Of a stretch of 64,000 nt of DNA, positions 1 through 64,000 are shown one piece after another. Below the pieces are notes generated by a model, which ran no database searches, was not told the origin of the DNA, and saw only the letters and a program-made list of their open reading frames with translations. The stretch is taken from the NCBI GenBank assembly GCA_045546975.1, contig JAZQDV010000010.1, positions 333,121 to 397,120 of the forward strand, read 5' to 3'. The position numbers were made by a program, and so were the translations under genes. The stretch is from Eubacteriales bacterium (GTDB lineage Bacteria > Bacillota > Clostridia > Oscillospirales > JAAYXM01). Position 1 is the stretch's first letter. Each line of letters begins with the position of its first letter.

Positions 1-572
1 ATACTTAAAACTCTTGTTCTGATAACAATGTCAAAAAGAATTTCACTCTTGTTTTTCGTATAATCGCAACGAAGGTCAATATTTCTTCCTCGCGGTTTGA
101 TTTTTGCTTTTGAAAAAACAAATGACAGAAACGAGTTTGTTATTGCAGAAATTGCGCCGTATTCGATTGCAGTCTTGGCTGCATCATCTGATGCAACAAC
201 AACGCGAAGATTAAGCTTTGTAACCGTGAAACTACCGAGTAAGAAAAAAACACTTTTCAAAACTGCTGTCAGAAGGTCAAAAAAACGTTCGACTGTCCTA
301 CTGACAGGGTCGGTTTTAATCTCCTCACGGATAGCGTCTAAATCTATTATGCGCCTTATGAAGGGATTTGATTTCTTTTTCTTTTCCGTTCCTTGTTTTA
401 TTTTGTCAGGGGACTTCTTTTTCTTTGCAATATCAATCCCGAGGATACGGCAATATATAAGCGAGGCGGCACTGTTTGTGTTTTGAAAAATAACATTGAT
501 TGGCAAAGAAAGAACCGCAAAAGCAAAGAGGAGTATAGCTGCAACAATAGATATCAAGATATAATAATTCAT
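1..572 (-). CDS. hypothetical membrane protein, N-terminal part only (3' end runs off window start); DUF2953-like is a guess
   Basis: Minus-strand frame is open from the ATG at 570-572 (SD aaaggagg just upstream) to base 1 with no stop. N-terminal hydrophobic helix MNYYILISIVAAILLFAFAVL. Absent from the ORF track because no stop lies in the window. Confidence 0.5.
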   Translation of the reverse strand, partial: MNYYILISIVAAILLFAFAVLSLPINVIFQNTNSAASLIYCRILGIDIAKKKKSPDKIKQGTEKKKKSNPFIRRIIDLDAIREEIKTDPVSRTVERFFDLLTAVLKSVFFLLGSFTVTKLNLRVVVASDDAAKTAIEYGAISAITNSFLSFVFSKAKIKPRGRNIDLRCDYTKNKSEILFDIVIRTRVLS

Positions 573-691
573 TTTCTCCTCCTTTGGTCTTTTAAATCAT
601 TTTAACATTTTTGAACTATAAATGCAAGAATCAAGAGCTTGCGTTGACGCTATGAGCAAAAAATGATATACTTTATCTGAGGTGAGAAGCG

Positions 692-1252
692 GTGCTGGAA
701 ATTGGATTAATAAAGTATTTAAGTCCTCTTAATGCTGAAGAGGTCTCTTTTCTTGCGTCATTTTTAACTCCTTACTGTCTTGACAGAATCAATAAACAGA
801 AGAAAAAAGAAGAGTCAGACCGAAAACTCATTGCCTCAGCACTTACTGCTTCTATGATAAGGAAATATTTCGGAATACCGATAAGAGAACAAAAACTTGG
901 TGAAGGAGAGTTTGGCAAGCCGTACTTGGTAGGTTTTCCTGATGCACATTTTAATATAAGCCATTCAGGAAAATATATTATATGTGCGGTGTCTGATACC
1001 CCTGTTGGAGTTGATGTTGAGGAGATAAGACAGTTTAATCCGAAAGTAGCAAAGAGGTTTTTTTCAAAAAAGGTCCAGAAAAGTCTTTTAGATAGCGGAA
1101 ATAAAGACAGAGACTTTACGTGCGAGTGGGTGAAGCTTGAAGCAAACTTAAAACGGCTCGGCGTAGGACTAGCAAAAGGCTTTGGGTACAAAAACGGAGA
1201 AATAAAAATAATTGAACTTGATGATGCTTATATAGCAATTTCCAAAGCTTGA
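692..1252 (+). CDS. Sfp-type 4'-phosphopantetheinyl transferase
   Basis: Motifs FNISHSGKY, PVGVDVEE and C-terminal EWVKLEANLK (W-x-K-x-E-A) are typical of the Sfp/EntD PPTase family. Confidence 0.8.
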   Translation: MLEIGLIKYLSPLNAEEVSFLASFLTPYCLDRINKQKKKEESDRKLIASALTASMIRKYFGIPIREQKLGEGEFGKPYLVGFPDAHFNISHSGKYIICAVSDTPVGVDVEEIRQFNPKVAKRFFSKKVQKSLLDSGNKDRDFTCEWVKLEANLKRLGVGLAKGFGYKNGEIKIIELDDAYIAISKA

Positions 1253-1310
1253 AATCCATAAAAAAATCTGCTATACTAAAAGAAATACTACCGATAAGGG
1301 GAAATGTAAA

Positions 1311-1724
1311 ATGAAAAAAACATTAGCGATTCTTTTGGCGATTACAATGGTATTTGCGCTAGTAGCTTGTACGGGAAACGGGAAGTCTGCAGCGGCGGAA
1401 AAAGTTGCTACCTTTGTTGAAGAAAACAAAGATGTACTTCTCTCAACTATGGAAGAAAGTTTTGCAACTTCGTCAGGAATGACCTGCACATCCTCAATTA
1501 AAGCGGAGGACTGTGGTTTCGTCATTCATATCAACATAAACGACTTTGAAGATGTTTCAGATGAAATCAAGGTTGCTATGCAGGGAGCATATGACGCTTT
1601 AGATGAAACTTTTGAGAAAGCTCTTGATGAGATGCAGACTGAACTTCCGGAACTTGAATACTTTAAGATTCTTGTCTGTGAAAAAGACGGAGACGAGATT
1701 GCAACAATCCACGCAGGGAACTAA
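1311..1724 (+). CDS. small secreted lipoprotein of unknown function
   Basis: Signal peptide with lipobox (MKKTLAILLAITMVFALVAC). SD ggggaaatg upstream. Terminator follows. Confidence 0.6.
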   Translation: MKKTLAILLAITMVFALVACTGNGKSAAAEKVATFVEENKDVLLSTMEESFATSSGMTCTSSIKAEDCGFVIHININDFEDVSDEIKVAMQGAYDALDETFEKALDEMQTELPELEYFKILVCEKDGDEIATIHAGN

Positions 1725-1736
1725 ATAGAAACTTTA

Positions 1737-1765
1737 AGAAACACTCTTTTGAGTGTTTCTTTTTT
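1737..1765 (+). terminator. rho-independent terminator of the lipoprotein gene
   Basis: agaaacactc / tttt loop / gagtgtttct, followed by a T5 run. Confidence 0.7.
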
Positions 1766-1769
1766 ATAC

Positions 1770-1806
1770 AAAAAACGAGCCTTGTGTGCAAAAACACACA
1801 AGGCTC
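1770..1806 (-). terminator. rho-independent terminator of ppdK
   Basis: 12-bp stem gagccttgtgtg / cacacaaggctc. On the minus strand it is followed by a T-run (plus-strand A-run 1770-1775). Confidence 0.75.
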
Positions 1807-1837
1807 AAATATGTTTGGTTTTGCCTAAATTATTGCT

Positions 1838-4489
1838 TTACTTGCTCTCGGAAATAGCTGCCTGTGCTGCTGCAAGGCGTGCAATCGGAACGCGGAACGG
1901 TGAGCAAGAAACATAGTCGAGACCGATCTTATGGCAGAACTCAACTGATGTCGGGTCGCCACCGTGTTCGCCGCAGATACCAAGGTGGAGCTTTGAGTTA
2001 ACCGGCTTTGCAAGCTTGATAGCTGTTTCCATAAGCTTACCAACACCTGTCTGGTCAAGCTTTGCAAACGGATCGCTCTCAAAGATCTTTGCATCGTAGT
2101 ATGCAGAGAGGAACTTGCCTGCGTCGTCACGAGAGAAGCCGTATGTCATCTGAGTGAGGTCGTTTGTGCCGAAGCAGAAGAAGTCAGCTTCGGAAGCAAC
2201 TTCGTCAGCAGTAAGTGCTGCACGCGGAATCTCGATCATAGTACCAACTTCGTACTCAAGCTTTGCTCCTGCAGCTGCGATTTCAGCATCTGCAACCTCA
2301 ACAACGAACTTCTTGACGTACTTAAGCTCTTTGTTTTCACCAACGAGCGGAATCATGATTTCGGGCTTTACATCCCAATCAGGATGCTTCTTCTGAATGT
2401 TTATAGCTGCACGGATGACAGCAGCTGTCTGCATCTTTGCAATTTCAGGGTAGGTAACTGCAAGACGGCAGCCACGGTGACCCATCATCGGGTTGAACTC
2501 GTGGAGAGAAGCGATGATTTCCTTGATTGTATCAACGCTCTTACCCTGTGCCTTTGCAAGAGCTGCGATGTCCTCTTCTTCAGTAGGTACGAACTCGTGA
2601 AGCGGGGGATCGAGGAAGCGGATGCAAACCGGTGTGCCCTCAAGTGCCTCGAAGAGTGCCTCAAAGTCTGCCTGCTGCATCGGGAGAATCTTTGCAAGAG
2701 CAGCTTCTCTTTCTGCAACGGTCTCAGAGCAAATCATCTCGCGGAATGCTTCGATTCTGCCTGCCTCAAAGAACATGTGCTCTGTACGGCAAAGACCGAT
2801 GCCTTCTGCACCAAGCTCACGTGCCTTTTTAGCATCACGCGGAGTATCAGCGTTTGTACGGACCTTGAGCTTCCTGTACTTGTCAGCCCAAGCCATAATA
2901 CGTCCGAACTCACCTGCGATAACAGCATCAACTGTCGGTATGATACCGTCGTAGATGTTACCTGTGGAACCGTCGATGGAGATGGGGTCTCCTTCGTGGA
3001 ATGTCTTTCCTGCGAGCTCAAACTTCTTGTTTTCTTCATCCATCTTGATATCGCCACAGCCGGATACACAGCAAGTACCCATACCGCGAGCAACAACAGC
3101 TGCGTGAGATGTCATACCGCCACGTACTGTGAGGATACCCTGAGATGCCTTCATACCTGTAATGTCCTCAGGTGAAGTTTCAAGACGAACGAGAACAACC
3201 TTTTCGCCACGTGCCTTCCAAGCTTCTGCGTCATCAGCAGTAAATACTATCTTACCGCAAGCAGCGCCCGGGGAAGCACCAAGACCCTTGCCGATAGGTG
3301 TAGCAGCCTTAAGTGCCTTAGCGTCAAACTGCGGGTGGAGAAGTGTGTCGAGGTTTCTCGGGTCAATCATAAGAACAGCTTCCTGTTCTGTCTTCATACC
3401 TTCGTCAACGAGGTCACAAGCGATCTTTAGAGCAGCCTGAGCAGTTCTCTTACCGTTACGTGTCTGGAGCATATAGAGCTTTTCGTTCTCGACGGTGAAC
3501 TCCATATCCTGCATATCGTGATAATGAGCTTCAAGCTTTGCGCAAACAGCCTTGAATTCGGCGAATGCAGCAGGGAACTTCTGCTCCATTTCATCAATCT
3601 TCATCGGAGTGCGGACGCCGGCAACAACGTCTTCGCCCTGTGCGTTTACGAGGAACTCACCCATGAGCTTCTTCTCACCTGTAGCAGGGTCACGTGTAAA
3701 TGCAACACCTGTACCGCACTTGTCGCCCATGTTACCGAATGCCATCATTTGTACGTTGACAGCTGTACCCCAGGAGTAGGGGATATCGTTGTCACGTCTG
3801 TAAACGTTAGCACGGGGGTTGTCCCATGAACGGAAAACAGCCTTTACAGCGCCGAGAAGCTGTTCTGTCGGGTCTGACGGGAAGTCAACACCGATCTTGG
3901 ACTTATACTCAGCACGGAACTGGATTGAAAGCTCTTTGAGGTCATCAGCAGTGAGGTCGAGGTCGGATGTAACGCCTTTTTCTTCCTTCATCTTGTCGAT
4001 GAGCTGCTCAAAGTACTTTTTGCCGACTTCCATAACAACGTCGGAGTACATCTGGATAAATCTTCTGTAGCAGTCCCAAGCCCATCTCGGGTTACCGGAC
4101 TTCTTAGCCATAACCTCAACAACATCTTCGTTAAGACCGAGGTTGAGGATGGTATCCATCATACCGGGCATTGAAGCTCTTGCGCCGGAACGAACAGAAA
4201 CGAGAAGCGGGTTCTCGTTATCACCGAATTTCTTACCGCAAATTTCTTCGAGCTTCTTCATGTGCTCTAAAATCTGGCTCTCGATTTCAGGAGCAATCTT
4301 CTCTCCGTCATCGTAGTAGCGTGTGCAAGCTTCCGTAGTGACCGTAAATCCCTGCGGAACGGGCATACCGAGGCTTGTCATCTCGGCGAGGTTTGCGCCT
4401 TTACCACCGAGGAGATTACGCATTGTGCCGTTACCCTCGGAGAATAAATAAACGTACTTTGTACCCAAATTTATCATTCCTTTCTTCAA
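1838..4489 (-). CDS. ppdK: pyruvate, phosphate dikinase
   Basis: ~880 aa. N-terminus KYVYLFSEGNGTMRNLLGGKGANLAEMT, phospho-His region GGMTSHAAVVARG, and C-terminal PEP-utilising TIM-barrel motifs GTNDLTQ and CGEHGGDP. The true start may be a few codons downstream of the listed one. Confidence 0.95.
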   Translation of the reverse strand: MKKGMINLGTKYVYLFSEGNGTMRNLLGGKGANLAEMTSLGMPVPQGFTVTTEACTRYYDDGEKIAPEIESQILEHMKKLEEICGKKFGDNENPLLVSVRSGARASMPGMMDTILNLGLNEDVVEVMAKKSGNPRWAWDCYRRFIQMYSDVVMEVGKKYFEQLIDKMKEEKGVTSDLDLTADDLKELSIQFRAEYKSKIGVDFPSDPTEQLLGAVKAVFRSWDNPRANVYRRDNDIPYSWGTAVNVQMMAFGNMGDKCGTGVAFTRDPATGEKKLMGEFLVNAQGEDVVAGVRTPMKIDEMEQKFPAAFAEFKAVCAKLEAHYHDMQDMEFTVENEKLYMLQTRNGKRTAQAALKIACDLVDEGMKTEQEAVLMIDPRNLDTLLHPQFDAKALKAATPIGKGLGASPGAACGKIVFTADDAEAWKARGEKVVLVRLETSPEDITGMKASQGILTVRGGMTSHAAVVARGMGTCCVSGCGDIKMDEENKKFELAGKTFHEGDPISIDGSTGNIYDGIIPTVDAVIAGEFGRIMAWADKYRKLKVRTNADTPRDAKKARELGAEGIGLCRTEHMFFEAGRIEAFREMICSETVAEREAALAKILPMQQADFEALFEALEGTPVCIRFLDPPLHEFVPTEEEDIAALAKAQGKSVDTIKEIIASLHEFNPMMGHRGCRLAVTYPEIAKMQTAAVIRAAINIQKKHPDWDVKPEIMIPLVGENKELKYVKKFVVEVADAEIAAAGAKLEYEVGTMIEIPRAALTADEVASEADFFCFGTNDLTQMTYGFSRDDAGKFLSAYYDAKIFESDPFAKLDQTGVGKLMETAIKLAKPVNSKLHLGICGEHGGDPTSVEFCHKIGLDYVSCSPFRVPIARLAAAQAAISESK

Positions 4490-4525
4490 TTTATACTAGT
4501 ATAACATAAATTGAAAGAAATTTCC

Positions 4526-4566
4526 ACAAAAAAAATATTGCTCGTTTGAAAAAAACGAGCAATATT
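4526..4566 (-). terminator. rho-independent terminator after the carboxypeptidase gene
   Basis: 14-bp stem aatattgctcgttt / aaacgagcaatatt. On the minus strand a T8 run follows (plus-strand A-run 4526-4533). Confidence 0.75.
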
Positions 4567-4568
4567 TT

Positions 4569-5711
4569 TTATCTGATAAAAAGAGCGGAAAGAAAAGCGT
4601 TAAAAATATCACCAAAACCAAGGCGATTTACATCGTTTTTGCAAATTATGGGAACTTCACAGAGGAAAACGTCTTCTGAAAAAATTTTTATATTTCCTAC
4701 AATTTCACCTTTTTTGAGGGGTGCTTTTACCTCGTTTGGGAGATTTATTTCTTTTTTTATTGAAGAAACCTTAGATTTTTCAACAAGTGTTGAGGGGGTC
4801 GCGCCAAACTCCAACCCAACAGTTTCTTCTTTGCCAAACAGCACGGGAAGTTCTGGGGTTTCAAGCTCTTCAGCAATACTCAAAAGAGCAAAATTTGCAA
4901 ACCCATAATCTAAAAGCTTTGAAGCATCTGCAAATCTTTCTTTTGCTGTTGGCGCGCCCATAATGGTAGCAATAAGCTCCATTCCGTCACGCTCTGCGGT
5001 AGCAGAAAGGCAAAACTTTGCAACCGAGGTTGAACCTGTTTTGAGCCCTGTAATTCCTCGATATGTACGTATAAGCTTATTGGTGTTTGAAAGCATAAAC
5101 TTACCGTCGCGTATAGAGTCCATCCATATCGTTGTATATTTTTTTATCTCGCTGTGTTTTATAAGTTCACGTGACATAAGCGCAATATCATATGCCGTCG
5201 TGAGGTGACCTTCAACATCAAGACCTGTGCAGTTTTTGAAGGTTGTGTTTTCCATACCGAGTTCTTTTGCTTTTTCGTTCATAAGAGATACGAAACCTTC
5301 TTCGCTTCCCGCTATGTGTTCTGCCAGGGCAACTGCACTGTCATTTCCTGATGAGATTACAGTTGACTTGAGAAGGTCAAGAACGCTGATCGTTTCACCG
5401 GGAGACAAAAACACCTGTGATCCTCCCATACCGGCTGCGTGTTCGCTTACAGAAACCGTATCTTCTAATGAGATCTTTCCGTTGTCAAGAGCTTCCATAA
5501 CAAGAAGAAGTGTCATTACCTTTGTTACGCTTGCGGGAGGACGTTTAGTATGAGCATCCTTTTCGCATATAAGCTTTCCTGTGTCACGCTCCATAAGGAC
5601 ATAAGAAGGTGCTACTGTTTCAGGTGCTGCAGGAACTGCAAAAACAGCAGAAGTTAAAGAAAGTACAACTAATACAGAACTAATAAACCGTTTCAAAATA
5701 CATACCTCCAA
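4569..5711 (-). CDS. D-alanyl-D-alanine carboxypeptidase (serine peptidase S11, low-MW PBP)
   Basis: Signal peptide. The three PBP motifs are present: SVTK (SxxK), SGND (SxN) and KTGST (KTG). Confidence 0.9.
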   Translation of the reverse strand: MEVCILKRFISSVLVVLSLTSAVFAVPAAPETVAPSYVLMERDTGKLICEKDAHTKRPPASVTKVMTLLLVMEALDNGKISLEDTVSVSEHAAGMGGSQVFLSPGETISVLDLLKSTVISSGNDSAVALAEHIAGSEEGFVSLMNEKAKELGMENTTFKNCTGLDVEGHLTTAYDIALMSRELIKHSEIKKYTTIWMDSIRDGKFMLSNTNKLIRTYRGITGLKTGSTSVAKFCLSATAERDGMELIATIMGAPTAKERFADASKLLDYGFANFALLSIAEELETPELPVLFGKEETVGLEFGATPSTLVEKSKVSSIKKEINLPNEVKAPLKKGEIVGNIKIFSEDVFLCEVPIICKNDVNRLGFGDIFNAFLSALFIR

Positions 5712-5802
5712 TCAACTAAATAATATGATAGAAAACGAGATATATGCATATTCACTTTTTGAATTGCCAGGTCATATTATGGTGTGAAAGGAGATAAGAA
5801 AA

Positions 5803-6057
5803 ATGAACGAGATATATCTGACTGTGCATTCGCTCACAAACGCGCAAAAAATGAAAAAAATTATTACAAATAGCAGAATTAATGCAAAAATTGTACGTCC
5901 CGAACTCTCGCTTTCCGAAAAAGGATGTGCATATGCAATCTTGATTTCCGAGAAGGTCTTCGCCGAAACAATTGAAATCCTTGAAAGACATAGGAGTATG
6001 CCGATTCGTGCATTTCTTAAAAACGAATACGGAGAGGTGCGGGAAATAAACCTATGA
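5803..6057 (+). CDS. DUF3343-like small protein (putative S/Se carrier partner of the downstream desulfurase)
   Basis: 84 aa. Its stop overlaps the next gene's start by 4 nt (atga). Size and pairing with a class-V aminotransferase fit DUF3343. Confidence 0.55.
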   Translation: MNEIYLTVHSLTNAQKMKKIITNSRINAKIVRPELSLSEKGCAYAILISEKVFAETIEILERHRSMPIRAFLKNEYGEVREINL

Positions 6058-7193
6058 TCTATCTTGATAATGCCGCTACAACACTAAAGAAGCCAAAAGC
6101 TGTAAAAAGGGCAATGATGAAGGCTTTTGACCTTGCAAGTAATGCGGGAAGAGGCGGATATGACGGTGCAAATATTGCCGGAGAATATATTTTTACCGCG
6201 CGAGAAAAAGCAGCGGAACTTTTTGGCGTAGAGGATTGTTCAAATGTCATTTTTTCGTATAACGCAACGCACGCACTGAACATGGCAATAAAGGGAATTG
6301 CAAGAAAAAACACACACTGCGTTGTCTCAGGATATGAGCACAACTCCGTAACACGCCCTGTGACCGCTCTTGCAAAGGACGGTGTGACATACTCGGTTGC
6401 AAGAGGAAAGCTCTTTTGCCCCCAGGAAATAATTGAAAATTTCGAGGCCTCAATAGAGAAAAAAACCGGTTTTGCTGTATGCACACATGTATCTAACGCT
6501 TTCGGGTATATTTTGCCTGTTTTTGAAATAGACGAGCTGTGTTTCAAACACGGAATCCCGCTTATTATAGATGCATCACAGTCTGCGGGGAACATCGATA
6601 TAAAAATGAACCGATTGAAAGCGACTGTTTGTATCTGCGCTCCCGGTCATAAGGGACTTTACGGACCTCAGGGAACAGGTGTTCTCATCTGTCGTGACGG
6701 AAGGGAACTTGCAACGATAATTGAGGGCGGAACGGGAAGTATGTCAAATGAAACGGAACAACCAAATGAACTTCCCGATAAACTTGAAAGCGGAACGATG
6801 AATGTTCCTGCTATTGCGGGGATTTCTGAAGGAATATCATACGTATTGAAGAGAAAGCCGGAAAATATTTTTGAACACGAACAGATGATTATCGAATATC
6901 TTGTATCAGAACTCAGGAAAATGCAGGGAATAAAGCTCTTCGTTTCAGAGGAAAAGAGTTTGCAAAGCGGTGTACTGTCATTCAGTGTGGACGGGGTATC
7001 ACCTGAGCGGATTTCCGAACTTTTGAATTCTCGGAAAATCGCAGTGCGAAGCGGAAAACACTGTGCTGCGCTTGCTCACGAAACGGTCGGGACGGAACTC
7101 GGTACGGTACGTGTAAGTGTGAGTGACTTTACATTAAAAAATGAAGTGGAATTTTTTATTAAAGCTATGTTTGACATTGTCAAGAAAATTTAA
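6054..7193 (+). CDS. class V aminotransferase / cysteine desulfurase family protein
   Basis: N-terminus MIYLDNAATT, PLP-lysine context APGHKGLYGPQG, and catalytic-Cys context SGKHCA. Confidence 0.8.
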   Translation: MIYLDNAATTLKKPKAVKRAMMKAFDLASNAGRGGYDGANIAGEYIFTAREKAAELFGVEDCSNVIFSYNATHALNMAIKGIARKNTHCVVSGYEHNSVTRPVTALAKDGVTYSVARGKLFCPQEIIENFEASIEKKTGFAVCTHVSNAFGYILPVFEIDELCFKHGIPLIIDASQSAGNIDIKMNRLKATVCICAPGHKGLYGPQGTGVLICRDGRELATIIEGGTGSMSNETEQPNELPDKLESGTMNVPAIAGISEGISYVLKRKPENIFEHEQMIIEYLVSELRKMQGIKLFVSEEKSLQSGVLSFSVDGVSPERISELLNSRKIAVRSGKHCAALAHETVGTELGTVRVSVSDFTLKNEVEFFIKAMFDIVKKI

Positions 7194-7294
7194 CGAAATT
7201 TTTCTCTTAAAATCTGTAAAAAACACTTTTCAAAACGTGTCTTCTTATGTTATTATATAATAGTACAAAAGTCGAAGGGTGGAGAGGTTCAACC

Positions 7295-8155
7295 ATGAAT
7301 TTTTTGAATGAAGCAGTAAGATACTTCAAAATGTTTGGCATTGGTGATGCTGTAGACATTTTGATAGTTGCGTATATCATCTATAAATTAATAACCTTTT
7401 CACGTCGCACAAATGCAGGACAAGTTTTCAAAGGAATTGCAGTTTTGCTGATTGTTGCGTGGGTCTCAAAGTTCTTAAGGCTTAATCTTTTAAGCTTCCT
7501 TTTGACTAAAACCCTTGAGATTGGTTTACTTGCGCTGGTTGTTTTGTTTCAGCCCGAACTACGTAAAGCGTTTGAGAAAATGGGAAGCAAGGGGTTTTCA
7601 CAATTCTATTCGGACCGCGGAACTTCTCCTACTGAACTTGAAAATGCTATAATTCAGACTGTTGAAGCCTGCAAGAGTCTTTCGTGGTCGAGGACCGGAG
7701 CACTTATTGTTTTTGAACGTGAAATTCTTCTCTCCAATATTGCAAAGACAGGAACAGCGATTGATGCCAAAGTAAACGCGGAACTTCTGAAAAATGTATT
7801 TTTTCCGAATTCGCCGCTTCATGACGGTGCTTTGATTATACAGAAAGGCAGAATAGCAGCTGCGGGATGTATGCTTCCGCTTTCCGGAAATGCAAATATA
7901 AGCAAGCAACTCGGAATGCGCCACAGGGCCGGCGTCGGTATGAGCGAAAACTCCGATTCCGTAGTGGTTGTTGTTTCCGAAGAAACAGGTTCAGTTTCTG
8001 TAGCGATCGGAGGAATGCTCAAACGCCACCTTGCTCCGGAAACACTCGAGAAGCTTTTGCGGAATGAATTAATGCCCAAGACAGATGAAGTAAAAAAAGA
8101 AAACGTCATTTTCAGTTTCCTTTTCAGAAAAAAAGAAACTGAAAAGAAAGATTAA
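7295..8155 (+). CDS. cdaA: diadenylate cyclase CdaA (c-di-AMP synthase)
   Basis: Three N-terminal TM helices followed by a DAC domain with motifs DGALII and RHRAGVGMSENSDSVVVVVSEETGSVS. Start moved to ATG 7295 (SD gggtggagagg). Confidence 0.9.
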   Translation: MNFLNEAVRYFKMFGIGDAVDILIVAYIIYKLITFSRRTNAGQVFKGIAVLLIVAWVSKFLRLNLLSFLLTKTLEIGLLALVVLFQPELRKAFEKMGSKGFSQFYSDRGTSPTELENAIIQTVEACKSLSWSRTGALIVFEREILLSNIAKTGTAIDAKVNAELLKNVFFPNSPLHDGALIIQKGRIAAAGCMLPLSGNANISKQLGMRHRAGVGMSENSDSVVVVVSEETGSVSVAIGGMLKRHLAPETLEKLLRNELMPKTDEVKKENVIFSFLFRKKETEKKD

Positions 8156-8173
8156 AGAAAGGAAGTCGCGGAA

Positions 8174-9406
8174 ATGACATGGTTAAAAAAGCATGATGTA
8201 TTTACAAAAGCGATTGCTTTTCTTGTAGCTTTAGGTCTTTGGTTTGTTGTTGTAAACGTCGATGATATTGACGAAACTCACACCTTTAAGTCTATTGAAC
8301 CTGTTTTTCAGGGTAAGGACGAGCTTAGTGCTTCGAAAAATTTACTTATAGTCGGTAAGTATACGGTCGACATTGAACTGTCGGGTAAAAGAGGCGACTT
8401 GCTCGCTCTGAATCAGGATGAAATCAAGGTTGCGGTTGATGTTTCCAAAATTACCGGAGCAGGAACGTATTCGCTTCCGTATACAGTAACACTCCCGTCC
8501 GATACTTTTACGCTCAGGAACAAAAAACCGAGCACACTTTCAGTAAAAATCGATAAAGAAGATATAGATGTTGTACCCGTAAAGGTTATGACTGACGGAA
8601 TCACTGCTGACGGTTACACAGTAGATGCTGCAAAGGTAAATATTCATCCGACGGAATTGAAGATTACAGGACTTCAGGAGGAAATTGAAAAGATTTCCTA
8701 TGCGCAAGCAGAGCTTGAGGCTAAAAACATAAAAACAACACTTACTGAAAAAGTTCCTTACAGCTTCTATGATAAAGAGGGAAATTTACTTAAATCGGTA
8801 TCTTCAATCAGTGCGGATTATTCTTCTATAGACGTTATTGTTCCTGTTTTGAAGATTAAAGATCTTCCGCTGACGCTTGAAGTGGCGGAGGGCGACGATT
8901 TTACGGAATATGTTAAGTATACCTTCAACCCGAAGACTGTAAAGGTGGCGGGTGAGGAGGGCATCATTGATGCCATGACAAGCCTTGTCGTCGGGCAGGT
9001 CAGTATTTCAGATGCTTCGGGAGAAACGGAAAGGACGTTTGAACTCACGCTTCCGGACGGAGTTATCAATATGAGCAATACAAATGAAGCGACGGCTAAA
9101 ATTAAGCTTGACGGACTTACAACAAAAACCGTAAAAGCAACTCTTATTGAGCTTTCGAACATAAATACGCTTCCGGACGGTTACAGAATAAAACCTGTTA
9201 CAACGAGCCTTGATGTAAGTATAGTAGGAAAGGCAGAAGACTTAAAAGACATAGATAGTACAAATGTTCGTGTTATAGTTGATTTGAAGTCAACCGTCTT
9301 AAGCAGAGGAACGCATCCGGTAAAAGCAACGGTAGTAATTGAAAATAAAAAGGATGTAAAGGTTGTAAATTCTGACAGCTATTTTATTCAGGTAAATGTT
9401 CAATAA
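8174..9406 (+). CDS. cdaR: CdaR / YbbR-domain regulator of CdaA
   Basis: N-terminal TM helix, repeated beta-rich YbbR-like segments, and a position immediately downstream of cdaA. Confidence 0.75.
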   Translation: MTWLKKHDVFTKAIAFLVALGLWFVVVNVDDIDETHTFKSIEPVFQGKDELSASKNLLIVGKYTVDIELSGKRGDLLALNQDEIKVAVDVSKITGAGTYSLPYTVTLPSDTFTLRNKKPSTLSVKIDKEDIDVVPVKVMTDGITADGYTVDAAKVNIHPTELKITGLQEEIEKISYAQAELEAKNIKTTLTEKVPYSFYDKEGNLLKSVSSISADYSSIDVIVPVLKIKDLPLTLEVAEGDDFTEYVKYTFNPKTVKVAGEEGIIDAMTSLVVGQVSISDASGETERTFELTLPDGVINMSNTNEATAKIKLDGLTTKTVKATLIELSNINTLPDGYRIKPVTTSLDVSIVGKAEDLKDIDSTNVRVIVDLKSTVLSRGTHPVKATVVIENKKDVKVVNSDSYFIQVNVQ

Positions 9407-9429
9407 TTAAGGAAGCAGAGGAAAAAACT

Positions 9430-10308
9430 ATGATAAAAAGTATGACGGGGTACGGACGTGCGTTTGATACCTTGAATATGCGCGGCATTACAGTTGAAGT
9501 AAGAAGCGTTAATCACAGGTTCCTTGACGCTACCGTAAAAGCGCCGAGAGCATACGCCTTTCTTGACGATGCAATAAAAGCTACATTATCCCAGTTTGTT
9601 GCGCGCGGAAAAACAGATGTTTTCATAACGATCGATAACACTGAGGCAGAGAAGGTAAACGTAAAAATAAATGAAGCTTTGCTTTCGGGATATATTGAGG
9701 CATACAAGAAACTTAATGCTGAGTTTAACCTTCCGGGTACAATGTCCGCATCCGAAGCTATGAGAATCCCGGACGTTCTCTCTATTGAGAAGGAAGAAGC
9801 TGATGCCGACGAGCTTTCTGCGGATGTTCTCGCAGTTCTCACCGAGGCGCTCAAGTCACATTCGGAAATGAGGGTGAAAGAAGGCTCTCGTCTTGCAGAT
9901 GACATCCTTTCAAGACTTTCGTATATCGAGATGCTTGTCACAAAGGTTGAGGGAAAATCACCGAAGTGTGTTGAAGAATATAGGGAAAAGCTTGAGACAA
10001 GAATGAAAGAGGTTCTTGAGTCTGCGATGATTGACCAGCAGAGAATTCTTACCGAAGCCGCGATTTTCGCAGATAAGATAGCAGTTGATGAGGAAACGGT
10101 ACGTCTTCGCAGTCACATTGCACAATTCAGAGAAATGATAGCTAATGGTGGCCCGATAGGAAGAAAACTTGATTTTCTTGTTCAGGAATTAAACCGCGAG
10201 GTCAACACAATTGGATCCAAGGCAAATGATCTTGAGATAACATCAACCGTTGTTGATATAAAAGCGGAAATCGAAAAGATAAGAGAACAGGTCCAGAATA
10301 TTGAGTAA
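9430..10308 (+). CDS. yicC: YicC/YloC family protein (stress-induced endoribonuclease family)
   Basis: N-terminus MIKSMTGYGRA...VEVRSVNHRFLD and C-terminus EQVQNIE are typical of YicC_N/DUF1732. Confidence 0.85.
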   Translation: MIKSMTGYGRAFDTLNMRGITVEVRSVNHRFLDATVKAPRAYAFLDDAIKATLSQFVARGKTDVFITIDNTEAEKVNVKINEALLSGYIEAYKKLNAEFNLPGTMSASEAMRIPDVLSIEKEEADADELSADVLAVLTEALKSHSEMRVKEGSRLADDILSRLSYIEMLVTKVEGKSPKCVEEYREKLETRMKEVLESAMIDQQRILTEAAIFADKIAVDEETVRLRSHIAQFREMIANGGPIGRKLDFLVQELNREVNTIGSKANDLEITSTVVDIKAEIEKIREQVQNIE

Positions 10309-10321
10309 GAGGGTGTAGGAA

Positions 10322-10597
10322 TTGAAACTTATAAACATAGGTTTTGGTAATATGTTGTCAACAAGTCGCATAATTACGGTAGTAAGCCCGGATTCGGCGC
10401 CGATTAAAAGACTTGTCCAGGAGGCAAAAGAGCGGGGAATGCTCATCGATGCATCTTACGGACGAAGAACGCGTGCAGTTATAATTATGGACAGTGACCA
10501 CGTAATTCTTTCAGCAATTCTACCTGTTTCGATTGCAAGCCGTGTAAACGGAAAAGATGCACTTGAAACACAGGATGAAAATACAAACGAAAAGTAA
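10322..10597 (+). CDS. remA: RemA/DUF370 family regulator
   Basis: [10 protein letters not shown]...[53 protein letters not shown] start. Confidence 0.85.
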
Positions 10598-10613
10598 ATT
10601 GGAGGAAACTATT

Positions 10614-10814
10614 ATGATGTTATATCCAGCAATGAATGAGCTTCTTAAGAAGGTTAAAGGAAGATACTTGCTCGTTAACCTTACAGCTCGTCGCGCAAGA
10701 GAAATTGCAGAATATGCAGAAGAAAACGGTGTTGAGCTTTCGAAGAAAGCGGTTAGTCTTGCTGTTGATGAAGTAGCAGAAGGTAAGCTTGGAGCAATAA
10801 CAGAAGAAAACTAG
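10614..10814 (+). CDS. rpoZ: DNA-directed RNA polymerase subunit omega
   Basis: MMLYPAMNELLKKVKGRYLLVNLTARRAREI. ATG at 10614 is preceded by ggagg. The longer track ORF from 10557 overlaps remA and is rejected. Confidence 0.85.
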   Translation: MMLYPAMNELLKKVKGRYLLVNLTARRAREIAEYAEENGVELSKKAVSLAVDEVAEGKLGAITEEN

Positions 10815-10833
10815 TTTTTCGGGGGAAACCGTT

Positions 10834-13308
10834 TTGAACAGGAATAAGCTTGCGGCTTATGTTGTTGTTGAAGCGGCAACATATGCTATCGATAAGCCAT
10901 ATGAATACATAATTCCCGATTCCCTTGAGACGAAGGTCGCAAAGGGAGTCAGGGTTCGTGTCGGCTTTGGACGTGGAAGCCGTAGAACTGAGGGGATAGT
11001 TATTGATGTTCATTCTCTTGCAGATTCGGAAAGAAAGCTTAAGCCGATACTTGAAGTTTTAGACGAGTTTCCTGTTCTTGATGAAAAATTGCTAAAGCTC
11101 GCACTTTATATCAGAGAACAATGCTTCTGTACTTTTTTTGACGTAGCAAAGATTATGCTTCCGTCAGGGCTCTGGCATAAGGTTGATATGCAATATTCGG
11201 GAAATCCCGAGTTTTCATTTGATGATGCAGAAACCCTTGTTTTGGGCATTGAATCCGGAAGTGAAATTGTAAAAACAATTTTCTTCTCAAAAGAGCCGGT
11301 TCGTGAAGGTGAGCTAGAAAGTCTTTATGGCGAAAAAAATGTCAGAAAAGTGATTACTGTACTTGACGGTGCAGGAGCAATAACCAAATCAGAATATATT
11401 GTTCAAAAAATTTCGGACAAGACTGAGAGGCTTGTCCGACTTAGTGTATCAAAAGAGGATATTTTAGAGTATATTTCAAGGAAAAAACCGAAAGAAACTG
11501 TATGTAAGACGCTTGAACTTCTTTTAGATCTCGGGACGGTTTCTGTCCGAGAAATCACATATTTTACGGGTGTTTCGGTTTCCCAACTCAATACCTTGAA
11601 GAAAAACGGAATTATATCGTATGACGTTGCTGAGGTGTACAGACGGCCAAAATCCGAACTTATGTCCTCAAAAACGGAAATTACATTGAACGAGAAACAA
11701 AACGAGGTTTTCGAGAAAATTTCAGAGTATTATTCGGGAGAACCGTCGTGTTCTCTTATTCACGGAGTTACCGGAAGCGGAAAGACGCTTGTTTATTTCA
11801 AGCTTATTGAAAAAGCGATAAGCCTTGGCAAAACCGCGATTCTGTTAGTTCCCGAAATATCGCTCACCCCGCAGCTTTTGCACCGTGTTTACGGTTATTT
11901 TGGTGACCGTACAGCTGTTATGCACAGTGCATTGTCGATTGGTGAGAGATACGACGAATGGAAAAGAATAAAACGCGGAGAGGTGGATGTCGTTGTCGGA
12001 ACGCGTTCGGCAATTTTTTCTCCACTTCAGAATATAGGAATTATAATTCTTGATGAGGAGCAGGAGGATACATATAAGTCCTCGCAGTCTCCGCGCTATC
12101 ATGCGCGAGATGTAGCAAAATACAGATGTGTTCTTGAGGGAGCACAACTTGTGCTTGGCTCTGCAACCCCTTCCGTTGAGAGTATGTATTTTGCAGAAAT
12201 CGGAAAGTATAATCTTTATACATTACCGGAGCGATTTAACAATCAGCCACTTCCGAGAGTTATAATATCTGATCTTCGCAGGTCCCTGCGTAGCGGAAAA
12301 GACCGTGCTATCGGACTTGAGCTAGCAGAGGAACTCAAAAAAAATATTGAAAACGGCGAACAAAGCATACTCTTCCTTAACAGACGTGGCGCGAGCAAGT
12401 TTGTTGTATGTGATGATTGTGAAGAGGTACCAGGGTGTCCTAATTGTAGTGTGCCTCTTGTTTATCACTCAAAAAACGGCAGACTTATGTGTCACCATTG
12501 CGGGTATTCAGAAAAGGCAACGGATGAATGTTCGCACTGTGGCGGAAGGCTTAAGTTTGTCGGGTTTGGGACTCAGAGAGTTGAAGAAGAGCTTTCAGAG
12601 CTTTTCCCGGGTGTCAAGGTGGTAAGAATGGATACAGACACAACTTCGGGCAAAATGTCACACGAGCGGCTTCTCAATAAGTTCAGGGATGAAAGAATTC
12701 CGATTCTTCTCGGAACACAGATGATAACAAAGGGTCTTGATTTTGAAAATGTAACGCTTGTGGGTGTTATATCTGCAGATCAGGCGATATACAACGAAAA
12801 TTACAAAGCAGCGGAAAATGCTTTTTCGCTTATAACACAGGTTGTCGGCCGTGCCGGTCGTGGAGAAAAAGAGGGAAGAGCTGTTATTCAGACATATTCT
12901 CCACATAATACCATCATAGAGACTGCAGCAAAGCAGGACTACAAGGGTTTTTATGATGAGGAGATAGTTTTAAGAAATGCGAGGAGTTTGCCTCCGTTTT
13001 CTGATGTTTTTACGCTTGTTGTTTCTGCAGAAAGCGAAATCGGTGTATTCAATGCCACAAAGACTCTTGCAGAAAAAATCAAATCGGCACTTGCTCTCGA
13101 GTATACCGATGTACCGGCGCGTGTTTTAGGACCGACACCTACGTCTATTGTGAAGGTTAACGGAAAATACAGGTATAAGGTCTCTGTTCGTGCAAAGAAC
13201 GGCAAACGTGTACGCGATATGATATCGAGGATTATAAGGGATTTTATAAACGATAAAAAGAATAAGGATTATAGCATAGTAACTGATGTAAATTCATTTA
13301 ATTTTTAG
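10834..13308 (+). CDS. priA: primosomal protein N' (replication restart helicase PriA)
   Basis: Walker A GVTGSGKT, DEEQ box and Cys-rich zinc-binding insert CPNCSVPLVYH...CHHCG...CSHCG. Confidence 0.95.
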   Translation: MNRNKLAAYVVVEAATYAIDKPYEYIIPDSLETKVAKGVRVRVGFGRGSRRTEGIVIDVHSLADSERKLKPILEVLDEFPVLDEKLLKLALYIREQCFCTFFDVAKIMLPSGLWHKVDMQYSGNPEFSFDDAETLVLGIESGSEIVKTIFFSKEPVREGELESLYGEKNVRKVITVLDGAGAITKSEYIVQKISDKTERLVRLSVSKEDILEYISRKKPKETVCKTLELLLDLGTVSVREITYFTGVSVSQLNTLKKNGIISYDVAEVYRRPKSELMSSKTEITLNEKQNEVFEKISEYYSGEPSCSLIHGVTGSGKTLVYFKLIEKAISLGKTAILLVPEISLTPQLLHRVYGYFGDRTAVMHSALSIGERYDEWKRIKRGEVDVVVGTRSAIFSPLQNIGIIILDEEQEDTYKSSQSPRYHARDVAKYRCVLEGAQLVLGSATPSVESMYFAEIGKYNLYTLPERFNNQPLPRVIISDLRRSLRSGKDRAIGLELAEELKKNIENGEQSILFLNRRGASKFVVCDDCEEVPGCPNCSVPLVYHSKNGRLMCHHCGYSEKATDECSHCGGRLKFVGFGTQRVEEELSELFPGVKVVRMDTDTTSGKMSHERLLNKFRDERIPILLGTQMITKGLDFENVTLVGVISADQAIYNENYKAAENAFSLITQVVGRAGRGEKEGRAVIQTYSPHNTIIETAAKQDYKGFYDEEIVLRNARSLPPFSDVFTLVVSAESEIGVFNATKTLAEKIKSALALEYTDVPARVLGPTPTSIVKVNGKYRYKVSVRAKNGKRVRDMISRIIRDFINDKKNKDYSIVTDVNSFNF

Positions 13309-13319
13309 GAGAAAAAGAA

Positions 13320-13775
13320 ATGGCTTTAAGAAATATTGTTCAGGACGGTGACCCCGTTTTAAGGAAAACTTGCCGAGAGGTTACGGAGTTTAATGAGCGT
13401 CTTCATATTCTGCTTGACGATATGAAGGAAACGCTTATAGAAGCAAACGGTGCAGGTCTTGCCGCACCGCAAGTGGGAGTGCTTAAGAGAGTTGCTGTCG
13501 TAAGTGTTGATGACGTATATCTGGAACTTGTAAACCCTGTGATTATAGAGACTGAAGGTGAGGAAACCTTGCCTGAGGGATGCCTTAGCATACCCGGCGT
13601 TTGCGGAACTGTCAGTCGTCCGTATAAGGTTACGGTAAGGGCTCAGGACAGATTTGGAAATGAGTTTACCGCAACGGGAGAGGAAATACTTGCCCGTGCT
13701 TTCTGTCATGAAATCGACCATCTCGACGGAGTTTTATTTAAGGACAAAATCATAGATTATTACGAGCAGGATTAA
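13320..13775 (+). CDS. def: peptide deformylase
   Basis: Motifs GAGLAAPQVG, EGCLSIPG and HEIDHLDG. Confidence 0.95.
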   Translation: MALRNIVQDGDPVLRKTCREVTEFNERLHILLDDMKETLIEANGAGLAAPQVGVLKRVAVVSVDDVYLELVNPVIIETEGEETLPEGCLSIPGVCGTVSRPYKVTVRAQDRFGNEFTATGEEILARAFCHEIDHLDGVLFKDKIIDYYEQD

Positions 13776-13797
13776 GGAAAGGATTCGGCGATTCAAT

Positions 13798-14721
13798 ATG
13801 AAAATTCTATATATGGGTACTCCTGATTTTGCCGTATTACCCTTACAAAAACTTATTGACAAAGGTCACGATATCGTCGGTGTTGTTACTCGGGAGGATA
13901 AACCGAAAGGTCGCGGCATGAAGGTGATTATGACGCCTGTAAAGGAATTCGCCTCTACAGGTGGAATCGAGGTTTTTCAACCGAAAACGCTTAAGGACGG
14001 AGCTTTTTTGGAGGTTTTGGAAAAGCTTAATCCCGAAATCATAGTTGTTGTTGCATACGGAAAAATTTTACCCAAGTATATTCTTGATTTTCCAAAGTAC
14101 GGATGTGTTAATCTCCATGCTTCTCTACTTCCGAAATATAGGGGAAGTGCTCCGATTCAACATGCAGTACTAAACGGAGATAAGGTTTCGGGTGTTACAA
14201 CCATGCTTATGAATGAGGGACTTGATACCGGAGATATTCTCCTGCAGGAAGAAGTTGCTCTTTTGCCCGATGAAACTTCAGAAAGCCTTTTTGATAAGCT
14301 TTCAGTTGTGGGTTCTGAGCTTTTGGTTAAGACGGTCGATGATATTTTTGAGGGAAAAGTAAATCCGACAAAGCAAAATAATGATGAGGCGACCTATGCA
14401 CCGCCGATTCTGAAAGAAAATGCAAAAGTCGCATGGGATAAAACATCCGAGGAAATTTCAAATCTTGTTCGCGGTAGTTTTTCCTGGCCGATTGCATATA
14501 CCGACAGCGATATAGGAAGAATTAAGATATACGCTGCCGGAATCGGCACCGGAAAGGGAAAACCCGGTGAGGTTCTGGGACTTTCGGGAAACGCTCTTGA
14601 GGTGGCGACATTGGATGGAAGTATTCTCATCTCACTTTTCCAGGTAGAGAGCGGAAAACGGATGTCTCCTGCGGATTATTTCAGGGGCCATGCTAAAATC
14701 GACGGAACTTTTTTAAGATAA
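13798..14721 (+). CDS. fmt: methionyl-tRNA formyltransferase
   Basis: MKILYMGTPDFAV, NLHASLLPKYRGSAPIQ. Adjacent to def. Confidence 0.95.
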   Translation: MKILYMGTPDFAVLPLQKLIDKGHDIVGVVTREDKPKGRGMKVIMTPVKEFASTGGIEVFQPKTLKDGAFLEVLEKLNPEIIVVVAYGKILPKYILDFPKYGCVNLHASLLPKYRGSAPIQHAVLNGDKVSGVTTMLMNEGLDTGDILLQEEVALLPDETSESLFDKLSVVGSELLVKTVDDIFEGKVNPTKQNNDEATYAPPILKENAKVAWDKTSEEISNLVRGSFSWPIAYTDSDIGRIKIYAAGIGTGKGKPGEVLGLSGNALEVATLDGSILISLFQVESGKRMSPADYFRGHAKIDGTFLR

Positions 14722-14735
14722 TATGAGGTGATTTT

Positions 14736-15440
14736 ATGTTCCCATATTTTTACGGTATTGATATAACGTATATTGTTTTGGTTTTACCTGCCGTTATTTT
14801 TGCAATGATTATGCAGTCAAGAGTAACAAGTACGTTTTCAAAATATTCAAAGTTCAAAAATGCGAACGGTTTAACGGGTGCACAGGTGGCTGAGCGCATG
14901 CTTTCTTCTTTTGGAATAACGGATGTGAGAATTGAAAGAGTTTCAGGAAATCTCACTGACCATTTTGACCCAAAAGCGAAGGTAATACGTCTTTCAGAGG
15001 CTGTATATGACTCAAACTCTGTAGCCGCTTGTGGCGTTGCAGCTCACGAATGTGGCCATGCTGCGCAGTATGCAGAAAGCTACGGCCCGATAAAGCTTCG
15101 CAATGCGATAATCCCTGTATGTCAGATAGGTTCGACATTATCGATGCCGCTTATTTTGCTCGGGTTTATTTTCTCGGCACAACCGCTCGTAAATATAGGA
15201 ATAGTATTCTTTGCCCTTGCAACGCTCTTCCAGCTCATAACCCTCCCTGTGGAGTTCAATGCCTCTCGTAGAGCACTTGCGACACTTGAGGGGTCAAATA
15301 TCCTTTTTGGTGAAGAAAACGATGCGGCAAAGAAGGTTCTTTCTGCGGCAGCGATGACGTATGTTGCAGCACTTGCGGTTTCGTTGATGCAGCTTTTGAG
15401 GCTTTTACTTATTTTTGGCGGAAGAGGAAGGCGAGACTGA
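14736..15440 (+). CDS. membrane zinc metallopeptidase (Zn_peptidase_2 family)
   Basis: HECGHA zinc motif flanked by TM helices. Conserved position between fmt and rsmB. Confidence 0.8.
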   Translation: MFPYFYGIDITYIVLVLPAVIFAMIMQSRVTSTFSKYSKFKNANGLTGAQVAERMLSSFGITDVRIERVSGNLTDHFDPKAKVIRLSEAVYDSNSVAACGVAAHECGHAAQYAESYGPIKLRNAIIPVCQIGSTLSMPLILLGFIFSAQPLVNIGIVFFALATLFQLITLPVEFNASRRALATLEGSNILFGEENDAAKKVLSAAAMTYVAALAVSLMQLLRLLLIFGGRGRRD

Positions 15441-16766
15441 TTGAAAAAGATGGACGCAAGAGATGTTGCGATTTCGGCCATAACGGCTTTTCGGAAACGC
15501 AATGCCTGGTCAGACGGGTTTCTTAGAAATAAAATCAGGGAAGAAGAGCTCTCTGGCCGTGATGCGGCTCTTGCCACATCTATCGTAAACGGCGTTTTAG
15601 AGAACTCATTGCTTCTCAACTTCTATATCGGAAAATTCTCATCAATCAAGTTTAATAAAATTTCACCCGGAATTCTTGATATATTGCAGATGGCGGTGTA
15701 TCAGATACTTTTTCTGGATAGAATCCCCGATTCTGCGGCAGTTAATGATGCCGTCACACGGGCAAGAAGGAACAATCCCCGTGCGGCAGGTTTTGTCAAT
15801 GCCGTAACACGCAAGATTTCTGCAGAAAAGGATAATTTACCCGAAATTTCAGGTAAAAACGAAGAAGTGCTTTCGATAAAGTACAGCCACCCCATACAGC
15901 TTGTCAATAAGCTTGTCTCGGAGTATGGGTTTGAAACAACTGAAAAGATACTTTGTGCGAACAATACTCCGGCAAAGGTTAAGGCAAGAGTAAATACGTT
16001 AAGAACGACGACGGAACAACTCCTTGAAAAATATTGCGAAAAGGAAGGATTTTCACTTTCACCTGCAGGAATTCCAGATGCTGTTTGTGTGAAGTTTTCG
16101 GGGAATATTGAAAAGGAAGACGTTTATAAAAACGGTATGCTTCACATACAGGATACGGCAAGCCAGATAGCGGCGCTTACCCTTGCGCCAAAGAAGGGTT
16201 CACGCGTCCTTGATGCATGCGCAGCTCCCGGAGGAAAGTCTTTTACAATTGCTGAGAATATGCAAAACGAAGGAGAGGTTATCTCCTGTGATATATATGA
16301 GCATAAGCTCAATCTTATCAGGGATGGCGCAAAAAGGCTTGGAATCAATATAATTACCCCAACGCTTTCCGATGCCTCTGAATATAAAGAGGAGTATGAA
16401 AAAGCTTTTGATTATGTTTTGGCCGACGTTCCGTGTTCTGGTCTTGGAATTATCAGAAAAAAACCTGACATAAGGTATAAAGACATCGAAGAAATAAAAA
16501 ATCTTCCGGATATACAGAAAAAGATTCTTTCAAATGTTTCAAGGTATGTTAAGCCTGGTGGAACGCTTGTCTATTCAACCTGCACGATTATATCTGATGA
16601 AAACAGTAACGTTATCGAAAACTTTCTTGAAAAGAACAATGACTTTTCTGAGGAAAAGGAGTATATCCCGCTCGACAGTATTGAAAGCAAGTACGGACGC
16701 ACGTTTGTTCAGGGTCTTTCTGAAACGGACGGATTTTACATTTGCAAACTCAGGAGGCACAAATGA
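15441..16766 (+). CDS. rsmB: 16S rRNA (cytosine967-C5)-methyltransferase
   Basis: NusB-like N-terminal domain followed by the SAM MTase motifs DACAAPGGKS, DVPCSGLG and VYSTCT. Confidence 0.9.
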   Translation: MKKMDARDVAISAITAFRKRNAWSDGFLRNKIREEELSGRDAALATSIVNGVLENSLLLNFYIGKFSSIKFNKISPGILDILQMAVYQILFLDRIPDSAAVNDAVTRARRNNPRAAGFVNAVTRKISAEKDNLPEISGKNEEVLSIKYSHPIQLVNKLVSEYGFETTEKILCANNTPAKVKARVNTLRTTTEQLLEKYCEKEGFSLSPAGIPDAVCVKFSGNIEKEDVYKNGMLHIQDTASQIAALTLAPKKGSRVLDACAAPGGKSFTIAENMQNEGEVISCDIYEHKLNLIRDGAKRLGINIITPTLSDASEYKEEYEKAFDYVLADVPCSGLGIIRKKPDIRYKDIEEIKNLPDIQKKILSNVSRYVKPGGTLVYSTCTIISDENSNVIENFLEKNNDFSEEKEYIPLDSIESKYGRTFVQGLSETDGFYICKLRRHK

Positions 16767-17788
16767 TTGATATTCGTTCGATGAACTTTTGCGAAGTTGC
16801 AGAATACATAGCCTCACTCGGACAACCAAAATTCAGGGCAGAACAGGTTTTTACCTGGCTTCACAGAGGAATTGTCTCTTTCGATGAAATGACAAATATT
16901 CCAAAAGCGCTCAGGGAAAAGCTTCAGTCTGACTGCGACCTGAATGTTTGCGAATGTGTAAGGTGTCAGGTATCAAAAACCGACGGAACAAGAAAGTATC
17001 TGTTCAGGTTCAGTGACGGAAACTGTGTTGAAGCCGTTTTCATGAAATACAACCACGGCAATACCGTTTGCGTTTCGACGCAGGTGGGCTGCCGTATGGG
17101 ATGCGTGTTTTGTGCATCGACAAAAAATGGACTTATAAGAAATCTGCTTCCGTCCGAGATTCTTTCAGAGCTTTTTGCGATTATCCGTGATACGGGTGAA
17201 AAGATATCAAATATAGTTCTTATGGGAACCGGAGAGCCACTTGATAACTACGACAATGTAATTAAGTTTTTGCACCTCGTTAACGATGAACGCGGACTCA
17301 ATATAGGAATGCGACACATTTCGCTGTCGACCTGTGGTCTTTGCGATAAAATAAGAAAGCTAACAGAGGAAAAGCTTCCGATAACGCTTTCGGTTTCGTT
17401 GCATGCACCTACGGATGAGGCGCGAAATGCTATTATGCCGATAAATAAAGCATACGGAATCAAACGCCTTATAGATGAATGCAGGGCATATTTTGATGCA
17501 ACATCAAGGAGGATATCCTTTGAATATACGATGATTGCAGGACACACCGACACGATGGAACTTGCGACGGAACTCGCAACTCTTTTGAAGGGTTTTCCGT
17601 GTCATGTGAACCTGATTCCGCTTAATAAAATCAGCGAGGGAGAACTTTCGCCGAGTACTCCCGAGCAGATCCGGAAATTCAAGGAGTTTCTTGAAAAAAG
17701 AGGTATAACGGTTACCGTAAGAAGAAGTCTGGGCGCTGATATTGATGCGGCGTGTGGTCAGCTCAGACAAAAGTATATTTCAGAATAA
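16763..17788 (+). CDS. rlmN: 23S rRNA/tRNA (adenine-C2)-methyltransferase, radical SAM
   Basis: CRMGCVFCAS radical-SAM cluster motif, GTGEPLDN. ATG at 16763 overlaps the rsmB stop (atga). Confidence 0.95.
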   Translation: MIDIRSMNFCEVAEYIASLGQPKFRAEQVFTWLHRGIVSFDEMTNIPKALREKLQSDCDLNVCECVRCQVSKTDGTRKYLFRFSDGNCVEAVFMKYNHGNTVCVSTQVGCRMGCVFCASTKNGLIRNLLPSEILSELFAIIRDTGEKISNIVLMGTGEPLDNYDNVIKFLHLVNDERGLNIGMRHISLSTCGLCDKIRKLTEEKLPITLSVSLHAPTDEARNAIMPINKAYGIKRLIDECRAYFDATSRRISFEYTMIAGHTDTMELATELATLLKGFPCHVNLIPLNKISEGELSPSTPEQIRKFKEFLEKRGITVTVRRSLGADIDAACGQLRQKYISE

Positions 17789-17848
17789 ATTTTGGCTTAT
17801 TCGTCGGCCGTAAGGACGATACTGCTTTTGCAGAATTTGGAGAAAATT

Positions 17849-18583
17849 ATGTTTGCTTGGGGACAATCCGATATCGGAAAAGCAAGAAAGGATAATCAGG
17901 ATTCCTACGCATACAGTGTGGCGGATGCGAAAAAGCTTGCGTTTGCAGTTGTGTGCGACGGAATGGGCGGTGCTGCTGCGGGAAATGTCGCAAGTCAGCT
18001 CGCGATTGAAGACTTCACGAACACCATTCGTGAAGTGGATTCTAAAAACCTTTCAAATGAACAGCTTTTTAATTTGCTTGAAACCGCTGTCAACAATGCC
18101 AACACAAAGGTGTATACAGAAGCGCGTGCAAGTCGTGAGCTTCACGGCATGGGAACAACGCTTGTAGGTGTTGTTAGCGTCGGTACAAAGGTAGCTGTTG
18201 TAAATGTTGGTGATAGCAGAGCATATAAGATTACAGCGGACGGGATATCAAAAATAACCCGTGACCACTCACTCGTTGAGGATATGCTTATCATGGGTGA
18301 GCTTACTGACGAACAGGCAAGGGAACACCCCGGAAAAAACCTTATAACCCGCGCGGTTGGAACAGACAGTTCAGTAGTCGGAGATGTGTATTTTCCAAAA
18401 ATCAAGAAGGGAGAGTTCATCCTTCTTTGCTCGGACGGACTTTCAAATCTTGTTACGGAGCAGGAAATGCTCTATGAGGTTTTGCACGGTGGAGAGAACT
18501 CGGAATGTTGTAAGAGACTTATTGATATAGCAAACAACAGAGGCGGATATGACAATATCACCGTTGTTTTGCTCGCGTTTTAG
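17849..18583 (+). CDS. prpC: PP2C-family Ser/Thr protein phosphatase
   Basis: GQSDIGKARKDNQDS, VCDGMGG, CSDGLSN, GGYDNITVV. Start moved to ATG 17849. Confidence 0.9.
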   Translation: MFAWGQSDIGKARKDNQDSYAYSVADAKKLAFAVVCDGMGGAAAGNVASQLAIEDFTNTIREVDSKNLSNEQLFNLLETAVNNANTKVYTEARASRELHGMGTTLVGVVSVGTKVAVVNVGDSRAYKITADGISKITRDHSLVEDMLIMGELTDEQAREHPGKNLITRAVGTDSSVVGDVYFPKIKKGEFILLCSDGLSNLVTEQEMLYEVLHGGENSECCKRLIDIANNRGGYDNITVVLLAF

Positions 18584-18598
18584 GGGGAGGAAAAAGCT

Positions 18599-20557
18599 AT
18601 GACTGATAAATACATAGGCAAACTTCTTGATAACAGATATGAGATACTTGAGGTGATCGGCAACGGTGGGATGGCTGTTGTCTATAAAGCACTTTGCCAT
18701 AGACTCAACAGACACGTCGCAGTAAAGATACTCAAGGACGAATATGCAAAGGATGAGGAGTTCAGAAACAGATTCCGCGCGGAAAGCCACGCTGTTGCGA
18801 TGCTTTCCCATCCCAATATTGTTGCAGTTTATGATGTTTCGCGTTCAAACTCCATTGAGTATATTGTCATGGAGCTTATAGACGGAATGACCCTTAAGCA
18901 GTACATAGAGCGTAGAGGAAAGGTAACACAGAAGGAAGCTATCCATTTTGTGACACAGATTCTGAAAGGTCTTTCGCACGCCCACTCAAAAGGAATTATA
19001 CACAGGGATATAAAGCCTCACAACATAATGCTTTTGCGCGATAGTACGGTTAAGGTTGCTGACTTCGGTATTGCGAGACTTGAATCTTCTCAGAAGACTG
19101 TAACAAGAGAGGCTTTCGGCTCAGTACACTATATAGCCCCCGAACAGGCAAAAGGAAGCCATATAGACTGCAGAGCAGATATATATTCAACGGGCGTTGT
19201 ACTCTATGAAATGCTTACCGGAAGACTTCCGTATGAGGGAGATACCCCCGTTGCGATTGCGATTCAGCACATAAATTCTTTACCTCTCAGTCCTCGAGAA
19301 ATCAACCCTGAGATTCCTGAGGCACTCGAGAAGATTACAATGAAGGCAATGGCACCGACCCCGGCAAAACGTTATTCATCCGCAGATGAGATGATATTTG
19401 ACCTTGAAGAATACAGAAGAAATCCGGAAATTGAAATAGCATATAATCCTCCTGTAAAGACAAACGAGGAAGATTTATCCCAGACCAAGCCGATTGTTAT
19501 TCCAAAAGTGGAAGAAGAATTTGACGATGAAGAGGAAGAAAACGGCGACATCAAGAGCAAGCTTTTTGCAAAGCTTCCGCTTATCACAACCGTTGCTGCA
19601 GGTATTATATTCATCATAGGTCTCATTTCACTTATAGGTGCAATCTTCCCGTCAGGAAAAGATTCAAACAAGCTTAAAACACCTGACGTTCTTGGAATGA
19701 CCATCGAAGAAGCTGCTGAAAAATACGACAAGTTTGAAATTATTGAGGCAGATATCCACAAGAGAGAGTACAGTTCTGAATTTGGAGAGGGCAAAATTAT
19801 TAAGCAGCGCCCGGCAAAGGAAGAAAAGAACTCCTCGGGTAAAATTTATGTAACAATAAGCAAAGGAAAAAAAGAGGAAGACGGCATTGAGCTTCCTGAC
19901 CTTACAAATATAAGCGAGAATCAAGCCAAGATTCTCCTTGACCGTGAAGGGCTTCGATACAATATTGAGCGGGAAAACTCCGACGAAATCGAAGAAGGAC
20001 ACGTTATCAAAACTGACCCGGCAGCAGAGAGTACACTTAATTCCGGTGACTCAGTTACCCTATACATAAGTCTTGGCAAAGAAACTGAAGAGATAGAAGT
20101 ACCAAAGATCATCGGACTTTCTGAGTCAGAGGCAATCAAGGCACTTGAAGACGCTGAACTTGTTGTTGGAAGTATCGGCAGAGAGAATAGTGATTCAGTT
20201 GAAAAAGGCAAGGTAATCAGACAGGATGTAACAGCGGGAAATAAGCTTGAAAAAGGTGCAGGCGTTGGTTTTACAGTAAGTAACGGACCAAAGAAAGAAA
20301 CTTCAGGCGAAGGTGATTCTACTCCGACCGTATCACCAACAGACAGTAAAGTGAAAATTACAAGAGCTATCAGGTTACCCGCGGAGCCGGAAAGCTTCTC
20401 AGTGAAGATTACAGTAAACGGTGAGACTCAGTACGAGAAAACACATAAGGGAACAGACGGTTCTGTAAACGTGTCTTTGACGGGAAAAGGAACAGCTACA
20501 GTCTGCGTTTATATCGATGGCACGTTGATTCAGGAAATACCGATGGAATTCAAATAA
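18599..20557 (+). CDS. prkC: Ser/Thr protein kinase with three PASTA repeats
   Basis: Hanks kinase motifs GNGGMAVVYKA, HRDIKPHN, DFG and APE. One TM helix, then three ~65-aa PASTA-like repeats and a C-terminal beta domain. Confidence 0.95.
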   Translation: MTDKYIGKLLDNRYEILEVIGNGGMAVVYKALCHRLNRHVAVKILKDEYAKDEEFRNRFRAESHAVAMLSHPNIVAVYDVSRSNSIEYIVMELIDGMTLKQYIERRGKVTQKEAIHFVTQILKGLSHAHSKGIIHRDIKPHNIMLLRDSTVKVADFGIARLESSQKTVTREAFGSVHYIAPEQAKGSHIDCRADIYSTGVVLYEMLTGRLPYEGDTPVAIAIQHINSLPLSPREINPEIPEALEKITMKAMAPTPAKRYSSADEMIFDLEEYRRNPEIEIAYNPPVKTNEEDLSQTKPIVIPKVEEEFDDEEEENGDIKSKLFAKLPLITTVAAGIIFIIGLISLIGAIFPSGKDSNKLKTPDVLGMTIEEAAEKYDKFEIIEADIHKREYSSEFGEGKIIKQRPAKEEKNSSGKIYVTISKGKKEEDGIELPDLTNISENQAKILLDREGLRYNIERENSDEIEEGHVIKTDPAAESTLNSGDSVTLYISLGKETEEIEVPKIIGLSESEAIKALEDAELVVGSIGRENSDSVEKGKVIRQDVTAGNKLEKGAGVGFTVSNGPKKETSGEGDSTPTVSPTDSKVKITRAIRLPAEPESFSVKITVNGETQYEKTHKGTDGSVNVSLTGKGTATVCVYIDGTLIQEIPMEFK

Positions 20558-20560
20558 GCT

Positions 20561-21442
20561 ATGAGTGAAATTAAAACAGGACGAATTTTGAAGGGTATAG
20601 GCGGCTTTTATTACGTTGATACCGGTAACGGCACAGTAACCTGCCGTGCACGCGGAAAGCTCAGAAAACTCGGTGAGATTCCGTATGTGGGTGACAATGT
20701 AAATATAAGCGTTCAGCCAGACGGCAGCGGATATATTCTCGAGATAACGAAGCGGAAAAATGTTATGATAAGGCCGCCGATTGCAAATATCGATATGATT
20801 GCGATTATCGCATCAAAGGCACCGCCTTGTACTGATACGTATTTTATTGACCGTATAGCGGCAATGGCACAGAAGAAAAACATTGAGGTTTGCATAGTCA
20901 TAAATAAGTCAGACGAAAACCCGGCAGATGAGCTTTTTGATATTTATAACAACACTTTAGCCAAAGTGTTTCGCCTTAGCGCAAAGAGTGGAGAAGGTGT
21001 TGCAGAGTTCAAGACACATCTTGCGGGAAAACTTACAGCACTTACGGGAAATTCCGGTGTTGGCAAGTCTACACTCATAAATGCAATTTTGCCGTCCGCA
21101 GAACTTTTGACAGGTGACATAAATGAAAAAATAGGAAGAGGGCGGCATACGACCAGACAGGTTGAAATCCTCAAGGTTGCAGAAAATACATGGATTGCTG
21201 ATACCCCTGGTTTTTCTGCTTTTGATATCGGTGTTGATGAGATAACACAGGAAAATCTCGCGGAACTTTTTCCTGAGTTTCTCGAGTTTCGCGCTCAATG
21301 TCAGTTTATCGGATGCTCTCACATAAAAGATTCCGGCTGTGCGATTATTGATGCGGTAAATAGCGGCAAGATAGAAAAAAGCAGATATGAAAGCTACAAG
21401 AAAATGTACGAGGACCTGGAGTCTGTTTCAAAATACAAATAA
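20561..21442 (+). CDS. rsgA: ribosome small-subunit-dependent GTPase A
   Basis: Circularly permuted GTPase: NKSD precedes GNSGVGKST. C-terminal zinc knuckle CQFIGCSHIKDSGC. Confidence 0.95.
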   Translation: MSEIKTGRILKGIGGFYYVDTGNGTVTCRARGKLRKLGEIPYVGDNVNISVQPDGSGYILEITKRKNVMIRPPIANIDMIAIIASKAPPCTDTYFIDRIAAMAQKKNIEVCIVINKSDENPADELFDIYNNTLAKVFRLSAKSGEGVAEFKTHLAGKLTALTGNSGVGKSTLINAILPSAELLTGDINEKIGRGRHTTRQVEILKVAENTWIADTPGFSAFDIGVDEITQENLAELFPEFLEFRAQCQFIGCSHIKDSGCAIIDAVNSGKIEKSRYESYKKMYEDLESVSKYK

Positions 21443-21460
21443 GCTATGGAGTTGTAACCT

Positions 21461-22009
21461 ATGAACCCAGGAAACAAAAGAAGAATAATAAAATATGCTT
21501 GGAGCCTTATTGTTGATCAGTTTCTTGCTGTATTTGCAGGGACAATTATCGTAAATATTGTACTCTTTTTTATACGCGGAGATTCGTCACTTCTGCGACT
21601 TTTGACAGGTGGCTTTGTTTTTGCGGCAATTTGCTATATTGATACTTGGGGGAAGGGTTCTGAGGACTATAACAACGCACGGGCAGGTATAATCAAAAAC
21701 AATGCCTTTAGCGGTTTTCTTTTTGGTTTTGTTGCAATAATCCCGTCTCTTCTCATTGCTCTTTTTGCTTTTCTTGCAGAAACGGGGATAGTGTCATTTT
21801 ATCAGGTGCTCGGAGAAGATGTTTTCACAATGATAAACCGTTTTTGGCAACTGCCGTTATCACCACTGTTTGTCTTTGTTAACGAGTATCCAATACTTAA
21901 TTTTGTGATACCGTTTTTTGTTCCGGTTATATCAGGTTTAGGCTATGCTCTTGGCTTTCGCGGAATTATGATAAAAAAGATTCTTCTTTTTAAGAACGGC
22001 TCAAAATAA
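21461..22009 (+). CDS. hypothetical polytopic membrane protein
   Basis: 182 aa with 4-5 predicted hydrophobic helices. No motif I recognise. Confidence 0.45.
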   Translation: MNPGNKRRIIKYAWSLIVDQFLAVFAGTIIVNIVLFFIRGDSSLLRLLTGGFVFAAICYIDTWGKGSEDYNNARAGIIKNNAFSGFLFGFVAIIPSLLIALFAFLAETGIVSFYQVLGEDVFTMINRFWQLPLSPLFVFVNEYPILNFVIPFFVPVISGLGYALGFRGIMIKKILLFKNGSK

Positions 22010-22045
22010 ACATATAAAAAGAATCACCCCATAGAATATATAGGG

Positions 22046-22753
22046 GTGATTTTGTTGAAAAGTAAAAACTCTTTTGATGTTTTGGCCGTTTGTTTGTTTT
22101 CTGTCTTGTTGATTTTTAGCTTTATTTCTTCAAAGGAAGGTCCGGCAATAAGCACTTTTTCAGAGAATACAATAAAAACTATTATTATTGACGCAGGCCA
22201 CGGTGGAGAAGATGGAGGTGCAGTCTCCGAAAACGGGATATTGGAAAAAGAAGTAAATCTTAAGATTTCGCAGAAACTCGAACACATTCTGAATCTTTTT
22301 GGAGTAAATACCGAGATGATAAGGCGTGATGATTCCTCTCTCGGAGAAAATTCAAGTGAGCTTATACGAAACAGAAAGGTGAAAGATATACGACGTCGTG
22401 TCGAGATTATAAATAATACTCCGGACGCGCTTCTTATCAGCATACATCAGAATTCGTTCCCGCAAGAAAATTGCAAAGGTGCTCAGGTCTTTTATTCGGA
22501 AAGAAACGAAGAGAGTAAAGTTATCGCAGAATTTCTGCAGGAAGAGCTTAGAAATGTACTCAATAAGAATAATTTAAGAAAAGCAAAAACTGATTCTTCA
22601 ATATACATACTCAATAATGTAAACTGTCCCGCAATACTCATCGAATGCGGTTTTTTAACAAATAAAGAAGAAGAAAAGCTTCTTGCTTCTGAAGGTTATC
22701 AGAAAAAAATAGCTGCATGTATGACGGGAGCAATAATAAAAAATTTATACTGA
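22046..22753 (+). CDS. cwlD: N-acetylmuramoyl-L-alanine amidase, CwlD-like (spore cortex)
   Basis: N-terminal TM helix plus the Amidase_3 motif IIIDAGHGGEDGGA, and ILIECGFLTN. Size ~235 aa is typical of CwlD. Confidence 0.75.
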   Translation: MILLKSKNSFDVLAVCLFSVLLIFSFISSKEGPAISTFSENTIKTIIIDAGHGGEDGGAVSENGILEKEVNLKISQKLEHILNLFGVNTEMIRRDDSSLGENSSELIRNRKVKDIRRRVEIINNTPDALLISIHQNSFPQENCKGAQVFYSERNEESKVIAEFLQEELRNVLNKNNLRKAKTDSSIYILNNVNCPAILIECGFLTNKEEEKLLASEGYQKKIAACMTGAIIKNLY

Positions 22754-22759
22754 AGTGAA

Positions 22760-24124
22760 GTGAGTGAAATGAAACAAAAGACAGTCTATGTATGCGCCGA
22801 ATGTGGAAACGAAACAGCAAAGTGGAATGGAAAATGTCCTGCCTGCGGTGCGTGGAACACGCTCGAAGAGGTAACGGTATCCTCAAAAGCATCAGGCAAA
22901 GAACGTGCTGTTAAGGAAAGACAGGGAGCGCTTTCCAGAATAACGGAAATAGACGTTACGGATGAACTTCGTTTTGATACTGGGATGGAGGAGCTCAACC
23001 GTGTTCTTGGCGGCGGCGCAGTAAGCGGTTCGCTTGTCCTCGTCGGCGGTGAACCCGGAATAGGCAAGTCTACAATTCTTCTTCAGATATGTGCAAGTCT
23101 GTGCGCTAAATCAAAAGTGCTTTACATTTCGGGTGAGGAATCTCCGCGCCAGCTTAAGCTTCGCGCAGAACGACTTTCCGTGAATGACGAAAATCTCTAT
23201 GTATATGCAGGCACTGATATGGATGATATTGTTTCGACAACAGAAAGGCTGTCTCCTGAGATAATGATTGTCGACTCGATTCAGACTATATATAAGAGTG
23301 ATTTGCCTTCAACACCGGGAAGTGTTTCCCAGGTAAGAGAGTGCACAATGACTCTTATGGAGCTTGCCAAGGGTAAAAATATAACCGTTTTTGTTGTAGG
23401 TCACGTCAATAAGGATGGTTATATTGCAGGCCCTAAGGTACTTGAACATATGGTTGACTGCGTACTTTACTTTGAGGGCGATAAGAATATTTCATACAGG
23501 ATTCTGCGCGCAGCAAAGAACAGATTTGGTTCAACAAACGAAATCGGCGTTTTTGAAATGTGCGACAAGGGATTAAAGGAAGTCAAAAATCCGTCTGCCG
23601 CGCTTCTTGACGGACGCCCGACGGAAGTACCAGGAACGTGTGTTGCATGTGTTATGGAGGGAACGAGGCCTATCCTTGCCGAAATTCAGGCACTTGTAAC
23701 CTGTACAGCATACGGTACAGCACGCCGTATGAGCTCGGGTCTTGACTATAACCGCTCGGCACTTCTTTTGGCTGTTCTTGAGAAGAGGGCGGGATTCAAA
23801 ATTGGGAACTACGATGCTTACATAAATGTTATCGGAGGACTTAAAATTGACGAAACCTCGTCAGATTTACCTACGCTCCTTGCCGTAGCTTCAGCGTGCA
23901 GGGACAGAGCTTTGCCATCTGACCTTGCAGCTTTTGGCGAAATAGGTCTTACGGGTGAAATTCGTTCGGTTTCTTCACCGCAGCAGAGACTTAACGAAAT
24001 TAAGCGTCTCGGTTTCAAAAAATGTATCATGCCAAAACAAAATGCAAAGGATGTTGAGGTGCCTGAGGGTCTTGATGTTCTGTTTGCAAAAAATCTCAAA
24101 GAGGCAATCAGCGTATTTTTATAA
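22760..24124 (+). CDS. radA: DNA repair protein RadA/Sms
   Basis: N-terminal zinc finger CAECGNETAKWNGKCPACGAW, Walker A GGEPGIGKST, KNRFG motif and Lon-like C-terminal domain. Confidence 0.95.
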   Translation: MSEMKQKTVYVCAECGNETAKWNGKCPACGAWNTLEEVTVSSKASGKERAVKERQGALSRITEIDVTDELRFDTGMEELNRVLGGGAVSGSLVLVGGEPGIGKSTILLQICASLCAKSKVLYISGEESPRQLKLRAERLSVNDENLYVYAGTDMDDIVSTTERLSPEIMIVDSIQTIYKSDLPSTPGSVSQVRECTMTLMELAKGKNITVFVVGHVNKDGYIAGPKVLEHMVDCVLYFEGDKNISYRILRAAKNRFGSTNEIGVFEMCDKGLKEVKNPSAALLDGRPTEVPGTCVACVMEGTRPILAEIQALVTCTAYGTARRMSSGLDYNRSALLLAVLEKRAGFKIGNYDAYINVIGGLKIDETSSDLPTLLAVASACRDRALPSDLAAFGEIGLTGEIRSVSSPQQRLNEIKRLGFKKCIMPKQNAKDVEVPEGLDVLFAKNLKEAISVFL

Positions 24125-24154
24125 GTTTTAAGGTAACAATTTCATTAAAATTAC

Positions 24155-24191
24155 AATATCCCGATTGACTTTACTGCTCAATCGGGATATT
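24155..24191 (+). terminator. 14-bp hairpin after radA (terminator-like, no U-tract)
   Basis: aatatcccgattga / 9-nt loop / tcaatcgggatatt. Followed by atatatg rather than a T-run, so its function is uncertain. Confidence 0.4.
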
Positions 24192-24241
24192 ATATATGTA
24201 GAGTGGATTTTTATACACATATTTATTTTGGAGGACATTTT

Positions 24242-24679
24242 ATGAGCAGAAAAGCTGCAAGAGAAGTAGCGGTACATATCGTTTATGACTATGGTTTTGG
24301 GAACGAAATAGGTACCGAGTCATTGGAGAGATTTTTGAGTGACGAATTTGCAGATAGCATCTCTGCGGATACTGATATATATTCACAGGTTGGCAAGGAA
24401 CAGCACGCTTATATAACGGGTATTGTCAACGGTATTTCCGAGAAACGCGACGAGATTGACGACCTTATTAAAAAGTATTCTGTCGGTTGGAATTTGAACA
24501 GAATTTCCCGCATCGCGATGGCGATTATGAGGGTCGCGGTTTATGAAACTAAATGCGTAGAGGATGTTTCTGAAAAAATTGCAATCAATGAAGCTATTGA
24601 GATTGCAAAAAAATACGATACAACCGAGACGGCTTCGTTTATTAATGGAATTCTCGGAAGTATCGCAAGAGAAGGATAG
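24242..24679 (+). CDS. nusB: transcription antitermination factor NusB
   Basis: MSRKAAREVAVHIVY... and C-terminal FINGILGSI are typical of NusB. Start moved to ATG 24242. Confidence 0.9.
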   Translation: MSRKAAREVAVHIVYDYGFGNEIGTESLERFLSDEFADSISADTDIYSQVGKEQHAYITGIVNGISEKRDEIDDLIKKYSVGWNLNRISRIAMAIMRVAVYETKCVEDVSEKIAINEAIEIAKKYDTTETASFINGILGSIAREG

Positions 24680-24687
24680 GAAAGCTT

Positions 24688-25875
24688 ATGGCTCACATTT
24701 GCACGATAAGCGAACTGAATGAGCATATCAAATCAATGTTTGACGCAAACCCCAATCTTAACGGAGTTTATGTCAAGGGTGAGATTTCAAACTATAAGTT
24801 TCACTCATCAGGTCATCATTACATGACGCTTAAGGACGAGTCTTCGGTTATTCGCGCTGTTATGTTCAAGTATGATGCAGCAAAGCTTCAATTTCGACCT
24901 GAAAGTGGAATGAAAGTTATTGTAAAGGGAAGAGTCAGCGTTTTTCCGCGAGACGGTCAGTATCAGCTATACATTACTGATATGATTCCCGATGGCGTTG
25001 GAGCTCTTTACGTTGCATTTGAACAGCTCAAGAAAAAACTCATGGCGGAAGGATTGTTTGATGAAGCTAAAAAGAAACGCCTTCCGACATATCCGAAAAA
25101 GATTGCGTTAGTTACATCGCCGACGGGTGCGGCTGTCCGTGATATGTTGCGGATATTGAAGGCGAGGTTTCCTGTCTCGGATGTGGTTGTTTGTCCTGTT
25201 CTTGTTCAGGGACCTGATGCACCGCAGGATATAGCAGATATGATCTCCTATATAAATCTTCATTCGCTTGCGGATCTCATAATTACAGGTCGTGGTGGCG
25301 GCTCCATCGAAGATTTGTGGGGGTTTAACGACGAACGTGTAGCGCGTGCTATATACGCCTCAGAAATACCTGTTATTTCCGCGGTAGGACACGAACCTGA
25401 TGTCACGATTTCTGACTTTGTTGCGGACATTAGGGCAGCAACACCGTCAAATGCGGCGGAGATAGCTGTTCCGGATATAATCTCCATAAAACGAGGACTG
25501 AAAGACACAGAACTTCGAATATATTCCGCTCTTACATCGAAACTTTCTTTCTACAAGGAAATGCTCAAAAACGTCTCACAGAAAAAAGTAATGATGAGTC
25601 CTGAAAACTATTTTCAGGAAAGAAGAATGAATCTCGTTTTTCTCTCGGAAAAGCTTTCAAACAACGCAGAACGGATAGTTTCAAAATCGAGAGAAAGGTT
25701 TGCAAAATACGTATCATCCCTTGATGCGATGAGTCCTCTCAAGGTTTTATCGCGTGGATATGCAATTGCGACAAACGAAAGCGGTAAAATAATCAAGAAG
25801 ATAACAGACGTTTCCTCGGGTGAAAAACTTGGGATTCGTTTGGAGGACGGAAGCATCGACTGTACCGTTAATTAA
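24688..25875 (+). CDS. xseA: exodeoxyribonuclease VII large subunit
   Basis: N-terminal OB fold (VYVKGEISNYKFHSSGHHYMTLKD), then GRGGGSIEDLW. Confidence 0.95.
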   Translation: MAHICTISELNEHIKSMFDANPNLNGVYVKGEISNYKFHSSGHHYMTLKDESSVIRAVMFKYDAAKLQFRPESGMKVIVKGRVSVFPRDGQYQLYITDMIPDGVGALYVAFEQLKKKLMAEGLFDEAKKKRLPTYPKKIALVTSPTGAAVRDMLRILKARFPVSDVVVCPVLVQGPDAPQDIADMISYINLHSLADLIITGRGGGSIEDLWGFNDERVARAIYASEIPVISAVGHEPDVTISDFVADIRAATPSNAAEIAVPDIISIKRGLKDTELRIYSALTSKLSFYKEMLKNVSQKKVMMSPENYFQERRMNLVFLSEKLSNNAERIVSKSRERFAKYVSSLDAMSPLKVLSRGYAIATNESGKIIKKITDVSSGEKLGIRLEDGSIDCTVN

Positions 25876-25887
25876 AGGAGTTTAACT

Positions 25888-26118
25888 ATGGCTGAGAAAA
25901 TGAATTTTGAAAAATCAATAAGCAGGCTCGAGGAGGTCGTCAAGCTTTTAGAACGTGGAGACGCTCCGCTTGATGATGCCCTGGCTCTTTTTGAAGAGGG
26001 GACAACTCTCGTCAAAACCTGCTCTAAGATGCTTGATGAGGCAGAACAGAAGGTAACGCTTCTTTCAAAGGGTGAAAAACCGAAAGAAGTTCTATTTGAT
26101 GCGGAGGAGGAAAAATGA
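25888..26118 (+). CDS. xseB: exodeoxyribonuclease VII small subunit
   Basis: 76 aa. FEKSISRLEEVVKLLERGDAPLDDALALFEEG. Confidence 0.9.
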   Translation: MAEKMNFEKSISRLEEVVKLLERGDAPLDDALALFEEGTTLVKTCSKMLDEAEQKVTLLSKGEKPKEVLFDAEEEK

Positions 26119-26993
26119 CACACGCAGAGTATTTTTCTAATTATCAGAAAGAAGTAGATACAGCTCTTCTCAATGCGATTCCGGAATCAAACTGTCTCTA
26201 CGGGAAAATTTTTGAAGCTATGCGCTATAGTTTGAATGCAGGAGGAAAGAGGATTCGTCCGATTCTTTTGCTTGAATTTGCAAAACTTTTCGGGGTTGGT
26301 ATGGAAGATGCAATGCCTTTTGCTGTAGCTCTTGAAATGATACACACATATTCGCTTATTCATGACGATCTTCCGTGTATGGATGACGATGATTTAAGAC
26401 GCGGCCGCCCGACAAACCACAAAATGTTCGGGGAGGCAACTGCAGTTCTTGCGGGTGATGCGCTCTTGAATTATGCTTTTGAGCATATTCTCAAGAAGTC
26501 AAAACTCAGTGCAGAAACTACATTATCCGCGCTCCGTTACCTTTCTGTTTCTTCGGGCGCGGACGGTATGATAGGTGGACAGATAATCGATATGGAAGGG
26601 GAGAAACGCACCTTGAATATCGATGAAATAAAAGTCCTTCAAAGCCTCAAAACCGGCGCGCTTATTCGTGCGGCAACGGTTATTGGCTGTATTCTCGGCG
26701 GCGCAGATAAAAGCAGCGTTGATGCCGCGACTCTTTACGCTGAGAAGCTCGGTCTTGCTTTCCAGATCAAAGATGACATACTCAATGTAGAAGGCAGCGC
26801 TGAGATAATGGGTAAGGACGTGGGAAATGACGAAAAGAGTGGTAAATCCACCTTTGTAAAGCTTCTCGGACTCCCCAAATGCAAGGAAATGGTAGAATCT
26901 CTTACAGAAGAGGCGATTTTGGCAGTTAAAACGCTTCCTTCTGCTGATTTTATCGTGTGGCTTGCAAACGAGCTCGTAACTCGTGAAAAATAG
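26115..26993 (+). CDS. ispA: (2E,6E)-farnesyl diphosphate synthase / polyprenyl synthetase
   Basis: First DDxxD region IHDDLPCMDDDDLRRG and second region FQIKDDILN. Confidence 0.9.
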   Translation: MTHAEYFSNYQKEVDTALLNAIPESNCLYGKIFEAMRYSLNAGGKRIRPILLLEFAKLFGVGMEDAMPFAVALEMIHTYSLIHDDLPCMDDDDLRRGRPTNHKMFGEATAVLAGDALLNYAFEHILKKSKLSAETTLSALRYLSVSSGADGMIGGQIIDMEGEKRTLNIDEIKVLQSLKTGALIRAATVIGCILGGADKSSVDAATLYAEKLGLAFQIKDDILNVEGSAEIMGKDVGNDEKSGKSTFVKLLGLPKCKEMVESLTEEAILAVKTLPSADFIVWLANELVTREK

Positions 26994-27005
26994 TTAGTAT
27001 ATATT

Positions 27006-27610
27006 ATGGGTGCAGTATCCTAGTCAGATCTGTTAATTCCCAGGACGGGCCTAAAAATCCGTAGAAGGGCATATCGATGAAGTCCCTTGTGCTTGCTTCT
27101 CTCGCCCAGATTGGGGTGAGTGCTGGGGGTTAAGGCTTTAGGGCGGAATACAATGGCATGTATTCTTAACCCTATTGCCGTGGAGACCCGATTATGTGCA
27201 TACGCCTATACACTCTCGAAGATGATGGAATGTGTACGTACCGGGGTTAAACCTGTATTGCGGTGCTTGGCATAAGCCTTGTGCTGTGTGCAGAGTAGCC
27301 TGCCTTGAGTGGTTTGCGGCGAATGGAAGAAATTAAGGCTTATGAGTTTTGGCCAAAACAAGTTTGCCGATCGCTTCCTGAAACCCCTGCTGCAAAAGAG
27401 GCTAAGAATTAACGTGACTGTTATGGAAATCATCTAGGCTGTCGTGCAGTTGAAGATTTGCAGTGCGGACTAAGTGGTGATCCGGTGCCGCTCCGGGCAA
27501 CAGAGCGGTGCGAGATTCAAAGGGAAACCGCCCTTATTGGCGACAAGGGGTATTTCGTATGGAAAACAAACCGGACCTAAGCCGTAAGATTACCTTCAAC
27601 TGCTACCCAT
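27006..27610 (+). ncRNA. ole: OLE (ornate, large, extremophilic) RNA candidate
   Basis: ~600 nt gap without a credible ORF in a tightly packed operon. The ends pair (27006-27016 atgggtgcagt with 27599-27610 actgctacccat, one bulge). Internal helices include 27127-27134/27165-27172 (gggttaag/cttaaccc), 27146-27152/27159-27165, 27487-27493/27503-27509 and 27520-27524/27531-27535. It lies exactly between ispA and a small 4-TM protein + dxs, the published ole-oapA context. Not verified with a covariance model. Confidence 0.7.
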
Positions 27611-27634
27611 ATTATTTTGGAGGTTGTATACCGA

Positions 27635-28210
27635 ATGGATAACTCGGAGACAAGAAAAGAAACACGAAAAGAAAAAGCAAGAAATACCAAGACATCTACC
27701 GTATCGTGGTCACTAAAGATACTTTTTGCAAGCTTTGTTCTTTCTGTATTTTTCAATGCCATGTCAGAAACAGCGCTTCCCAAGGTTAATGTTCCGACTG
27801 CTTTTTTGATACTTTTCCTTTTTATCCTTCTCGGTATTGTTTTTGATATATTTGGTGTAGCCACGACAACTGCAACGGAAAAGACTTTCCACGCAATGGC
27901 GGCAAAGCGTGTTCCTGCGGCAAAACAAGCTCTCTGGCTTGTGAAAAATGCAGAAAAGGTATCGAGCTTCTGTAATGATGTAGTTGGTGATATTTGCGGA
28001 ATTATGAGTGGATCCACAGCAACGATTATTATTGCGACTTTGCCACTTGAAAAGACCGCAGATTTTGTTATATCTCTTGCTATAGGCGGACTTGTTGCAG
28101 GTATTACGGTAGGAGGCAAGGCTTTCGGCAAGGGCTTTGCAATGTCGCATAATAACAAAATTGTGTTTTTTATGGCACGTGTTATAAGATTTTTTTCTAA
28201 AGAAAGATAA
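27635..28210 (+). CDS. oapA: OLE-associated membrane protein OapA candidate
   Basis: ~191 aa (197 from the TTG at 27617) with a basic N-terminus and about four hydrophobic helices. Immediately downstream of the structured RNA and upstream of dxs. SD ggagg at 27619-27623. Confidence 0.6.
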   Translation: MDNSETRKETRKEKARNTKTSTVSWSLKILFASFVLSVFFNAMSETALPKVNVPTAFLILFLFILLGIVFDIFGVATTTATEKTFHAMAAKRVPAAKQALWLVKNAEKVSSFCNDVVGDICGIMSGSTATIIIATLPLEKTADFVISLAIGGLVAGITVGGKAFGKGFAMSHNNKIVFFMARVIRFFSKER

Positions 28211-28231
28211 ATTCTTTGTGAGGGTAATGAA

Positions 28232-30082
28232 ATGAACTTGTTATCAGAGATAAATAGCCCTGAGGACATTAAAAGACTTTCCGTCAATGAACTTAGAGAG
28301 CTTGCAACTGAAATACGCGAGTTTTTAATTGAAAATGTTTCTCAAACGGGTGGACATCTTGCCTCAAATCTCGGAATAGTTGAAATAACCCTTGCTCTTC
28401 ACAAGGTTTTTGATACAAGTAAGGACAGACTCGTTTTCGATGTGGGTCATCAGTCGTATGTACATAAAATACTGACAGGAAGAAAAAACGAGTTTAGCAA
28501 TTTGAGAAAATTCGGAGGTATTTCAGGATTTTCAAAGCCGAGTGAAAGTATTCACGACGCGGCAATTTCAGGACATGCCTCGAATTCTGTTTCATTGGCT
28601 CTTGGTATGGCAAGAGCCAGAACGCTTGCAGGAAAAGACTTTTCAGTTATTTCAGTTATTGGAGACGGAGCGCTGAGCGGCGGACTTGCATATGAAGGAC
28701 TAAACGATGCAGGGCACAGTAAAGAGCCGATGATTGTTATATTGAATGACAATGAGATGTCCATAACAAAAAACGTCGGTGCGATGACAAATTATCTCTC
28801 AAAAATTCGCCTTAAGAAAAAATATCTCAGATTTAAGGGCGTTTACAGAAGAATAATCAAAAAGTCAAAGTTCGGAATCGCGATTGATAACGGTATACAC
28901 GGAATCAAGAATGCATTCAAAAATATGTTTTTGCCGTCATCTTTCTTTGAGGATATGGGGTTTACTTACCTTGGTCCTGCGGACGGTCACGACATAAAGT
29001 ATATGATATATCTTTTTGAGCTTGCGCGCGACCTTAACAGACCTGTTGTCATTCATCTTACTACAACAAAAGGTAAGGGTTATAAGCTTTCTGAGGCTAA
29101 CCCTGAAAACTACCACGGAGTAGGTAAATTTGATGCTACAAAAGGAATAGATGATACCACAAAGAAAGAAACATTCTCATCTGTGTTTGGTCAAGAGCTT
29201 GTAAAGCTCGCGGCAGAAAATGAGAAAATTTGCGCAATAACCGCAGCTATGACATCCGGAGTCGGCCTTTCCGAGTTTTCCGAAAAATACCCGGAAAGAT
29301 TCTTTGATGTTGCTATTGCGGAAGGACACGCAGTTACAATGTCAGCAGGGCTTTCTTCACAGGGAATGATACCTGTATGTGCCGTTTATTCAACTTTTTT
29401 GCAGAGAGCATACGATATGCTTGTTCACGATGTTGCAATTTCAAAGCAACACGTAGTTTTTGCTGTTGACCGCGCAGGTTTGGTTGGCGAGGACGGAGAA
29501 ACCCATCACGGTGTATTTGATATAGCGTTTTTGTCAAGTATTCCCGGATTTGAGATTCTTGCACCGTCAAGCTTCAGCGAGCTTCGCGAGATGCTTGGAT
29601 ATGCTGTATCGGAGTCCGGTCCGATTGCAATACGATATCCAAGAGGTGCAGAAGGGGACTATACTGATAATTCATTTAAGAATAAAGAAAAAAGCACGCT
29701 TCTGCGTGAGGGTACGGATGTAACACTTGTTTCGTACGGAACACTTATAAATAACGCAATTCTTGCGACGGAGAAAGCCAATTCGCTGGGAATATCGTGT
29801 GAGCTTATTAAATTAAACTCACTAAAACCCATTGATAAAGAAGCAATAATCAAATCAGCGCAGAAGACGGGGAAGGTCGTCGTGATTGAAGATGTCACGG
29901 AAAACGGCTCTGTATCGCAAATGATATCAAAGTGCCTTGGTGAGGAAAAAACGTTGTGTGAAGTTGTTTCACTTAACAGCTCAGATTCCTTCACAACGCA
30001 CGGAAACATCGGAGAACTTCATAATCTGATTGGGATATCTCCGGATAGAATAGTTAATGCATTATTGGAGGACAGACAGTGA
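28232..30082 (+). CDS. dxs: 1-deoxy-D-xylulose-5-phosphate synthase
   Basis: N-terminus LLSEINSPEDIKRLSVNELRELATEIREFLI..VSQTGGHLASNLG, and the TPP motif GDGALSGG...NDN. Confidence 0.95.
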   Translation: MNLLSEINSPEDIKRLSVNELRELATEIREFLIENVSQTGGHLASNLGIVEITLALHKVFDTSKDRLVFDVGHQSYVHKILTGRKNEFSNLRKFGGISGFSKPSESIHDAAISGHASNSVSLALGMARARTLAGKDFSVISVIGDGALSGGLAYEGLNDAGHSKEPMIVILNDNEMSITKNVGAMTNYLSKIRLKKKYLRFKGVYRRIIKKSKFGIAIDNGIHGIKNAFKNMFLPSSFFEDMGFTYLGPADGHDIKYMIYLFELARDLNRPVVIHLTTTKGKGYKLSEANPENYHGVGKFDATKGIDDTTKKETFSSVFGQELVKLAAENEKICAITAAMTSGVGLSEFSEKYPERFFDVAIAEGHAVTMSAGLSSQGMIPVCAVYSTFLQRAYDMLVHDVAISKQHVVFAVDRAGLVGEDGETHHGVFDIAFLSSIPGFEILAPSSFSELREMLGYAVSESGPIAIRYPRGAEGDYTDNSFKNKEKSTLLREGTDVTLVSYGTLINNAILATEKANSLGISCELIKLNSLKPIDKEAIIKSAQKTGKVVVIEDVTENGSVSQMISKCLGEEKTLCEVVSLNSSDSFTTHGNIGELHNLIGISPDRIVNALLEDRQ

Positions 30083-30882
30083 GCGAAAAAAAGAGGCTTG
30101 ATATACTTTTGGTTGAACGCGGACTTGCTGCAAGCCGCGAAAAAGCAAAAGCGGTTATTATGAGCGGAAATGTCTTTGTTGCCGGACAGAAGGCCGATAA
30201 AGCAGGCGAGATGTTTTTAGACGACATTGAAATTGATGTTCGTGGAAACGAAAACTCATACGTAAGTCGCGGCGGACTTAAAATAGAAAAAGCGCTTGAC
30301 TTTTTTTCTGCTGAGGTTGAAGGAAAAACAGCAATCGATGTTGGTGCTTCTACGGGCGGTTTTACAGATTGCTTACTCCGTCGAGGTGCGGTAAAGGTCT
30401 ATTCTGTTGATGTCGGATACGGGCAGCTTGCGTGGTCGCTTCGGTGTGACCCTCGCGTTGTTTGTATGGAGCGTACCAATATAAGATATGTTACCCGTGA
30501 ACAGATACCTGACGAAATTGAGCTTGCGGTTATTGATGTATCATTTATTTCATTAAAGCTTGTTCTTCCTGCTGTTCGCTCGCTTATGACAGAAAACGGA
30601 AAAGCTTATTGCCTTATTAAGCCACAGTTTGAGGCAGGAAAGGAAAAAGTCGGAAAGAAAGGCGTTGTAAGAGACCCTGAGGTACACCGTGAAGTTTTAG
30701 AAAACTTTATTTCAAATGCCAATGCTGCAGGCTTTGGGGTTTGTGGAATTACTTTTTCTCCGATAACAGGTCCCGAAGGTAACATTGAGTTTCTCGGAAG
30801 TTTATCCTGCGAAGCCTCTGTCAACGGGGAAATAGATATTCCGGATATCGTTGAACAGGCACATAACTCACTGAAAGGATAG
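30079..30882 (+). CDS. tlyA: TlyA-family rRNA (cytidine-2'-O)-methyltransferase
   Basis: S4 domain KRLDILLVERGLAASREKAKAVI followed by the FtsJ fold DVGASTGGFTDCLL. Confidence 0.9.
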   Translation: MSEKKRLDILLVERGLAASREKAKAVIMSGNVFVAGQKADKAGEMFLDDIEIDVRGNENSYVSRGGLKIEKALDFFSAEVEGKTAIDVGASTGGFTDCLLRRGAVKVYSVDVGYGQLAWSLRCDPRVVCMERTNIRYVTREQIPDEIELAVIDVSFISLKLVLPAVRSLMTENGKAYCLIKPQFEAGKEKVGKKGVVRDPEVHREVLENFISNANAAGFGVCGITFSPITGPEGNIEFLGSLSCEASVNGEIDIPDIVEQAHNSLKG

Positions 30883-30889
30883 GATTTAC

Positions 30890-31750
30890 GTGAAAAAAGT
30901 TCTATTAAATCCAAATATTTCGCGTGATATAGGTTTTGCGTGCACAAAGAAAGTCTCTGAGTTCTTACAGAACAATGGTATTGAAACCTTTATTTCGGAG
31001 CTGGTTCCGGGCGCTGAGGAAACCGGCGCTGTGCTTTGTGATTTTGATACAGTGGCACGCGAGGTTGATATGATAATTTCCTTTGGCGGAGATGGTACTC
31101 TTCTTGATACAGCAAACCAGGTAGTGTCAACAGATGTTCCGATTCTCGGAATAAATATCGGAAGAATCGGTTATATGGCAGAGCTTGAATCCAACGAAAT
31201 TGACCTTCTTAAAAATGTTGTTGACGGAAAATACCGTGAAGAAGAACGAATGATGATAGATGTTTCTGTCGTCCGAGGCGACAAAGAGATATATAAGAAA
31301 TCGGCTCTCAATGATGTAGTTCTTATGAAAACAGGCGTTATCTGGACGGTTGATGTGGATATTTTTGCTGACGATATGTTTATTTCACATTACAGTGGAG
31401 ACGGTGCGATTTTTGCAACGCCCACGGGCTCAACTGCATACTCGCTTTCGGCAGGCGGACCGATAATAGACCCCATTTCAAAAAACATTACGATAACTCC
31501 GGTTTGTGCACATGCCCTTACGGCAAAGCCGATTGTGCTTTCCGAGGACCGTGTTGTAAAGATTATTCCCACAACGCAGAAAAATGCCGCGATTGCAATC
31601 TCCGTAGACGGCAACAAGGGTCTTGAACTTATGCTTGGCGACTACGTTAAAATCCAAAAATCAAAGTATGTCACAAAACTCATACATGTAAAAGATACGA
31701 ATTTTTATGATGTATTATATTCTAAGCTTTCTGATAGGAGGTATCGCTGA
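30890..31750 (+). CDS. nadK: NAD+ kinase
   Basis: GGDGTLL and the ATPTGSTAYSLSAGGPI motif. GTG start. Confidence 0.9.
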   Translation: MKKVLLNPNISRDIGFACTKKVSEFLQNNGIETFISELVPGAEETGAVLCDFDTVAREVDMIISFGGDGTLLDTANQVVSTDVPILGINIGRIGYMAELESNEIDLLKNVVDGKYREEERMMIDVSVVRGDKEIYKKSALNDVVLMKTGVIWTVDVDIFADDMFISHYSGDGAIFATPTGSTAYSLSAGGPIIDPISKNITITPVCAHALTAKPIVLSEDRVVKIIPTTQKNAAIAISVDGNKGLELMLGDYVKIQKSKYVTKLIHVKDTNFYDVLYSKLSDRRYR

Positions 31751-32203
31751 ATGAAATCCAAAAGACAAAACACACTTTTGAAGCTCATCGAAAAGTTTGA
31801 AATTTCAACACAAACCGAACTCACAGAGCATCTAAAAAAGGAAGGCTTTGCCGTTACTCAGGCAACTATTTCCCGCGATATAAAGGAGCTCAGACTTGTA
31901 AAAGCGGTTGCTGCAAATGGTAAGAGCAAATATGCTGTTTCACATTCTGCGAAGGATTCGGGCTTTTCTGACAGGCTTCTTGCTATTTTCAAGGAAAGCG
32001 TTCTTTCATACGACAATGCACAGAATATAGTAGTTTTGAAAACAATGCCGGGTCTTGCTTCTGCAGCCTGCTCTGCGATTGATGCAATGCAATCGGCAGA
32101 TATCGCAGGAACACTTGCAGGCGATGATACAGCCTTTCTTGTCCTTCATACAACGGAAGCAGCTCAAGATTTTTGCGAAGAACTCAACAAACTTCTCTCA
32201 TAA
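31751..32203 (+). CDS. argR: arginine repressor
   Basis: Winged-helix region TQTELTEHLKKEGFAVTQATISRDIKEL and C-terminal GTLAGDDT. Confidence 0.9.
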   Translation: MKSKRQNTLLKLIEKFEISTQTELTEHLKKEGFAVTQATISRDIKELRLVKAVAANGKSKYAVSHSAKDSGFSDRLLAIFKESVLSYDNAQNIVVLKTMPGLASAACSAIDAMQSADIAGTLAGDDTAFLVLHTTEAAQDFCEELNKLLS

Positions 32204-32219
32204 AACGGAGTGAGATTAA

Positions 32220-33923
32220 ATGCTTAAACTTCTTCACATCGAAAATATTGCGGTTATTGAACAGTGTGACATTGAATTCGACAAAGGGTTTAATGTCCTT
32301 ACCGGTGAAACAGGTGCGGGTAAGTCTATAATTATAGACGCAATCGGCGCTGTTTTGGGCTATAGAGCATACCGTGATGTTATCCGTAACGGCACGGAAA
32401 AAGCTTCTGTAAGCGCCGTTTTTTGCGACTGTAGTGATGAAGTTAAAGAATGGCTTTCCGAAAATGGCTTTGATGTCGGAGAAGATGAGGTAATAATTTC
32501 AAGAGAAATCTCAATTGATGGAAAAAGCTCTGCACGGATAAACGGTCGTCCTGCTTCTGCATCTGTCCTTAAAAGCCTCGGAATTCTTCTGATAAACATT
32601 CTTGGTCAGCATGACAGTCAGCAGCTTCTTGATGCAGAGTCACACGCTGTTTTTGTGGACAGATTTGCAGAAAGTGAGGAGTATATAGAAGCATCGAAAA
32701 AATACTCCGAAACATACTCCGAATTGCAGGAGTTAAAGAGTGAACTGTCAAAGCTTGATATTGACGAGGCATCAAAGGCCCGTCAGGTAGAGATGCTCAA
32801 GTTTCAGATTGAAGAGCTTGAGTCAGCAAATCTCAGAGAAGGTGAAGACACAGAACTTGTAGAACGCCAAAAGCTGATACGCGACAGTACGAAAGTTATA
32901 GATAAAATTTCAAAGGCTTCCTCATTGTTTCTTGGAGGGGATGAGTTCCCGGGTGTTTGCGCGGCTCTTTCTGAGGCATCGCGTGCAATAAGCACCATTT
33001 CGGATGTATCTGAAAAAATGGGCACAATTTCAAACGCTGTTTCAGAGCTCTACTTCGCAGCTGATGATATTGCAGCAGAGCTTCGCACGTTTCTTGACGA
33101 TTTGGACTTTTCCGATGACGATGCAAACGCTGTTGAGGCCCGTCTTGATGTCATATATAAGCTCAAAAGAAAATACGGCAATGACGTGTCTGAAATGCTT
33201 ACATATCTAGAAAACGCAAAAAAAGAGCTTTCCGAAATTGAATTTTCAGATGAGAGGGTAGCCTTTCTCGAAAATGAAATCGCAAAGAAAGAAACAGTTG
33301 CGTTCTCTCTTGCAGAGAAGCTTTACAGCTTCAGGATGAAAGCTGCCCGTGAGTTTGAAAGTCGCATAATGAACGAGCTCTCTGACCTTGATATGAAAAA
33401 CGCAAGGTTTGTTGTCAATATAGAAAAAACTGAATCGTTAAGTGCAAGAGGTCTTGACACAATAGAGTTTTTATTTTCTGCAAATATTGGTGAGATTGAA
33501 AAACCGCTGGAAAAAATCGCGTCAGGCGGCGAGCTTTCGAGAATTATGCTTGCACTTAAGAATGCGCTTGATGAAAATGACTATGTCAACACACTTATTT
33601 TTGATGAGATTGACACCGGTGTGAGTGGAAGGGCTGCACAAAAAATAGCAGAAAAGCTCTATAAACTCTCAATCAAAAAGCAGGTACTGTGCGTCACGCA
33701 CCTTGCTCAGCTTGCTGCGATGGCTGACAATCACTTTAAGATTGAAAAGAGCGAGCGAGACGGCAGAACATATACAAATGTCTATGTTCTTGACCGTGAA
33801 GGAAGAGAGGCTGAGCTTGCAAGAATTACGGGAGGTACCAAGATAAGTGAAACTACGCTTAAGAGCGCAGGTGAAATGCTCGACCTTGCCGAAAATCTGA
33901 AATCACATCAGAAAGGAAACTAA
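32220..33923 (+). CDS. recN: DNA repair protein RecN
   Basis: Walker A GETGAGKS, long coiled coil, signature SGGELSRIMLA and Walker B LIFDEIDTG. Confidence 0.95.
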   Translation: MLKLLHIENIAVIEQCDIEFDKGFNVLTGETGAGKSIIIDAIGAVLGYRAYRDVIRNGTEKASVSAVFCDCSDEVKEWLSENGFDVGEDEVIISREISIDGKSSARINGRPASASVLKSLGILLINILGQHDSQQLLDAESHAVFVDRFAESEEYIEASKKYSETYSELQELKSELSKLDIDEASKARQVEMLKFQIEELESANLREGEDTELVERQKLIRDSTKVIDKISKASSLFLGGDEFPGVCAALSEASRAISTISDVSEKMGTISNAVSELYFAADDIAAELRTFLDDLDFSDDDANAVEARLDVIYKLKRKYGNDVSEMLTYLENAKKELSEIEFSDERVAFLENEIAKKETVAFSLAEKLYSFRMKAAREFESRIMNELSDLDMKNARFVVNIEKTESLSARGLDTIEFLFSANIGEIEKPLEKIASGGELSRIMLALKNALDENDYVNTLIFDEIDTGVSGRAAQKIAEKLYKLSIKKQVLCVTHLAQLAAMADNHFKIEKSERDGRTYTNVYVLDREGREAELARITGGTKISETTLKSAGEMLDLAENLKSHQKGN

Positions 33924-33925
33924 GT

Positions 33926-35278
33926 ATGTCGTTTAGAAAAGATTTTGTCTGGGGTACGGCTACATCGTCATATCAGATAGAGGGCGCGTGGGACGAGGAC
34001 GGAAAAGGACTTAACATCTGGGATGTTTTTTCGCACGAGCCTGAAAAAGTATATGAAAATCAAAACGGTGATGTGGCATGTGACCACTATCACCGATACA
34101 AAGAAGATATTGCGCTTATGCGTGAAATGGGAAAAAAAGCATATCGCTTTTCACTCTCCTGGGCGCGCATTTTCCCTGAAGGAACGGGCAAGGTATGCGA
34201 AAAGGGAGTTAAGTTTTACTCAGACCTTATAGATGAGCTTTTGAAAAACGGAATTGAGCCGTATGTTACGCTTTTTCATTGGGATTATCCTTATACGCTG
34301 CACAAAAAGGGTGGATGGATGAACGAGGAAAGCGTTAGGTGGTTCGCGGAATATGCCGGAAAGGTAGCAGAGCTTTTTTCTGACAGAGTAAAATATTTTA
34401 TTACATTCAATGAGCCTCAGTGTTTTATCGGACTTGGATATGTTTCGGGCGTTCATGCTCCGGGAATAAAAGCATCCTACAGAGATGTTTTTCAGATGTG
34501 CCACAATGTGCTTAAAGCACACGGTGCAGCGGTTATAGCTTTACGTGAAAATGCAAAGCAGCCGATAAAAATTGGATACGCTCCGACAAGCCGTGGCGTT
34601 TATCCCGAAACGGAAACTCCTGCAGATATCGAAGCTGCAAGGAAGGCATTTTTCAGATCTTTCCCACTTGGAGAGGACGTTATGTGGAGTGTTGCCTGGT
34701 GGAGTGATCCTGTTGTTCTGGGAAAATACCCGGAGGACGGGCTTATCCTGTATAAAGATTATCTTCCTGAGATTACTGATGAGGATATGAAGCTCATAAA
34801 TCAGCCAATTGATTTCTATGCTCAGAACATTTATAACGGTCGTGCGATAAGAACTACTGAGAACGGTGACTATGAATTCTGTAAGCGTTGCGACGGTTTT
34901 CCGAAAACTGCAATTCAATGGCCTGTAACTCCAGAATGTATGCGCTGGACTCCAAGATTTCTCTATGAGAGATACCATCTTCCGTTTTATATTTCGGAAA
35001 ACGGAATGTCTGCACATGATGTTGTATCGCTTGACGGGAAAGTTCACGACCCTAACCGTATAGACTTCCTGAACCGTTACCTCATCGAGTATGAAAAGGC
35101 GACTGAGGACGGTGTTGATGCGGCAGGATATTTCCTCTGGTCGTTTATGGATAACTTTGAGTGGGCAGACGGATATAACGACCGATTTGGTATTGTACAC
35201 GTTGATTTCAGGACGCAGAAAAGGACACCGAAGGACTCTGCGTACTGGTACAAAGAATGGATAGAAAAACACAGCTAA
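33926..35278 (+). CDS. GH1 beta-glucosidase / 6-phospho-beta-glucosidase
   Basis: FVWGTATSSYQIEGA, acid/base TFNEP and nucleophile YISENG. Confidence 0.9.
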   Translation: MSFRKDFVWGTATSSYQIEGAWDEDGKGLNIWDVFSHEPEKVYENQNGDVACDHYHRYKEDIALMREMGKKAYRFSLSWARIFPEGTGKVCEKGVKFYSDLIDELLKNGIEPYVTLFHWDYPYTLHKKGGWMNEESVRWFAEYAGKVAELFSDRVKYFITFNEPQCFIGLGYVSGVHAPGIKASYRDVFQMCHNVLKAHGAAVIALRENAKQPIKIGYAPTSRGVYPETETPADIEAARKAFFRSFPLGEDVMWSVAWWSDPVVLGKYPEDGLILYKDYLPEITDEDMKLINQPIDFYAQNIYNGRAIRTTENGDYEFCKRCDGFPKTAIQWPVTPECMRWTPRFLYERYHLPFYISENGMSAHDVVSLDGKVHDPNRIDFLNRYLIEYEKATEDGVDAAGYFLWSFMDNFEWADGYNDRFGIVHVDFRTQKRTPKDSAYWYKEWIEKHS

Positions 35279-35285
35279 TAAAAAA

Positions 35286-35308
35286 AGAGCAATGCTATGC
35301 ATTGCTCT
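35286..35308. terminator. bidirectional hairpin between convergent GH1 and ksgA genes
   Basis: agagcaatgc / tat / gcattgctct, flanked by an A-run and a T-run. The right arm overlaps the last ksgA codons. Confidence 0.55.
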
Positions 35309-36161
35309 TTTCGTATATCTTGTCCGAAATATCGGAAAAGTCCTGTATCGTAAGGTTTTCGCCTCTGACCGTCGGATTATGCCCAAGCTCTGTCAGAATG
35401 GTTATTATTTCTTCTTTCGAGAGAATGTCCTTAAATGCGGAATGTAGTCCGTTTACAAGCTGCTTTCTGCGCTGCGCAAATGAGGCGCGTACGACCGAAA
35501 AGAAGAGCTTTTCGGATTTTGGTGTAACGGGTGGCACCTCGCGCATTTTAAGCATAACAACGGCGGAATCAACCTTTGGTTGGGGAATAAAGCAGTCAGG
35601 TGAGACCGTGAACAGGAGTTCCGGCTCGGTATAGTAATTTACGTATACTGTAAAAGCACCGTAATCGGCGGTGCCGGGTTTTGCTGAAATGCGGTATGCA
35701 ACCTCTTTCTGAATCATCGTTGTTATTGAAGAAAAGAGTTTTGATTCAATCAAGAACGAGAGAATCGGGGTTGTTATATAGTAGGGAAGGTTTGCACAAA
35801 CCTTCGGACTTTCTCCGCGGAACTCGTCATCAATGATTTTTTTGAGGTCACACTTCATTATATCGGAGTTGATAATTTTTATATTATCATATTCCGAGAG
35901 TGTTTCGGAAAGAACGGGAAGAAGTGCACGGTCGATTTCAACGGAAACAACTTTCTTTGCGTTTTCGGCAAGTACGCTTGTGAGGCTTCCTATTCCGGGA
36001 CCAACCTCGAGAACGGATGTTTCTTTTGTGATTCCCGAAAACTCGGCAATTTGCTCACAGATATAGCGTTTTGTAAGGAAATTTTGACCGAGGGATTTTG
36101 AAAAACGGAATCCATGACGGCCTAAAATATCTTTGATGTTGTTGATTGAAAATAAGTCCAT
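35295..36161 (-). CDS. rsmA: 16S rRNA (adenine1518/1519-N6)-dimethyltransferase
   Basis: KSLGQNFL, VLEVGPGIGSLT, NLPYYITTPI. Confidence 0.95.
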   Translation of the reverse strand: MDLFSINNIKDILGRHGFRFSKSLGQNFLTKRYICEQIAEFSGITKETSVLEVGPGIGSLTSVLAENAKKVVSVEIDRALLPVLSETLSEYDNIKIINSDIMKCDLKKIIDDEFRGESPKVCANLPYYITTPILSFLIESKLFSSITTMIQKEVAYRISAKPGTADYGAFTVYVNYYTEPELLFTVSPDCFIPQPKVDSAVVMLKMREVPPVTPKSEKLFFSVVRASFAQRRKQLVNGLHSAFKDILSKEEIITILTELGHNPTVRGENLTIQDFSDISDKIYEKSNA

Positions 36162-36174
36162 ATATACCTCAAAT

Positions 36175-37224
36175 TTACTTCAGAATATAGACAAGAGCTT
36201 TCTGTCTTCCGAAGCTTATGCATTCGTTATAAGTGTTAAAAAATAAATCTATTGTGTTTCCGCGAACACCGGTATCTCCTGCAACGGCAGTACCATATAT
36301 CCATTTCTTGCCATCGGCAGAGGTGATATAGAGCTTCGTTCCGAGTGGAATAACACGTCTGTCTACTGCGACAATGCCGACTTTTGCAATCTGACCCGTT
36401 GCAGTAATTTTATCAGATGTGCGCTCTGTTGTATATGCTGTAGCTGTCATTGAAAGAACATTTTTATACTCTAACTTCTGTCCTGACTTTGTGGTGATAA
36501 AACCTGATTTTGTCTTTGTACCGTACTCGACAATTTTCTTTACGGGCTCTTTGATAACGGTTTCACTGAGAAGTTTTTTTGATGTTTCAACTCCGTTTGT
36601 TGTTACGATCTCAAAAACCTGTTTTTTAGAACCGTTTGCGCCTTTTTGAACAACTCTTGATGTGTTCTTATATAAAGTGTCAGACGGTTTTTGTTCGGTC
36701 TCAAAAGGTATGCTTACGTTTTCTTCACGTGTTGTATGCGAAACTCGTGTAATAGAAAACTCTAAATCGCCTGTGATTTCGTCTGTAAGGGGAATTGAAA
36801 CCGTATCAAACTCTCCAAGCGTTATTTCGTTTTCCGTTAAAAAATCTTCTACTGTCTGGTTGTTGTAGGAATAGAGGTTTCTTGTTTCGGTCCCGTCTTT
36901 CAGGGTAACCTTGTTTTTGCTATAGATATATACCTTTGTTATGCCCAAAGAAGCATTTTCAGGCATCTCAACATACTTATCTTCGCTTATAACAAAACCG
37001 TTTGCTGTAAGCGCGTTAAGTGTAATATCTTCTTTGCTTAAAAAAGTGGTAACTTCTTCGCCCTCATAAACAACGTATGCGTTTGAAGAGAAAACAACTA
37101 TCGCACTGCAAAGCAGTAAAGATATCAAAACTAAGAGCGCGATTGTAAGCAATTTCTTTGGTTTTTGAAACATAACTTTCTCCTTTTGTGGATAATGTAA
37201 ATTATTCCCTTTGGGTTCAGTCAA
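36175..37224 (-). CDS. YabE-like cell-wall protein (DUF348 / G5 / 3D domains)
   Basis: N-terminal TM helix. C-terminal 3D domain (TASGQ-like ATGQIAKVGIVAVDRRVIPLGTKLYI...AGDTGVRGNTIDLF). Sits next to ksgA as in Bacillus. The likely true start is M18 (about 37173). Confidence 0.75.
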   Translation of the reverse strand: MTEPKGNNLHYPQKEKVMFQKPKKLLTIALLVLISLLLCSAIVVFSSNAYVVYEGEEVTTFLSKEDITLNALTANGFVISEDKYVEMPENASLGITKVYIYSKNKVTLKDGTETRNLYSYNNQTVEDFLTENEITLGEFDTVSIPLTDEITGDLEFSITRVSHTTREENVSIPFETEQKPSDTLYKNTSRVVQKGANGSKKQVFEIVTTNGVETSKKLLSETVIKEPVKKIVEYGTKTKSGFITTKSGQKLEYKNVLSMTATAYTTERTSDKITATGQIAKVGIVAVDRRVIPLGTKLYITSADGKKWIYGTAVAGDTGVRGNTIDLFFNTYNECISFGRQKALVYILK

Positions 37225-37249
37225 TGGTGATATTGTAACTTATTGTAAC

Positions 37250-37678
37250 TTATTTGTCAAGTTTGAAAGCCTTCCGCTTCTTTTTAGGAAGGGAAAATGT
37301 AGAAGCAATCCCACCAAGAAGTCCTCCTCCGAGACAGGAAACAAAAACCTGCCAGGTATTATCGTTTGGAACTATTCGCCCGAAGAGAACAGAACCAAAG
37401 GTGTAGAGGATGACGAAGCAAATCGCGCATTGTACGATAGAATAGATAAGAGCTTTTCCAAATTTTCGCGCAGAGAGAAATCCTGCAATAAACACTCCGA
37501 GAAAAATAAAAACATATGCGAGGAAGGGGATTGAGGACGGTGAAAGTTTTTCTGCATTTACTAAAATTGTTCCAAGAAGAGAAAGCAATATAGAAGAAGA
37601 AAGACCAAGCATTGAATAGATAAGAAGTTTTGCGCTAAATATAGCAGGTTTCTTTGCGGTATCGTCGCGTTTTTGCAT
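37250..37678 (-). CDS. small membrane protein, YrzE/TIGR04086-like (tentative)
   Basis: 142 aa with four hydrophobic helices and a Gly-rich GGGLLGGIAS segment. Position downstream of yajC resembles Bacillus yrzE. Confidence 0.4.
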   Translation of the reverse strand: MQKRDDTAKKPAIFSAKLLIYSMLGLSSSILLSLLGTILVNAEKLSPSSIPFLAYVFIFLGVFIAGFLSARKFGKALIYSIVQCAICFVILYTFGSVLFGRIVPNDNTWQVFVSCLGGGLLGGIASTFSLPKKKRKAFKLDK

Positions 37679-37740
37679 AATACATTCCTCCGAAAATTAT
37701 TTGGTAATACATATTCGGAATACGTCATAAAAAGAACTAA

Positions 37741-37772
37741 AAAACGCGGTATGCTTCTGCATACCGCGTTTT
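37741..37772 (-). terminator. rho-independent terminator after yajC
   Basis: aaaacgcggtatgc / ttct / gcataccgcgtttt. T-run on the minus strand. Confidence 0.8.
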
Positions 37773-37783
37773 GATAAGCTTAA

Positions 37784-38287
37784 TTATTCTTCTGTTGTCT
37801 CTTCAACTGTTTCTTCAACGTCATTGAGTTTTGCATTTGCTTTTGGTTCTTTCTTCTTGTCAACAGAGCTGACGGACCACTTCGCAAGACGAAGTTTATT
37901 CTTTTCAGTGCTTGTTTCTATAACGATTTTATCGTCCTTAACACTTGTTACGCGGCCGATGATTCCACCGATAGTTGTAATCTCATCGCCAACTGCAAGG
38001 TTGTTCCTCATATTAGCTACTTCTTTTTTCTTCTTGTTTTCGGGTCTGATGATGAAGAAATAGAAAACAAGGCAGATGATGATTATCGGAAGAAAACCTC
38101 CGAGGTTTGCATACCACGGAAGCGGTTCGCCTGTAGCTGAATCAGCGGCTCCTGCTGCGGGTGCTGCCTCAGTTGCGAAAACAACTGCTGAAAGAGAAAC
38201 GATAAGGATAAGTGCTGTAAGAATGCTTAAAAGTCTTTTTGTGTTCATCGGAATACTTCCTCTCAAATGATTATTTATGTTTTTCAC
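37784..38287 (-). CDS. yajC: preprotein translocase subunit YajC (extended form)
   Basis: Core IIRPENKKKKEVANMRNNLAVGDEITTIGGIIGRVTSVKDDKIVIET. Carries extra Ala/Pro-rich N-terminal and acidic C-terminal tails. Confidence 0.8.
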   Translation of the reverse strand: MKNINNHLRGSIPMNTKRLLSILTALILIVSLSAVVFATEAAPAAGAADSATGEPLPWYANLGGFLPIIIICLVFYFFIIRPENKKKKEVANMRNNLAVGDEITTIGGIIGRVTSVKDDKIVIETSTEKNKLRLAKWSVSSVDKKKEPKANAKLNDVEETVEETTEE

Positions 38288-38352
38288 ATATATACAGTTT
38301 ACTAAAATAATTTGTAAAAATCAAGTGCAAGCTTTGAATTTTATGTTAAATA

Positions 38353-40032
38353 TCAGGCTTCATAGATTTCGACGTCAGTGTAGTAGAAATTGATGATATC
38401 TTGTGCGGTATATCCTGAGAGTGCCATTGCTTTTGCGCCGTTCTGACTAAGACCAACGTTGTGTCCCCATCCGGTACCGGAAACGACGAAGGTAGCTTCC
38501 GAAGATGTGTTTTGCTGGGATGGTTTTTTGTTGGGGTCAAAGACGGTGACTCCGTTTGCAGTTATGATAGAAACGGCGGATTTTGGAAGAGATGCCTGAC
38601 CGTTTGCACCTATTGCAAAAATTGTATCATAAGCAAAATCCACACTGCTTGATTTATTGACATACATCATACTTGCGGATGCTGCCTCACCTTTTCTTGT
38701 GACATTAAAACGTTGGCTATGAGCGTACTTTTTGTAGGTTGAGCTATAAAGTATAGTCTTTGCTTTTTCTTTTGAAAAATTAAACTCTTTGCCTGTCGAG
38801 TCTACCATTGTGAGAACTTTTACATTTCCCATACGGGTAAATTCCTTGACGTACATATTGACAATTTTCTGGCAAGGATAACCCTTCGCATTGAGGATAT
38901 ATGTAAGCTGGTCTGAGGTGTATTCATAAGACCAACGGCCGTTTGTACAGGTGTCAAGGTCTTCGTTATTGTCGTAAACTCCGCGGAGATAGGGGAGTGC
39001 CGCGGACCACACATTTTCCGAATCTTCTGTTGCACCGCCGTTGGAAGAGTAGAATACAGCGTTTATCGGCTTGCCGTCATAAAGAATATACATTCCGTAG
39101 GTTTCGTCAACTGCGAGGTCTGAGTTTTCGTTTGCGGAGTTTGCGCCTCTGTATACCTGGCAGTCTGTTGTTGCGCATACGTCAAAGTTCTTTCCGTGCT
39201 TTCCGTAATTATAAAGCGCGTAAGTCTTTGCGCAAAGCGCCTGCGCCTTCAGTGCCTCTTTCGGCCAGTTTGCAGACATTTCGTAGGGGATTACGCCTTT
39301 TGTGTAATCTTGCATTGAAACAAAATTTATTACGGTTATATTACCTCCGTCACGGATATACTGGAAACCGCCATAATATTTATATCCCTTGAACCATGTA
39401 AGCGGAGCTGTTCCGTCATTTGATACGGGGCATACAGCAAGGTATGTATCGTTATCGTATTCAAACAGAATCTTTCCGGTATTTGTGTCAACAACAGTAA
39501 CACATTTGCGGTTATTTCCTACAGGAATACAGATACCTAGGTTTGCATACTTCGCAATGTCTGACTGCGCTGCAGTAAGAGAAGCGTATGAGCCGATTCG
39601 TATTCTGTATTCACCGTTTTGTACACAGACAAAAGCGGGGATTCCCTGAATCTGGAGCGAGGTTGCAGTAAGTGTGGCATCCCTCTGAGTGTCGAATGTA
39701 TCGCTCGTCTGGAGGTGGAAAGCACCGATGAGTGTGCTTCCGCTCGGCGCACCGGACTCATAGAATTTACCGTCCGAAAAATATATGTTTGAGTCTTTGA
39801 GCATACTTATGAATTTTGTTCCCATTTCCTCATGTTCTGCTATAAAGTTGTGTTCTGAATCAAAATAGCCAAATTGATAGCCAAAACCGTTTGCGTTCTG
39901 CAGGTTGGCAGAAATCATCGCATCGTTTCCGTAATACAAACCAACCCTGACGGTCGGGTTTGCATCAAGTGCAGCAAAAGCGGTTATTGAAAGCAGCGCA
40001 AAGAGGATTGCGGAAATCAAAAACTTTTTCAC
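38353..40032 (-). CDS. SpoIID/LytB-domain protein with N-terminal SPOR-like region
   Basis: Signal peptide. SPOR-like EYRIRIGSYASLTAAQSDIAKY. SpoIID motifs ALKAQALCAKTYAL, DVCATTDCQVYRG, YSSNGGATE and GHNVGLSQNGA. Confidence 0.85.
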   Translation of the reverse strand: MKKFLISAILFALLSITAFAALDANPTVRVGLYYGNDAMISANLQNANGFGYQFGYFDSEHNFIAEHEEMGTKFISMLKDSNIYFSDGKFYESGAPSGSTLIGAFHLQTSDTFDTQRDATLTATSLQIQGIPAFVCVQNGEYRIRIGSYASLTAAQSDIAKYANLGICIPVGNNRKCVTVVDTNTGKILFEYDNDTYLAVCPVSNDGTAPLTWFKGYKYYGGFQYIRDGGNITVINFVSMQDYTKGVIPYEMSANWPKEALKAQALCAKTYALYNYGKHGKNFDVCATTDCQVYRGANSANENSDLAVDETYGMYILYDGKPINAVFYSSNGGATEDSENVWSAALPYLRGVYDNNEDLDTCTNGRWSYEYTSDQLTYILNAKGYPCQKIVNMYVKEFTRMGNVKVLTMVDSTGKEFNFSKEKAKTILYSSTYKKYAHSQRFNVTRKGEAASASMMYVNKSSSVDFAYDTIFAIGANGQASLPKSAVSIITANGVTVFDPNKKPSQQNTSSEATFVVSGTGWGHNVGLSQNGAKAMALSGYTAQDIINFYYTDVEIYEA

Positions 40033-40106
40033 TTCGGTAAAATTCCTTTCTGGTAGTATATAAAAATTATATACTTTTTTTCTCCTTATTTCAACAAAAA
40101 GAGGGA

Positions 40107-42270
<2,164 letters not shown>

Positions 42271-42312
42271 AAAATTTTCCTGCGGCTTTCTCTATTTTTT
42301 ATCGCTTAAATA

Positions 42313-42342
42313 TTGACATTGCTACATAAATCGTGATATTAT
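42313..42342 (+). promoter_or_regulatory. candidate sigmaA promoter for asd-dapA-dapB
   Basis: TTGACA (42313-42318), 18-nt spacer containing TG, TATTAT (42337-42342). Confidence 0.45.
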
Positions 42343-42472
42343 AAATCGATAATTTATTACTATTTATTATATTACAGCATGATTCTTTTTTCAATATGCA
42401 AATGCAATCTGCAAACAGAAAAAACATCCTGCATAATATGTAATGTGAAACTTACATTCGGAGGTACAAAAA

Positions 42473-43555
42473 ATGAAGTCGTATAAGGTTGGAATTATCG
42501 GATGCACAGGTATGGTAGGTCAGCGATTTGCACTCCTTCTTGCAAATCATCCGTGGTTTGAGGTAAAAGCACTTGCGGCAAGCGGTCGCTCTGCAGGCAA
42601 AACATATCTTGAAGCTCTTGGAAGCAGATGGGCAATGACAGCTCCTGTTCCTGAAAACCTCAAGAATATGACAGTATATGATGCAGGTCTTGACGTCGAA
42701 AAGATTGCAGCAGAGGTTGATTTTGTATTCTGTGCAGTTGATATGCCCAAGGACGAAATCAGAGCTTTAGAAGAGAAATACGCAAAGGCAGAATGCCCTG
42801 TTGTATCAAACAACAGCGCCCACAGATGGACATCTGACGTCCCGATGGTCATTCCGGAAGTTAACCCTGAACACATCGAGGTTATAAAGTCACAGAGAGC
42901 CCGTCTCGGAACAAAGCGTGGCTTTATTGCTGTTAAGTCCAACTGCTCAATTCAGGGATATGTTCCTGTTCTTACGGCTCTTGACCGTGAGTTTGGCATC
43001 ACAAAGGCTCTCGCTTGCACTTATCAGGCTATCTCCGGCGCTGGTAAGACTTTCGAGCGTTGGCCTGAGATGGTTGATAACGTAATCCCGTATATCGGCG
43101 GTGAGGAAGAAAAGTCAGAGCGCGAACCGCTCAAGATTTGGGGTACCGTAAAGAACGGCGTTATCGAGCCTGCTACATCACCATCAATCACAGCTCAGTG
43201 CATAAGAGTTCCTGTTACGGATGGACATATGGCGGCAGTCTTTGCATCCTTTGAAAAGAAGGTTGATATTGATAAGGCGATTGAGCTTATAAAGTCATAT
43301 AAGGGCCGCGCACAGGAGCTTGAGCTTCCGAGTGCTCCGAAGCAGTACATGCATTACTTTGAAGAAAACGACAGACCTCAGACAAAGAGTGAACGTGACC
43401 TTGAAAAAGGAATGGCTGTTTCCGTTGGCCGTCTCCGTGAGGATACACAGTTTGATGTTAAATTTATTTGCCTTGCGCACAACACACTTCGCGGTGCGGC
43501 AGGTGGCGCAGTTCTTCTTGCTGAACTTCTTTGTGCAGAAGGTTATATGGACTAA
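42473..43555 (+). CDS. asd: aspartate-semialdehyde dehydrogenase
   Basis: VGIIGCTGMVGQRF, active-site NCSIQG, C-terminal NTLRGAAGGAVL. Confidence 0.95.
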   Translation: MKSYKVGIIGCTGMVGQRFALLLANHPWFEVKALAASGRSAGKTYLEALGSRWAMTAPVPENLKNMTVYDAGLDVEKIAAEVDFVFCAVDMPKDEIRALEEKYAKAECPVVSNNSAHRWTSDVPMVIPEVNPEHIEVIKSQRARLGTKRGFIAVKSNCSIQGYVPVLTALDREFGITKALACTYQAISGAGKTFERWPEMVDNVIPYIGGEEEKSEREPLKIWGTVKNGVIEPATSPSITAQCIRVPVTDGHMAAVFASFEKKVDIDKAIELIKSYKGRAQELELPSAPKQYMHYFEENDRPQTKSERDLEKGMAVSVGRLREDTQFDVKFICLAHNTLRGAAGGAVLLAELLCAEGYMD

Positions 43556-43582
43556 ATTGCATTTTGAAAGGACGATTTATTC

Positions 43583-44476
43583 ATGAAAACTCCAATTTTT
43601 ACCGGCTCAAATGTAGCTATTGTTACCCCGCTCACTGAGGCGGGAGTAAACTTTGAGAAGCTCGGTGAACTTATTGATTTTCAGATCGAAAACGGTACAA
43701 ATGCTATAACTGTTTGCGGTACTACAGGTGAGTCTGCCACATTATCTCACGAGGAACACTGCAAGGTTATTGAATATAGCGTAAAGAAGGTTGCTGGTCG
43801 CGTTCCTGTTATTGCGGGTACGGGAAGCAATGATACTTCTTATGCACTTGAGCTTTCCAAGTTTGCTGAAGATGCCGGTGTTGACGGTCTCCTTATGGTA
43901 ACGCCGTACTATAACAAAACAACACAGCGCGGACTTATCAATCACTACACTTATGTTGCTGACCGTGTTAATAAGCCCATTATTCTTTATAGCGTTCCGT
44001 CACGTACAGGTGTTTCGTTCACTTCAGATACTTATGCTACTCTTTCAAAGCACCCGAATATAAACGGTGTGAAAGAGGCGAGTGGAGACTTTTCTCTCAT
44101 AGCTGAAACACTCAGCAAATGCGGAGATAATATGTTTATGTGGTCGGGAAACGATGACCAGGTTGTCCCGATGATGGCGCTTGGTGCAGTTGGTGTTATT
44201 TCTGTAACTGCAAATATCATCCCCGGTGTTGTTTCCAAAATGTGCAAGCTCTGTCTTGAAGGCAAGTTCAAAGAAGCTTCAAAGCTTCAGCTTGAATACT
44301 ACGACCTTACAGATTCTATGTTCAAGGAAGTTAATCCGATTCCAATAAAGACTGCTATGAAGCTTTTGGGAATGGATAACGGATATCTCAGAATGCCTCT
44401 TTATGAAATGGCACCTGCAAACGTTGAAATCCTCAAGGCTTCGCTTAAAAATGTCGGCTTAGCTTTGGTTGATTAG
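43583..44476 (+). CDS. dapA: 4-hydroxy-tetrahydrodipicolinate synthase
   Basis: GTTGESATLSHEEH, YNKTTQ, and Schiff-base Lys context GVKEASGD. Confidence 0.95.
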   Translation: MKTPIFTGSNVAIVTPLTEAGVNFEKLGELIDFQIENGTNAITVCGTTGESATLSHEEHCKVIEYSVKKVAGRVPVIAGTGSNDTSYALELSKFAEDAGVDGLLMVTPYYNKTTQRGLINHYTYVADRVNKPIILYSVPSRTGVSFTSDTYATLSKHPNINGVKEASGDFSLIAETLSKCGDNMFMWSGNDDQVVPMMALGAVGVISVTANIIPGVVSKMCKLCLEGKFKEASKLQLEYYDLTDSMFKEVNPIPIKTAMKLLGMDNGYLRMPLYEMAPANVEILKASLKNVGLALVD

Positions 44477-44490
44477 GAAGTGTATTACAA

Positions 44491-45261
44491 ATGACAAAAA
44501 TTTTGCTTTCAGGATGCAACGGCCGTATGGGCAAAGCAATTTCTGAAATGTGCATAAAGAACCCCGAAACGGAAATCACTGTCGGTGTTGACATTTTCAC
44601 AGAGCAGAGATATAACTATCCTGTTTACGAAAAGTTTGAGTCTGTTTCTGAAGAAGTTGATGTTGTTATTGATTTTTCAAACCCCAAAACATTACCTTCG
44701 ATTCTTGATTATTGCATTAAGAACAATAAACCTGTGGTCCTTTGCACGACCGGTTATTCCGAGGAGGATCTTGACCTTATAGCACGTGCAGAGGAAAAAA
44801 TCCCCGTATTCCGTTCGGGTAATATGTCTCTTGGAATAAATGTGCTTATGCTTCTTGCAAAACGCGCAGGAGAAATTCTTTCTGAGACGTTTGATGTTGA
44901 AATCATTGAGCATCATCATAACCAGAAGCTTGATGCACCGAGCGGTACTGCCATAATGCTCGCTGATGCTGTTGAGTCAGCTCTTGATTATAAAGCAAAA
45001 CGGGTGTACGACAGACACTCTTATCGAGCAAAACGCGAAAAAAACGAAATAGGCATACACTCAATCCGCGGCGGCACAATAGTTGGTGAGCACGAGGTTA
45101 TCTTTGCCGGTCAGAATGAAACGGTTACATTGAAGCATTCCGCTCAGTCAAGAGAGGTGTTTGCATCCGGTGCAGTTAAGGCCGCTGTTTTCCTTTCGGG
45201 CATCGAGAGGGCAGGGGAGTATTCGATGGATGACCTTGTTAAATCCTACCTTGCAAAATAA
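44491..45261 (+). CDS. dapB: 4-hydroxy-tetrahydrodipicolinate reductase
   Basis: GCNGRMG, EHHHNQKLDAPSGTA. Confidence 0.95.
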   Translation: MTKILLSGCNGRMGKAISEMCIKNPETEITVGVDIFTEQRYNYPVYEKFESVSEEVDVVIDFSNPKTLPSILDYCIKNNKPVVLCTTGYSEEDLDLIARAEEKIPVFRSGNMSLGINVLMLLAKRAGEILSETFDVEIIEHHHNQKLDAPSGTAIMLADAVESALDYKAKRVYDRHSYRAKREKNEIGIHSIRGGTIVGEHEVIFAGQNETVTLKHSAQSREVFASGAVKAAVFLSGIERAGEYSMDDLVKSYLAK

Positions 45262-45349
45262 TCGTCATTTTATCCAAAAAGCAAAAATATTAAAATAACG
45301 TATTGACATTTTGCTTTTTACCGGTAACAACAAAATATAGCGTTCGTAA

Positions 45350-45382
45350 AAAGATACATCTACAACGGGTGTATCTTTTTTT
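45350..45382 (+). terminator. rho-independent terminator after dapB
   Basis: aaagataca / 11-nt loop / tgtatcttt, followed by a T-run. Confidence 0.6.
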
Positions 45383-45395
45383 CACACTCAACAAA

Positions 45396-45420
45396 GTTTA
45401 CATAATGTTGTTTACATAAT
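45396..45420. repeat. tandem direct repeat GTTTACATAAT x2 (3-nt spacer) in the proC upstream region
   Basis: Exact 11-mers at 45396-45406 and 45410-45420. Followed by the 9-bp inverted repeat 45421-45429/45436-45444 and the 6-2-6 palindrome caagcaaatgcttg at 45456-45469. Confidence 0.6.
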
Positions 45421-45540
45421 ATTTTTGTACAAGTATACAAAAATGCCATCGAGGCCAAGCAAATGCTTGATTTTGAGAAGATTTTGCTGTATAGTTTATT
45501 CTGTTGGAATTATGTAAAGTAGTACACGAGGAGGTGTACC

Positions 45541-46353
45541 ATGCCGGACAAAAAGGGTGTTTCATTTATAGGCGGAGGCAATATGGCAGGAGCCATTATT
45601 GACGCTATAATCTCATCCGGAATTTTGCCACCGTCGAAGATTTCCGTTTTTGAGCCGTCTGCTGAGAGACGAAAAGCTCTTATGGAGAAAAAAATAAATA
45701 TTGCAAACTCAAACCTTGAGCTCGCTTCAAAAGACGATATTCTTTTTATTGCGGTTAAGCCTCAGGTGTTTGATTCCGTCCTCGAAGAGATAAGAGGCAA
45801 TATCAAAAGTACCTGTATTGTTTCAATCGCAGCCGGAATCTCAACAGAGCACATCAGTTCAAAGCTCGGTGGTTCTGTTCCTGTACTGCGCACACTGCCA
45901 AACACGCCGATGCTTATTCTGGACGGAATGACAGTACTTGCCGAAACACACGATGTTTCAGACGAAATATTCGACTTTGTAAAAAGCATATTTTCGGCCA
46001 CTGGTGAGGTCGTTATCTTGCCCGAGGAAAAGATAAACGAAGCTATACCGCTTTCAAGCTCGAGCCCTGCATTCTTTTTTAGGATGCTTGATGCAATGGC
46101 AAATTCAGCCTCCAAATTCGGTATTTCTTATGAGGATGCGCTTAAGCTTTCGGCAGTCGCAATGAAGGGCTCTGCAAACTATCTGCTCACATGTGATAAA
46201 ACCCCAAAAGAACTTGTAGAACAAGTTTCTTCACCGGGCGGAACAACAGTTGCAGCGCTCACTGCATTTGACGATTTTAATTTCGAGGAGTTTATCTCTG
46301 AAGCCTTTAAGCGCTGTATAAACCGCGCTTACGAGCTTGGTGAACGAAAATAG
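45541..46353 (+). CDS. proC: pyrroline-5-carboxylate reductase
   Basis: FIGGGNMAGAII, VKPQ, SSPGGTT. Confidence 0.9.
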   Translation: MPDKKGVSFIGGGNMAGAIIDAIISSGILPPSKISVFEPSAERRKALMEKKINIANSNLELASKDDILFIAVKPQVFDSVLEEIRGNIKSTCIVSIAAGISTEHISSKLGGSVPVLRTLPNTPMLILDGMTVLAETHDVSDEIFDFVKSIFSATGEVVILPEEKINEAIPLSSSSPAFFFRMLDAMANSASKFGISYEDALKLSAVAMKGSANYLLTCDKTPKELVEQVSSPGGTTVAALTAFDDFNFEEFISEAFKRCINRAYELGERK

Positions 46354-46420
46354 TTATATATGGGAATCTTCTTTCATATTTTTTATAAAGCTTGTTCAAT
46401 TATGAAAGGAGATCCAACAT

Positions 46421-47050
46421 ATGAAAAAATCCTTAAAAGCAAAAGTTTCCGGTATCTACCTCAACAACTTTTCTATCAATTCCGCTATTCTTCTGCTATT
46501 TCTGGTACTTGGAACGGTCGCAGGAATGATTATTACAAAGCAAACAGGAGAGGGAAGCGCTTTACCGACGCTCGAGAAAAACATCAATGAAATTGTGCAA
46601 AACGGAGTAGGGGAATACTCACTCATAAAAACTTTTTTTAATTCGGCAAAATTTCCATTGATAATTTTCCTTTCAGGTTTTACCGCTTTTGGAGTATTTC
46701 TCGTACCATTTGTTGTCTGTGTTAAAGGTTGCCTTCTCTCGATGTCCGTTTCAGCGATTATAAATTCTTTTGGTATAAAAGGCTTTCTTTTAGCTCTTTC
46801 AATGTTTGGAATTCAGGCTCTTGCATCGATTCCTTGCATTATTGTTATTTCTTCGTATTCAATGGAGGTTTCCAAAGGTTTTCTTTCTGCCTTTGGTAAA
46901 TTCAAAAAGAACTCATTGAAAACCCGCCCGCAAACAAGTTCATTTGTGATTTTCTTCTTAATGATCATTTTTCTTTTGTTTCTGTTTTCTTTGCTTGATG
47001 TCACAGTGACACCGAAGCTAGTTACACTATCTGCAAAATCAATACTTTAA
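46421..47050 (+). CDS. spoIIM: stage II sporulation protein M-like membrane protein
   Basis: ~209 aa polytopic membrane protein. Its N-terminal pattern resembles SpoIIM. Sits next to xerD as in Bacillus (spoIIM-fur-ripX region). Confidence 0.5.
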   Translation: MKKSLKAKVSGIYLNNFSINSAILLLFLVLGTVAGMIITKQTGEGSALPTLEKNINEIVQNGVGEYSLIKTFFNSAKFPLIIFLSGFTAFGVFLVPFVVCVKGCLLSMSVSAIINSFGIKGFLLALSMFGIQALASIPCIIVISSYSMEVSKGFLSAFGKFKKNSLKTRPQTSSFVIFFLMIIFLLFLFSLLDVTVTPKLVTLSAKSIL

Positions 47051-47063
47051 TTGGAGCAATAAA

Positions 47064-47948
47064 ATGAAGGATCATATCAGCGAATTCAAAACTTTTTTAC
47101 AACTGAATAAAGGTGCCGCTGAAAACACTATTGTTTCGTATATACGCGACGTAAATCAGTTTAACGAGTTTTTATATTCGCTCGGGACTAAAAAGATTTC
47201 AGACAGCACTGAAAGCGATGTTAAAAAATATGTAGACAAGCTCCGCAAGGACGGTAAGTCCGTTTCTACAATAACTCGTGCAATAGCTTCTCTGCGTACG
47301 TTTTTTACATATCTTCTTTCGAAAAACGTTATCTCACAGAACCCAACAAAAGGCATAAAGAACGAAAAGAAAGAAAAAGCACTCCCGCGCATTCTTACAG
47401 GAAAAGAAGTAGAAATTCTTTTAAGTCAGCCTGAATCGAACTCTCTTAAGGGTTGCCGTGACAAAGCAATGCTCGAACTTCTTTACGCAACCGGGATAAG
47501 GGTGAGTGAGCTTATAGAGCTCAATATTACCGACCTGAACACAGATCTCGGTTTTGTCCGTTGCGGAAAAAACAACGCAGAGCGTATGATTCCGCTTTAT
47601 CCTGCGGCGGTCTCTGCGATAAAGGAATACTTTGATAAATCCAGACCGTTACTTCTTACAAACCAGGCAGAAAAAGCCTTGTTTGTAAACCTAAACGGCA
47701 GCAGAATGACTCGCCAGGGATTCTGGAAAATAATCAAGCATTATCAGGAAACAGCTCATATTACAACGGAAATAACACCACATACGCTGAGGCATTCGTT
47801 TGCAGCACATCTTCTTCAGAACGGCGCTGATATCGGTGTTATAAAGGAAATAATGGGACATTCTGATATATCTTCAACTCTCGTCTACGCAGAACTTATA
47901 AAGAATGATTTGAAGAGCAATTACATAAAATTCCACCCACGTGCTTAA
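47064..47948 (+). CDS. xerD: site-specific tyrosine recombinase XerD
   Basis: 294 aa. ATGIRVSEL (Arg), HTLRHSFAAHLL (H-x-x-R), MGHSDISSTLVY (His/Tyr). Confidence 0.85.
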   Translation: MKDHISEFKTFLQLNKGAAENTIVSYIRDVNQFNEFLYSLGTKKISDSTESDVKKYVDKLRKDGKSVSTITRAIASLRTFFTYLLSKNVISQNPTKGIKNEKKEKALPRILTGKEVEILLSQPESNSLKGCRDKAMLELLYATGIRVSELIELNITDLNTDLGFVRCGKNNAERMIPLYPAAVSAIKEYFDKSRPLLLTNQAEKALFVNLNGSRMTRQGFWKIIKHYQETAHITTEITPHTLRHSFAAHLLQNGADIGVIKEIMGHSDISSTLVYAELIKNDLKSNYIKFHPRA

Positions 47949-47973
47949 TTACTAAAGAAATGGAGAAAATACC

Positions 47974-48828
47974 GTGTCTATATTCAACCGAAACAAAACT
48001 GAAAGGTCGGTCGGTAACGACGAAGGAAAAAAACGTGCAATTTTCAGATATTTTGAAATTCTTTATAGAAACTTTTCAAAAATAGTTCCGCTGAACTTCT
48101 TCTATTTTTTATGTATTTTACCGCTTTTTGTCGGTGTAATTTCCGCTGTTTGCGTATTGATGGGCGTTTCAGTTGAGACTATTGAATCCATGTTTTTCGT
48201 TCATCTTTCTGTCTGGATTACAACAGCTATTCCGCGTCCCGTATTTATTGTTTTATTTGTCCTTTCACTTATCGCATACGGTCCGCTTACGGCAGGATTA
48301 ACACACTGTGTTATGAATCTTGTTTCAGGAAAACATGTTTTTATTACAGATCTTTTTGTTCGTGCAAAAAAGAACTTAAAGCAGGGCATAGCTTTTGGTT
48401 TACTTGATATGTTTGTGCTGTTTAGTGTTTTACTTTACATATCATCGAACCCCGCAGCTGCCAGCGGTGGAACGTTCTATTTTTATCAGATTGCAAAAAT
48501 AGTTGCCATAATCGTTGCTGTAGTTTATTTCTGTATGCGTTTCTATACATACGCCATTGCTGTAAAATTTGAGCTTTCCGTTAAAGATATCCTCAAAAAC
48601 TCCTGGATTTTCTTTGTCCTTGGTTTCTTCCGCAACATACTCGCAATTTTCGTTATTCTTTTCGTTCTTTCGACGTGTATTTCAACTCCGAAGATTGATA
48701 TCGTCCTTCTCGGAACAGTTTTCTTTAGTGTCGCTCGTTTTTCAGCATCGTTTGCAACATATCATATAATCGATGAATATATGTTAAAAACGGCAAATAT
48801 CAAACCGTACGAAGACTGTGATAAATAA
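47974..48828 (+). CDS. polytopic membrane protein, DUF624/YesL-like (tentative)
   Basis: N-terminus FRYFEILYRNFSKIVPLNFFYFLCILPLF and ~6 TM helices. Confidence 0.45.
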   Translation: MSIFNRNKTERSVGNDEGKKRAIFRYFEILYRNFSKIVPLNFFYFLCILPLFVGVISAVCVLMGVSVETIESMFFVHLSVWITTAIPRPVFIVLFVLSLIAYGPLTAGLTHCVMNLVSGKHVFITDLFVRAKKNLKQGIAFGLLDMFVLFSVLLYISSNPAAASGGTFYFYQIAKIVAIIVAVVYFCMRFYTYAIAVKFELSVKDILKNSWIFFVLGFFRNILAIFVILFVLSTCISTPKIDIVLLGTVFFSVARFSASFATYHIIDEYMLKTANIKPYEDCDK

Positions 48829-48832
48829 TATC

Positions 48833-48869
48833 AAAAATCGGTGCAGAAAACGCTTCTGCACCGATTTTT
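48833..48869. terminator. bidirectional rho-independent terminator
   Basis: atcggtgcagaa / aacgc / ttctgcaccgat, flanked by A4 and T5 runs. Lies between convergent genes. Confidence 0.8.
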
Positions 48870-49886
48870 CTATTCTTTATCGTTGTTGTAATGCGATAGG
48901 GGATTTGCCTTTGCTGCAACTCGTAAAGTTTCGCTGTCTGCATGCGTATAAATTTCAGTTGTGTTGAGGTGCTCATGTCCCAAGACCTCTTGAACTGCCT
49001 TTACATCCACACCGTTTTTATACATTAGTGTTGCTGATGTATGACGGAGTTTATGTACAGAGATTTTTGAATCAAGCCCGGCAAAGCTGCAATACTTTTT
49101 AACAAGCCACTTAACCGTGGAAGTGCTTATTCTGTTACCATTTCTGCTAATAAATAGTGCTTTATCGTCTTTTTGCTTAATATTAGTAACTTTTAAGCGT
49201 TCTTCGAGATATGCAGAGATTGCGTTTGCCGTAGCGTCATTGAGATAAACCACGCGTTCTTTTGAGCCTTTACCCAAAACCCTGAGTGTTTCTTCTTTAA
49301 TATCTCCAATATCTATACCACAAAGCTCAGAAACCCGGAGACCACAATTGAGAAATAGCATTATAATGCAAAAATCACGCGTTTTGAACTCTCCATCGAT
49401 ATTTTGTAGAAGCTTCACGCTTTCATCATAAGACAGGTATCTCGGCAATTTCTGGCGATTTTTAGGGAATTCAAGCTCTGACATAGGATTTTCTGATATC
49501 TTATTTGTCTTTTGCAAATATTTATAAAAACTACGCAATGATGAAACTTTTCTTGCTCGCGTAGACGGTGAAAGTCCTGATTCGGAATTTTCACTGTTAT
49601 GGAAACGTTTACGCTCAGTAGAGAGGTAATCAAAGTACTCATAAACATCTGTGATTTTAATTTTAGAAATAAAATCAATATCAATATCTGAAATATCAAT
49701 TTTAGTAAGACCGTCAGTTTCAGAAAGTGTAGCTTCACCAAAAACAATTTTCATGTACTTAAAAAAAGTTCTTAAATCCAAAAGGTATTCATCAATTGTT
49801 CCTTTTGATTTATCATTAATTGTATTCATATAATTTGCAAATTCACGTACAAGTGCCGGCATTTTCGATAAATCAGCCCGATTCAT
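48870..49886 (-). CDS. tyrosine recombinase / integrase (XerC-like, extended N-terminal domain)
   Basis: Complete catalytic set: GLRVSEL (R), GKGSKER (K), HKLRHTSA (H-x-x-R), LGHEHL (H), EIYTH (Y). 338 aa. Confidence 0.85.
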   Translation of the reverse strand: MNRADLSKMPALVREFANYMNTINDKSKGTIDEYLLDLRTFFKYMKIVFGEATLSETDGLTKIDISDIDIDFISKIKITDVYEYFDYLSTERKRFHNSENSESGLSPSTRARKVSSLRSFYKYLQKTNKISENPMSELEFPKNRQKLPRYLSYDESVKLLQNIDGEFKTRDFCIIMLFLNCGLRVSELCGIDIGDIKEETLRVLGKGSKERVVYLNDATANAISAYLEERLKVTNIKQKDDKALFISRNGNRISTSTVKWLVKKYCSFAGLDSKISVHKLRHTSATLMYKNGVDVKAVQEVLGHEHLNTTEIYTHADSETLRVAAKANPLSHYNNDKE

Positions 49887-49949
49887 TAAATCACCACCAA
49901 ATCACTAATATATTATATGATATCATAGTCAAGTGCCAAATTCAATACC

Positions 49950-49985
49950 CCGAATTGAACAAAATTTTTATTTTGTTCAATTCGG
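49950..49985. repeat. perfect 16-bp inverted repeat with 4-nt spacer between the permease stop and the integrase start
   Basis: ccgaattgaacaaaat tttt attttgttcaattcgg. No U-tract on either strand. Confidence 0.8.
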
Positions 49986-50014
49986 TCAATGTGGATCCGG
50001 CAGAGAATGAACCC

Positions 50015-51202
50015 CTACCTTCTTCTTAATGCTACTATCGGATCCATGTTCGCAGCTTTTATTGCAGGTATGATTGAGAACGCTGAACCGCAAAACAACG
50101 ATATCATCTCCGCTATTAAAAACATTTTGAAATTAAACGCTGCTGCTATATTTAGTATATCAGAAAAAATCATTGTGATTAAAACTCCAAGCGCTGCACC
50201 GATGCTTCCACCAAAAAGCGAAATTATAATAGATTCAAAAAGAAACAATAACAGAATATCCCGCCTGGTAGCCCCTATCGCGATACATACCCCTATTTCT
50301 CGGCTTCTTTCATAAGTTGAAGAAAACATAGTGTTCATAATTCCAATTCCTGCAACACATAAAGAAATAGCAGAAATCGCAGTTATAAGAAGTGAAACAA
50401 GCTCCGTGAGTGATTTCATTTCTCCCAGTCTTGTAGACATGTTTTCCGCCGTATATGCACCTTTTGCGCCATTTACAGAAGAAAGATACTCTGCAAACTC
50501 CATCCCGTCATTGTCTGTATCAGTGCATTTTACAGCTATTTGTGTCAAGTCGTCACTTTGTCTGAGCTCATTTAGCGTACTGTACGGCAAATATACAAAA
50601 TCCGGCATATTACTTCCAAAAAGTTTGTTGATTCCACTTTTTTGAGATGAAATTACACCAATTATCTCAAAAACATTCGAATTATCACCGAAATTAACTT
50701 TTATTTTCTTGCCAACAACATTTATACGCTTATAGGCTTTTCTCGCAAGCTCGTCATCGACCACTGCAACCAGCCGCTTCCCTTTTACATCAGAGATATT
50801 TGGCACTCTTCCGTGCAGGACGTGAACATTATATACAACATCAGCCCCGGCGCCAACACCGAATAAAACAGCTTCTGAGCTTTCTTTATTCATTTTAACG
50901 CTGCCGATATCCATAACAAGCGGAAGTGTTTTTTCTATATTCTTGAACCTCCGCTTGAGCTTTTCTGCGTCAGAATCAAGAAGATGCACGTTCGAGGAAG
51001 TATCTGTTTTGTATATAGAAATCCCCTGGAGGCCTGTACGCTCTATTTCTTTGTTTATAAGAGCGGAGCCACTAATTCCTATTGATGATATCAGAATTAC
51101 GGAAATTACACCTATTGTTATCGAGAGTGCAGTAAGAATGCTCTTTATTTTGCTTCTGAAGGTATTGTTTGCTGCAAGGATAATTATATCTCTGAGTTTC
51201 AT
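50015..51202 (-). CDS. ABC transporter permease, MacB/FtsX family
   Basis: 395 aa. N-terminal TM helix, large extracytoplasmic domain, then a C-terminal FtsX 3-TM bundle ending PAIKAANMDPIVALRR. Confidence 0.85.
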   Translation of the reverse strand: MKLRDIIILAANNTFRSKIKSILTALSITIGVISVILISSIGISGSALINKEIERTGLQGISIYKTDTSSNVHLLDSDAEKLKRRFKNIEKTLPLVMDIGSVKMNKESSEAVLFGVGAGADVVYNVHVLHGRVPNISDVKGKRLVAVVDDELARKAYKRINVVGKKIKVNFGDNSNVFEIIGVISSQKSGINKLFGSNMPDFVYLPYSTLNELRQSDDLTQIAVKCTDTDNDGMEFAEYLSSVNGAKGAYTAENMSTRLGEMKSLTELVSLLITAISAISLCVAGIGIMNTMFSSTYERSREIGVCIAIGATRRDILLLFLFESIIISLFGGSIGAALGVLITMIFSDILNIAAAFNFKMFLIAEMISLFCGSAFSIIPAIKAANMDPIVALRRR

Positions 51203-51205
51203 ATA

Positions 51206-52207
51206 TTACTCCGACTTGATAATATTCACTTCATCTCCCGGCATTAAACTATCCGGAGGGTTTATAATAACAATGCTGTCTTTCTTTAATCCGCTTTTAA
51301 CTTCAACTGCATAATCGAGCTCATACCCTGTTTTTATCTGTTGCTTTTTTACTTTGTTATCGGAAACCAAAAAAACAAATTCATTGTTGTTTTCATCCTG
51401 GCGTATACATTCATAAGGTATTGTTTTTGCGTTTTTTATCGTATTTACGGTTATTTTGGCATTCACATTGAGGTTCGGCTTAAAAATGGTATTTGGTGTA
51501 TTTAAGACCACATACGCTTTTGTGTACGTCTTCCCTTCTCCTGTGATTGACGGGACAAATGTGCCTTTCGGTGACACTTTCTTTACTTTACCCATATACT
51601 TTATTCCGCTTTGAAACGCCTCTCCGCTTATTTCAACTTCTGCCCCTTCCCTCACTCGTAATGCGTAATTTTCCGGTACCATAACGCTTATATAGAGCTT
51701 TGAATAATCTGAAACAGACATAAGTTTGTTTAGTGGGGATATATTATCCCCTTCTCGAACATTAATTTCAGTTATAATACCATCTATAGGGCTTCTAATG
51801 ACATTTTCGCGGCTAAGACTTATTGTTTTCTTGTAGTCATCAAGCTCGAAGTCTTCTAAGTATTCTGAAAAAACCTCTTCAACTCCACTCATATCAGGCA
51901 AGCTTTCAAAAAACGTTTCAATATCCATGTTTATTGGTGTTACTTCGGCCAGAACATCTCCTTTTTTAACTGATTTCCCCTCCTCAACTTTAATTGAAGT
52001 CACCTTTGCAACACCACTTATATATATATCTTTTTTATCTCCTTCCGCGACCTTGCCGTTTGCGTTTGCATATTCATATATTGTCTGTTCCTTTACCGTA
52101 ACTGTATTTACATCAAAGAAACTATCCTTTGAGAAAACCGAAGAACTTATCCAGAAAAACGAAATGATTAAGACAGTTATTGATATAATCACAATGCTTT
52201 TTTTCAT
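51206..52207 (-). CDS. efflux periplasmic adaptor (HlyD/MFP family) lipoyl + beta-barrel protein
   Basis: N-terminal TM anchor, lipoyl-like GKSVKKGDVLAEV, SPIDGIITEINVREGD, and C-terminal beta-barrel segments. Confidence 0.8.
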   Translation of the reverse strand: MKKSIVIISITVLIISFFWISSSVFSKDSFFDVNTVTVKEQTIYEYANANGKVAEGDKKDIYISGVAKVTSIKVEEGKSVKKGDVLAEVTPINMDIETFFESLPDMSGVEEVFSEYLEDFELDDYKKTISLSRENVIRSPIDGIITEINVREGDNISPLNKLMSVSDYSKLYISVMVPENYALRVREGAEVEISGEAFQSGIKYMGKVKKVSPKGTFVPSITGEGKTYTKAYVVLNTPNTIFKPNLNVNAKITVNTIKNAKTIPYECIRQDENNNEFVFLVSDNKVKKQQIKTGYELDYAVEVKSGLKKDSIVIINPPDSLMPGDEVNIIKSE

Positions 52208-52279
52208 TTTAAGTCCTCCGTTTTTAGTTTTAAGATATATTAATTATATCCCGAAAAAATATATGAATACATAAAAAAA

Positions 52280-52316
52280 CATCGGTTACGTTTGGTAAAC
52301 CCTGACGTAACCGATG
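52280..52316 (-). terminator. rho-independent terminator after ldh
   Basis: 12-bp stem catcggttacgt / acgtaaccgatg. T7 run follows on the minus strand. Confidence 0.8.
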
Positions 52317-52330
52317 TCAAAAATATGAAA

Positions 52331-53290
52331 TTATCTGCAGCTTTCAAGAACTGCTTTACAAGCATCAGCAGACTTTCTGAAGAGTGCAAGTTCATTCTCT
52401 GTGAGATTCGGAATCAATACCTTTTTTGCACCACTTGAACCGATAATTGTCGGAAGAGAAAGTGCAACATCGCTGACTCCAAGTTCACCGCTAAGAACAG
52501 TACTTACAGTACGGATGGTATCGCTGTCTCTCATAAGAGAATCAACGAGAGATGTGACACAAGCGGCAACACCGTAATATGTTGCACCCTTGCGCTTGAT
52601 AATCTCAGCTCCACCCTTCTTGATTTTATCAAGAATATCCTCTTTAACCTGATCATCAAGATTAATGCCGTTTCTTCTGCAATAGTCTTCGATTCCAATG
52701 CCTGCGATGTGAGTGTTACTCCAAACAGGAACCTGAGAATCCCCATGCTCACCGATTACATAGCCGTGGATGTTGATGCAGTCAATATCCGTAATCGTTG
52801 CAAGTGCGCTTCTGAAACGCATTGTATCAAGCGTAGTACCACTGCCGAGGACCATTCCCTGAGGAAGGCCTGTCCACTGCTGAATCATATAAGTAAGGAT
52901 GTCAACAGGGTTAGCAACAACTAGAATTACACCACCGTTATAATACTTCATTATATTGGCAGTGATTTCCTTTGCAATCGCAGTGTTCTTTTTCGCAAGG
53001 TCAAGACGTGTCTCTCCAACTTTTCTGTTTGCGCCTGCAGTAATAACTATGACATTACAATCCTTTACACAGGAATAGTCGCCCGCATAGACATCCATAG
53101 AGCCGATAAACGGAAGACCGTGAGAAATATCAGCAGCCTCACCGATTGCTTTGTCTGTGTTTACATCTATAAGGACAAGTTCAGAACAAGTCTTCTTAAG
53201 TGCGAGTGCATAAGCAGATGCAGCACCTACAAAACCTGCGCCAATAACGGCAACCTTAGATTTTTTCTTTTTCATACTCTTTACCTTCAA
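52331..53290 (-). CDS. ldh: L-lactate dehydrogenase
   Basis: VAVIGAGFVGAASAY, ITAGANRK, GEHGDS. Confidence 0.9.
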   Translation of the reverse strand: MKVKSMKKKKSKVAVIGAGFVGAASAYALALKKTCSELVLIDVNTDKAIGEAADISHGLPFIGSMDVYAGDYSCVKDCNVIVITAGANRKVGETRLDLAKKNTAIAKEITANIMKYYNGGVILVVANPVDILTYMIQQWTGLPQGMVLGSGTTLDTMRFRSALATITDIDCINIHGYVIGEHGDSQVPVWSNTHIAGIGIEDYCRRNGINLDDQVKEDILDKIKKGGAEIIKRKGATYYGVAACVTSLVDSLMRDSDTIRTVSTVLSGELGVSDVALSLPTIIGSSGAKKVLIPNLTENELALFRKSADACKAVLESCR

Positions 53291-53306
53291 AAAATAGATA
53301 AGTCAG

Positions 53307-53660
53307 TTATATCTTTGACTTTGCAAGGTCTGCGAGAGCCTTAAATGCTGCAGGGTCGTTATGAGCCATATCAGCAAGCATCTTACGGTTGATTTCAACG
53401 TTTGCTTTCTTAAGACCGTTCATAAAACGTGAGTAGTTCATACCGTTCATTTTTGCTGCTGCAGAAATTCTGGTGATCCAGAGACGACGGAAATCACGCT
53501 TTTTGAGCTTACGTCCAACGTATGCATATGTGAGAGACTTCATGACAGCCTGGTTAGCCATCTTAAAGTGTTTGGATTTTGCACCCCAATAGCCCTTTGC
53601 GAGCTTCAAAATCTTTTTTCTTCTTTTGCGCGTCATCATTGCGCCTTTTACTCTAGCCAT
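53307..53660 (-). CDS. rplT: 50S ribosomal protein L20
   Basis: [29 protein letters not shown]. Confidence 0.97.
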
Positions 53661-53684
53661 GGTAAAAACCTCCTAAATTGTTGA

Positions 53685-53882
53685 TTAATTGTAAGGAACT
53701 AAACGCTTGAGAGTTGCTTCATTTGCAGGTGAAGCGTATGCTGCCTGACGAAGACCTCTCTTGAGCTTTGTGCTCTTCTTGTTCAAGATGTGGCGGCGGT
53801 TAGCACGGTTGATTTTTACCTTGCCGTTCTTTGTGACCTTGAAACGCTTTGATGCACCACTGTGTGTTTTAATTTTAGGCAT
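53685..53882 (-). CDS. rpmI: 50S ribosomal protein L35
   Basis: [23 protein letters not shown]. Confidence 0.95.
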
Positions 53883-53910
53883 TTTTATTTCTCCTCTCGT
53901 TTATTGTTTG

Positions 53911-54438
53911 TTAATTTGATTTCGGTGGAACTTTAGATGTAAGAATCATAATCATCTGGCGGCCTTCAAGCTTCGGAACCTTGTCAACATTACAATACTC
54001 TGCGCAGCCTTCTGAAAATCTGTTCAAGAGGTCTGTGCCGAGGTTTGTATGTGCAAGCTCGCGGCCTTTGAAGCGAACAGCGACCTTGACCTTACAACCT
54101 GACTTCAAAAATCGGATAGCGTTATTGAGCTTAACCTCGAAGTCATGCACATCAATGCTCGGTGTCATACGAACTTCTTTAAGCTCAACGACACGCTGGT
54201 TTTTTCTAGCTTCCTTTTCCCTCTTATCCTGCTCGAATCTGAACTTACCATAGTCCATAATCCTGCATACGGGCGGAACTGCCTGCGGAGCAATCTTGAC
54301 AAGATCAAAACCTGCTTCGTCTGCCATGCTGAGAGCCTGTTCAATCGGAACAATCCCAACCTGGTTTCCTTCCGAATCAATAAGACGGACTTCTTTGTCT
54401 AAAATTTCCTCATTGATCTGATGTTCTAACTTGCTGAT
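53911..54438 (-). CDS. infC: translation initiation factor IF-3 (non-AUG start, apparently AUC)
   Basis: The track ORF (from MADEAGFDL) lacks the IF3 N-domain. The frame stays open 37 codons further upstream and encodes ISKLEHQINEEILDKEVRLIDSEGNQVGIVPIEQALS, which is typical of IF3. No ATG/GTG/TTG lies between the in-frame TAA and this stretch. The ATC at 54436-54438 sits 9 nt after ggaggtg. Confidence 0.85.
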   Translation of the reverse strand: MSKLEHQINEEILDKEVRLIDSEGNQVGIVPIEQALSMADEAGFDLVKIAPQAVPPVCRIMDYGKFRFEQDKREKEARKNQRVVELKEVRMTPSIDVHDFEVKLNNAIRFLKSGCKVKVAVRFKGRELAHTNLGTDLLNRFSEGCAEYCNVDKVPKLEGRQMIMILTSKVPPKSN

Positions 54439-54586
54439 ACTAAAGCACCTCCAAAATTAAAAGCACGGGCAAAATCTTACCCGTGCTCAAAAATCCCAAT
54501 CATCGACATCAATCGAAAACAAGAATAATATTGACCTCTTCACAATGCTTGAGGTGAGGACGGGAAAGCCCTTCTTTCTTATAACG
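54439..54586 (-). promoter_or_regulatory. L20-leader-like 5' UTR with intrinsic attenuator
   Basis: ~150-nt leader between the promoter and the infC SD. The hairpin agcacggg/cccgtgct (54462-54487) is followed on the minus strand by tttaatttt, immediately before the SD. This matches the Firmicute infC-rpmI-rplT attenuation layout. Confidence 0.5.
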
Positions 54587-54592
54587 TCAAAT

Positions 54593-54621
54593 AGTATACC
54601 ATCTAAAAAGCGCATTGTCAA
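54593..54621 (-). promoter_or_regulatory. sigmaA promoter of the infC-rpmI-rplT operon
   Basis: Minus strand: TTGACA (54616-54621), 17-nt spacer, TATACT (54593-54598). Confidence 0.65.
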
Positions 54622-54695
54622 TAGGTTTCTCTCAAAAAAATGTGTTGAATTATTATCATTTATGAGGTATCCTATATATAAGGAGAGTGATTACA

Positions 54696-54968
54696 ATGGA
54701 AAATAAATTCGGAGCAGATATTATTACACTTACTGACGAAGAAGGAAATGAATTTGAGTTTGAGCATCTTGATACAATAGAATTCAACTCAAAACTTTAT
54801 CTTGCTTTTACTGAAGTTACAGAGGATGACAGCGCCGCTGAAATCATCATCTTGCGTATGGAAAAGGACGAAAACGGTGAAGAAATGCTCGTTACTGTAG
54901 ATGATGAGACTGAGCTCGAAGCTGCTTATGAAGCGTTTATGGATCAAGATGACGAGGACGAAGAATAA
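54696..54968 (+). CDS. DUF1292 family protein
   Basis: DIITLTDEEGNEFEFEHLDTIEFNSKLYLAF...EIIILRME and an acidic tail. ATG 54696 preferred (SD aaggag). Confidence 0.75.
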   Translation: MENKFGADIITLTDEEGNEFEFEHLDTIEFNSKLYLAFTEVTEDDSAAEIIILRMEKDENGEEMLVTVDDETELEAAYEAFMDQDDEDEE

Positions 54969-54986
54969 TTTCGGACTTGCAGTATA

Positions 54987-55015
54987 TTGTAGCGTTTTTC
55001 AGTTAATGTTATAAT
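54987..55015 (+). promoter_or_regulatory. strong sigmaA promoter with extended -10
   Basis: TTGTAG (54987-54992), 17-nt spacer, TGtTATAAT (TG 55007-55008, TATAAT 55010-55015). Confidence 0.6.
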
Positions 55016-55019
55016 TATG

Positions 55020-55200
55020 ATATAAGGAAGGTAAAACCCTGCTCTGTTTGTGATGTGCCATTTTAAACCCACATTACTATAACGGGATTCCGGACTTCTT
55101 GAAAGGATAGCAGGCCTCCCGATGTGTTTTCTGCGCGTCGGACGTTGGAAGCTTATGATGTTTAAGAGAGGAAACCCACCTGCACACGTGCAGGTTATAA
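55020..55200 (+). ncRNA. unclassified structured RNA / long leader upstream of tcdA (possible 6S RNA, unverified)
   Basis: ~180 nt with no credible ORF, downstream of a near-consensus promoter. Pairings seen: cctGctct/agagagg, cacat/atgtg, cggga/tcccg, and the terminal hairpin cctgca-cacg-tgcagg (55179-55194). AAACCC occurs three times. Confidence 0.3.
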
Positions 55201-55234
55201 ATTGGCGCACACGGCAGTTGCGGGGGAATTTTAT

Positions 55235-55921
55235 ATGGATATGCGTTTTGAACGATTGAAGTCCTTATTGGGAAAAGAAAGCGTCGCTTCCCTGTCTTCC
55301 CGTCACGTTATGATTTTTGGTCTTGGAGGAGTCGGAGGATACTCTGCAGAAGCCATTGCACGTTCGGGAGTCGGAAAGATAACACTTGTCGATTTTGATA
55401 CGGTAAATGAAACCAATATAAACCGTCAGCTTTGTGCTCTTGAAAGCACGATAGGCCAAAGCAAGGTGAGTGTTATCGCAAAAAGGCTTATTGATATAAA
55501 TCCTGATATACAAATCATAGAACGAAACGAGCGATACACAAAAGACGCTTCAGAAACCTTTTTTGCTGACAAACCTGACTACATAATAGATGCCATTGAT
55601 TCTGTAACTGATAAAATTGACCTGATTTGCACGGCAAAAAAGAACAATATCCCTATAATCTCTGCTATGGGTGCAGGAAACAAGCTTGACGCTTCGCGCT
55701 TTCGCGTTTGTGATATTTCAAAAACAACTATGTGCCCTCTTGCAAAGGTTATGAGAAAAGAACTCGGAATTCGCAAAATAAAGCATTTGAAGGTGGTTTT
55801 TTCAGACGAATCACCGGTCGCCCGTGAACGTACCCCCGGAAGTGCCGTTTGGGTTGTAGGCACCGCAGGACTCCTTTTAGCAGGCGAGGTTATAAAAGAT
55901 TTAATGAAAGAGACAGATTAA
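55235..55921 (+). CDS. tcdA: tRNA threonylcarbamoyladenosine dehydratase (ThiF/MoeB-like E1 fold)
   Basis: VMIFGLGGVGGYSAEAIARSGVGKITLVDFDTV..NINRQ. Start moved to ATG 55235 (SD ggggga). Confidence 0.8.
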   Translation: MDMRFERLKSLLGKESVASLSSRHVMIFGLGGVGGYSAEAIARSGVGKITLVDFDTVNETNINRQLCALESTIGQSKVSVIAKRLIDINPDIQIIERNERYTKDASETFFADKPDYIIDAIDSVTDKIDLICTAKKNNIPIISAMGAGNKLDASRFRVCDISKTTMCPLAKVMRKELGIRKIKHLKVVFSDESPVARERTPGSAVWVVGTAGLLLAGEVIKDLMKETD

Positions 55922-55932
55922 TCTGTCTCTTT
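55907..55932. terminator. perfect 26-nt palindrome spanning the stop codons of convergent tcdA and ttcA-like genes
   Basis: aaagagacagatt|aatctgtctcttt. Both reading frames end ...KETD-stop inside it. U-rich sequence follows on the plus strand. Confidence 0.6.
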
Positions 55933-56688
55933 TTCTTCTTTTGCCGTTTTTCTGGGCTTTTCATCAAGCTTTTTCCAGCCATTGAGAGGAAGTCTTTGCA
56001 TAGAATTAAAAATCTTCACAGAGTACCCGGGGTAAGTTTTATTCATTTTTGAAACAAAGTTTTTAATTTCTTCACGTTTTGAGTTTCCGTTAGCGGGACA
56101 TGGATTTTTGACGATCGGAAGCTCCATACGTTTAACCACTCCGCGTATCATTCGTTCATCGACATACAAAAGCGGACGTATCTGCCAAAGCTTCTTACGG
56201 TCCATATATGTAACGGGTGAAAAACAGGATATTCTGCCTTCGAAAATCTGAGACATCAGAAACGTTTCAACCGCATCGTTAAAATTGTGCCCCAATGCAA
56301 TTTTGTTACACCCCAGCCTCAACGCTTCATCATGGAGCATTCCCCTGCGCATTTTGGCACAGAGGGAGCACGGATTTTCTTCGTTTCTTATATCAAACAC
56401 AACCTCGAAAATATTACTTTCAACAATCGAGTATTCTATTTGGTTTTCTTCGCAGAATTTTGAGATTTCGGAAAAATCGCTTTTTCCAGGGTCAGAATCA
56501 ATTGTAATTGCTTTAATTTCAAATCGTTTCGGATAAAACCTGCGAAGCTCACTCATTGCCAAAAGTAAAAGCATGGAATCCTTTCCACCCGAAACTCCTA
56601 CGGCAATAACATCGCCATTTTCTATCATTTTATACTCAGCTATGCACTTTCTGACAAGACTTAATACCCTTTGCAAGTAAAACACCAC
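55918..56688 (-). CDS. ttcA: TtcA-family tRNA 2-thiocytidine synthetase-like PP-loop ATPase
   Basis: PP-loop VGVSGGKDS, CSLCAKMRRG, NPCPANG, and a Lys/Glu-rich C-terminal tail. Confidence 0.75.
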   Translation of the reverse strand: MVFYLQRVLSLVRKCIAEYKMIENGDVIAVGVSGGKDSMLLLLAMSELRRFYPKRFEIKAITIDSDPGKSDFSEISKFCEENQIEYSIVESNIFEVVFDIRNEENPCSLCAKMRRGMLHDEALRLGCNKIALGHNFNDAVETFLMSQIFEGRISCFSPVTYMDRKKLWQIRPLLYVDERMIRGVVKRMELPIVKNPCPANGNSKREEIKNFVSKMNKTYPGYSVKIFNSMQRLPLNGWKKLDEKPRKTAKEEKETD

Positions 56689-56791
56689 CTGAAAATTTTA
56701 ATTTGCGATGTGAGAATACAAGAGAAAACAAGAGATTTCAAGAGAATATAAGAGTTTGAGAAATGTAAATTAAAAAATACAAAAATAGTTG

Positions 56792-56820
56792 TTGACATTT
56801 TTTTGTTACGAGTGTAAAAT
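56792..56820 (+). promoter_or_regulatory. sigmaA promoter of rplM-rpsI
   Basis: TTGACA (56792-56797), 17-nt spacer, TAAAAT (56815-56820) preceded by TG. Confidence 0.65.
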
Positions 56821-56827
56821 TAATACT

Positions 56828-56938
56828 GCTCGTAATGAGATTATATACTAAGTAGCGTAAAAAGGGAATGTTTTTTACTTTCTTTTTTTACGATACTTAG
56901 AAAATCTTTTACGAAGAATAATTTACGGAGGGCATCAA
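56828..56938 (+). promoter_or_regulatory. L13-leader-like 5' UTR
   Basis: ~110-nt UTR dominated by a 16-bp hairpin with one mismatch: 56848-56863 ctaagtagcgtaaaaa with 56885-56900 tttttacgatacttag. It sits just upstream of the rplM SD (acggaggg). Confidence 0.45.
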
Positions 56939-57382
56939 ATGTCTACTTTTATGGCAAACGAGAAGACAGTTAACCGCACATGGTACATTCTCGATGCTGC
57001 GAATAAGCCGCTCGGCGCTACTGCTGCTCAGGCTGCTGTTCTTCTTCGCGGCAAGCACAAGACTGATTACACTCCCCATGTCGACTGCGGAGATTACGTA
57101 ATCATCATCAACGCTGAAAAAGCAATCCTTACAGGTAACAAGCTTACACAGAAGTATTACCGCACACACTCAGGTTACGTCGGTGGCCTCAAAGAGGTTC
57201 AGTACCGTATCCTTATGAAAGAGAAGCCGGAGCTTGCAGTTGAGCTCGCAGTCAAGGGCATGATTCCGAGAAACGTTCTTGGAAGAAAAGCTCTCGGCCG
57301 CCTCAAGGTATTCGCAGGCGCAGAACATAACCACGCTGCTCAGAAGCCGGTAATGTTCACTTCTTATGAGGAGGTAAAATAA
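56939..57382 (+). CDS. rplM: 50S ribosomal protein L13
   Basis: [14 protein letters not shown]...[28 protein letters not shown]. Confidence 0.97.
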
Positions 57383-57786
57383 TGTACACACCTAAAAAGG
57401 CTTATTTTTACGGAACAGGAAGAAGAAAGTCTTCCGTTGCAAGAGTTCATGTTTACCCCAACGGCAGCGGTAAAATCACCGTTAACGGCCGTGAGTTAGA
57501 CAACTATTTCGGACTTGATACACTCAAGTTCATCGTTCGTCAGCCGCTCGTTACAACCGATATGCTCGGCAAGGTTGACATTGAAGCTACAGTTGTTGGC
57601 GGCGGTGTTACAGGTCAGGCAGGCGCTATCCGTCACGGTATCGCTCGCGCTCTCCTTAACGTAAACGAAGAGTTCCGCGCTCTCCTCAAGAAGGAAGGCT
57701 TCCTCACTCGTGACCCGAGAATGAAGGAGCGTAAGAAGTACGGTCTCAAAGGCGCACGTCGTGCTCCCCAGTTCTCAAAGAGATAA
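57382..57786 (+). CDS. rpsI: 30S ribosomal protein S9
   Basis: [12 protein letters not shown]...[19 protein letters not shown]...[18 protein letters not shown]. Confidence 0.97.
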
Positions 57787-57800
57787 TTATTATCTACTAC

Positions 57801-57830
57801 AAAACCCACAACTTCGGTTGTGGGTTTTTT
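57801..57830 (+). terminator. rho-independent terminator after rpsI
   Basis: aaaacccacaac / ttcg / gttgtgggtttt, followed by a T-run. Confidence 0.85.
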
Positions 57831-57848
57831 GTAATGCAACAGGATAGA

Positions 57849-57890
57849 CAACCCCCAAAAACTTTTACGGTTTTTGGGGGTTGATTTTTT
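57849..57890 (+). terminator. second tandem terminator hairpin
   Basis: Perfect 14-bp stem caacccccaaaaac / ttttacg / gtttttgggggttg, followed by atttttt. It abuts the uxaC stop on the other strand. Confidence 0.7.
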
Positions 57891-59256
57891 AGAATGCAAA
57901 ATAGTCTCTTGCGTTTTTATAACAGATTCCTTCAACTATGTTTTTGAGTGCTTCCTGGTCATTCGGGTATTCACCGTTTTCGACCCACTCACCAAGCATA
58001 TTACAGAGAATGCGTCTGAAGTACTCATGTCTCGGATAAGAAACAAAGCTTCGTGAATCAGTAAGCATTCCGACAAATTTGCCCAATGTACCGAGGTTGG
58101 CAAGAGCCTTCATCTGCGCTTCCATACCGTCACGGTTATCGTTGAACCACCAGCCTGAACCGAACTGTATCTTCCCTTTTACCGGACCCTTCTGGAAGTT
58201 TCCAAGCATTGTTCCGAGGACATAATTATCCTTCGGGTTGAGCGTGTATAAGATAGTCTTCGGGAGTGCGTCACACTGCTCAAGATTATCCATAAATGCA
58301 GAAAGCTTCTCGGCGATGCACAGGTCGTTTATGCTGTCAAATCCCGTATCCGGGCCAAGCTTTTCAAGCATCTTTGTATTGTTGTTGCGAAGAGCACCTA
58401 TGTGAATCTGCATTGTCCAACCGCGCTTTGCATATTCGATAGCACACTCACGGATCATCGCAGTTTTGAATACATCAACTTCCTCTGCTGTAAGGCTTTC
58501 ACCGTTCATTTTCTTATCAAACGCCGCTTTTGCGTCACCCAAAGCAAACGGTACATAATCAAGCGCATGGTCAGAAAGTCTGCATCCGTTTTCATGGAAG
58601 AATGCTATTCTTTCTTTTATCCAAGAAACAAGTCCCTCAAAGCTTGTTATTCCATTGTCTTTAATATAACCCTCAAACCACTGCTTATCGATGTTTACTG
58701 CTTTGTCGGGTCTGAAAGTCGGAAGAACTTTAGTCGGGAAACCCTCATCCTTGAGCTGCTTGTGATATCTCAAATCATCAGCAGGGTCATCTGTTGTACA
58801 GATTGTTTCAACATTAGAGCGCAAAATAAGTGCCTTTGCAGAGAACTCGTCACCCTTGAGCATCTCGTTGCACTTATCCCATATTCTTTTAGCAGACTTT
58901 TCTGTCAACGGTTCGTCAATATCAAAATATCGCTTAAGCTCCAACGCCGTCCAATGATAGAGCGGGTTACCTATAAGATATGGCATAAGAGTTGCAAATC
59001 CGAGCCATTTTTCGTATCTATCGCCACTACCTGTTATCATTTCCTCGTCAATGCCAAATGTGCGCATCTGTCGCCATTTATAATGGTCTCCTCCGAGAAA
59101 CAAATCATATACATCCTCGAACTTATAGTCATTCGCAATCTTTGCAGGTTCTAAGTGGCAATGATAGTCGATTATCGGCAAGTTTTCCGCAAACTCCTCA
59201 TAAAGCTTTCTTCCCGTCTTGTTTGTGAACATAAATTTTTTGTTTATAATTCCCAT
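57889..59256 (-). CDS. uxaC: glucuronate/galacturonate isomerase
   Basis: N-terminus F..NKTGRKLYEEFAENLPIIDYHCHL, MLTDSRSF. Confidence 0.95.
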   Translation of the reverse strand: MGIINKKFMFTNKTGRKLYEEFAENLPIIDYHCHLEPAKIANDYKFEDVYDLFLGGDHYKWRQMRTFGIDEEMITGSGDRYEKWLGFATLMPYLIGNPLYHWTALELKRYFDIDEPLTEKSAKRIWDKCNEMLKGDEFSAKALILRSNVETICTTDDPADDLRYHKQLKDEGFPTKVLPTFRPDKAVNIDKQWFEGYIKDNGITSFEGLVSWIKERIAFFHENGCRLSDHALDYVPFALGDAKAAFDKKMNGESLTAEEVDVFKTAMIRECAIEYAKRGWTMQIHIGALRNNNTKMLEKLGPDTGFDSINDLCIAEKLSAFMDNLEQCDALPKTILYTLNPKDNYVLGTMLGNFQKGPVKGKIQFGSGWWFNDNRDGMEAQMKALANLGTLGKFVGMLTDSRSFVSYPRHEYFRRILCNMLGEWVENGEYPNDQEALKNIVEGICYKNARDYFAF

Positions 59257-59268
59257 TCTTTGCCCCTC

Positions 59269-60648
59269 CTACAGTACAATTCCATCTTTGAAAATAGAGA
59301 TTTCACTATATCCGTTTTTTTCATTGTTTGTTTCTTTACCTGATGCAACTTCCATGAGATACTCAAGAAAAATATCTGTAAGGTCTTCCATCTTTACACC
59401 GTTGATAAGTGGTGACGCATCAAAATCAATCCAGTTTTTCTTGCGTTCTGCGAGATTTGAGTTCGTAGCTATCTTTACAGTCGGAACAGGAGCGCCAACA
59501 GGGGTTCCACGTCCCGTGGTAAAGAGTATCATATGTACTCCTGCCGCAGTAAGATTGGTTATCGCTACAATATCATTTCCCGGGCCGTTAAGAAGCGAAA
59601 GACCGTTCTTTGTGAGAACGTCGCCGTAGTCGAGAACGTCAACAACTTCGCTCTTTCCACCCTTCTGAACGCAACCAAGCGACTTTTCTTCCAGCGTCGT
59701 TATTCCGCCTGCTTTGTTTCCGGGAGACGGGTTTTCATATATTACCTGATTGTGTCTTGTGAAATAATCCTTAAAATCATTTATTAAACTTACAGTCTTG
59801 TCAAAAAGCTCTTTAGTCGGGCACCTTTCCATAAGGAGATGCTCTGCTCCGAACATTTCAGGAACTTCAGTCAGAACACAGCTTCCACCAAAAGAGATAA
59901 CCTTATCCGAGAGCGAGCCAACAAGCGGATTTGCAGTAATTCCGCTGTATCCGTCGCTGCCGCCGCATTTCAGTCCTATCTTGAGCTCCGATACAGGTAT
60001 CGCTTCCCTTTTGAACGTATCAGCATAAGCTTTCAGTTCGTTTATTATTCTTACACCCTCGGAAATTTCGTCATCAAAATCCTGGGAATTTAAGAACCTG
60101 ACTCTTTTGGGATTATAATCACCTAAAACCTTTTTGAATTCAGGGATATTGTTGTTTTCACATCCAAGACCAAGTACAAGCACACCACCTGCATTCGGGT
60201 GGTTTATGAGACCCTTTAAGATAAGCTGTGTGGTCTTGTGGTCACCACCAAGCTGAGAACACCCGAACGGATGCTCAAATGTTTTGGCTCCTGTGATATC
60301 CGCAAGCTTGCGCGCAACCTTATTTATACATCCTACGGTATTTATAATCCATATTTCGTTTCGTATGCCGACATCACCATTTTCGCGACGGTAACCCATA
60401 AATGTCAAGTCAGTTGAAGCCTTTTTTATCGGCTCAAAAGACGGCTTATATTCATAAACTATCTTATCGCTCAAGTTGGTCTTCATATTATGGCTATGTA
60501 CATGCTCTCCGCGCTTTATATCGCAAATTGCGTGACCGATAGGGTTTCCGTACTTGATTATGTTTTCGTTTTCTTTTATGTCGCGAGCGGCATATTTATG
60601 ACCATCTTCGAGGTTTACCTCGACATTATCAAGCTTATTAACCAACAT
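59269..60648 (-). CDS. uxaA: altronate dehydratase (UxaA/GarD family)
   Basis: N-terminal SAF domain (NDNV-like VNLEDGHKYAARDIKENENIIKYGNPIGHA), GCSQLGGD, LGLGCE. Confidence 0.9.
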   Translation of the reverse strand: MLVNKLDNVEVNLEDGHKYAARDIKENENIIKYGNPIGHAICDIKRGEHVHSHNMKTNLSDKIVYEYKPSFEPIKKASTDLTFMGYRRENGDVGIRNEIWIINTVGCINKVARKLADITGAKTFEHPFGCSQLGGDHKTTQLILKGLINHPNAGGVLVLGLGCENNNIPEFKKVLGDYNPKRVRFLNSQDFDDEISEGVRIINELKAYADTFKREAIPVSELKIGLKCGGSDGYSGITANPLVGSLSDKVISFGGSCVLTEVPEMFGAEHLLMERCPTKELFDKTVSLINDFKDYFTRHNQVIYENPSPGNKAGGITTLEEKSLGCVQKGGKSEVVDVLDYGDVLTKNGLSLLNGPGNDIVAITNLTAAGVHMILFTTGRGTPVGAPVPTVKIATNSNLAERKKNWIDFDASPLINGVKMEDLTDIFLEYLMEVASGKETNNEKNGYSEISIFKDGIVL

Positions 60649-61930
60649 ACCTTTCTACCTCTGTCACAAGAGAAGAGAGATCCTGACCCCACAAATTTGT
60701 GTTTGCGAGTATCTCCCCGACACTTGCATTTTTCATAAACTCCATAATCTTTTCATCGTCGTTGGGCGTTCCCTTTTTATAAAACTCAATGAGCTTTGCA
60801 AACGCAAAACAAAGGTTTTTAGGCATTTCGCCCTTACGCTTTATGTACTCAAGAAGTGACGGTAATACGCGAACCTTGAATTTACTTACTGAGTTGAGAG
60901 ATATAGACGCACACAAATGCTTTATAAACGGGTTCTTGAATCTTTCAAAAACATTGTTTGCGTAATCCGTAAGCTCCTCAAGAGGTAAATCAAGCGTGGG
61001 TATAATTTCTTCATAGACACAACTCTTTACAAAGGAACTCATTTTTTCATCGTTCATGCAGTCGCCAACAGTCTCTATTCCTTCCAGAAGAGCATATGGT
61101 ATCATTGAGGTATGCGCACCGTTAAGAATACGGACCTTACGTGTTCTGTAACGTTCAAGATTATCCGTAACGATAATATTGAGGTCACACTTATCAAACG
61201 GAAACTCGCATGTTATATCCTTCGGACCTTCTATAACCCATAGGTGGAAGAGCTCACTTGTGTTAACCATATTATCTTCAAAATCAAGCTCAATCTTTTC
61301 ATCTCTCGGATAACCGGTAACAATTCTGTCAACAAGAGTGTTATAGAACGTGTTGTTTGACTTTACCCATGCAACAAAATCCTCTCCAAGATCCCAAAGC
61401 TTTGCATATTTCAAAATACATTCACGGAGAGTTGCTCCGTTTTTATCAATAAGCTCGCACGGAAGGAAAATAAAGCCACCAAGTCCTAAATCGAAACGTT
61501 TTTTCAGAAGAACAGTTACCTTTCCGGGGAATGTTACATTCGGAGCATCCTCGAACTTATCGTTTTCGTCAAAAGCAATGCCTGATTCTGTTGTATTTGA
61601 AACAACAAACCTAAAATCAGGATTCTCTGCAAGGGCAAGATATGCACTAAAATCATCATACGGCTTAACAGTTCGTGTAATACAGTCGATAACTTTCTTG
61701 TCAACTGTCGGAACACCGTTTTTAAGGCCTCGCATAACGTGCGTGTATACACAATCCTGTGCCTGAAGTTTATCACACATACCGTTTTCAATCGGCTGAA
61801 CGACAACTACTCCCGCATTGAAATCAGAGTTCTCGTTTGTTATCTGTATTATCCAATCGACAAAGCCGCGGAGGAATCCACCCTCTCCAAACTGGATTAC
61901 TTTTTCCGTATAATTCTTGTTTCTGACCAT
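60638..61930 (-). CDS. uxaB: tagaturonate reductase (altronate oxidoreductase), mannitol dehydrogenase family
   Basis: N-terminus VIQFGEGGFLRGFVDWII is typical of UxaB rather than UxuB. Overlaps uxaA by 11 nt. Confidence 0.8.
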   Translation of the reverse strand: MVRNKNYTEKVIQFGEGGFLRGFVDWIIQITNENSDFNAGVVVVQPIENGMCDKLQAQDCVYTHVMRGLKNGVPTVDKKVIDCITRTVKPYDDFSAYLALAENPDFRFVVSNTTESGIAFDENDKFEDAPNVTFPGKVTVLLKKRFDLGLGGFIFLPCELIDKNGATLRECILKYAKLWDLGEDFVAWVKSNNTFYNTLVDRIVTGYPRDEKIELDFEDNMVNTSELFHLWVIEGPKDITCEFPFDKCDLNIIVTDNLERYRTRKVRILNGAHTSMIPYALLEGIETVGDCMNDEKMSSFVKSCVYEEIIPTLDLPLEELTDYANNVFERFKNPFIKHLCASISLNSVSKFKVRVLPSLLEYIKRKGEMPKNLCFAFAKLIEFYKKGTPNDDEKIMEFMKNASVGEILANTNLWGQDLSSLVTEVERYVG

Positions 61931-61932
61931 AT

Positions 61933-63606
61933 CTATCTCTCCTTGCTGTAGTGTTTCTTTACCGTGTTATATGCCAACTTCTTCCTTCTGTATCCGTCAA
62001 CAATTCCCTTGTTGTTTCTCGTGAGCGGACGAACCATAAACCACTCTTCCTCAGTTACTCTGCAATCGCTAAACTGCCAGATGAAAAGTCCGGAAAGCTC
62101 GTTTGAAGCTAAATACCTATCCAGTACAGAGTCAAGTATCTGCTCTTGTCTTTCTTCTGTCCAACGCGCACACGTATCACTTCTGTTTCCGTAAACGGCA
62201 CCCGCGCCAAACTCACTCACAATATACGGTTTTGTGTCACCGATCGTCTCTTTTACCCAATCAAGCTCTTTGTTAAGTGTTTCGAGCGGGTCATTATTAT
62301 CGTACCACAACGGATATAAGTTTACTGAAACAATGTCAGGAAGATCAAGACACAGGTCTGTAAAGTGCTGACAGGTAGCAAAGGATTTCGGTCTGCTTGA
62401 GTCAAGTTTCCGTAGCTGCTCAAACTGCTTTTTGTACTTTTCTCTTCCCTCTTCAGTATGACTTGCACACTCATTAAGAAGTCCCCATATAACTATTGAC
62501 GGATGGTTGTAATGGTTTACAACCATCTCAGCAATACAATCCTCGCACTGCTTGTCAAAGTTCGGGTTTTGCATTCTTTCAAGTGAGAGTCCTCTTGCGT
62601 GGTTTTCTTCCCAAACAAGGACTCCGCGTTCATCGCACATATCCAAAAAGCGTTCGTCATTTGGATAATGACTCATTCTCACAGCATTCGCTCCAGTATC
62701 GAGCATAAGGTCCATATCGTGCGCCATAACCTGAAGCGGAAGTGCACATCCGAAGAGCGGGTGGTCTTCATGACGGTTAAATCCTTTGAAATATATTTCT
62801 TCACCGTTTAAGTATATCTTCTTGCCTTTTACCTCAACTGTCCTGAAGCCAACACGCTCAATTAAATCGTCAACTGGCATATTTTTTTCTGACAAAACAG
62901 TATTTAATAAATACAGATTTGGCGTTTTGGTGTTCCACGGTTCTACTCCATCAAAAGAGGACTCAAGCGATACAAGTGCCGTCTCTCCTGCAGGGACCTT
63001 GACATCTGAAGAAAGCGTTGTTTTATCAATCGTGCAAGATATGTCTCCACAGAACTCATAATCCGCAATGTTTGACACACAAACCTCAATTTTTGCACTC
63101 CATTTTCCGTTTGTGAATTCAGGCGTAAAATGAACATACTCGATATATGTATCAGGAATTTCTTCGAGAGTAACAGGACGCGTAAGTCCGCCGTAAGTGT
63201 AATAGTCATTTGGAACATGAAGTGAAGAATGTTCTCCGAAGGTATTGTCAACCAAAACCTTAACCTCATGCTCGCCTGCATCACAAGCACGAATTATAGC
63301 GGAAAACGGAGTAAACGCATTGTAATGATGTGCAATAAACTTATCATCAAAATACACATCACCCGTGTGACTTACACCCTTAAATGTGATTCTTAAATTC
63401 GTTTTCTTCGCAGTTCTAACTTTTTTAGTGTATATACCCTTTCCTCTGAAGCTTGAAAGAGACGGAATCTGTTCCCAGCACCCCGGCACTGAAACAGAAA
63501 AATCCCCCTTATCTTTTATGGAAAGACTCCACATACCGTCAAGAGTTGTTTTTTTGCGTATTTCGTTAGTTCTAAAAAGTCTGTCCATCTTTTTAAACCT
63601 CACCAA
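61933..63606 (-). CDS. GH2 beta-glucuronidase-like hexuronidase
   Basis: GH2 sugar-binding N-domain, acid/base NHPSIVIWGLLNE, nucleophile YIVSEFG, and C-terminal RNNKG (N-x-K uronate-recognition motif as in E. coli GUS GNKKG). 557 aa, or 551 aa from the internal Met. Confidence 0.75.
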   Translation of the reverse strand: MVRFKKMDRLFRTNEIRKKTTLDGMWSLSIKDKGDFSVSVPGCWEQIPSLSSFRGKGIYTKKVRTAKKTNLRITFKGVSHTGDVYFDDKFIAHHYNAFTPFSAIIRACDAGEHEVKVLVDNTFGEHSSLHVPNDYYTYGGLTRPVTLEEIPDTYIEYVHFTPEFTNGKWSAKIEVCVSNIADYEFCGDISCTIDKTTLSSDVKVPAGETALVSLESSFDGVEPWNTKTPNLYLLNTVLSEKNMPVDDLIERVGFRTVEVKGKKIYLNGEEIYFKGFNRHEDHPLFGCALPLQVMAHDMDLMLDTGANAVRMSHYPNDERFLDMCDERGVLVWEENHARGLSLERMQNPNFDKQCEDCIAEMVVNHYNHPSIVIWGLLNECASHTEEGREKYKKQFEQLRKLDSSRPKSFATCQHFTDLCLDLPDIVSVNLYPLWYDNNDPLETLNKELDWVKETIGDTKPYIVSEFGAGAVYGNRSDTCARWTEERQEQILDSVLDRYLASNELSGLFIWQFSDCRVTEEEWFMVRPLTRNNKGIVDGYRRKKLAYNTVKKHYSKER

Positions 63607-63640
63607 AAATGATATGTAAGTTCAAAACTCATTACCATAC

Positions 63641-63670
63641 ATTGTAACACGAAAGACATTGAGTTTTCAA
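63641..63670 (-). promoter_or_regulatory. candidate promoter of the GH2-uxaBAC operon
   Basis: Minus strand: TTGAAA (63665-63670), 18-nt spacer with TG, TACAAT (63641-63646). A 10-nt imperfect inverted repeat (63621-63630 / 63661-63670) brackets it. Confidence 0.45.
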
Positions 63671-63710
63671 CAAATATCGAAAAATATTTTATTGAGTCTA
63701 TGAAAGAGAA

Positions 63711-63743
63711 AAAGCACGCCACCTCAGAGAGATGGCGTGCTTT
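63711..63743 (-). terminator. rho-independent terminator after eda
   Basis: aaagcacgcca / 11-nt loop / tggcgtgcttt, with T-runs on both strands. Confidence 0.75.
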
Positions 63744-63753
63744 TAATATTGGT

Positions 63754-64000
63754 TTACGGAATAATCGGAATATCCTTCTTTGCTTCAGCGATAATGTCGA
63801 TGAATGTCTTCACCTGCTTTGTGATAGAGCCAAGACCTTCTTTTTCAATTTTATCGAAGTCCATAAATGTTCTTGCGCCTGAAACAGCACAAGCACCGCA
63901 CTTGATAAAGTCTGCAGCGTTATCCGGAGTAATTCCGCCTGACGGAATGAGGTTTACTTCCGGGAATACCATCTTGAGGTTTGTCATGTACTTTGCGCCG
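63754..64000 (-). CDS. eda: 2-dehydro-3-deoxyphosphogluconate (KDPG) aldolase, C-terminal part (5' end beyond the window)
   Basis: VNLIPSGGITPDNAADFIKCGACAVSG is typical of the Eda C-terminus. The frame remains open to base 64000. Confidence 0.75.
   Translation of the reverse strand, partial: GAKYMTNLKMVFPEVNLIPSGGITPDNAADFIKCGACAVSGARTFMDFDKIEKEGLGSITKQVKTFIDIIAEAKKDIPIIP

Follow-up and report, generated by a model that had tools for sequence, protein, structure and literature searches.

An OLE RNA gene followed by a predicted oapA gene between ispA and dxs in a clostridial gene array

We found an OLE RNA gene of the full-length type, with its structured core at 27006-27610, followed by oapA (27635-28210), inside a packed gene array in a stretch of DNA of 64,000 nucleotides (the window). 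OLE RNA is among the largest and best conserved non-coding RNAs of bacteria. Taken as a whole, the explanation that we favour joins the identity of the RNA and of oapA to a set of inferred workings, and we hold it with high confidence. We found nothing that contradicts the identity of either gene.

Results

A single gap in a packed gene array

From nusB through the gene beyond recN the intergenic distances range from -4 to 21 nt, with the sole exception of ispA and oapA, which lie 641 nt apart. Pfam and NCBIfam assignments gave the tightly packed order nusB-xseA-xseB-ispA-(OLE)-oapA-dxs-tlyA-nadK-argR-recN (Table 1). This agrees with the original prediction, which had proposed the same order from xseA through recN and had noticed a stretch of about 640 nt lacking a credible ORF within a tight operon. 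The gap opens 3' of the end of ispA at 26993 and the next credible start is the ATG at 27635. Within the gap we found a 51-aa sense frame beginning with GTG, a 40-aa sense frame and a 75-aa antisense frame (27206-27433), none of which is supported. A 236-aa antisense frame, also unsupported, is a shadow of oapA. The GC content of 26991-27625 is 0.479 compared to 0.446 for ispA, 0.394 for oapA and 0.417 for the window, so the stretch is indeed richer in GC than its flanks, as had been claimed.

Promoter and terminator scans both performed near chance level (29 promoter-like sites against 25.8 expected). The best promoter-like site of the region lies ahead of nusB (24165-24193) and the strongest terminator-like site lies past the GH1 gene 3' of recN (35283-35311). 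At this near-chance level, the scans gave no convincing promoter-like or terminator-like site flanking the OLE RNA.

Table 1. Positions of the array genes, the OLE RNA and its structural elements in the window.
Feature	Position	Strand	Basis or detail
NusB	24203-24679	+	Pfam/NCBIfam
Exonuclease VII large subunit (xseA)	24688-25875	+	Pfam/NCBIfam
Exonuclease VII small subunit (xseB)	25888-26118	+	Pfam/NCBIfam
ispA, farnesyl diphosphate synthase (upstream flank)	26115-26993	+	NF045485, 333 bits
OLE RNA gene (Rfam-delimited)	26991-27625	+	RF01071, 434.3 bits, E 3.3e-124, model 1-616 of 616, not truncated
OLE structured core closed by P1 (605 nt)	27006-27610	+	Terminal helix pairing
P1 terminal helix, AUGGGU/ACCCAU	27006-27011 / 27605-27610	+	93.4% paired, 5 of 6 pairs with double-sided changes
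P4a hairpin, near-invariant loop GGGCCUAAAAAUCC	27044-27063	+	Helix 97% paired (66 sequences)
P5 region with k-turn strands (predicted OapC site)	27072-27135	+	Match to Rfam model, helix supported
P6, enclosing the gaataca/tgtattc hairpin	27134-27179	+	Consensus helices 4-6
P7, 59 nt (median of relatives 59), 15-nt apical insertion relative to Rfam model	27187-27245	+	
P8, 41 nt (median 37)	27253-27293	+	Helix 95% paired
P9 long arm, 101 nt (median 98)	27302-27402	+	Consensus helices 9-13
3' domain with P13 and P14/P14.1, closed by long-range GCAGUUGAAG/CUUCAACUGC	27445-27604	+	Consensus helices 15-21
P13 hairpin (predicted OapB docking site)	27488-27508	+	8 pairs (7 of 8 canonical)
oapA Shine-Dalgarno GGAGG	27619-27623	+	11 nt ahead of ATG, 8 nt past P1
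oapA, 191-aa membrane protein (predicted)	27635-28210	+	ATG 27635, starts 25 nt past P1
dxs (downstream flank)	28232-30082	+	TIGR00204, 703 bits, 21 nt past oapA
TlyA	30079-30882	+	Pfam/NCBIfam
NAD kinase (nadK)	30890-31750	+	Pfam/NCBIfam
ArgR	31751-32203	+	Pfam/NCBIfam
RecN	32220-33923	+	Pfam/NCBIfam

The gap encodes an OLE RNA

The whole window was scanned against Rfam 15, in which OLE (RF01071) has a gathering threshold of 50 bits. We found that the gap matches OLE on the plus strand over the full length of the model. The match brackets 27006-27610, the extent predicted for the RNA from the pairing of its ends, and its start shares 3 nt with the stop codon of ispA. Together with the similarity of the downstream protein to OapA, this supports the original reading of the region as an OLE ribonucleoprotein locus. 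The scan returned a second match elsewhere in the window, a 6S RNA at 55033-55230.

When the structure of the model was projected onto the window sequence, 136 of the 154 consensus pairs were canonical and 18 were not. We then compared the window OLE with 65 full-length OLE sequences taken from 80 listed genomic loci in which the downstream protein has a relative (66 sequences in total). In this alignment 86.8% of pair cells held standard pairs, and sliding the 3' partners by 1-3 columns lowered this to 38-47%. Double-sided changes were seen in 124 of 160 pairs. None of 500 shuffles came up to the observed values. The minimum free energy of 27006-27610 is -213.4 kcal/mol compared to -192.9 +/- 7.4 for shuffled sequences (z = -2.8; none of 20 shuffles equalled it). 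Many unpaired nucleotides are invariant across the alignment and the window OLE preserves the invariant nucleotides. Its score of 434 bits falls in the middle of the range of related OLE loci (374-529 bits).

Structural elements and partner sites of the window OLE

The elements of the RNA could be assigned from P1 to the 3' domain (Table 1). The P1 terminal helix is missing from Rfam's structure line. The long-range helix that closes the 3' domain (27445-27455/27594-27604) is 96.5% paired across the alignment and all 11 of its pairs covary. P4a is one of two regions to which OapA binding has been mapped, as cited in PMC12265935.

For OapB to dock, P13 must be capped by a GNRA tetraloop and carry a bulge of one nucleotide (PMC7936274). 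P13 of the window OLE has a single bulged nucleotide, C27493, and the GNRA tetraloop GCAA at 27497-27500. A GNRA loop stands at this place in 65 of the 66 sequences, most often as GCAA. OapC binds a k-turn that nucleotides in J4a/5 and J5/6 form around P5 (PMC9723947). In the window the k-turn strands are UAUCGAUGAAGU and GUUAAGG, each in the form that occurs most often in the 66 sequences. Judged by these nucleotides, the OapB and OapC sites of the window OLE are intact.

Fernando and Breaker distinguish full-length OLE from two reduced forms, variant 1 with short P7-P9 and an OapB site that is often missing, and variant 2 without P7 or P8 (PMC11332333). Having P7, P8 and a long P9, the window OLE is of the full-length type. 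The lengths of P7, P8 and P9 are each at least the median of the 66 sequences, and P8 carries at its tip an insertion of 12 nt that the Rfam model lacks. The small hairpin that the Rfam model has at positions 445-456 is missing, and the linker from P10 to the 3' domain is, at 11 nt, the shortest of the 66 sequences (median 17). We considered whether the missing hairpin marks a reduced variant and rejected this, P7, P8 and P9 being of full length. We attach no significance to its absence because the hairpin ranges among relatives from absent in several sequences to a long stem at the other extreme.

About half of the helices first drawn by hand belong to the conserved fold

The original prediction had drawn several helices by eye, and all of their complementary segments are present where it had placed them. 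In the proposed end-to-end helix 27006-27016/27599-27610, the outer six pairs (27006-27011/27605-27610) are P1, 93% paired with 5 of 6 pairs covarying. The inner GCAGU/ACUGC part fails, with 62.7% pairing against 63.5% in shuffles. Similarly, of gggttaag/cttaaccc with its enclosed gaataca/tgtattc, the inner hairpin holds (core AUACA/UGUAU, consensus helix 6, in P6) and the outer stem does not (GGGUUAAG/CUUAACCC, 64.3% paired against 63.6% in shuffles). The proposed gccgctc/gagcggt stem is P13 (consensus helices 18-19). The last of them, AAGGG/CCCUU, is 68.0% paired against 65.7% in shuffles. The three helices left without support are no better than shuffles and each would displace a strongly covarying consensus helix, one example being the long-range helix 27445-27455/27594-27604. 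Half of the hand-picked helices therefore fall outside the conserved fold.

The downstream gene encodes a predicted OapA

The first gene after the RNA had been expected to encode a protein of about 191-197 aa with a basic N-terminus and about four transmembrane segments. We found that its product has 191 aa, with K or R at 8 of the first 30 residues. Four long hydrophobic helices, at residues 19-47, 53-79, 106-135 and 140-171, emerge from its hydropathy profile and from an AlphaFold2 model (mean pLDDT 77). We compared this protein with the published OapA sequence given in Supplementary Table 4 of Kretsch et al. 2025 (PMC12286853) and found 38% identity over 175 aa (E 5e-34). OapA is described as lacking a proline that is typically conserved in CNNM domains. 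The distinctive feature of OapA is a DxxxD motif, which CNNM domains lack (PMC11332333). The window protein has DxxxD at residues 115-119 (D115-V-V-G-D119; nt 27977-27991). In an alignment of 28 homologues D115, G118 and D119 are invariant, as are K108, K162 and K166, and the surrounding motif CNDVxGDI is invariant save for its variable fifth position. OapA is also described as having a conserved cluster of positive charges on its cytoplasmic face, for which these lysines and the basic N-terminus would be candidates.

In Pfam the only match of the protein was CNNM (PF01595) at 27.0 bits, below the cut-off of 28.4 bits, and no CBS or CorC domain was found in its 191 aa. No NCBIfam model matched. 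A Foldseek search with the model returned as its six best PDB matches entries of MtCorB, an archaeal CNNM protein (7M1T, 7M1U), and of the CorC transmembrane domain (7CFF, 7CFG), with query-normalised TM-scores of 0.43-0.56 and weak E-values (0.04-2), which agrees with the comparison of OapA and CorB in the literature. A profile search of PDB sequences with the homologue alignment gave nothing meaningful (best match EMC4, E 0.64), so the link to CorB comes solely from the comparison of folds.

A database search found 2,879 homologues of the protein, and the named ones among the best 120 of the 2,879 belong to Oscillospiraceae, Ruminococcaceae, Butyricicoccus and other Clostridia. In a genome scan with the protein, the best relatives were 39-51% identical among the matches listed. 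The nearest protein relatives thus belong to Oscillospiraceae and other Clostridia, and the sporulation genes spoIID and spoIIM are present in the window.

Relatives of oapA are linked to OLE in other genomes

The 80 listed loci encoding relatives of the downstream protein were scanned for OLE. OLE was found upstream on the same strand in 77 of them, at a distance of at most 1 kb in 74 and of 1.8-3.8 kb, with genes inserted between, in three. Within the locus DNA searched OLE was not found in the remaining three. We found dxs directly 3' of oapA in 68 of 79 related loci listed and ispA upstream in only 27 of 63. Since dxs is common and ispA less so, the conserved core is ole-oapA-dxs, to which the window adds the classical upstream side.

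This linkage, the identity to published OapA, the DxxxD motif and the weak CNNM/CorB resemblance all bear out the original assignment. By each property open to testing from sequence, the 191-aa product is identified as OapA.

No other partner gene lies in the window

As the original prediction had stated, OapB and OapC are not encoded in the window. A Pfam search of all substantial ORFs of the window found no L7Ae-family protein (OapC), KOW-type protein (OapB), bS21, or protein combining CNNM, CBS and CorC domains (MpfA). Searching the window by tblastn with published OapC and RpsU sequences returned nothing. When small ORFs were compared with PDB sequences, the only matches were RemA-like and RNA polymerase omega proteins. 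The absence of OapB from the window is based on this comparison and on the lack of a KOW-type Pfam match. As the binding sites for OapB and OapC are intact, both proteins would be expected elsewhere in the genome.

Discussion

How the locus may work

The workings that we propose draw on the anatomy of the window and on published studies of OLE from Halalkalibacterium halodurans and Clostridium. With no convincing promoter-like or terminator-like site on either side, the OLE RNA probably shares a transcript with its neighbours. The promoter scan being at chance level, co-transcription followed by processing is taken as a reasonable default assumption. Processing would leave a stable RNA of about 600 nt whose ends pair in P1, and this RNA would fold into the conserved multi-helix architecture and dimerise, as OLE RNA has been found to do (PMC12286853). 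OapA is described as binding OLE RNA cooperatively, a binding that membrane localisation requires. It tethers the RNA to the membrane, and in H. halodurans the RNA depends on OapB and OapC for its function (PMC9723947, PMC7936274, PMC12265935). In the window host a four-helix OapA would likewise hold the RNA at the cell membrane, with OapB docking on the bulged P13 capped by the GNRA loop and OapC on the k-turn around P5.

What this complex does is a more tentative matter. The occurrence of OLE is anticorrelated with that of MpfA, a Mg2+ transporter with a transmembrane domain similar to OapA (PMC11332333), and the OLE ribonucleoprotein has been compared with MpfA (PMC12265935). Cells with a disrupted OLE complex become sensitive to alcohol, to cold, to Mg2+ and to alternative carbon sources (PMC10898510). 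We suggest that OapA may be a stripped-down transporter core of the CNNM/CorB type and that the RNA may serve as a regulatory module in place of the CBS pair and CorC domain, tuning ion flux. Such tuning would adjust growth under alcohol, cold, excess Mg2+ and poor carbon sources. We favour this model because OapA has a CNNM-like core without soluble domains and because of the published anticorrelation of OLE and MpfA, and we give it somewhat less than an even chance. It has recently been proposed that OLE RNA spans the membrane and replaces the regulatory domains of a Mg2+ transporter.

Alternative readings of the locus

The same OLE/OapA locus could instead produce an RNA that is primarily a ribozyme, or the scaffold of a stress-integrating hub ('bTOR'). 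The size, complexity and high conservation of the RNA speak for this, with 124 pairs that covary and many unpaired nucleotides that do not vary, and the Breaker laboratory argues for a ribozyme from such features (PMC11332333). The several protein partners and the diverse phenotypes published for OLE (PMC12265935, PMC10898510, PMC12054373) would also suit this reading. However, about 20 years of OLE study have identified no reaction or substrate, and nothing in the window hints at a substrate. An ion-homeostasis core fits better with the CNNM kinship of OapA and with the published anticorrelation of OLE and MpfA, so that we regard a ribozyme or hub as unlikely, if still a serious contender.

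Other readings question the RNA itself. That the stretch is a degenerate, non-functional remnant of OLE might be thought from the missing 445-456 hairpin, the shortest P10-to-3'-domain linker of the alignment and the 18 non-canonical pairs. Against this, the score is mid-range, the other elements are of typical length, the invariant nucleotides are kept and oapA is intact, and among several relatives the missing hairpin varies or is absent; decay is highly improbable. Another long shot is that the OLE of this lineage may be a slightly trimmed form competent for its partners, in which a near-invariant 5' GCAG would swap with the 5' strand of the 3'-domain helix for the 3' CUGC and so act as a switch. 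If true, this switch between the P1 extension and the 3' domain would gate the folding of the unresolved second domain. The gap could also be read as an unstructured spacer, as a cis-regulatory leader of the downstream gene, given that the Shine-Dalgarno of oapA lies just 8 nt past P1, or as coding for the 75-aa antisense or 51-aa sense ORF, there being ORFs of 40-75 aa within it. We give these readings almost no probability. The covariance model matches over its full length, double-sided pair changes are the pattern of an RNA and not of coding sequence, and OLE precedes oapA in 77 of the 80 listed loci, so this group of readings is effectively refuted already.

Comparison with known OLE systems

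The reading of the locus as OLE RNA and oapA has a practical value, which is correct annotation: the 641-nt gap is an RNA gene and not a spacer or a small ORF, and the 191-aa protein can be named OapA. By the same reading, oapB and oapC/ybxF are expected in other parts of the genome. The class, the synteny, the partner protein, the CNNM kinship, the binding sites and the variant types have all been published, and the locus is an ordinary member of its class. This copy adds nothing new on the job of OLE, and any Rfam-based pipeline would annotate it automatically.

The OLE of H. (Bacillus) halodurans (RF01071) and the window copy have in common the helices, the conserved joining sequences, the k-turn and the P13 GNRA loop and bulge, and both lie between ispA and oapA-dxs. 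The window host is of another lineage, Oscillospiraceae-like by its nearest protein relatives. Compared to the Rfam model, the window OLE lacks the 445-456 hairpin and carries the P7 and P8 insertions. The OLE RNAs of C. acetobutylicum and C. botulinum, known as dimers from cryo-EM (PMC12286853), belong to the same family as the window copy. PDB 9LCR is among the Clostridium OLE structures, as cited in PMC12265935. OLE from a locus of Clostridium sensu stricto (C. subterminale) aligns throughout with that of the window. The reduced variants 1 (TANB77) and 2 (RF39) described in PMC11332333 share conserved core nucleotides with the window OLE, which, unlike them, keeps a P7 of 59 nt, a P8 of 41 nt, a P9 of 101 nt and the predicted OapB site. 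Seven A/T-rich reduced relatives in our alignment (L005, L007, L028, L032, L040, L070 and L074) also lack the small hairpin ahead of the 3' domain.

On the protein side, the predicted transmembrane fold of the window OapA is similar to that of MpfA, CorB and CorC (CNNM, PF01595), to judge from the Foldseek matches. Unlike these proteins it has no CBS pair or CorC domain, has DxxxD and is only 191 aa long, and its model has one transmembrane helix more than CorB, as published for OapA. We considered the window protein as a member of the MpfA/CorB family and rejected this, the CNNM match lying below the cut-off in a protein of 191 aa with neither CBS nor CorC domain. Published OapA and the window protein are both encoded directly after ole, have about 190 aa, four transmembrane segments, DxxxD and weak CNNM similarity, and carry no soluble domains.

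Additional genes and a second structured RNA in the window

Besides OLE, the window carries a match to 6S/SsrS RNA. The TTG listed as the start of a ThiF-family ORF (55202) lies inside the 3' end of this match and, because of this overlap, the real start of the ORF is probably more downstream. The diadenylate cyclase CdaA (DAC and CdaA_N domains) and the CdaR-like protein encoded after it form the usual pair for c-di-AMP synthesis. A GH1 beta-glucosidase gene is an unusual tail for the nusB-to-recN housekeeping array, and the hairpin that follows it (35283-35311, 13 pairs) is the strongest terminator-like one of the region. Between the two tyrosine recombinase genes we found a 284-aa ORF (47974-48828) with no Pfam match; the recombinases could be Xer-type or could mark the edge of a mobile element.

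Features of the window outside the OLE-oapA locus
Feature	Position	Strand	Remarks
CdaA, then YbbR-repeat (CdaR-like) protein	7247-9406	+	
GH1 beta-glucosidase gene, then terminator-like hairpin	33926-35311	+	begins 2 nt past recN
SpoIID homologue	38353-40032	-	
SpoIIM homologue	46421-47050	+	
Tyrosine recombinase gene	47064-47948	+	
Tyrosine recombinase gene	48870-49886	-	
6S/SsrS RNA	55033-55230	+	RF00013, 68.1 bits (threshold 46.4), E 2.5e-11

The presence of homologues of SpoIID and SpoIIM points to a lineage that forms spores, in agreement with the reported correlation of OLE RNA with sporulation genes (PMC11332333).

Variation among OLE and oapA loci

Among the loci encoding relatives of the window OapA, three have two genes between OLE and oapA (L007:2244-4001, L022:240-4001 and L076:288-2077). 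The same gene set is present at L052, but OLE was not found there in the 4 kb examined. These four come from A/T-rich MAGs labelled 'Bacilli', with one labelled Bacteroidaceae. The product of one inserted gene is about 418 aa long and hydrophobic at its N-terminus; that of the other is small (61-124 aa) and has a single hydrophobic segment. A prepilin-like gene (N-terminus KGFTLIEVLGVL) takes the place of dxs 3' of oapA.

Full OLE-oapA loci were also found on contigs titled Bacteroidaceae or Muribaculaceae (L007, L028 and L040). Mis-binning of Bacillota contigs is the most likely explanation; Fernando and Breaker had the same suspicion about their own non-Bacillota OLE matches (PMC11332333).

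Two Oscillospiraceae-type oapA-dxs loci (L010:433-1086 and L065:3911-4516) had no OLE RNA in the locus DNA examined, and ole could have been lost or relocated in both. Directly upstream in L010, at the contig end, is an IS-type transposase fragment; in L065 the upstream genes are unrelated and lie on both strands.

In the alignment of 66 OLE sequences (A2), 19 Oscillospiraceae-type RNAs contain an extra G+C-rich hairpin within J5/6 (columns 145-168; for example L002:3155-3821 and L069:3294-3964), and the carriers include Sporobacter termitidis and Neopoerus faecalis. In many of the 19 the k-turn strand reads GCUGUGAAAC rather than UCGAUGAAGU. This clade may have a remodelled OapC site. The window OLE is missing the J5/6 hairpin.
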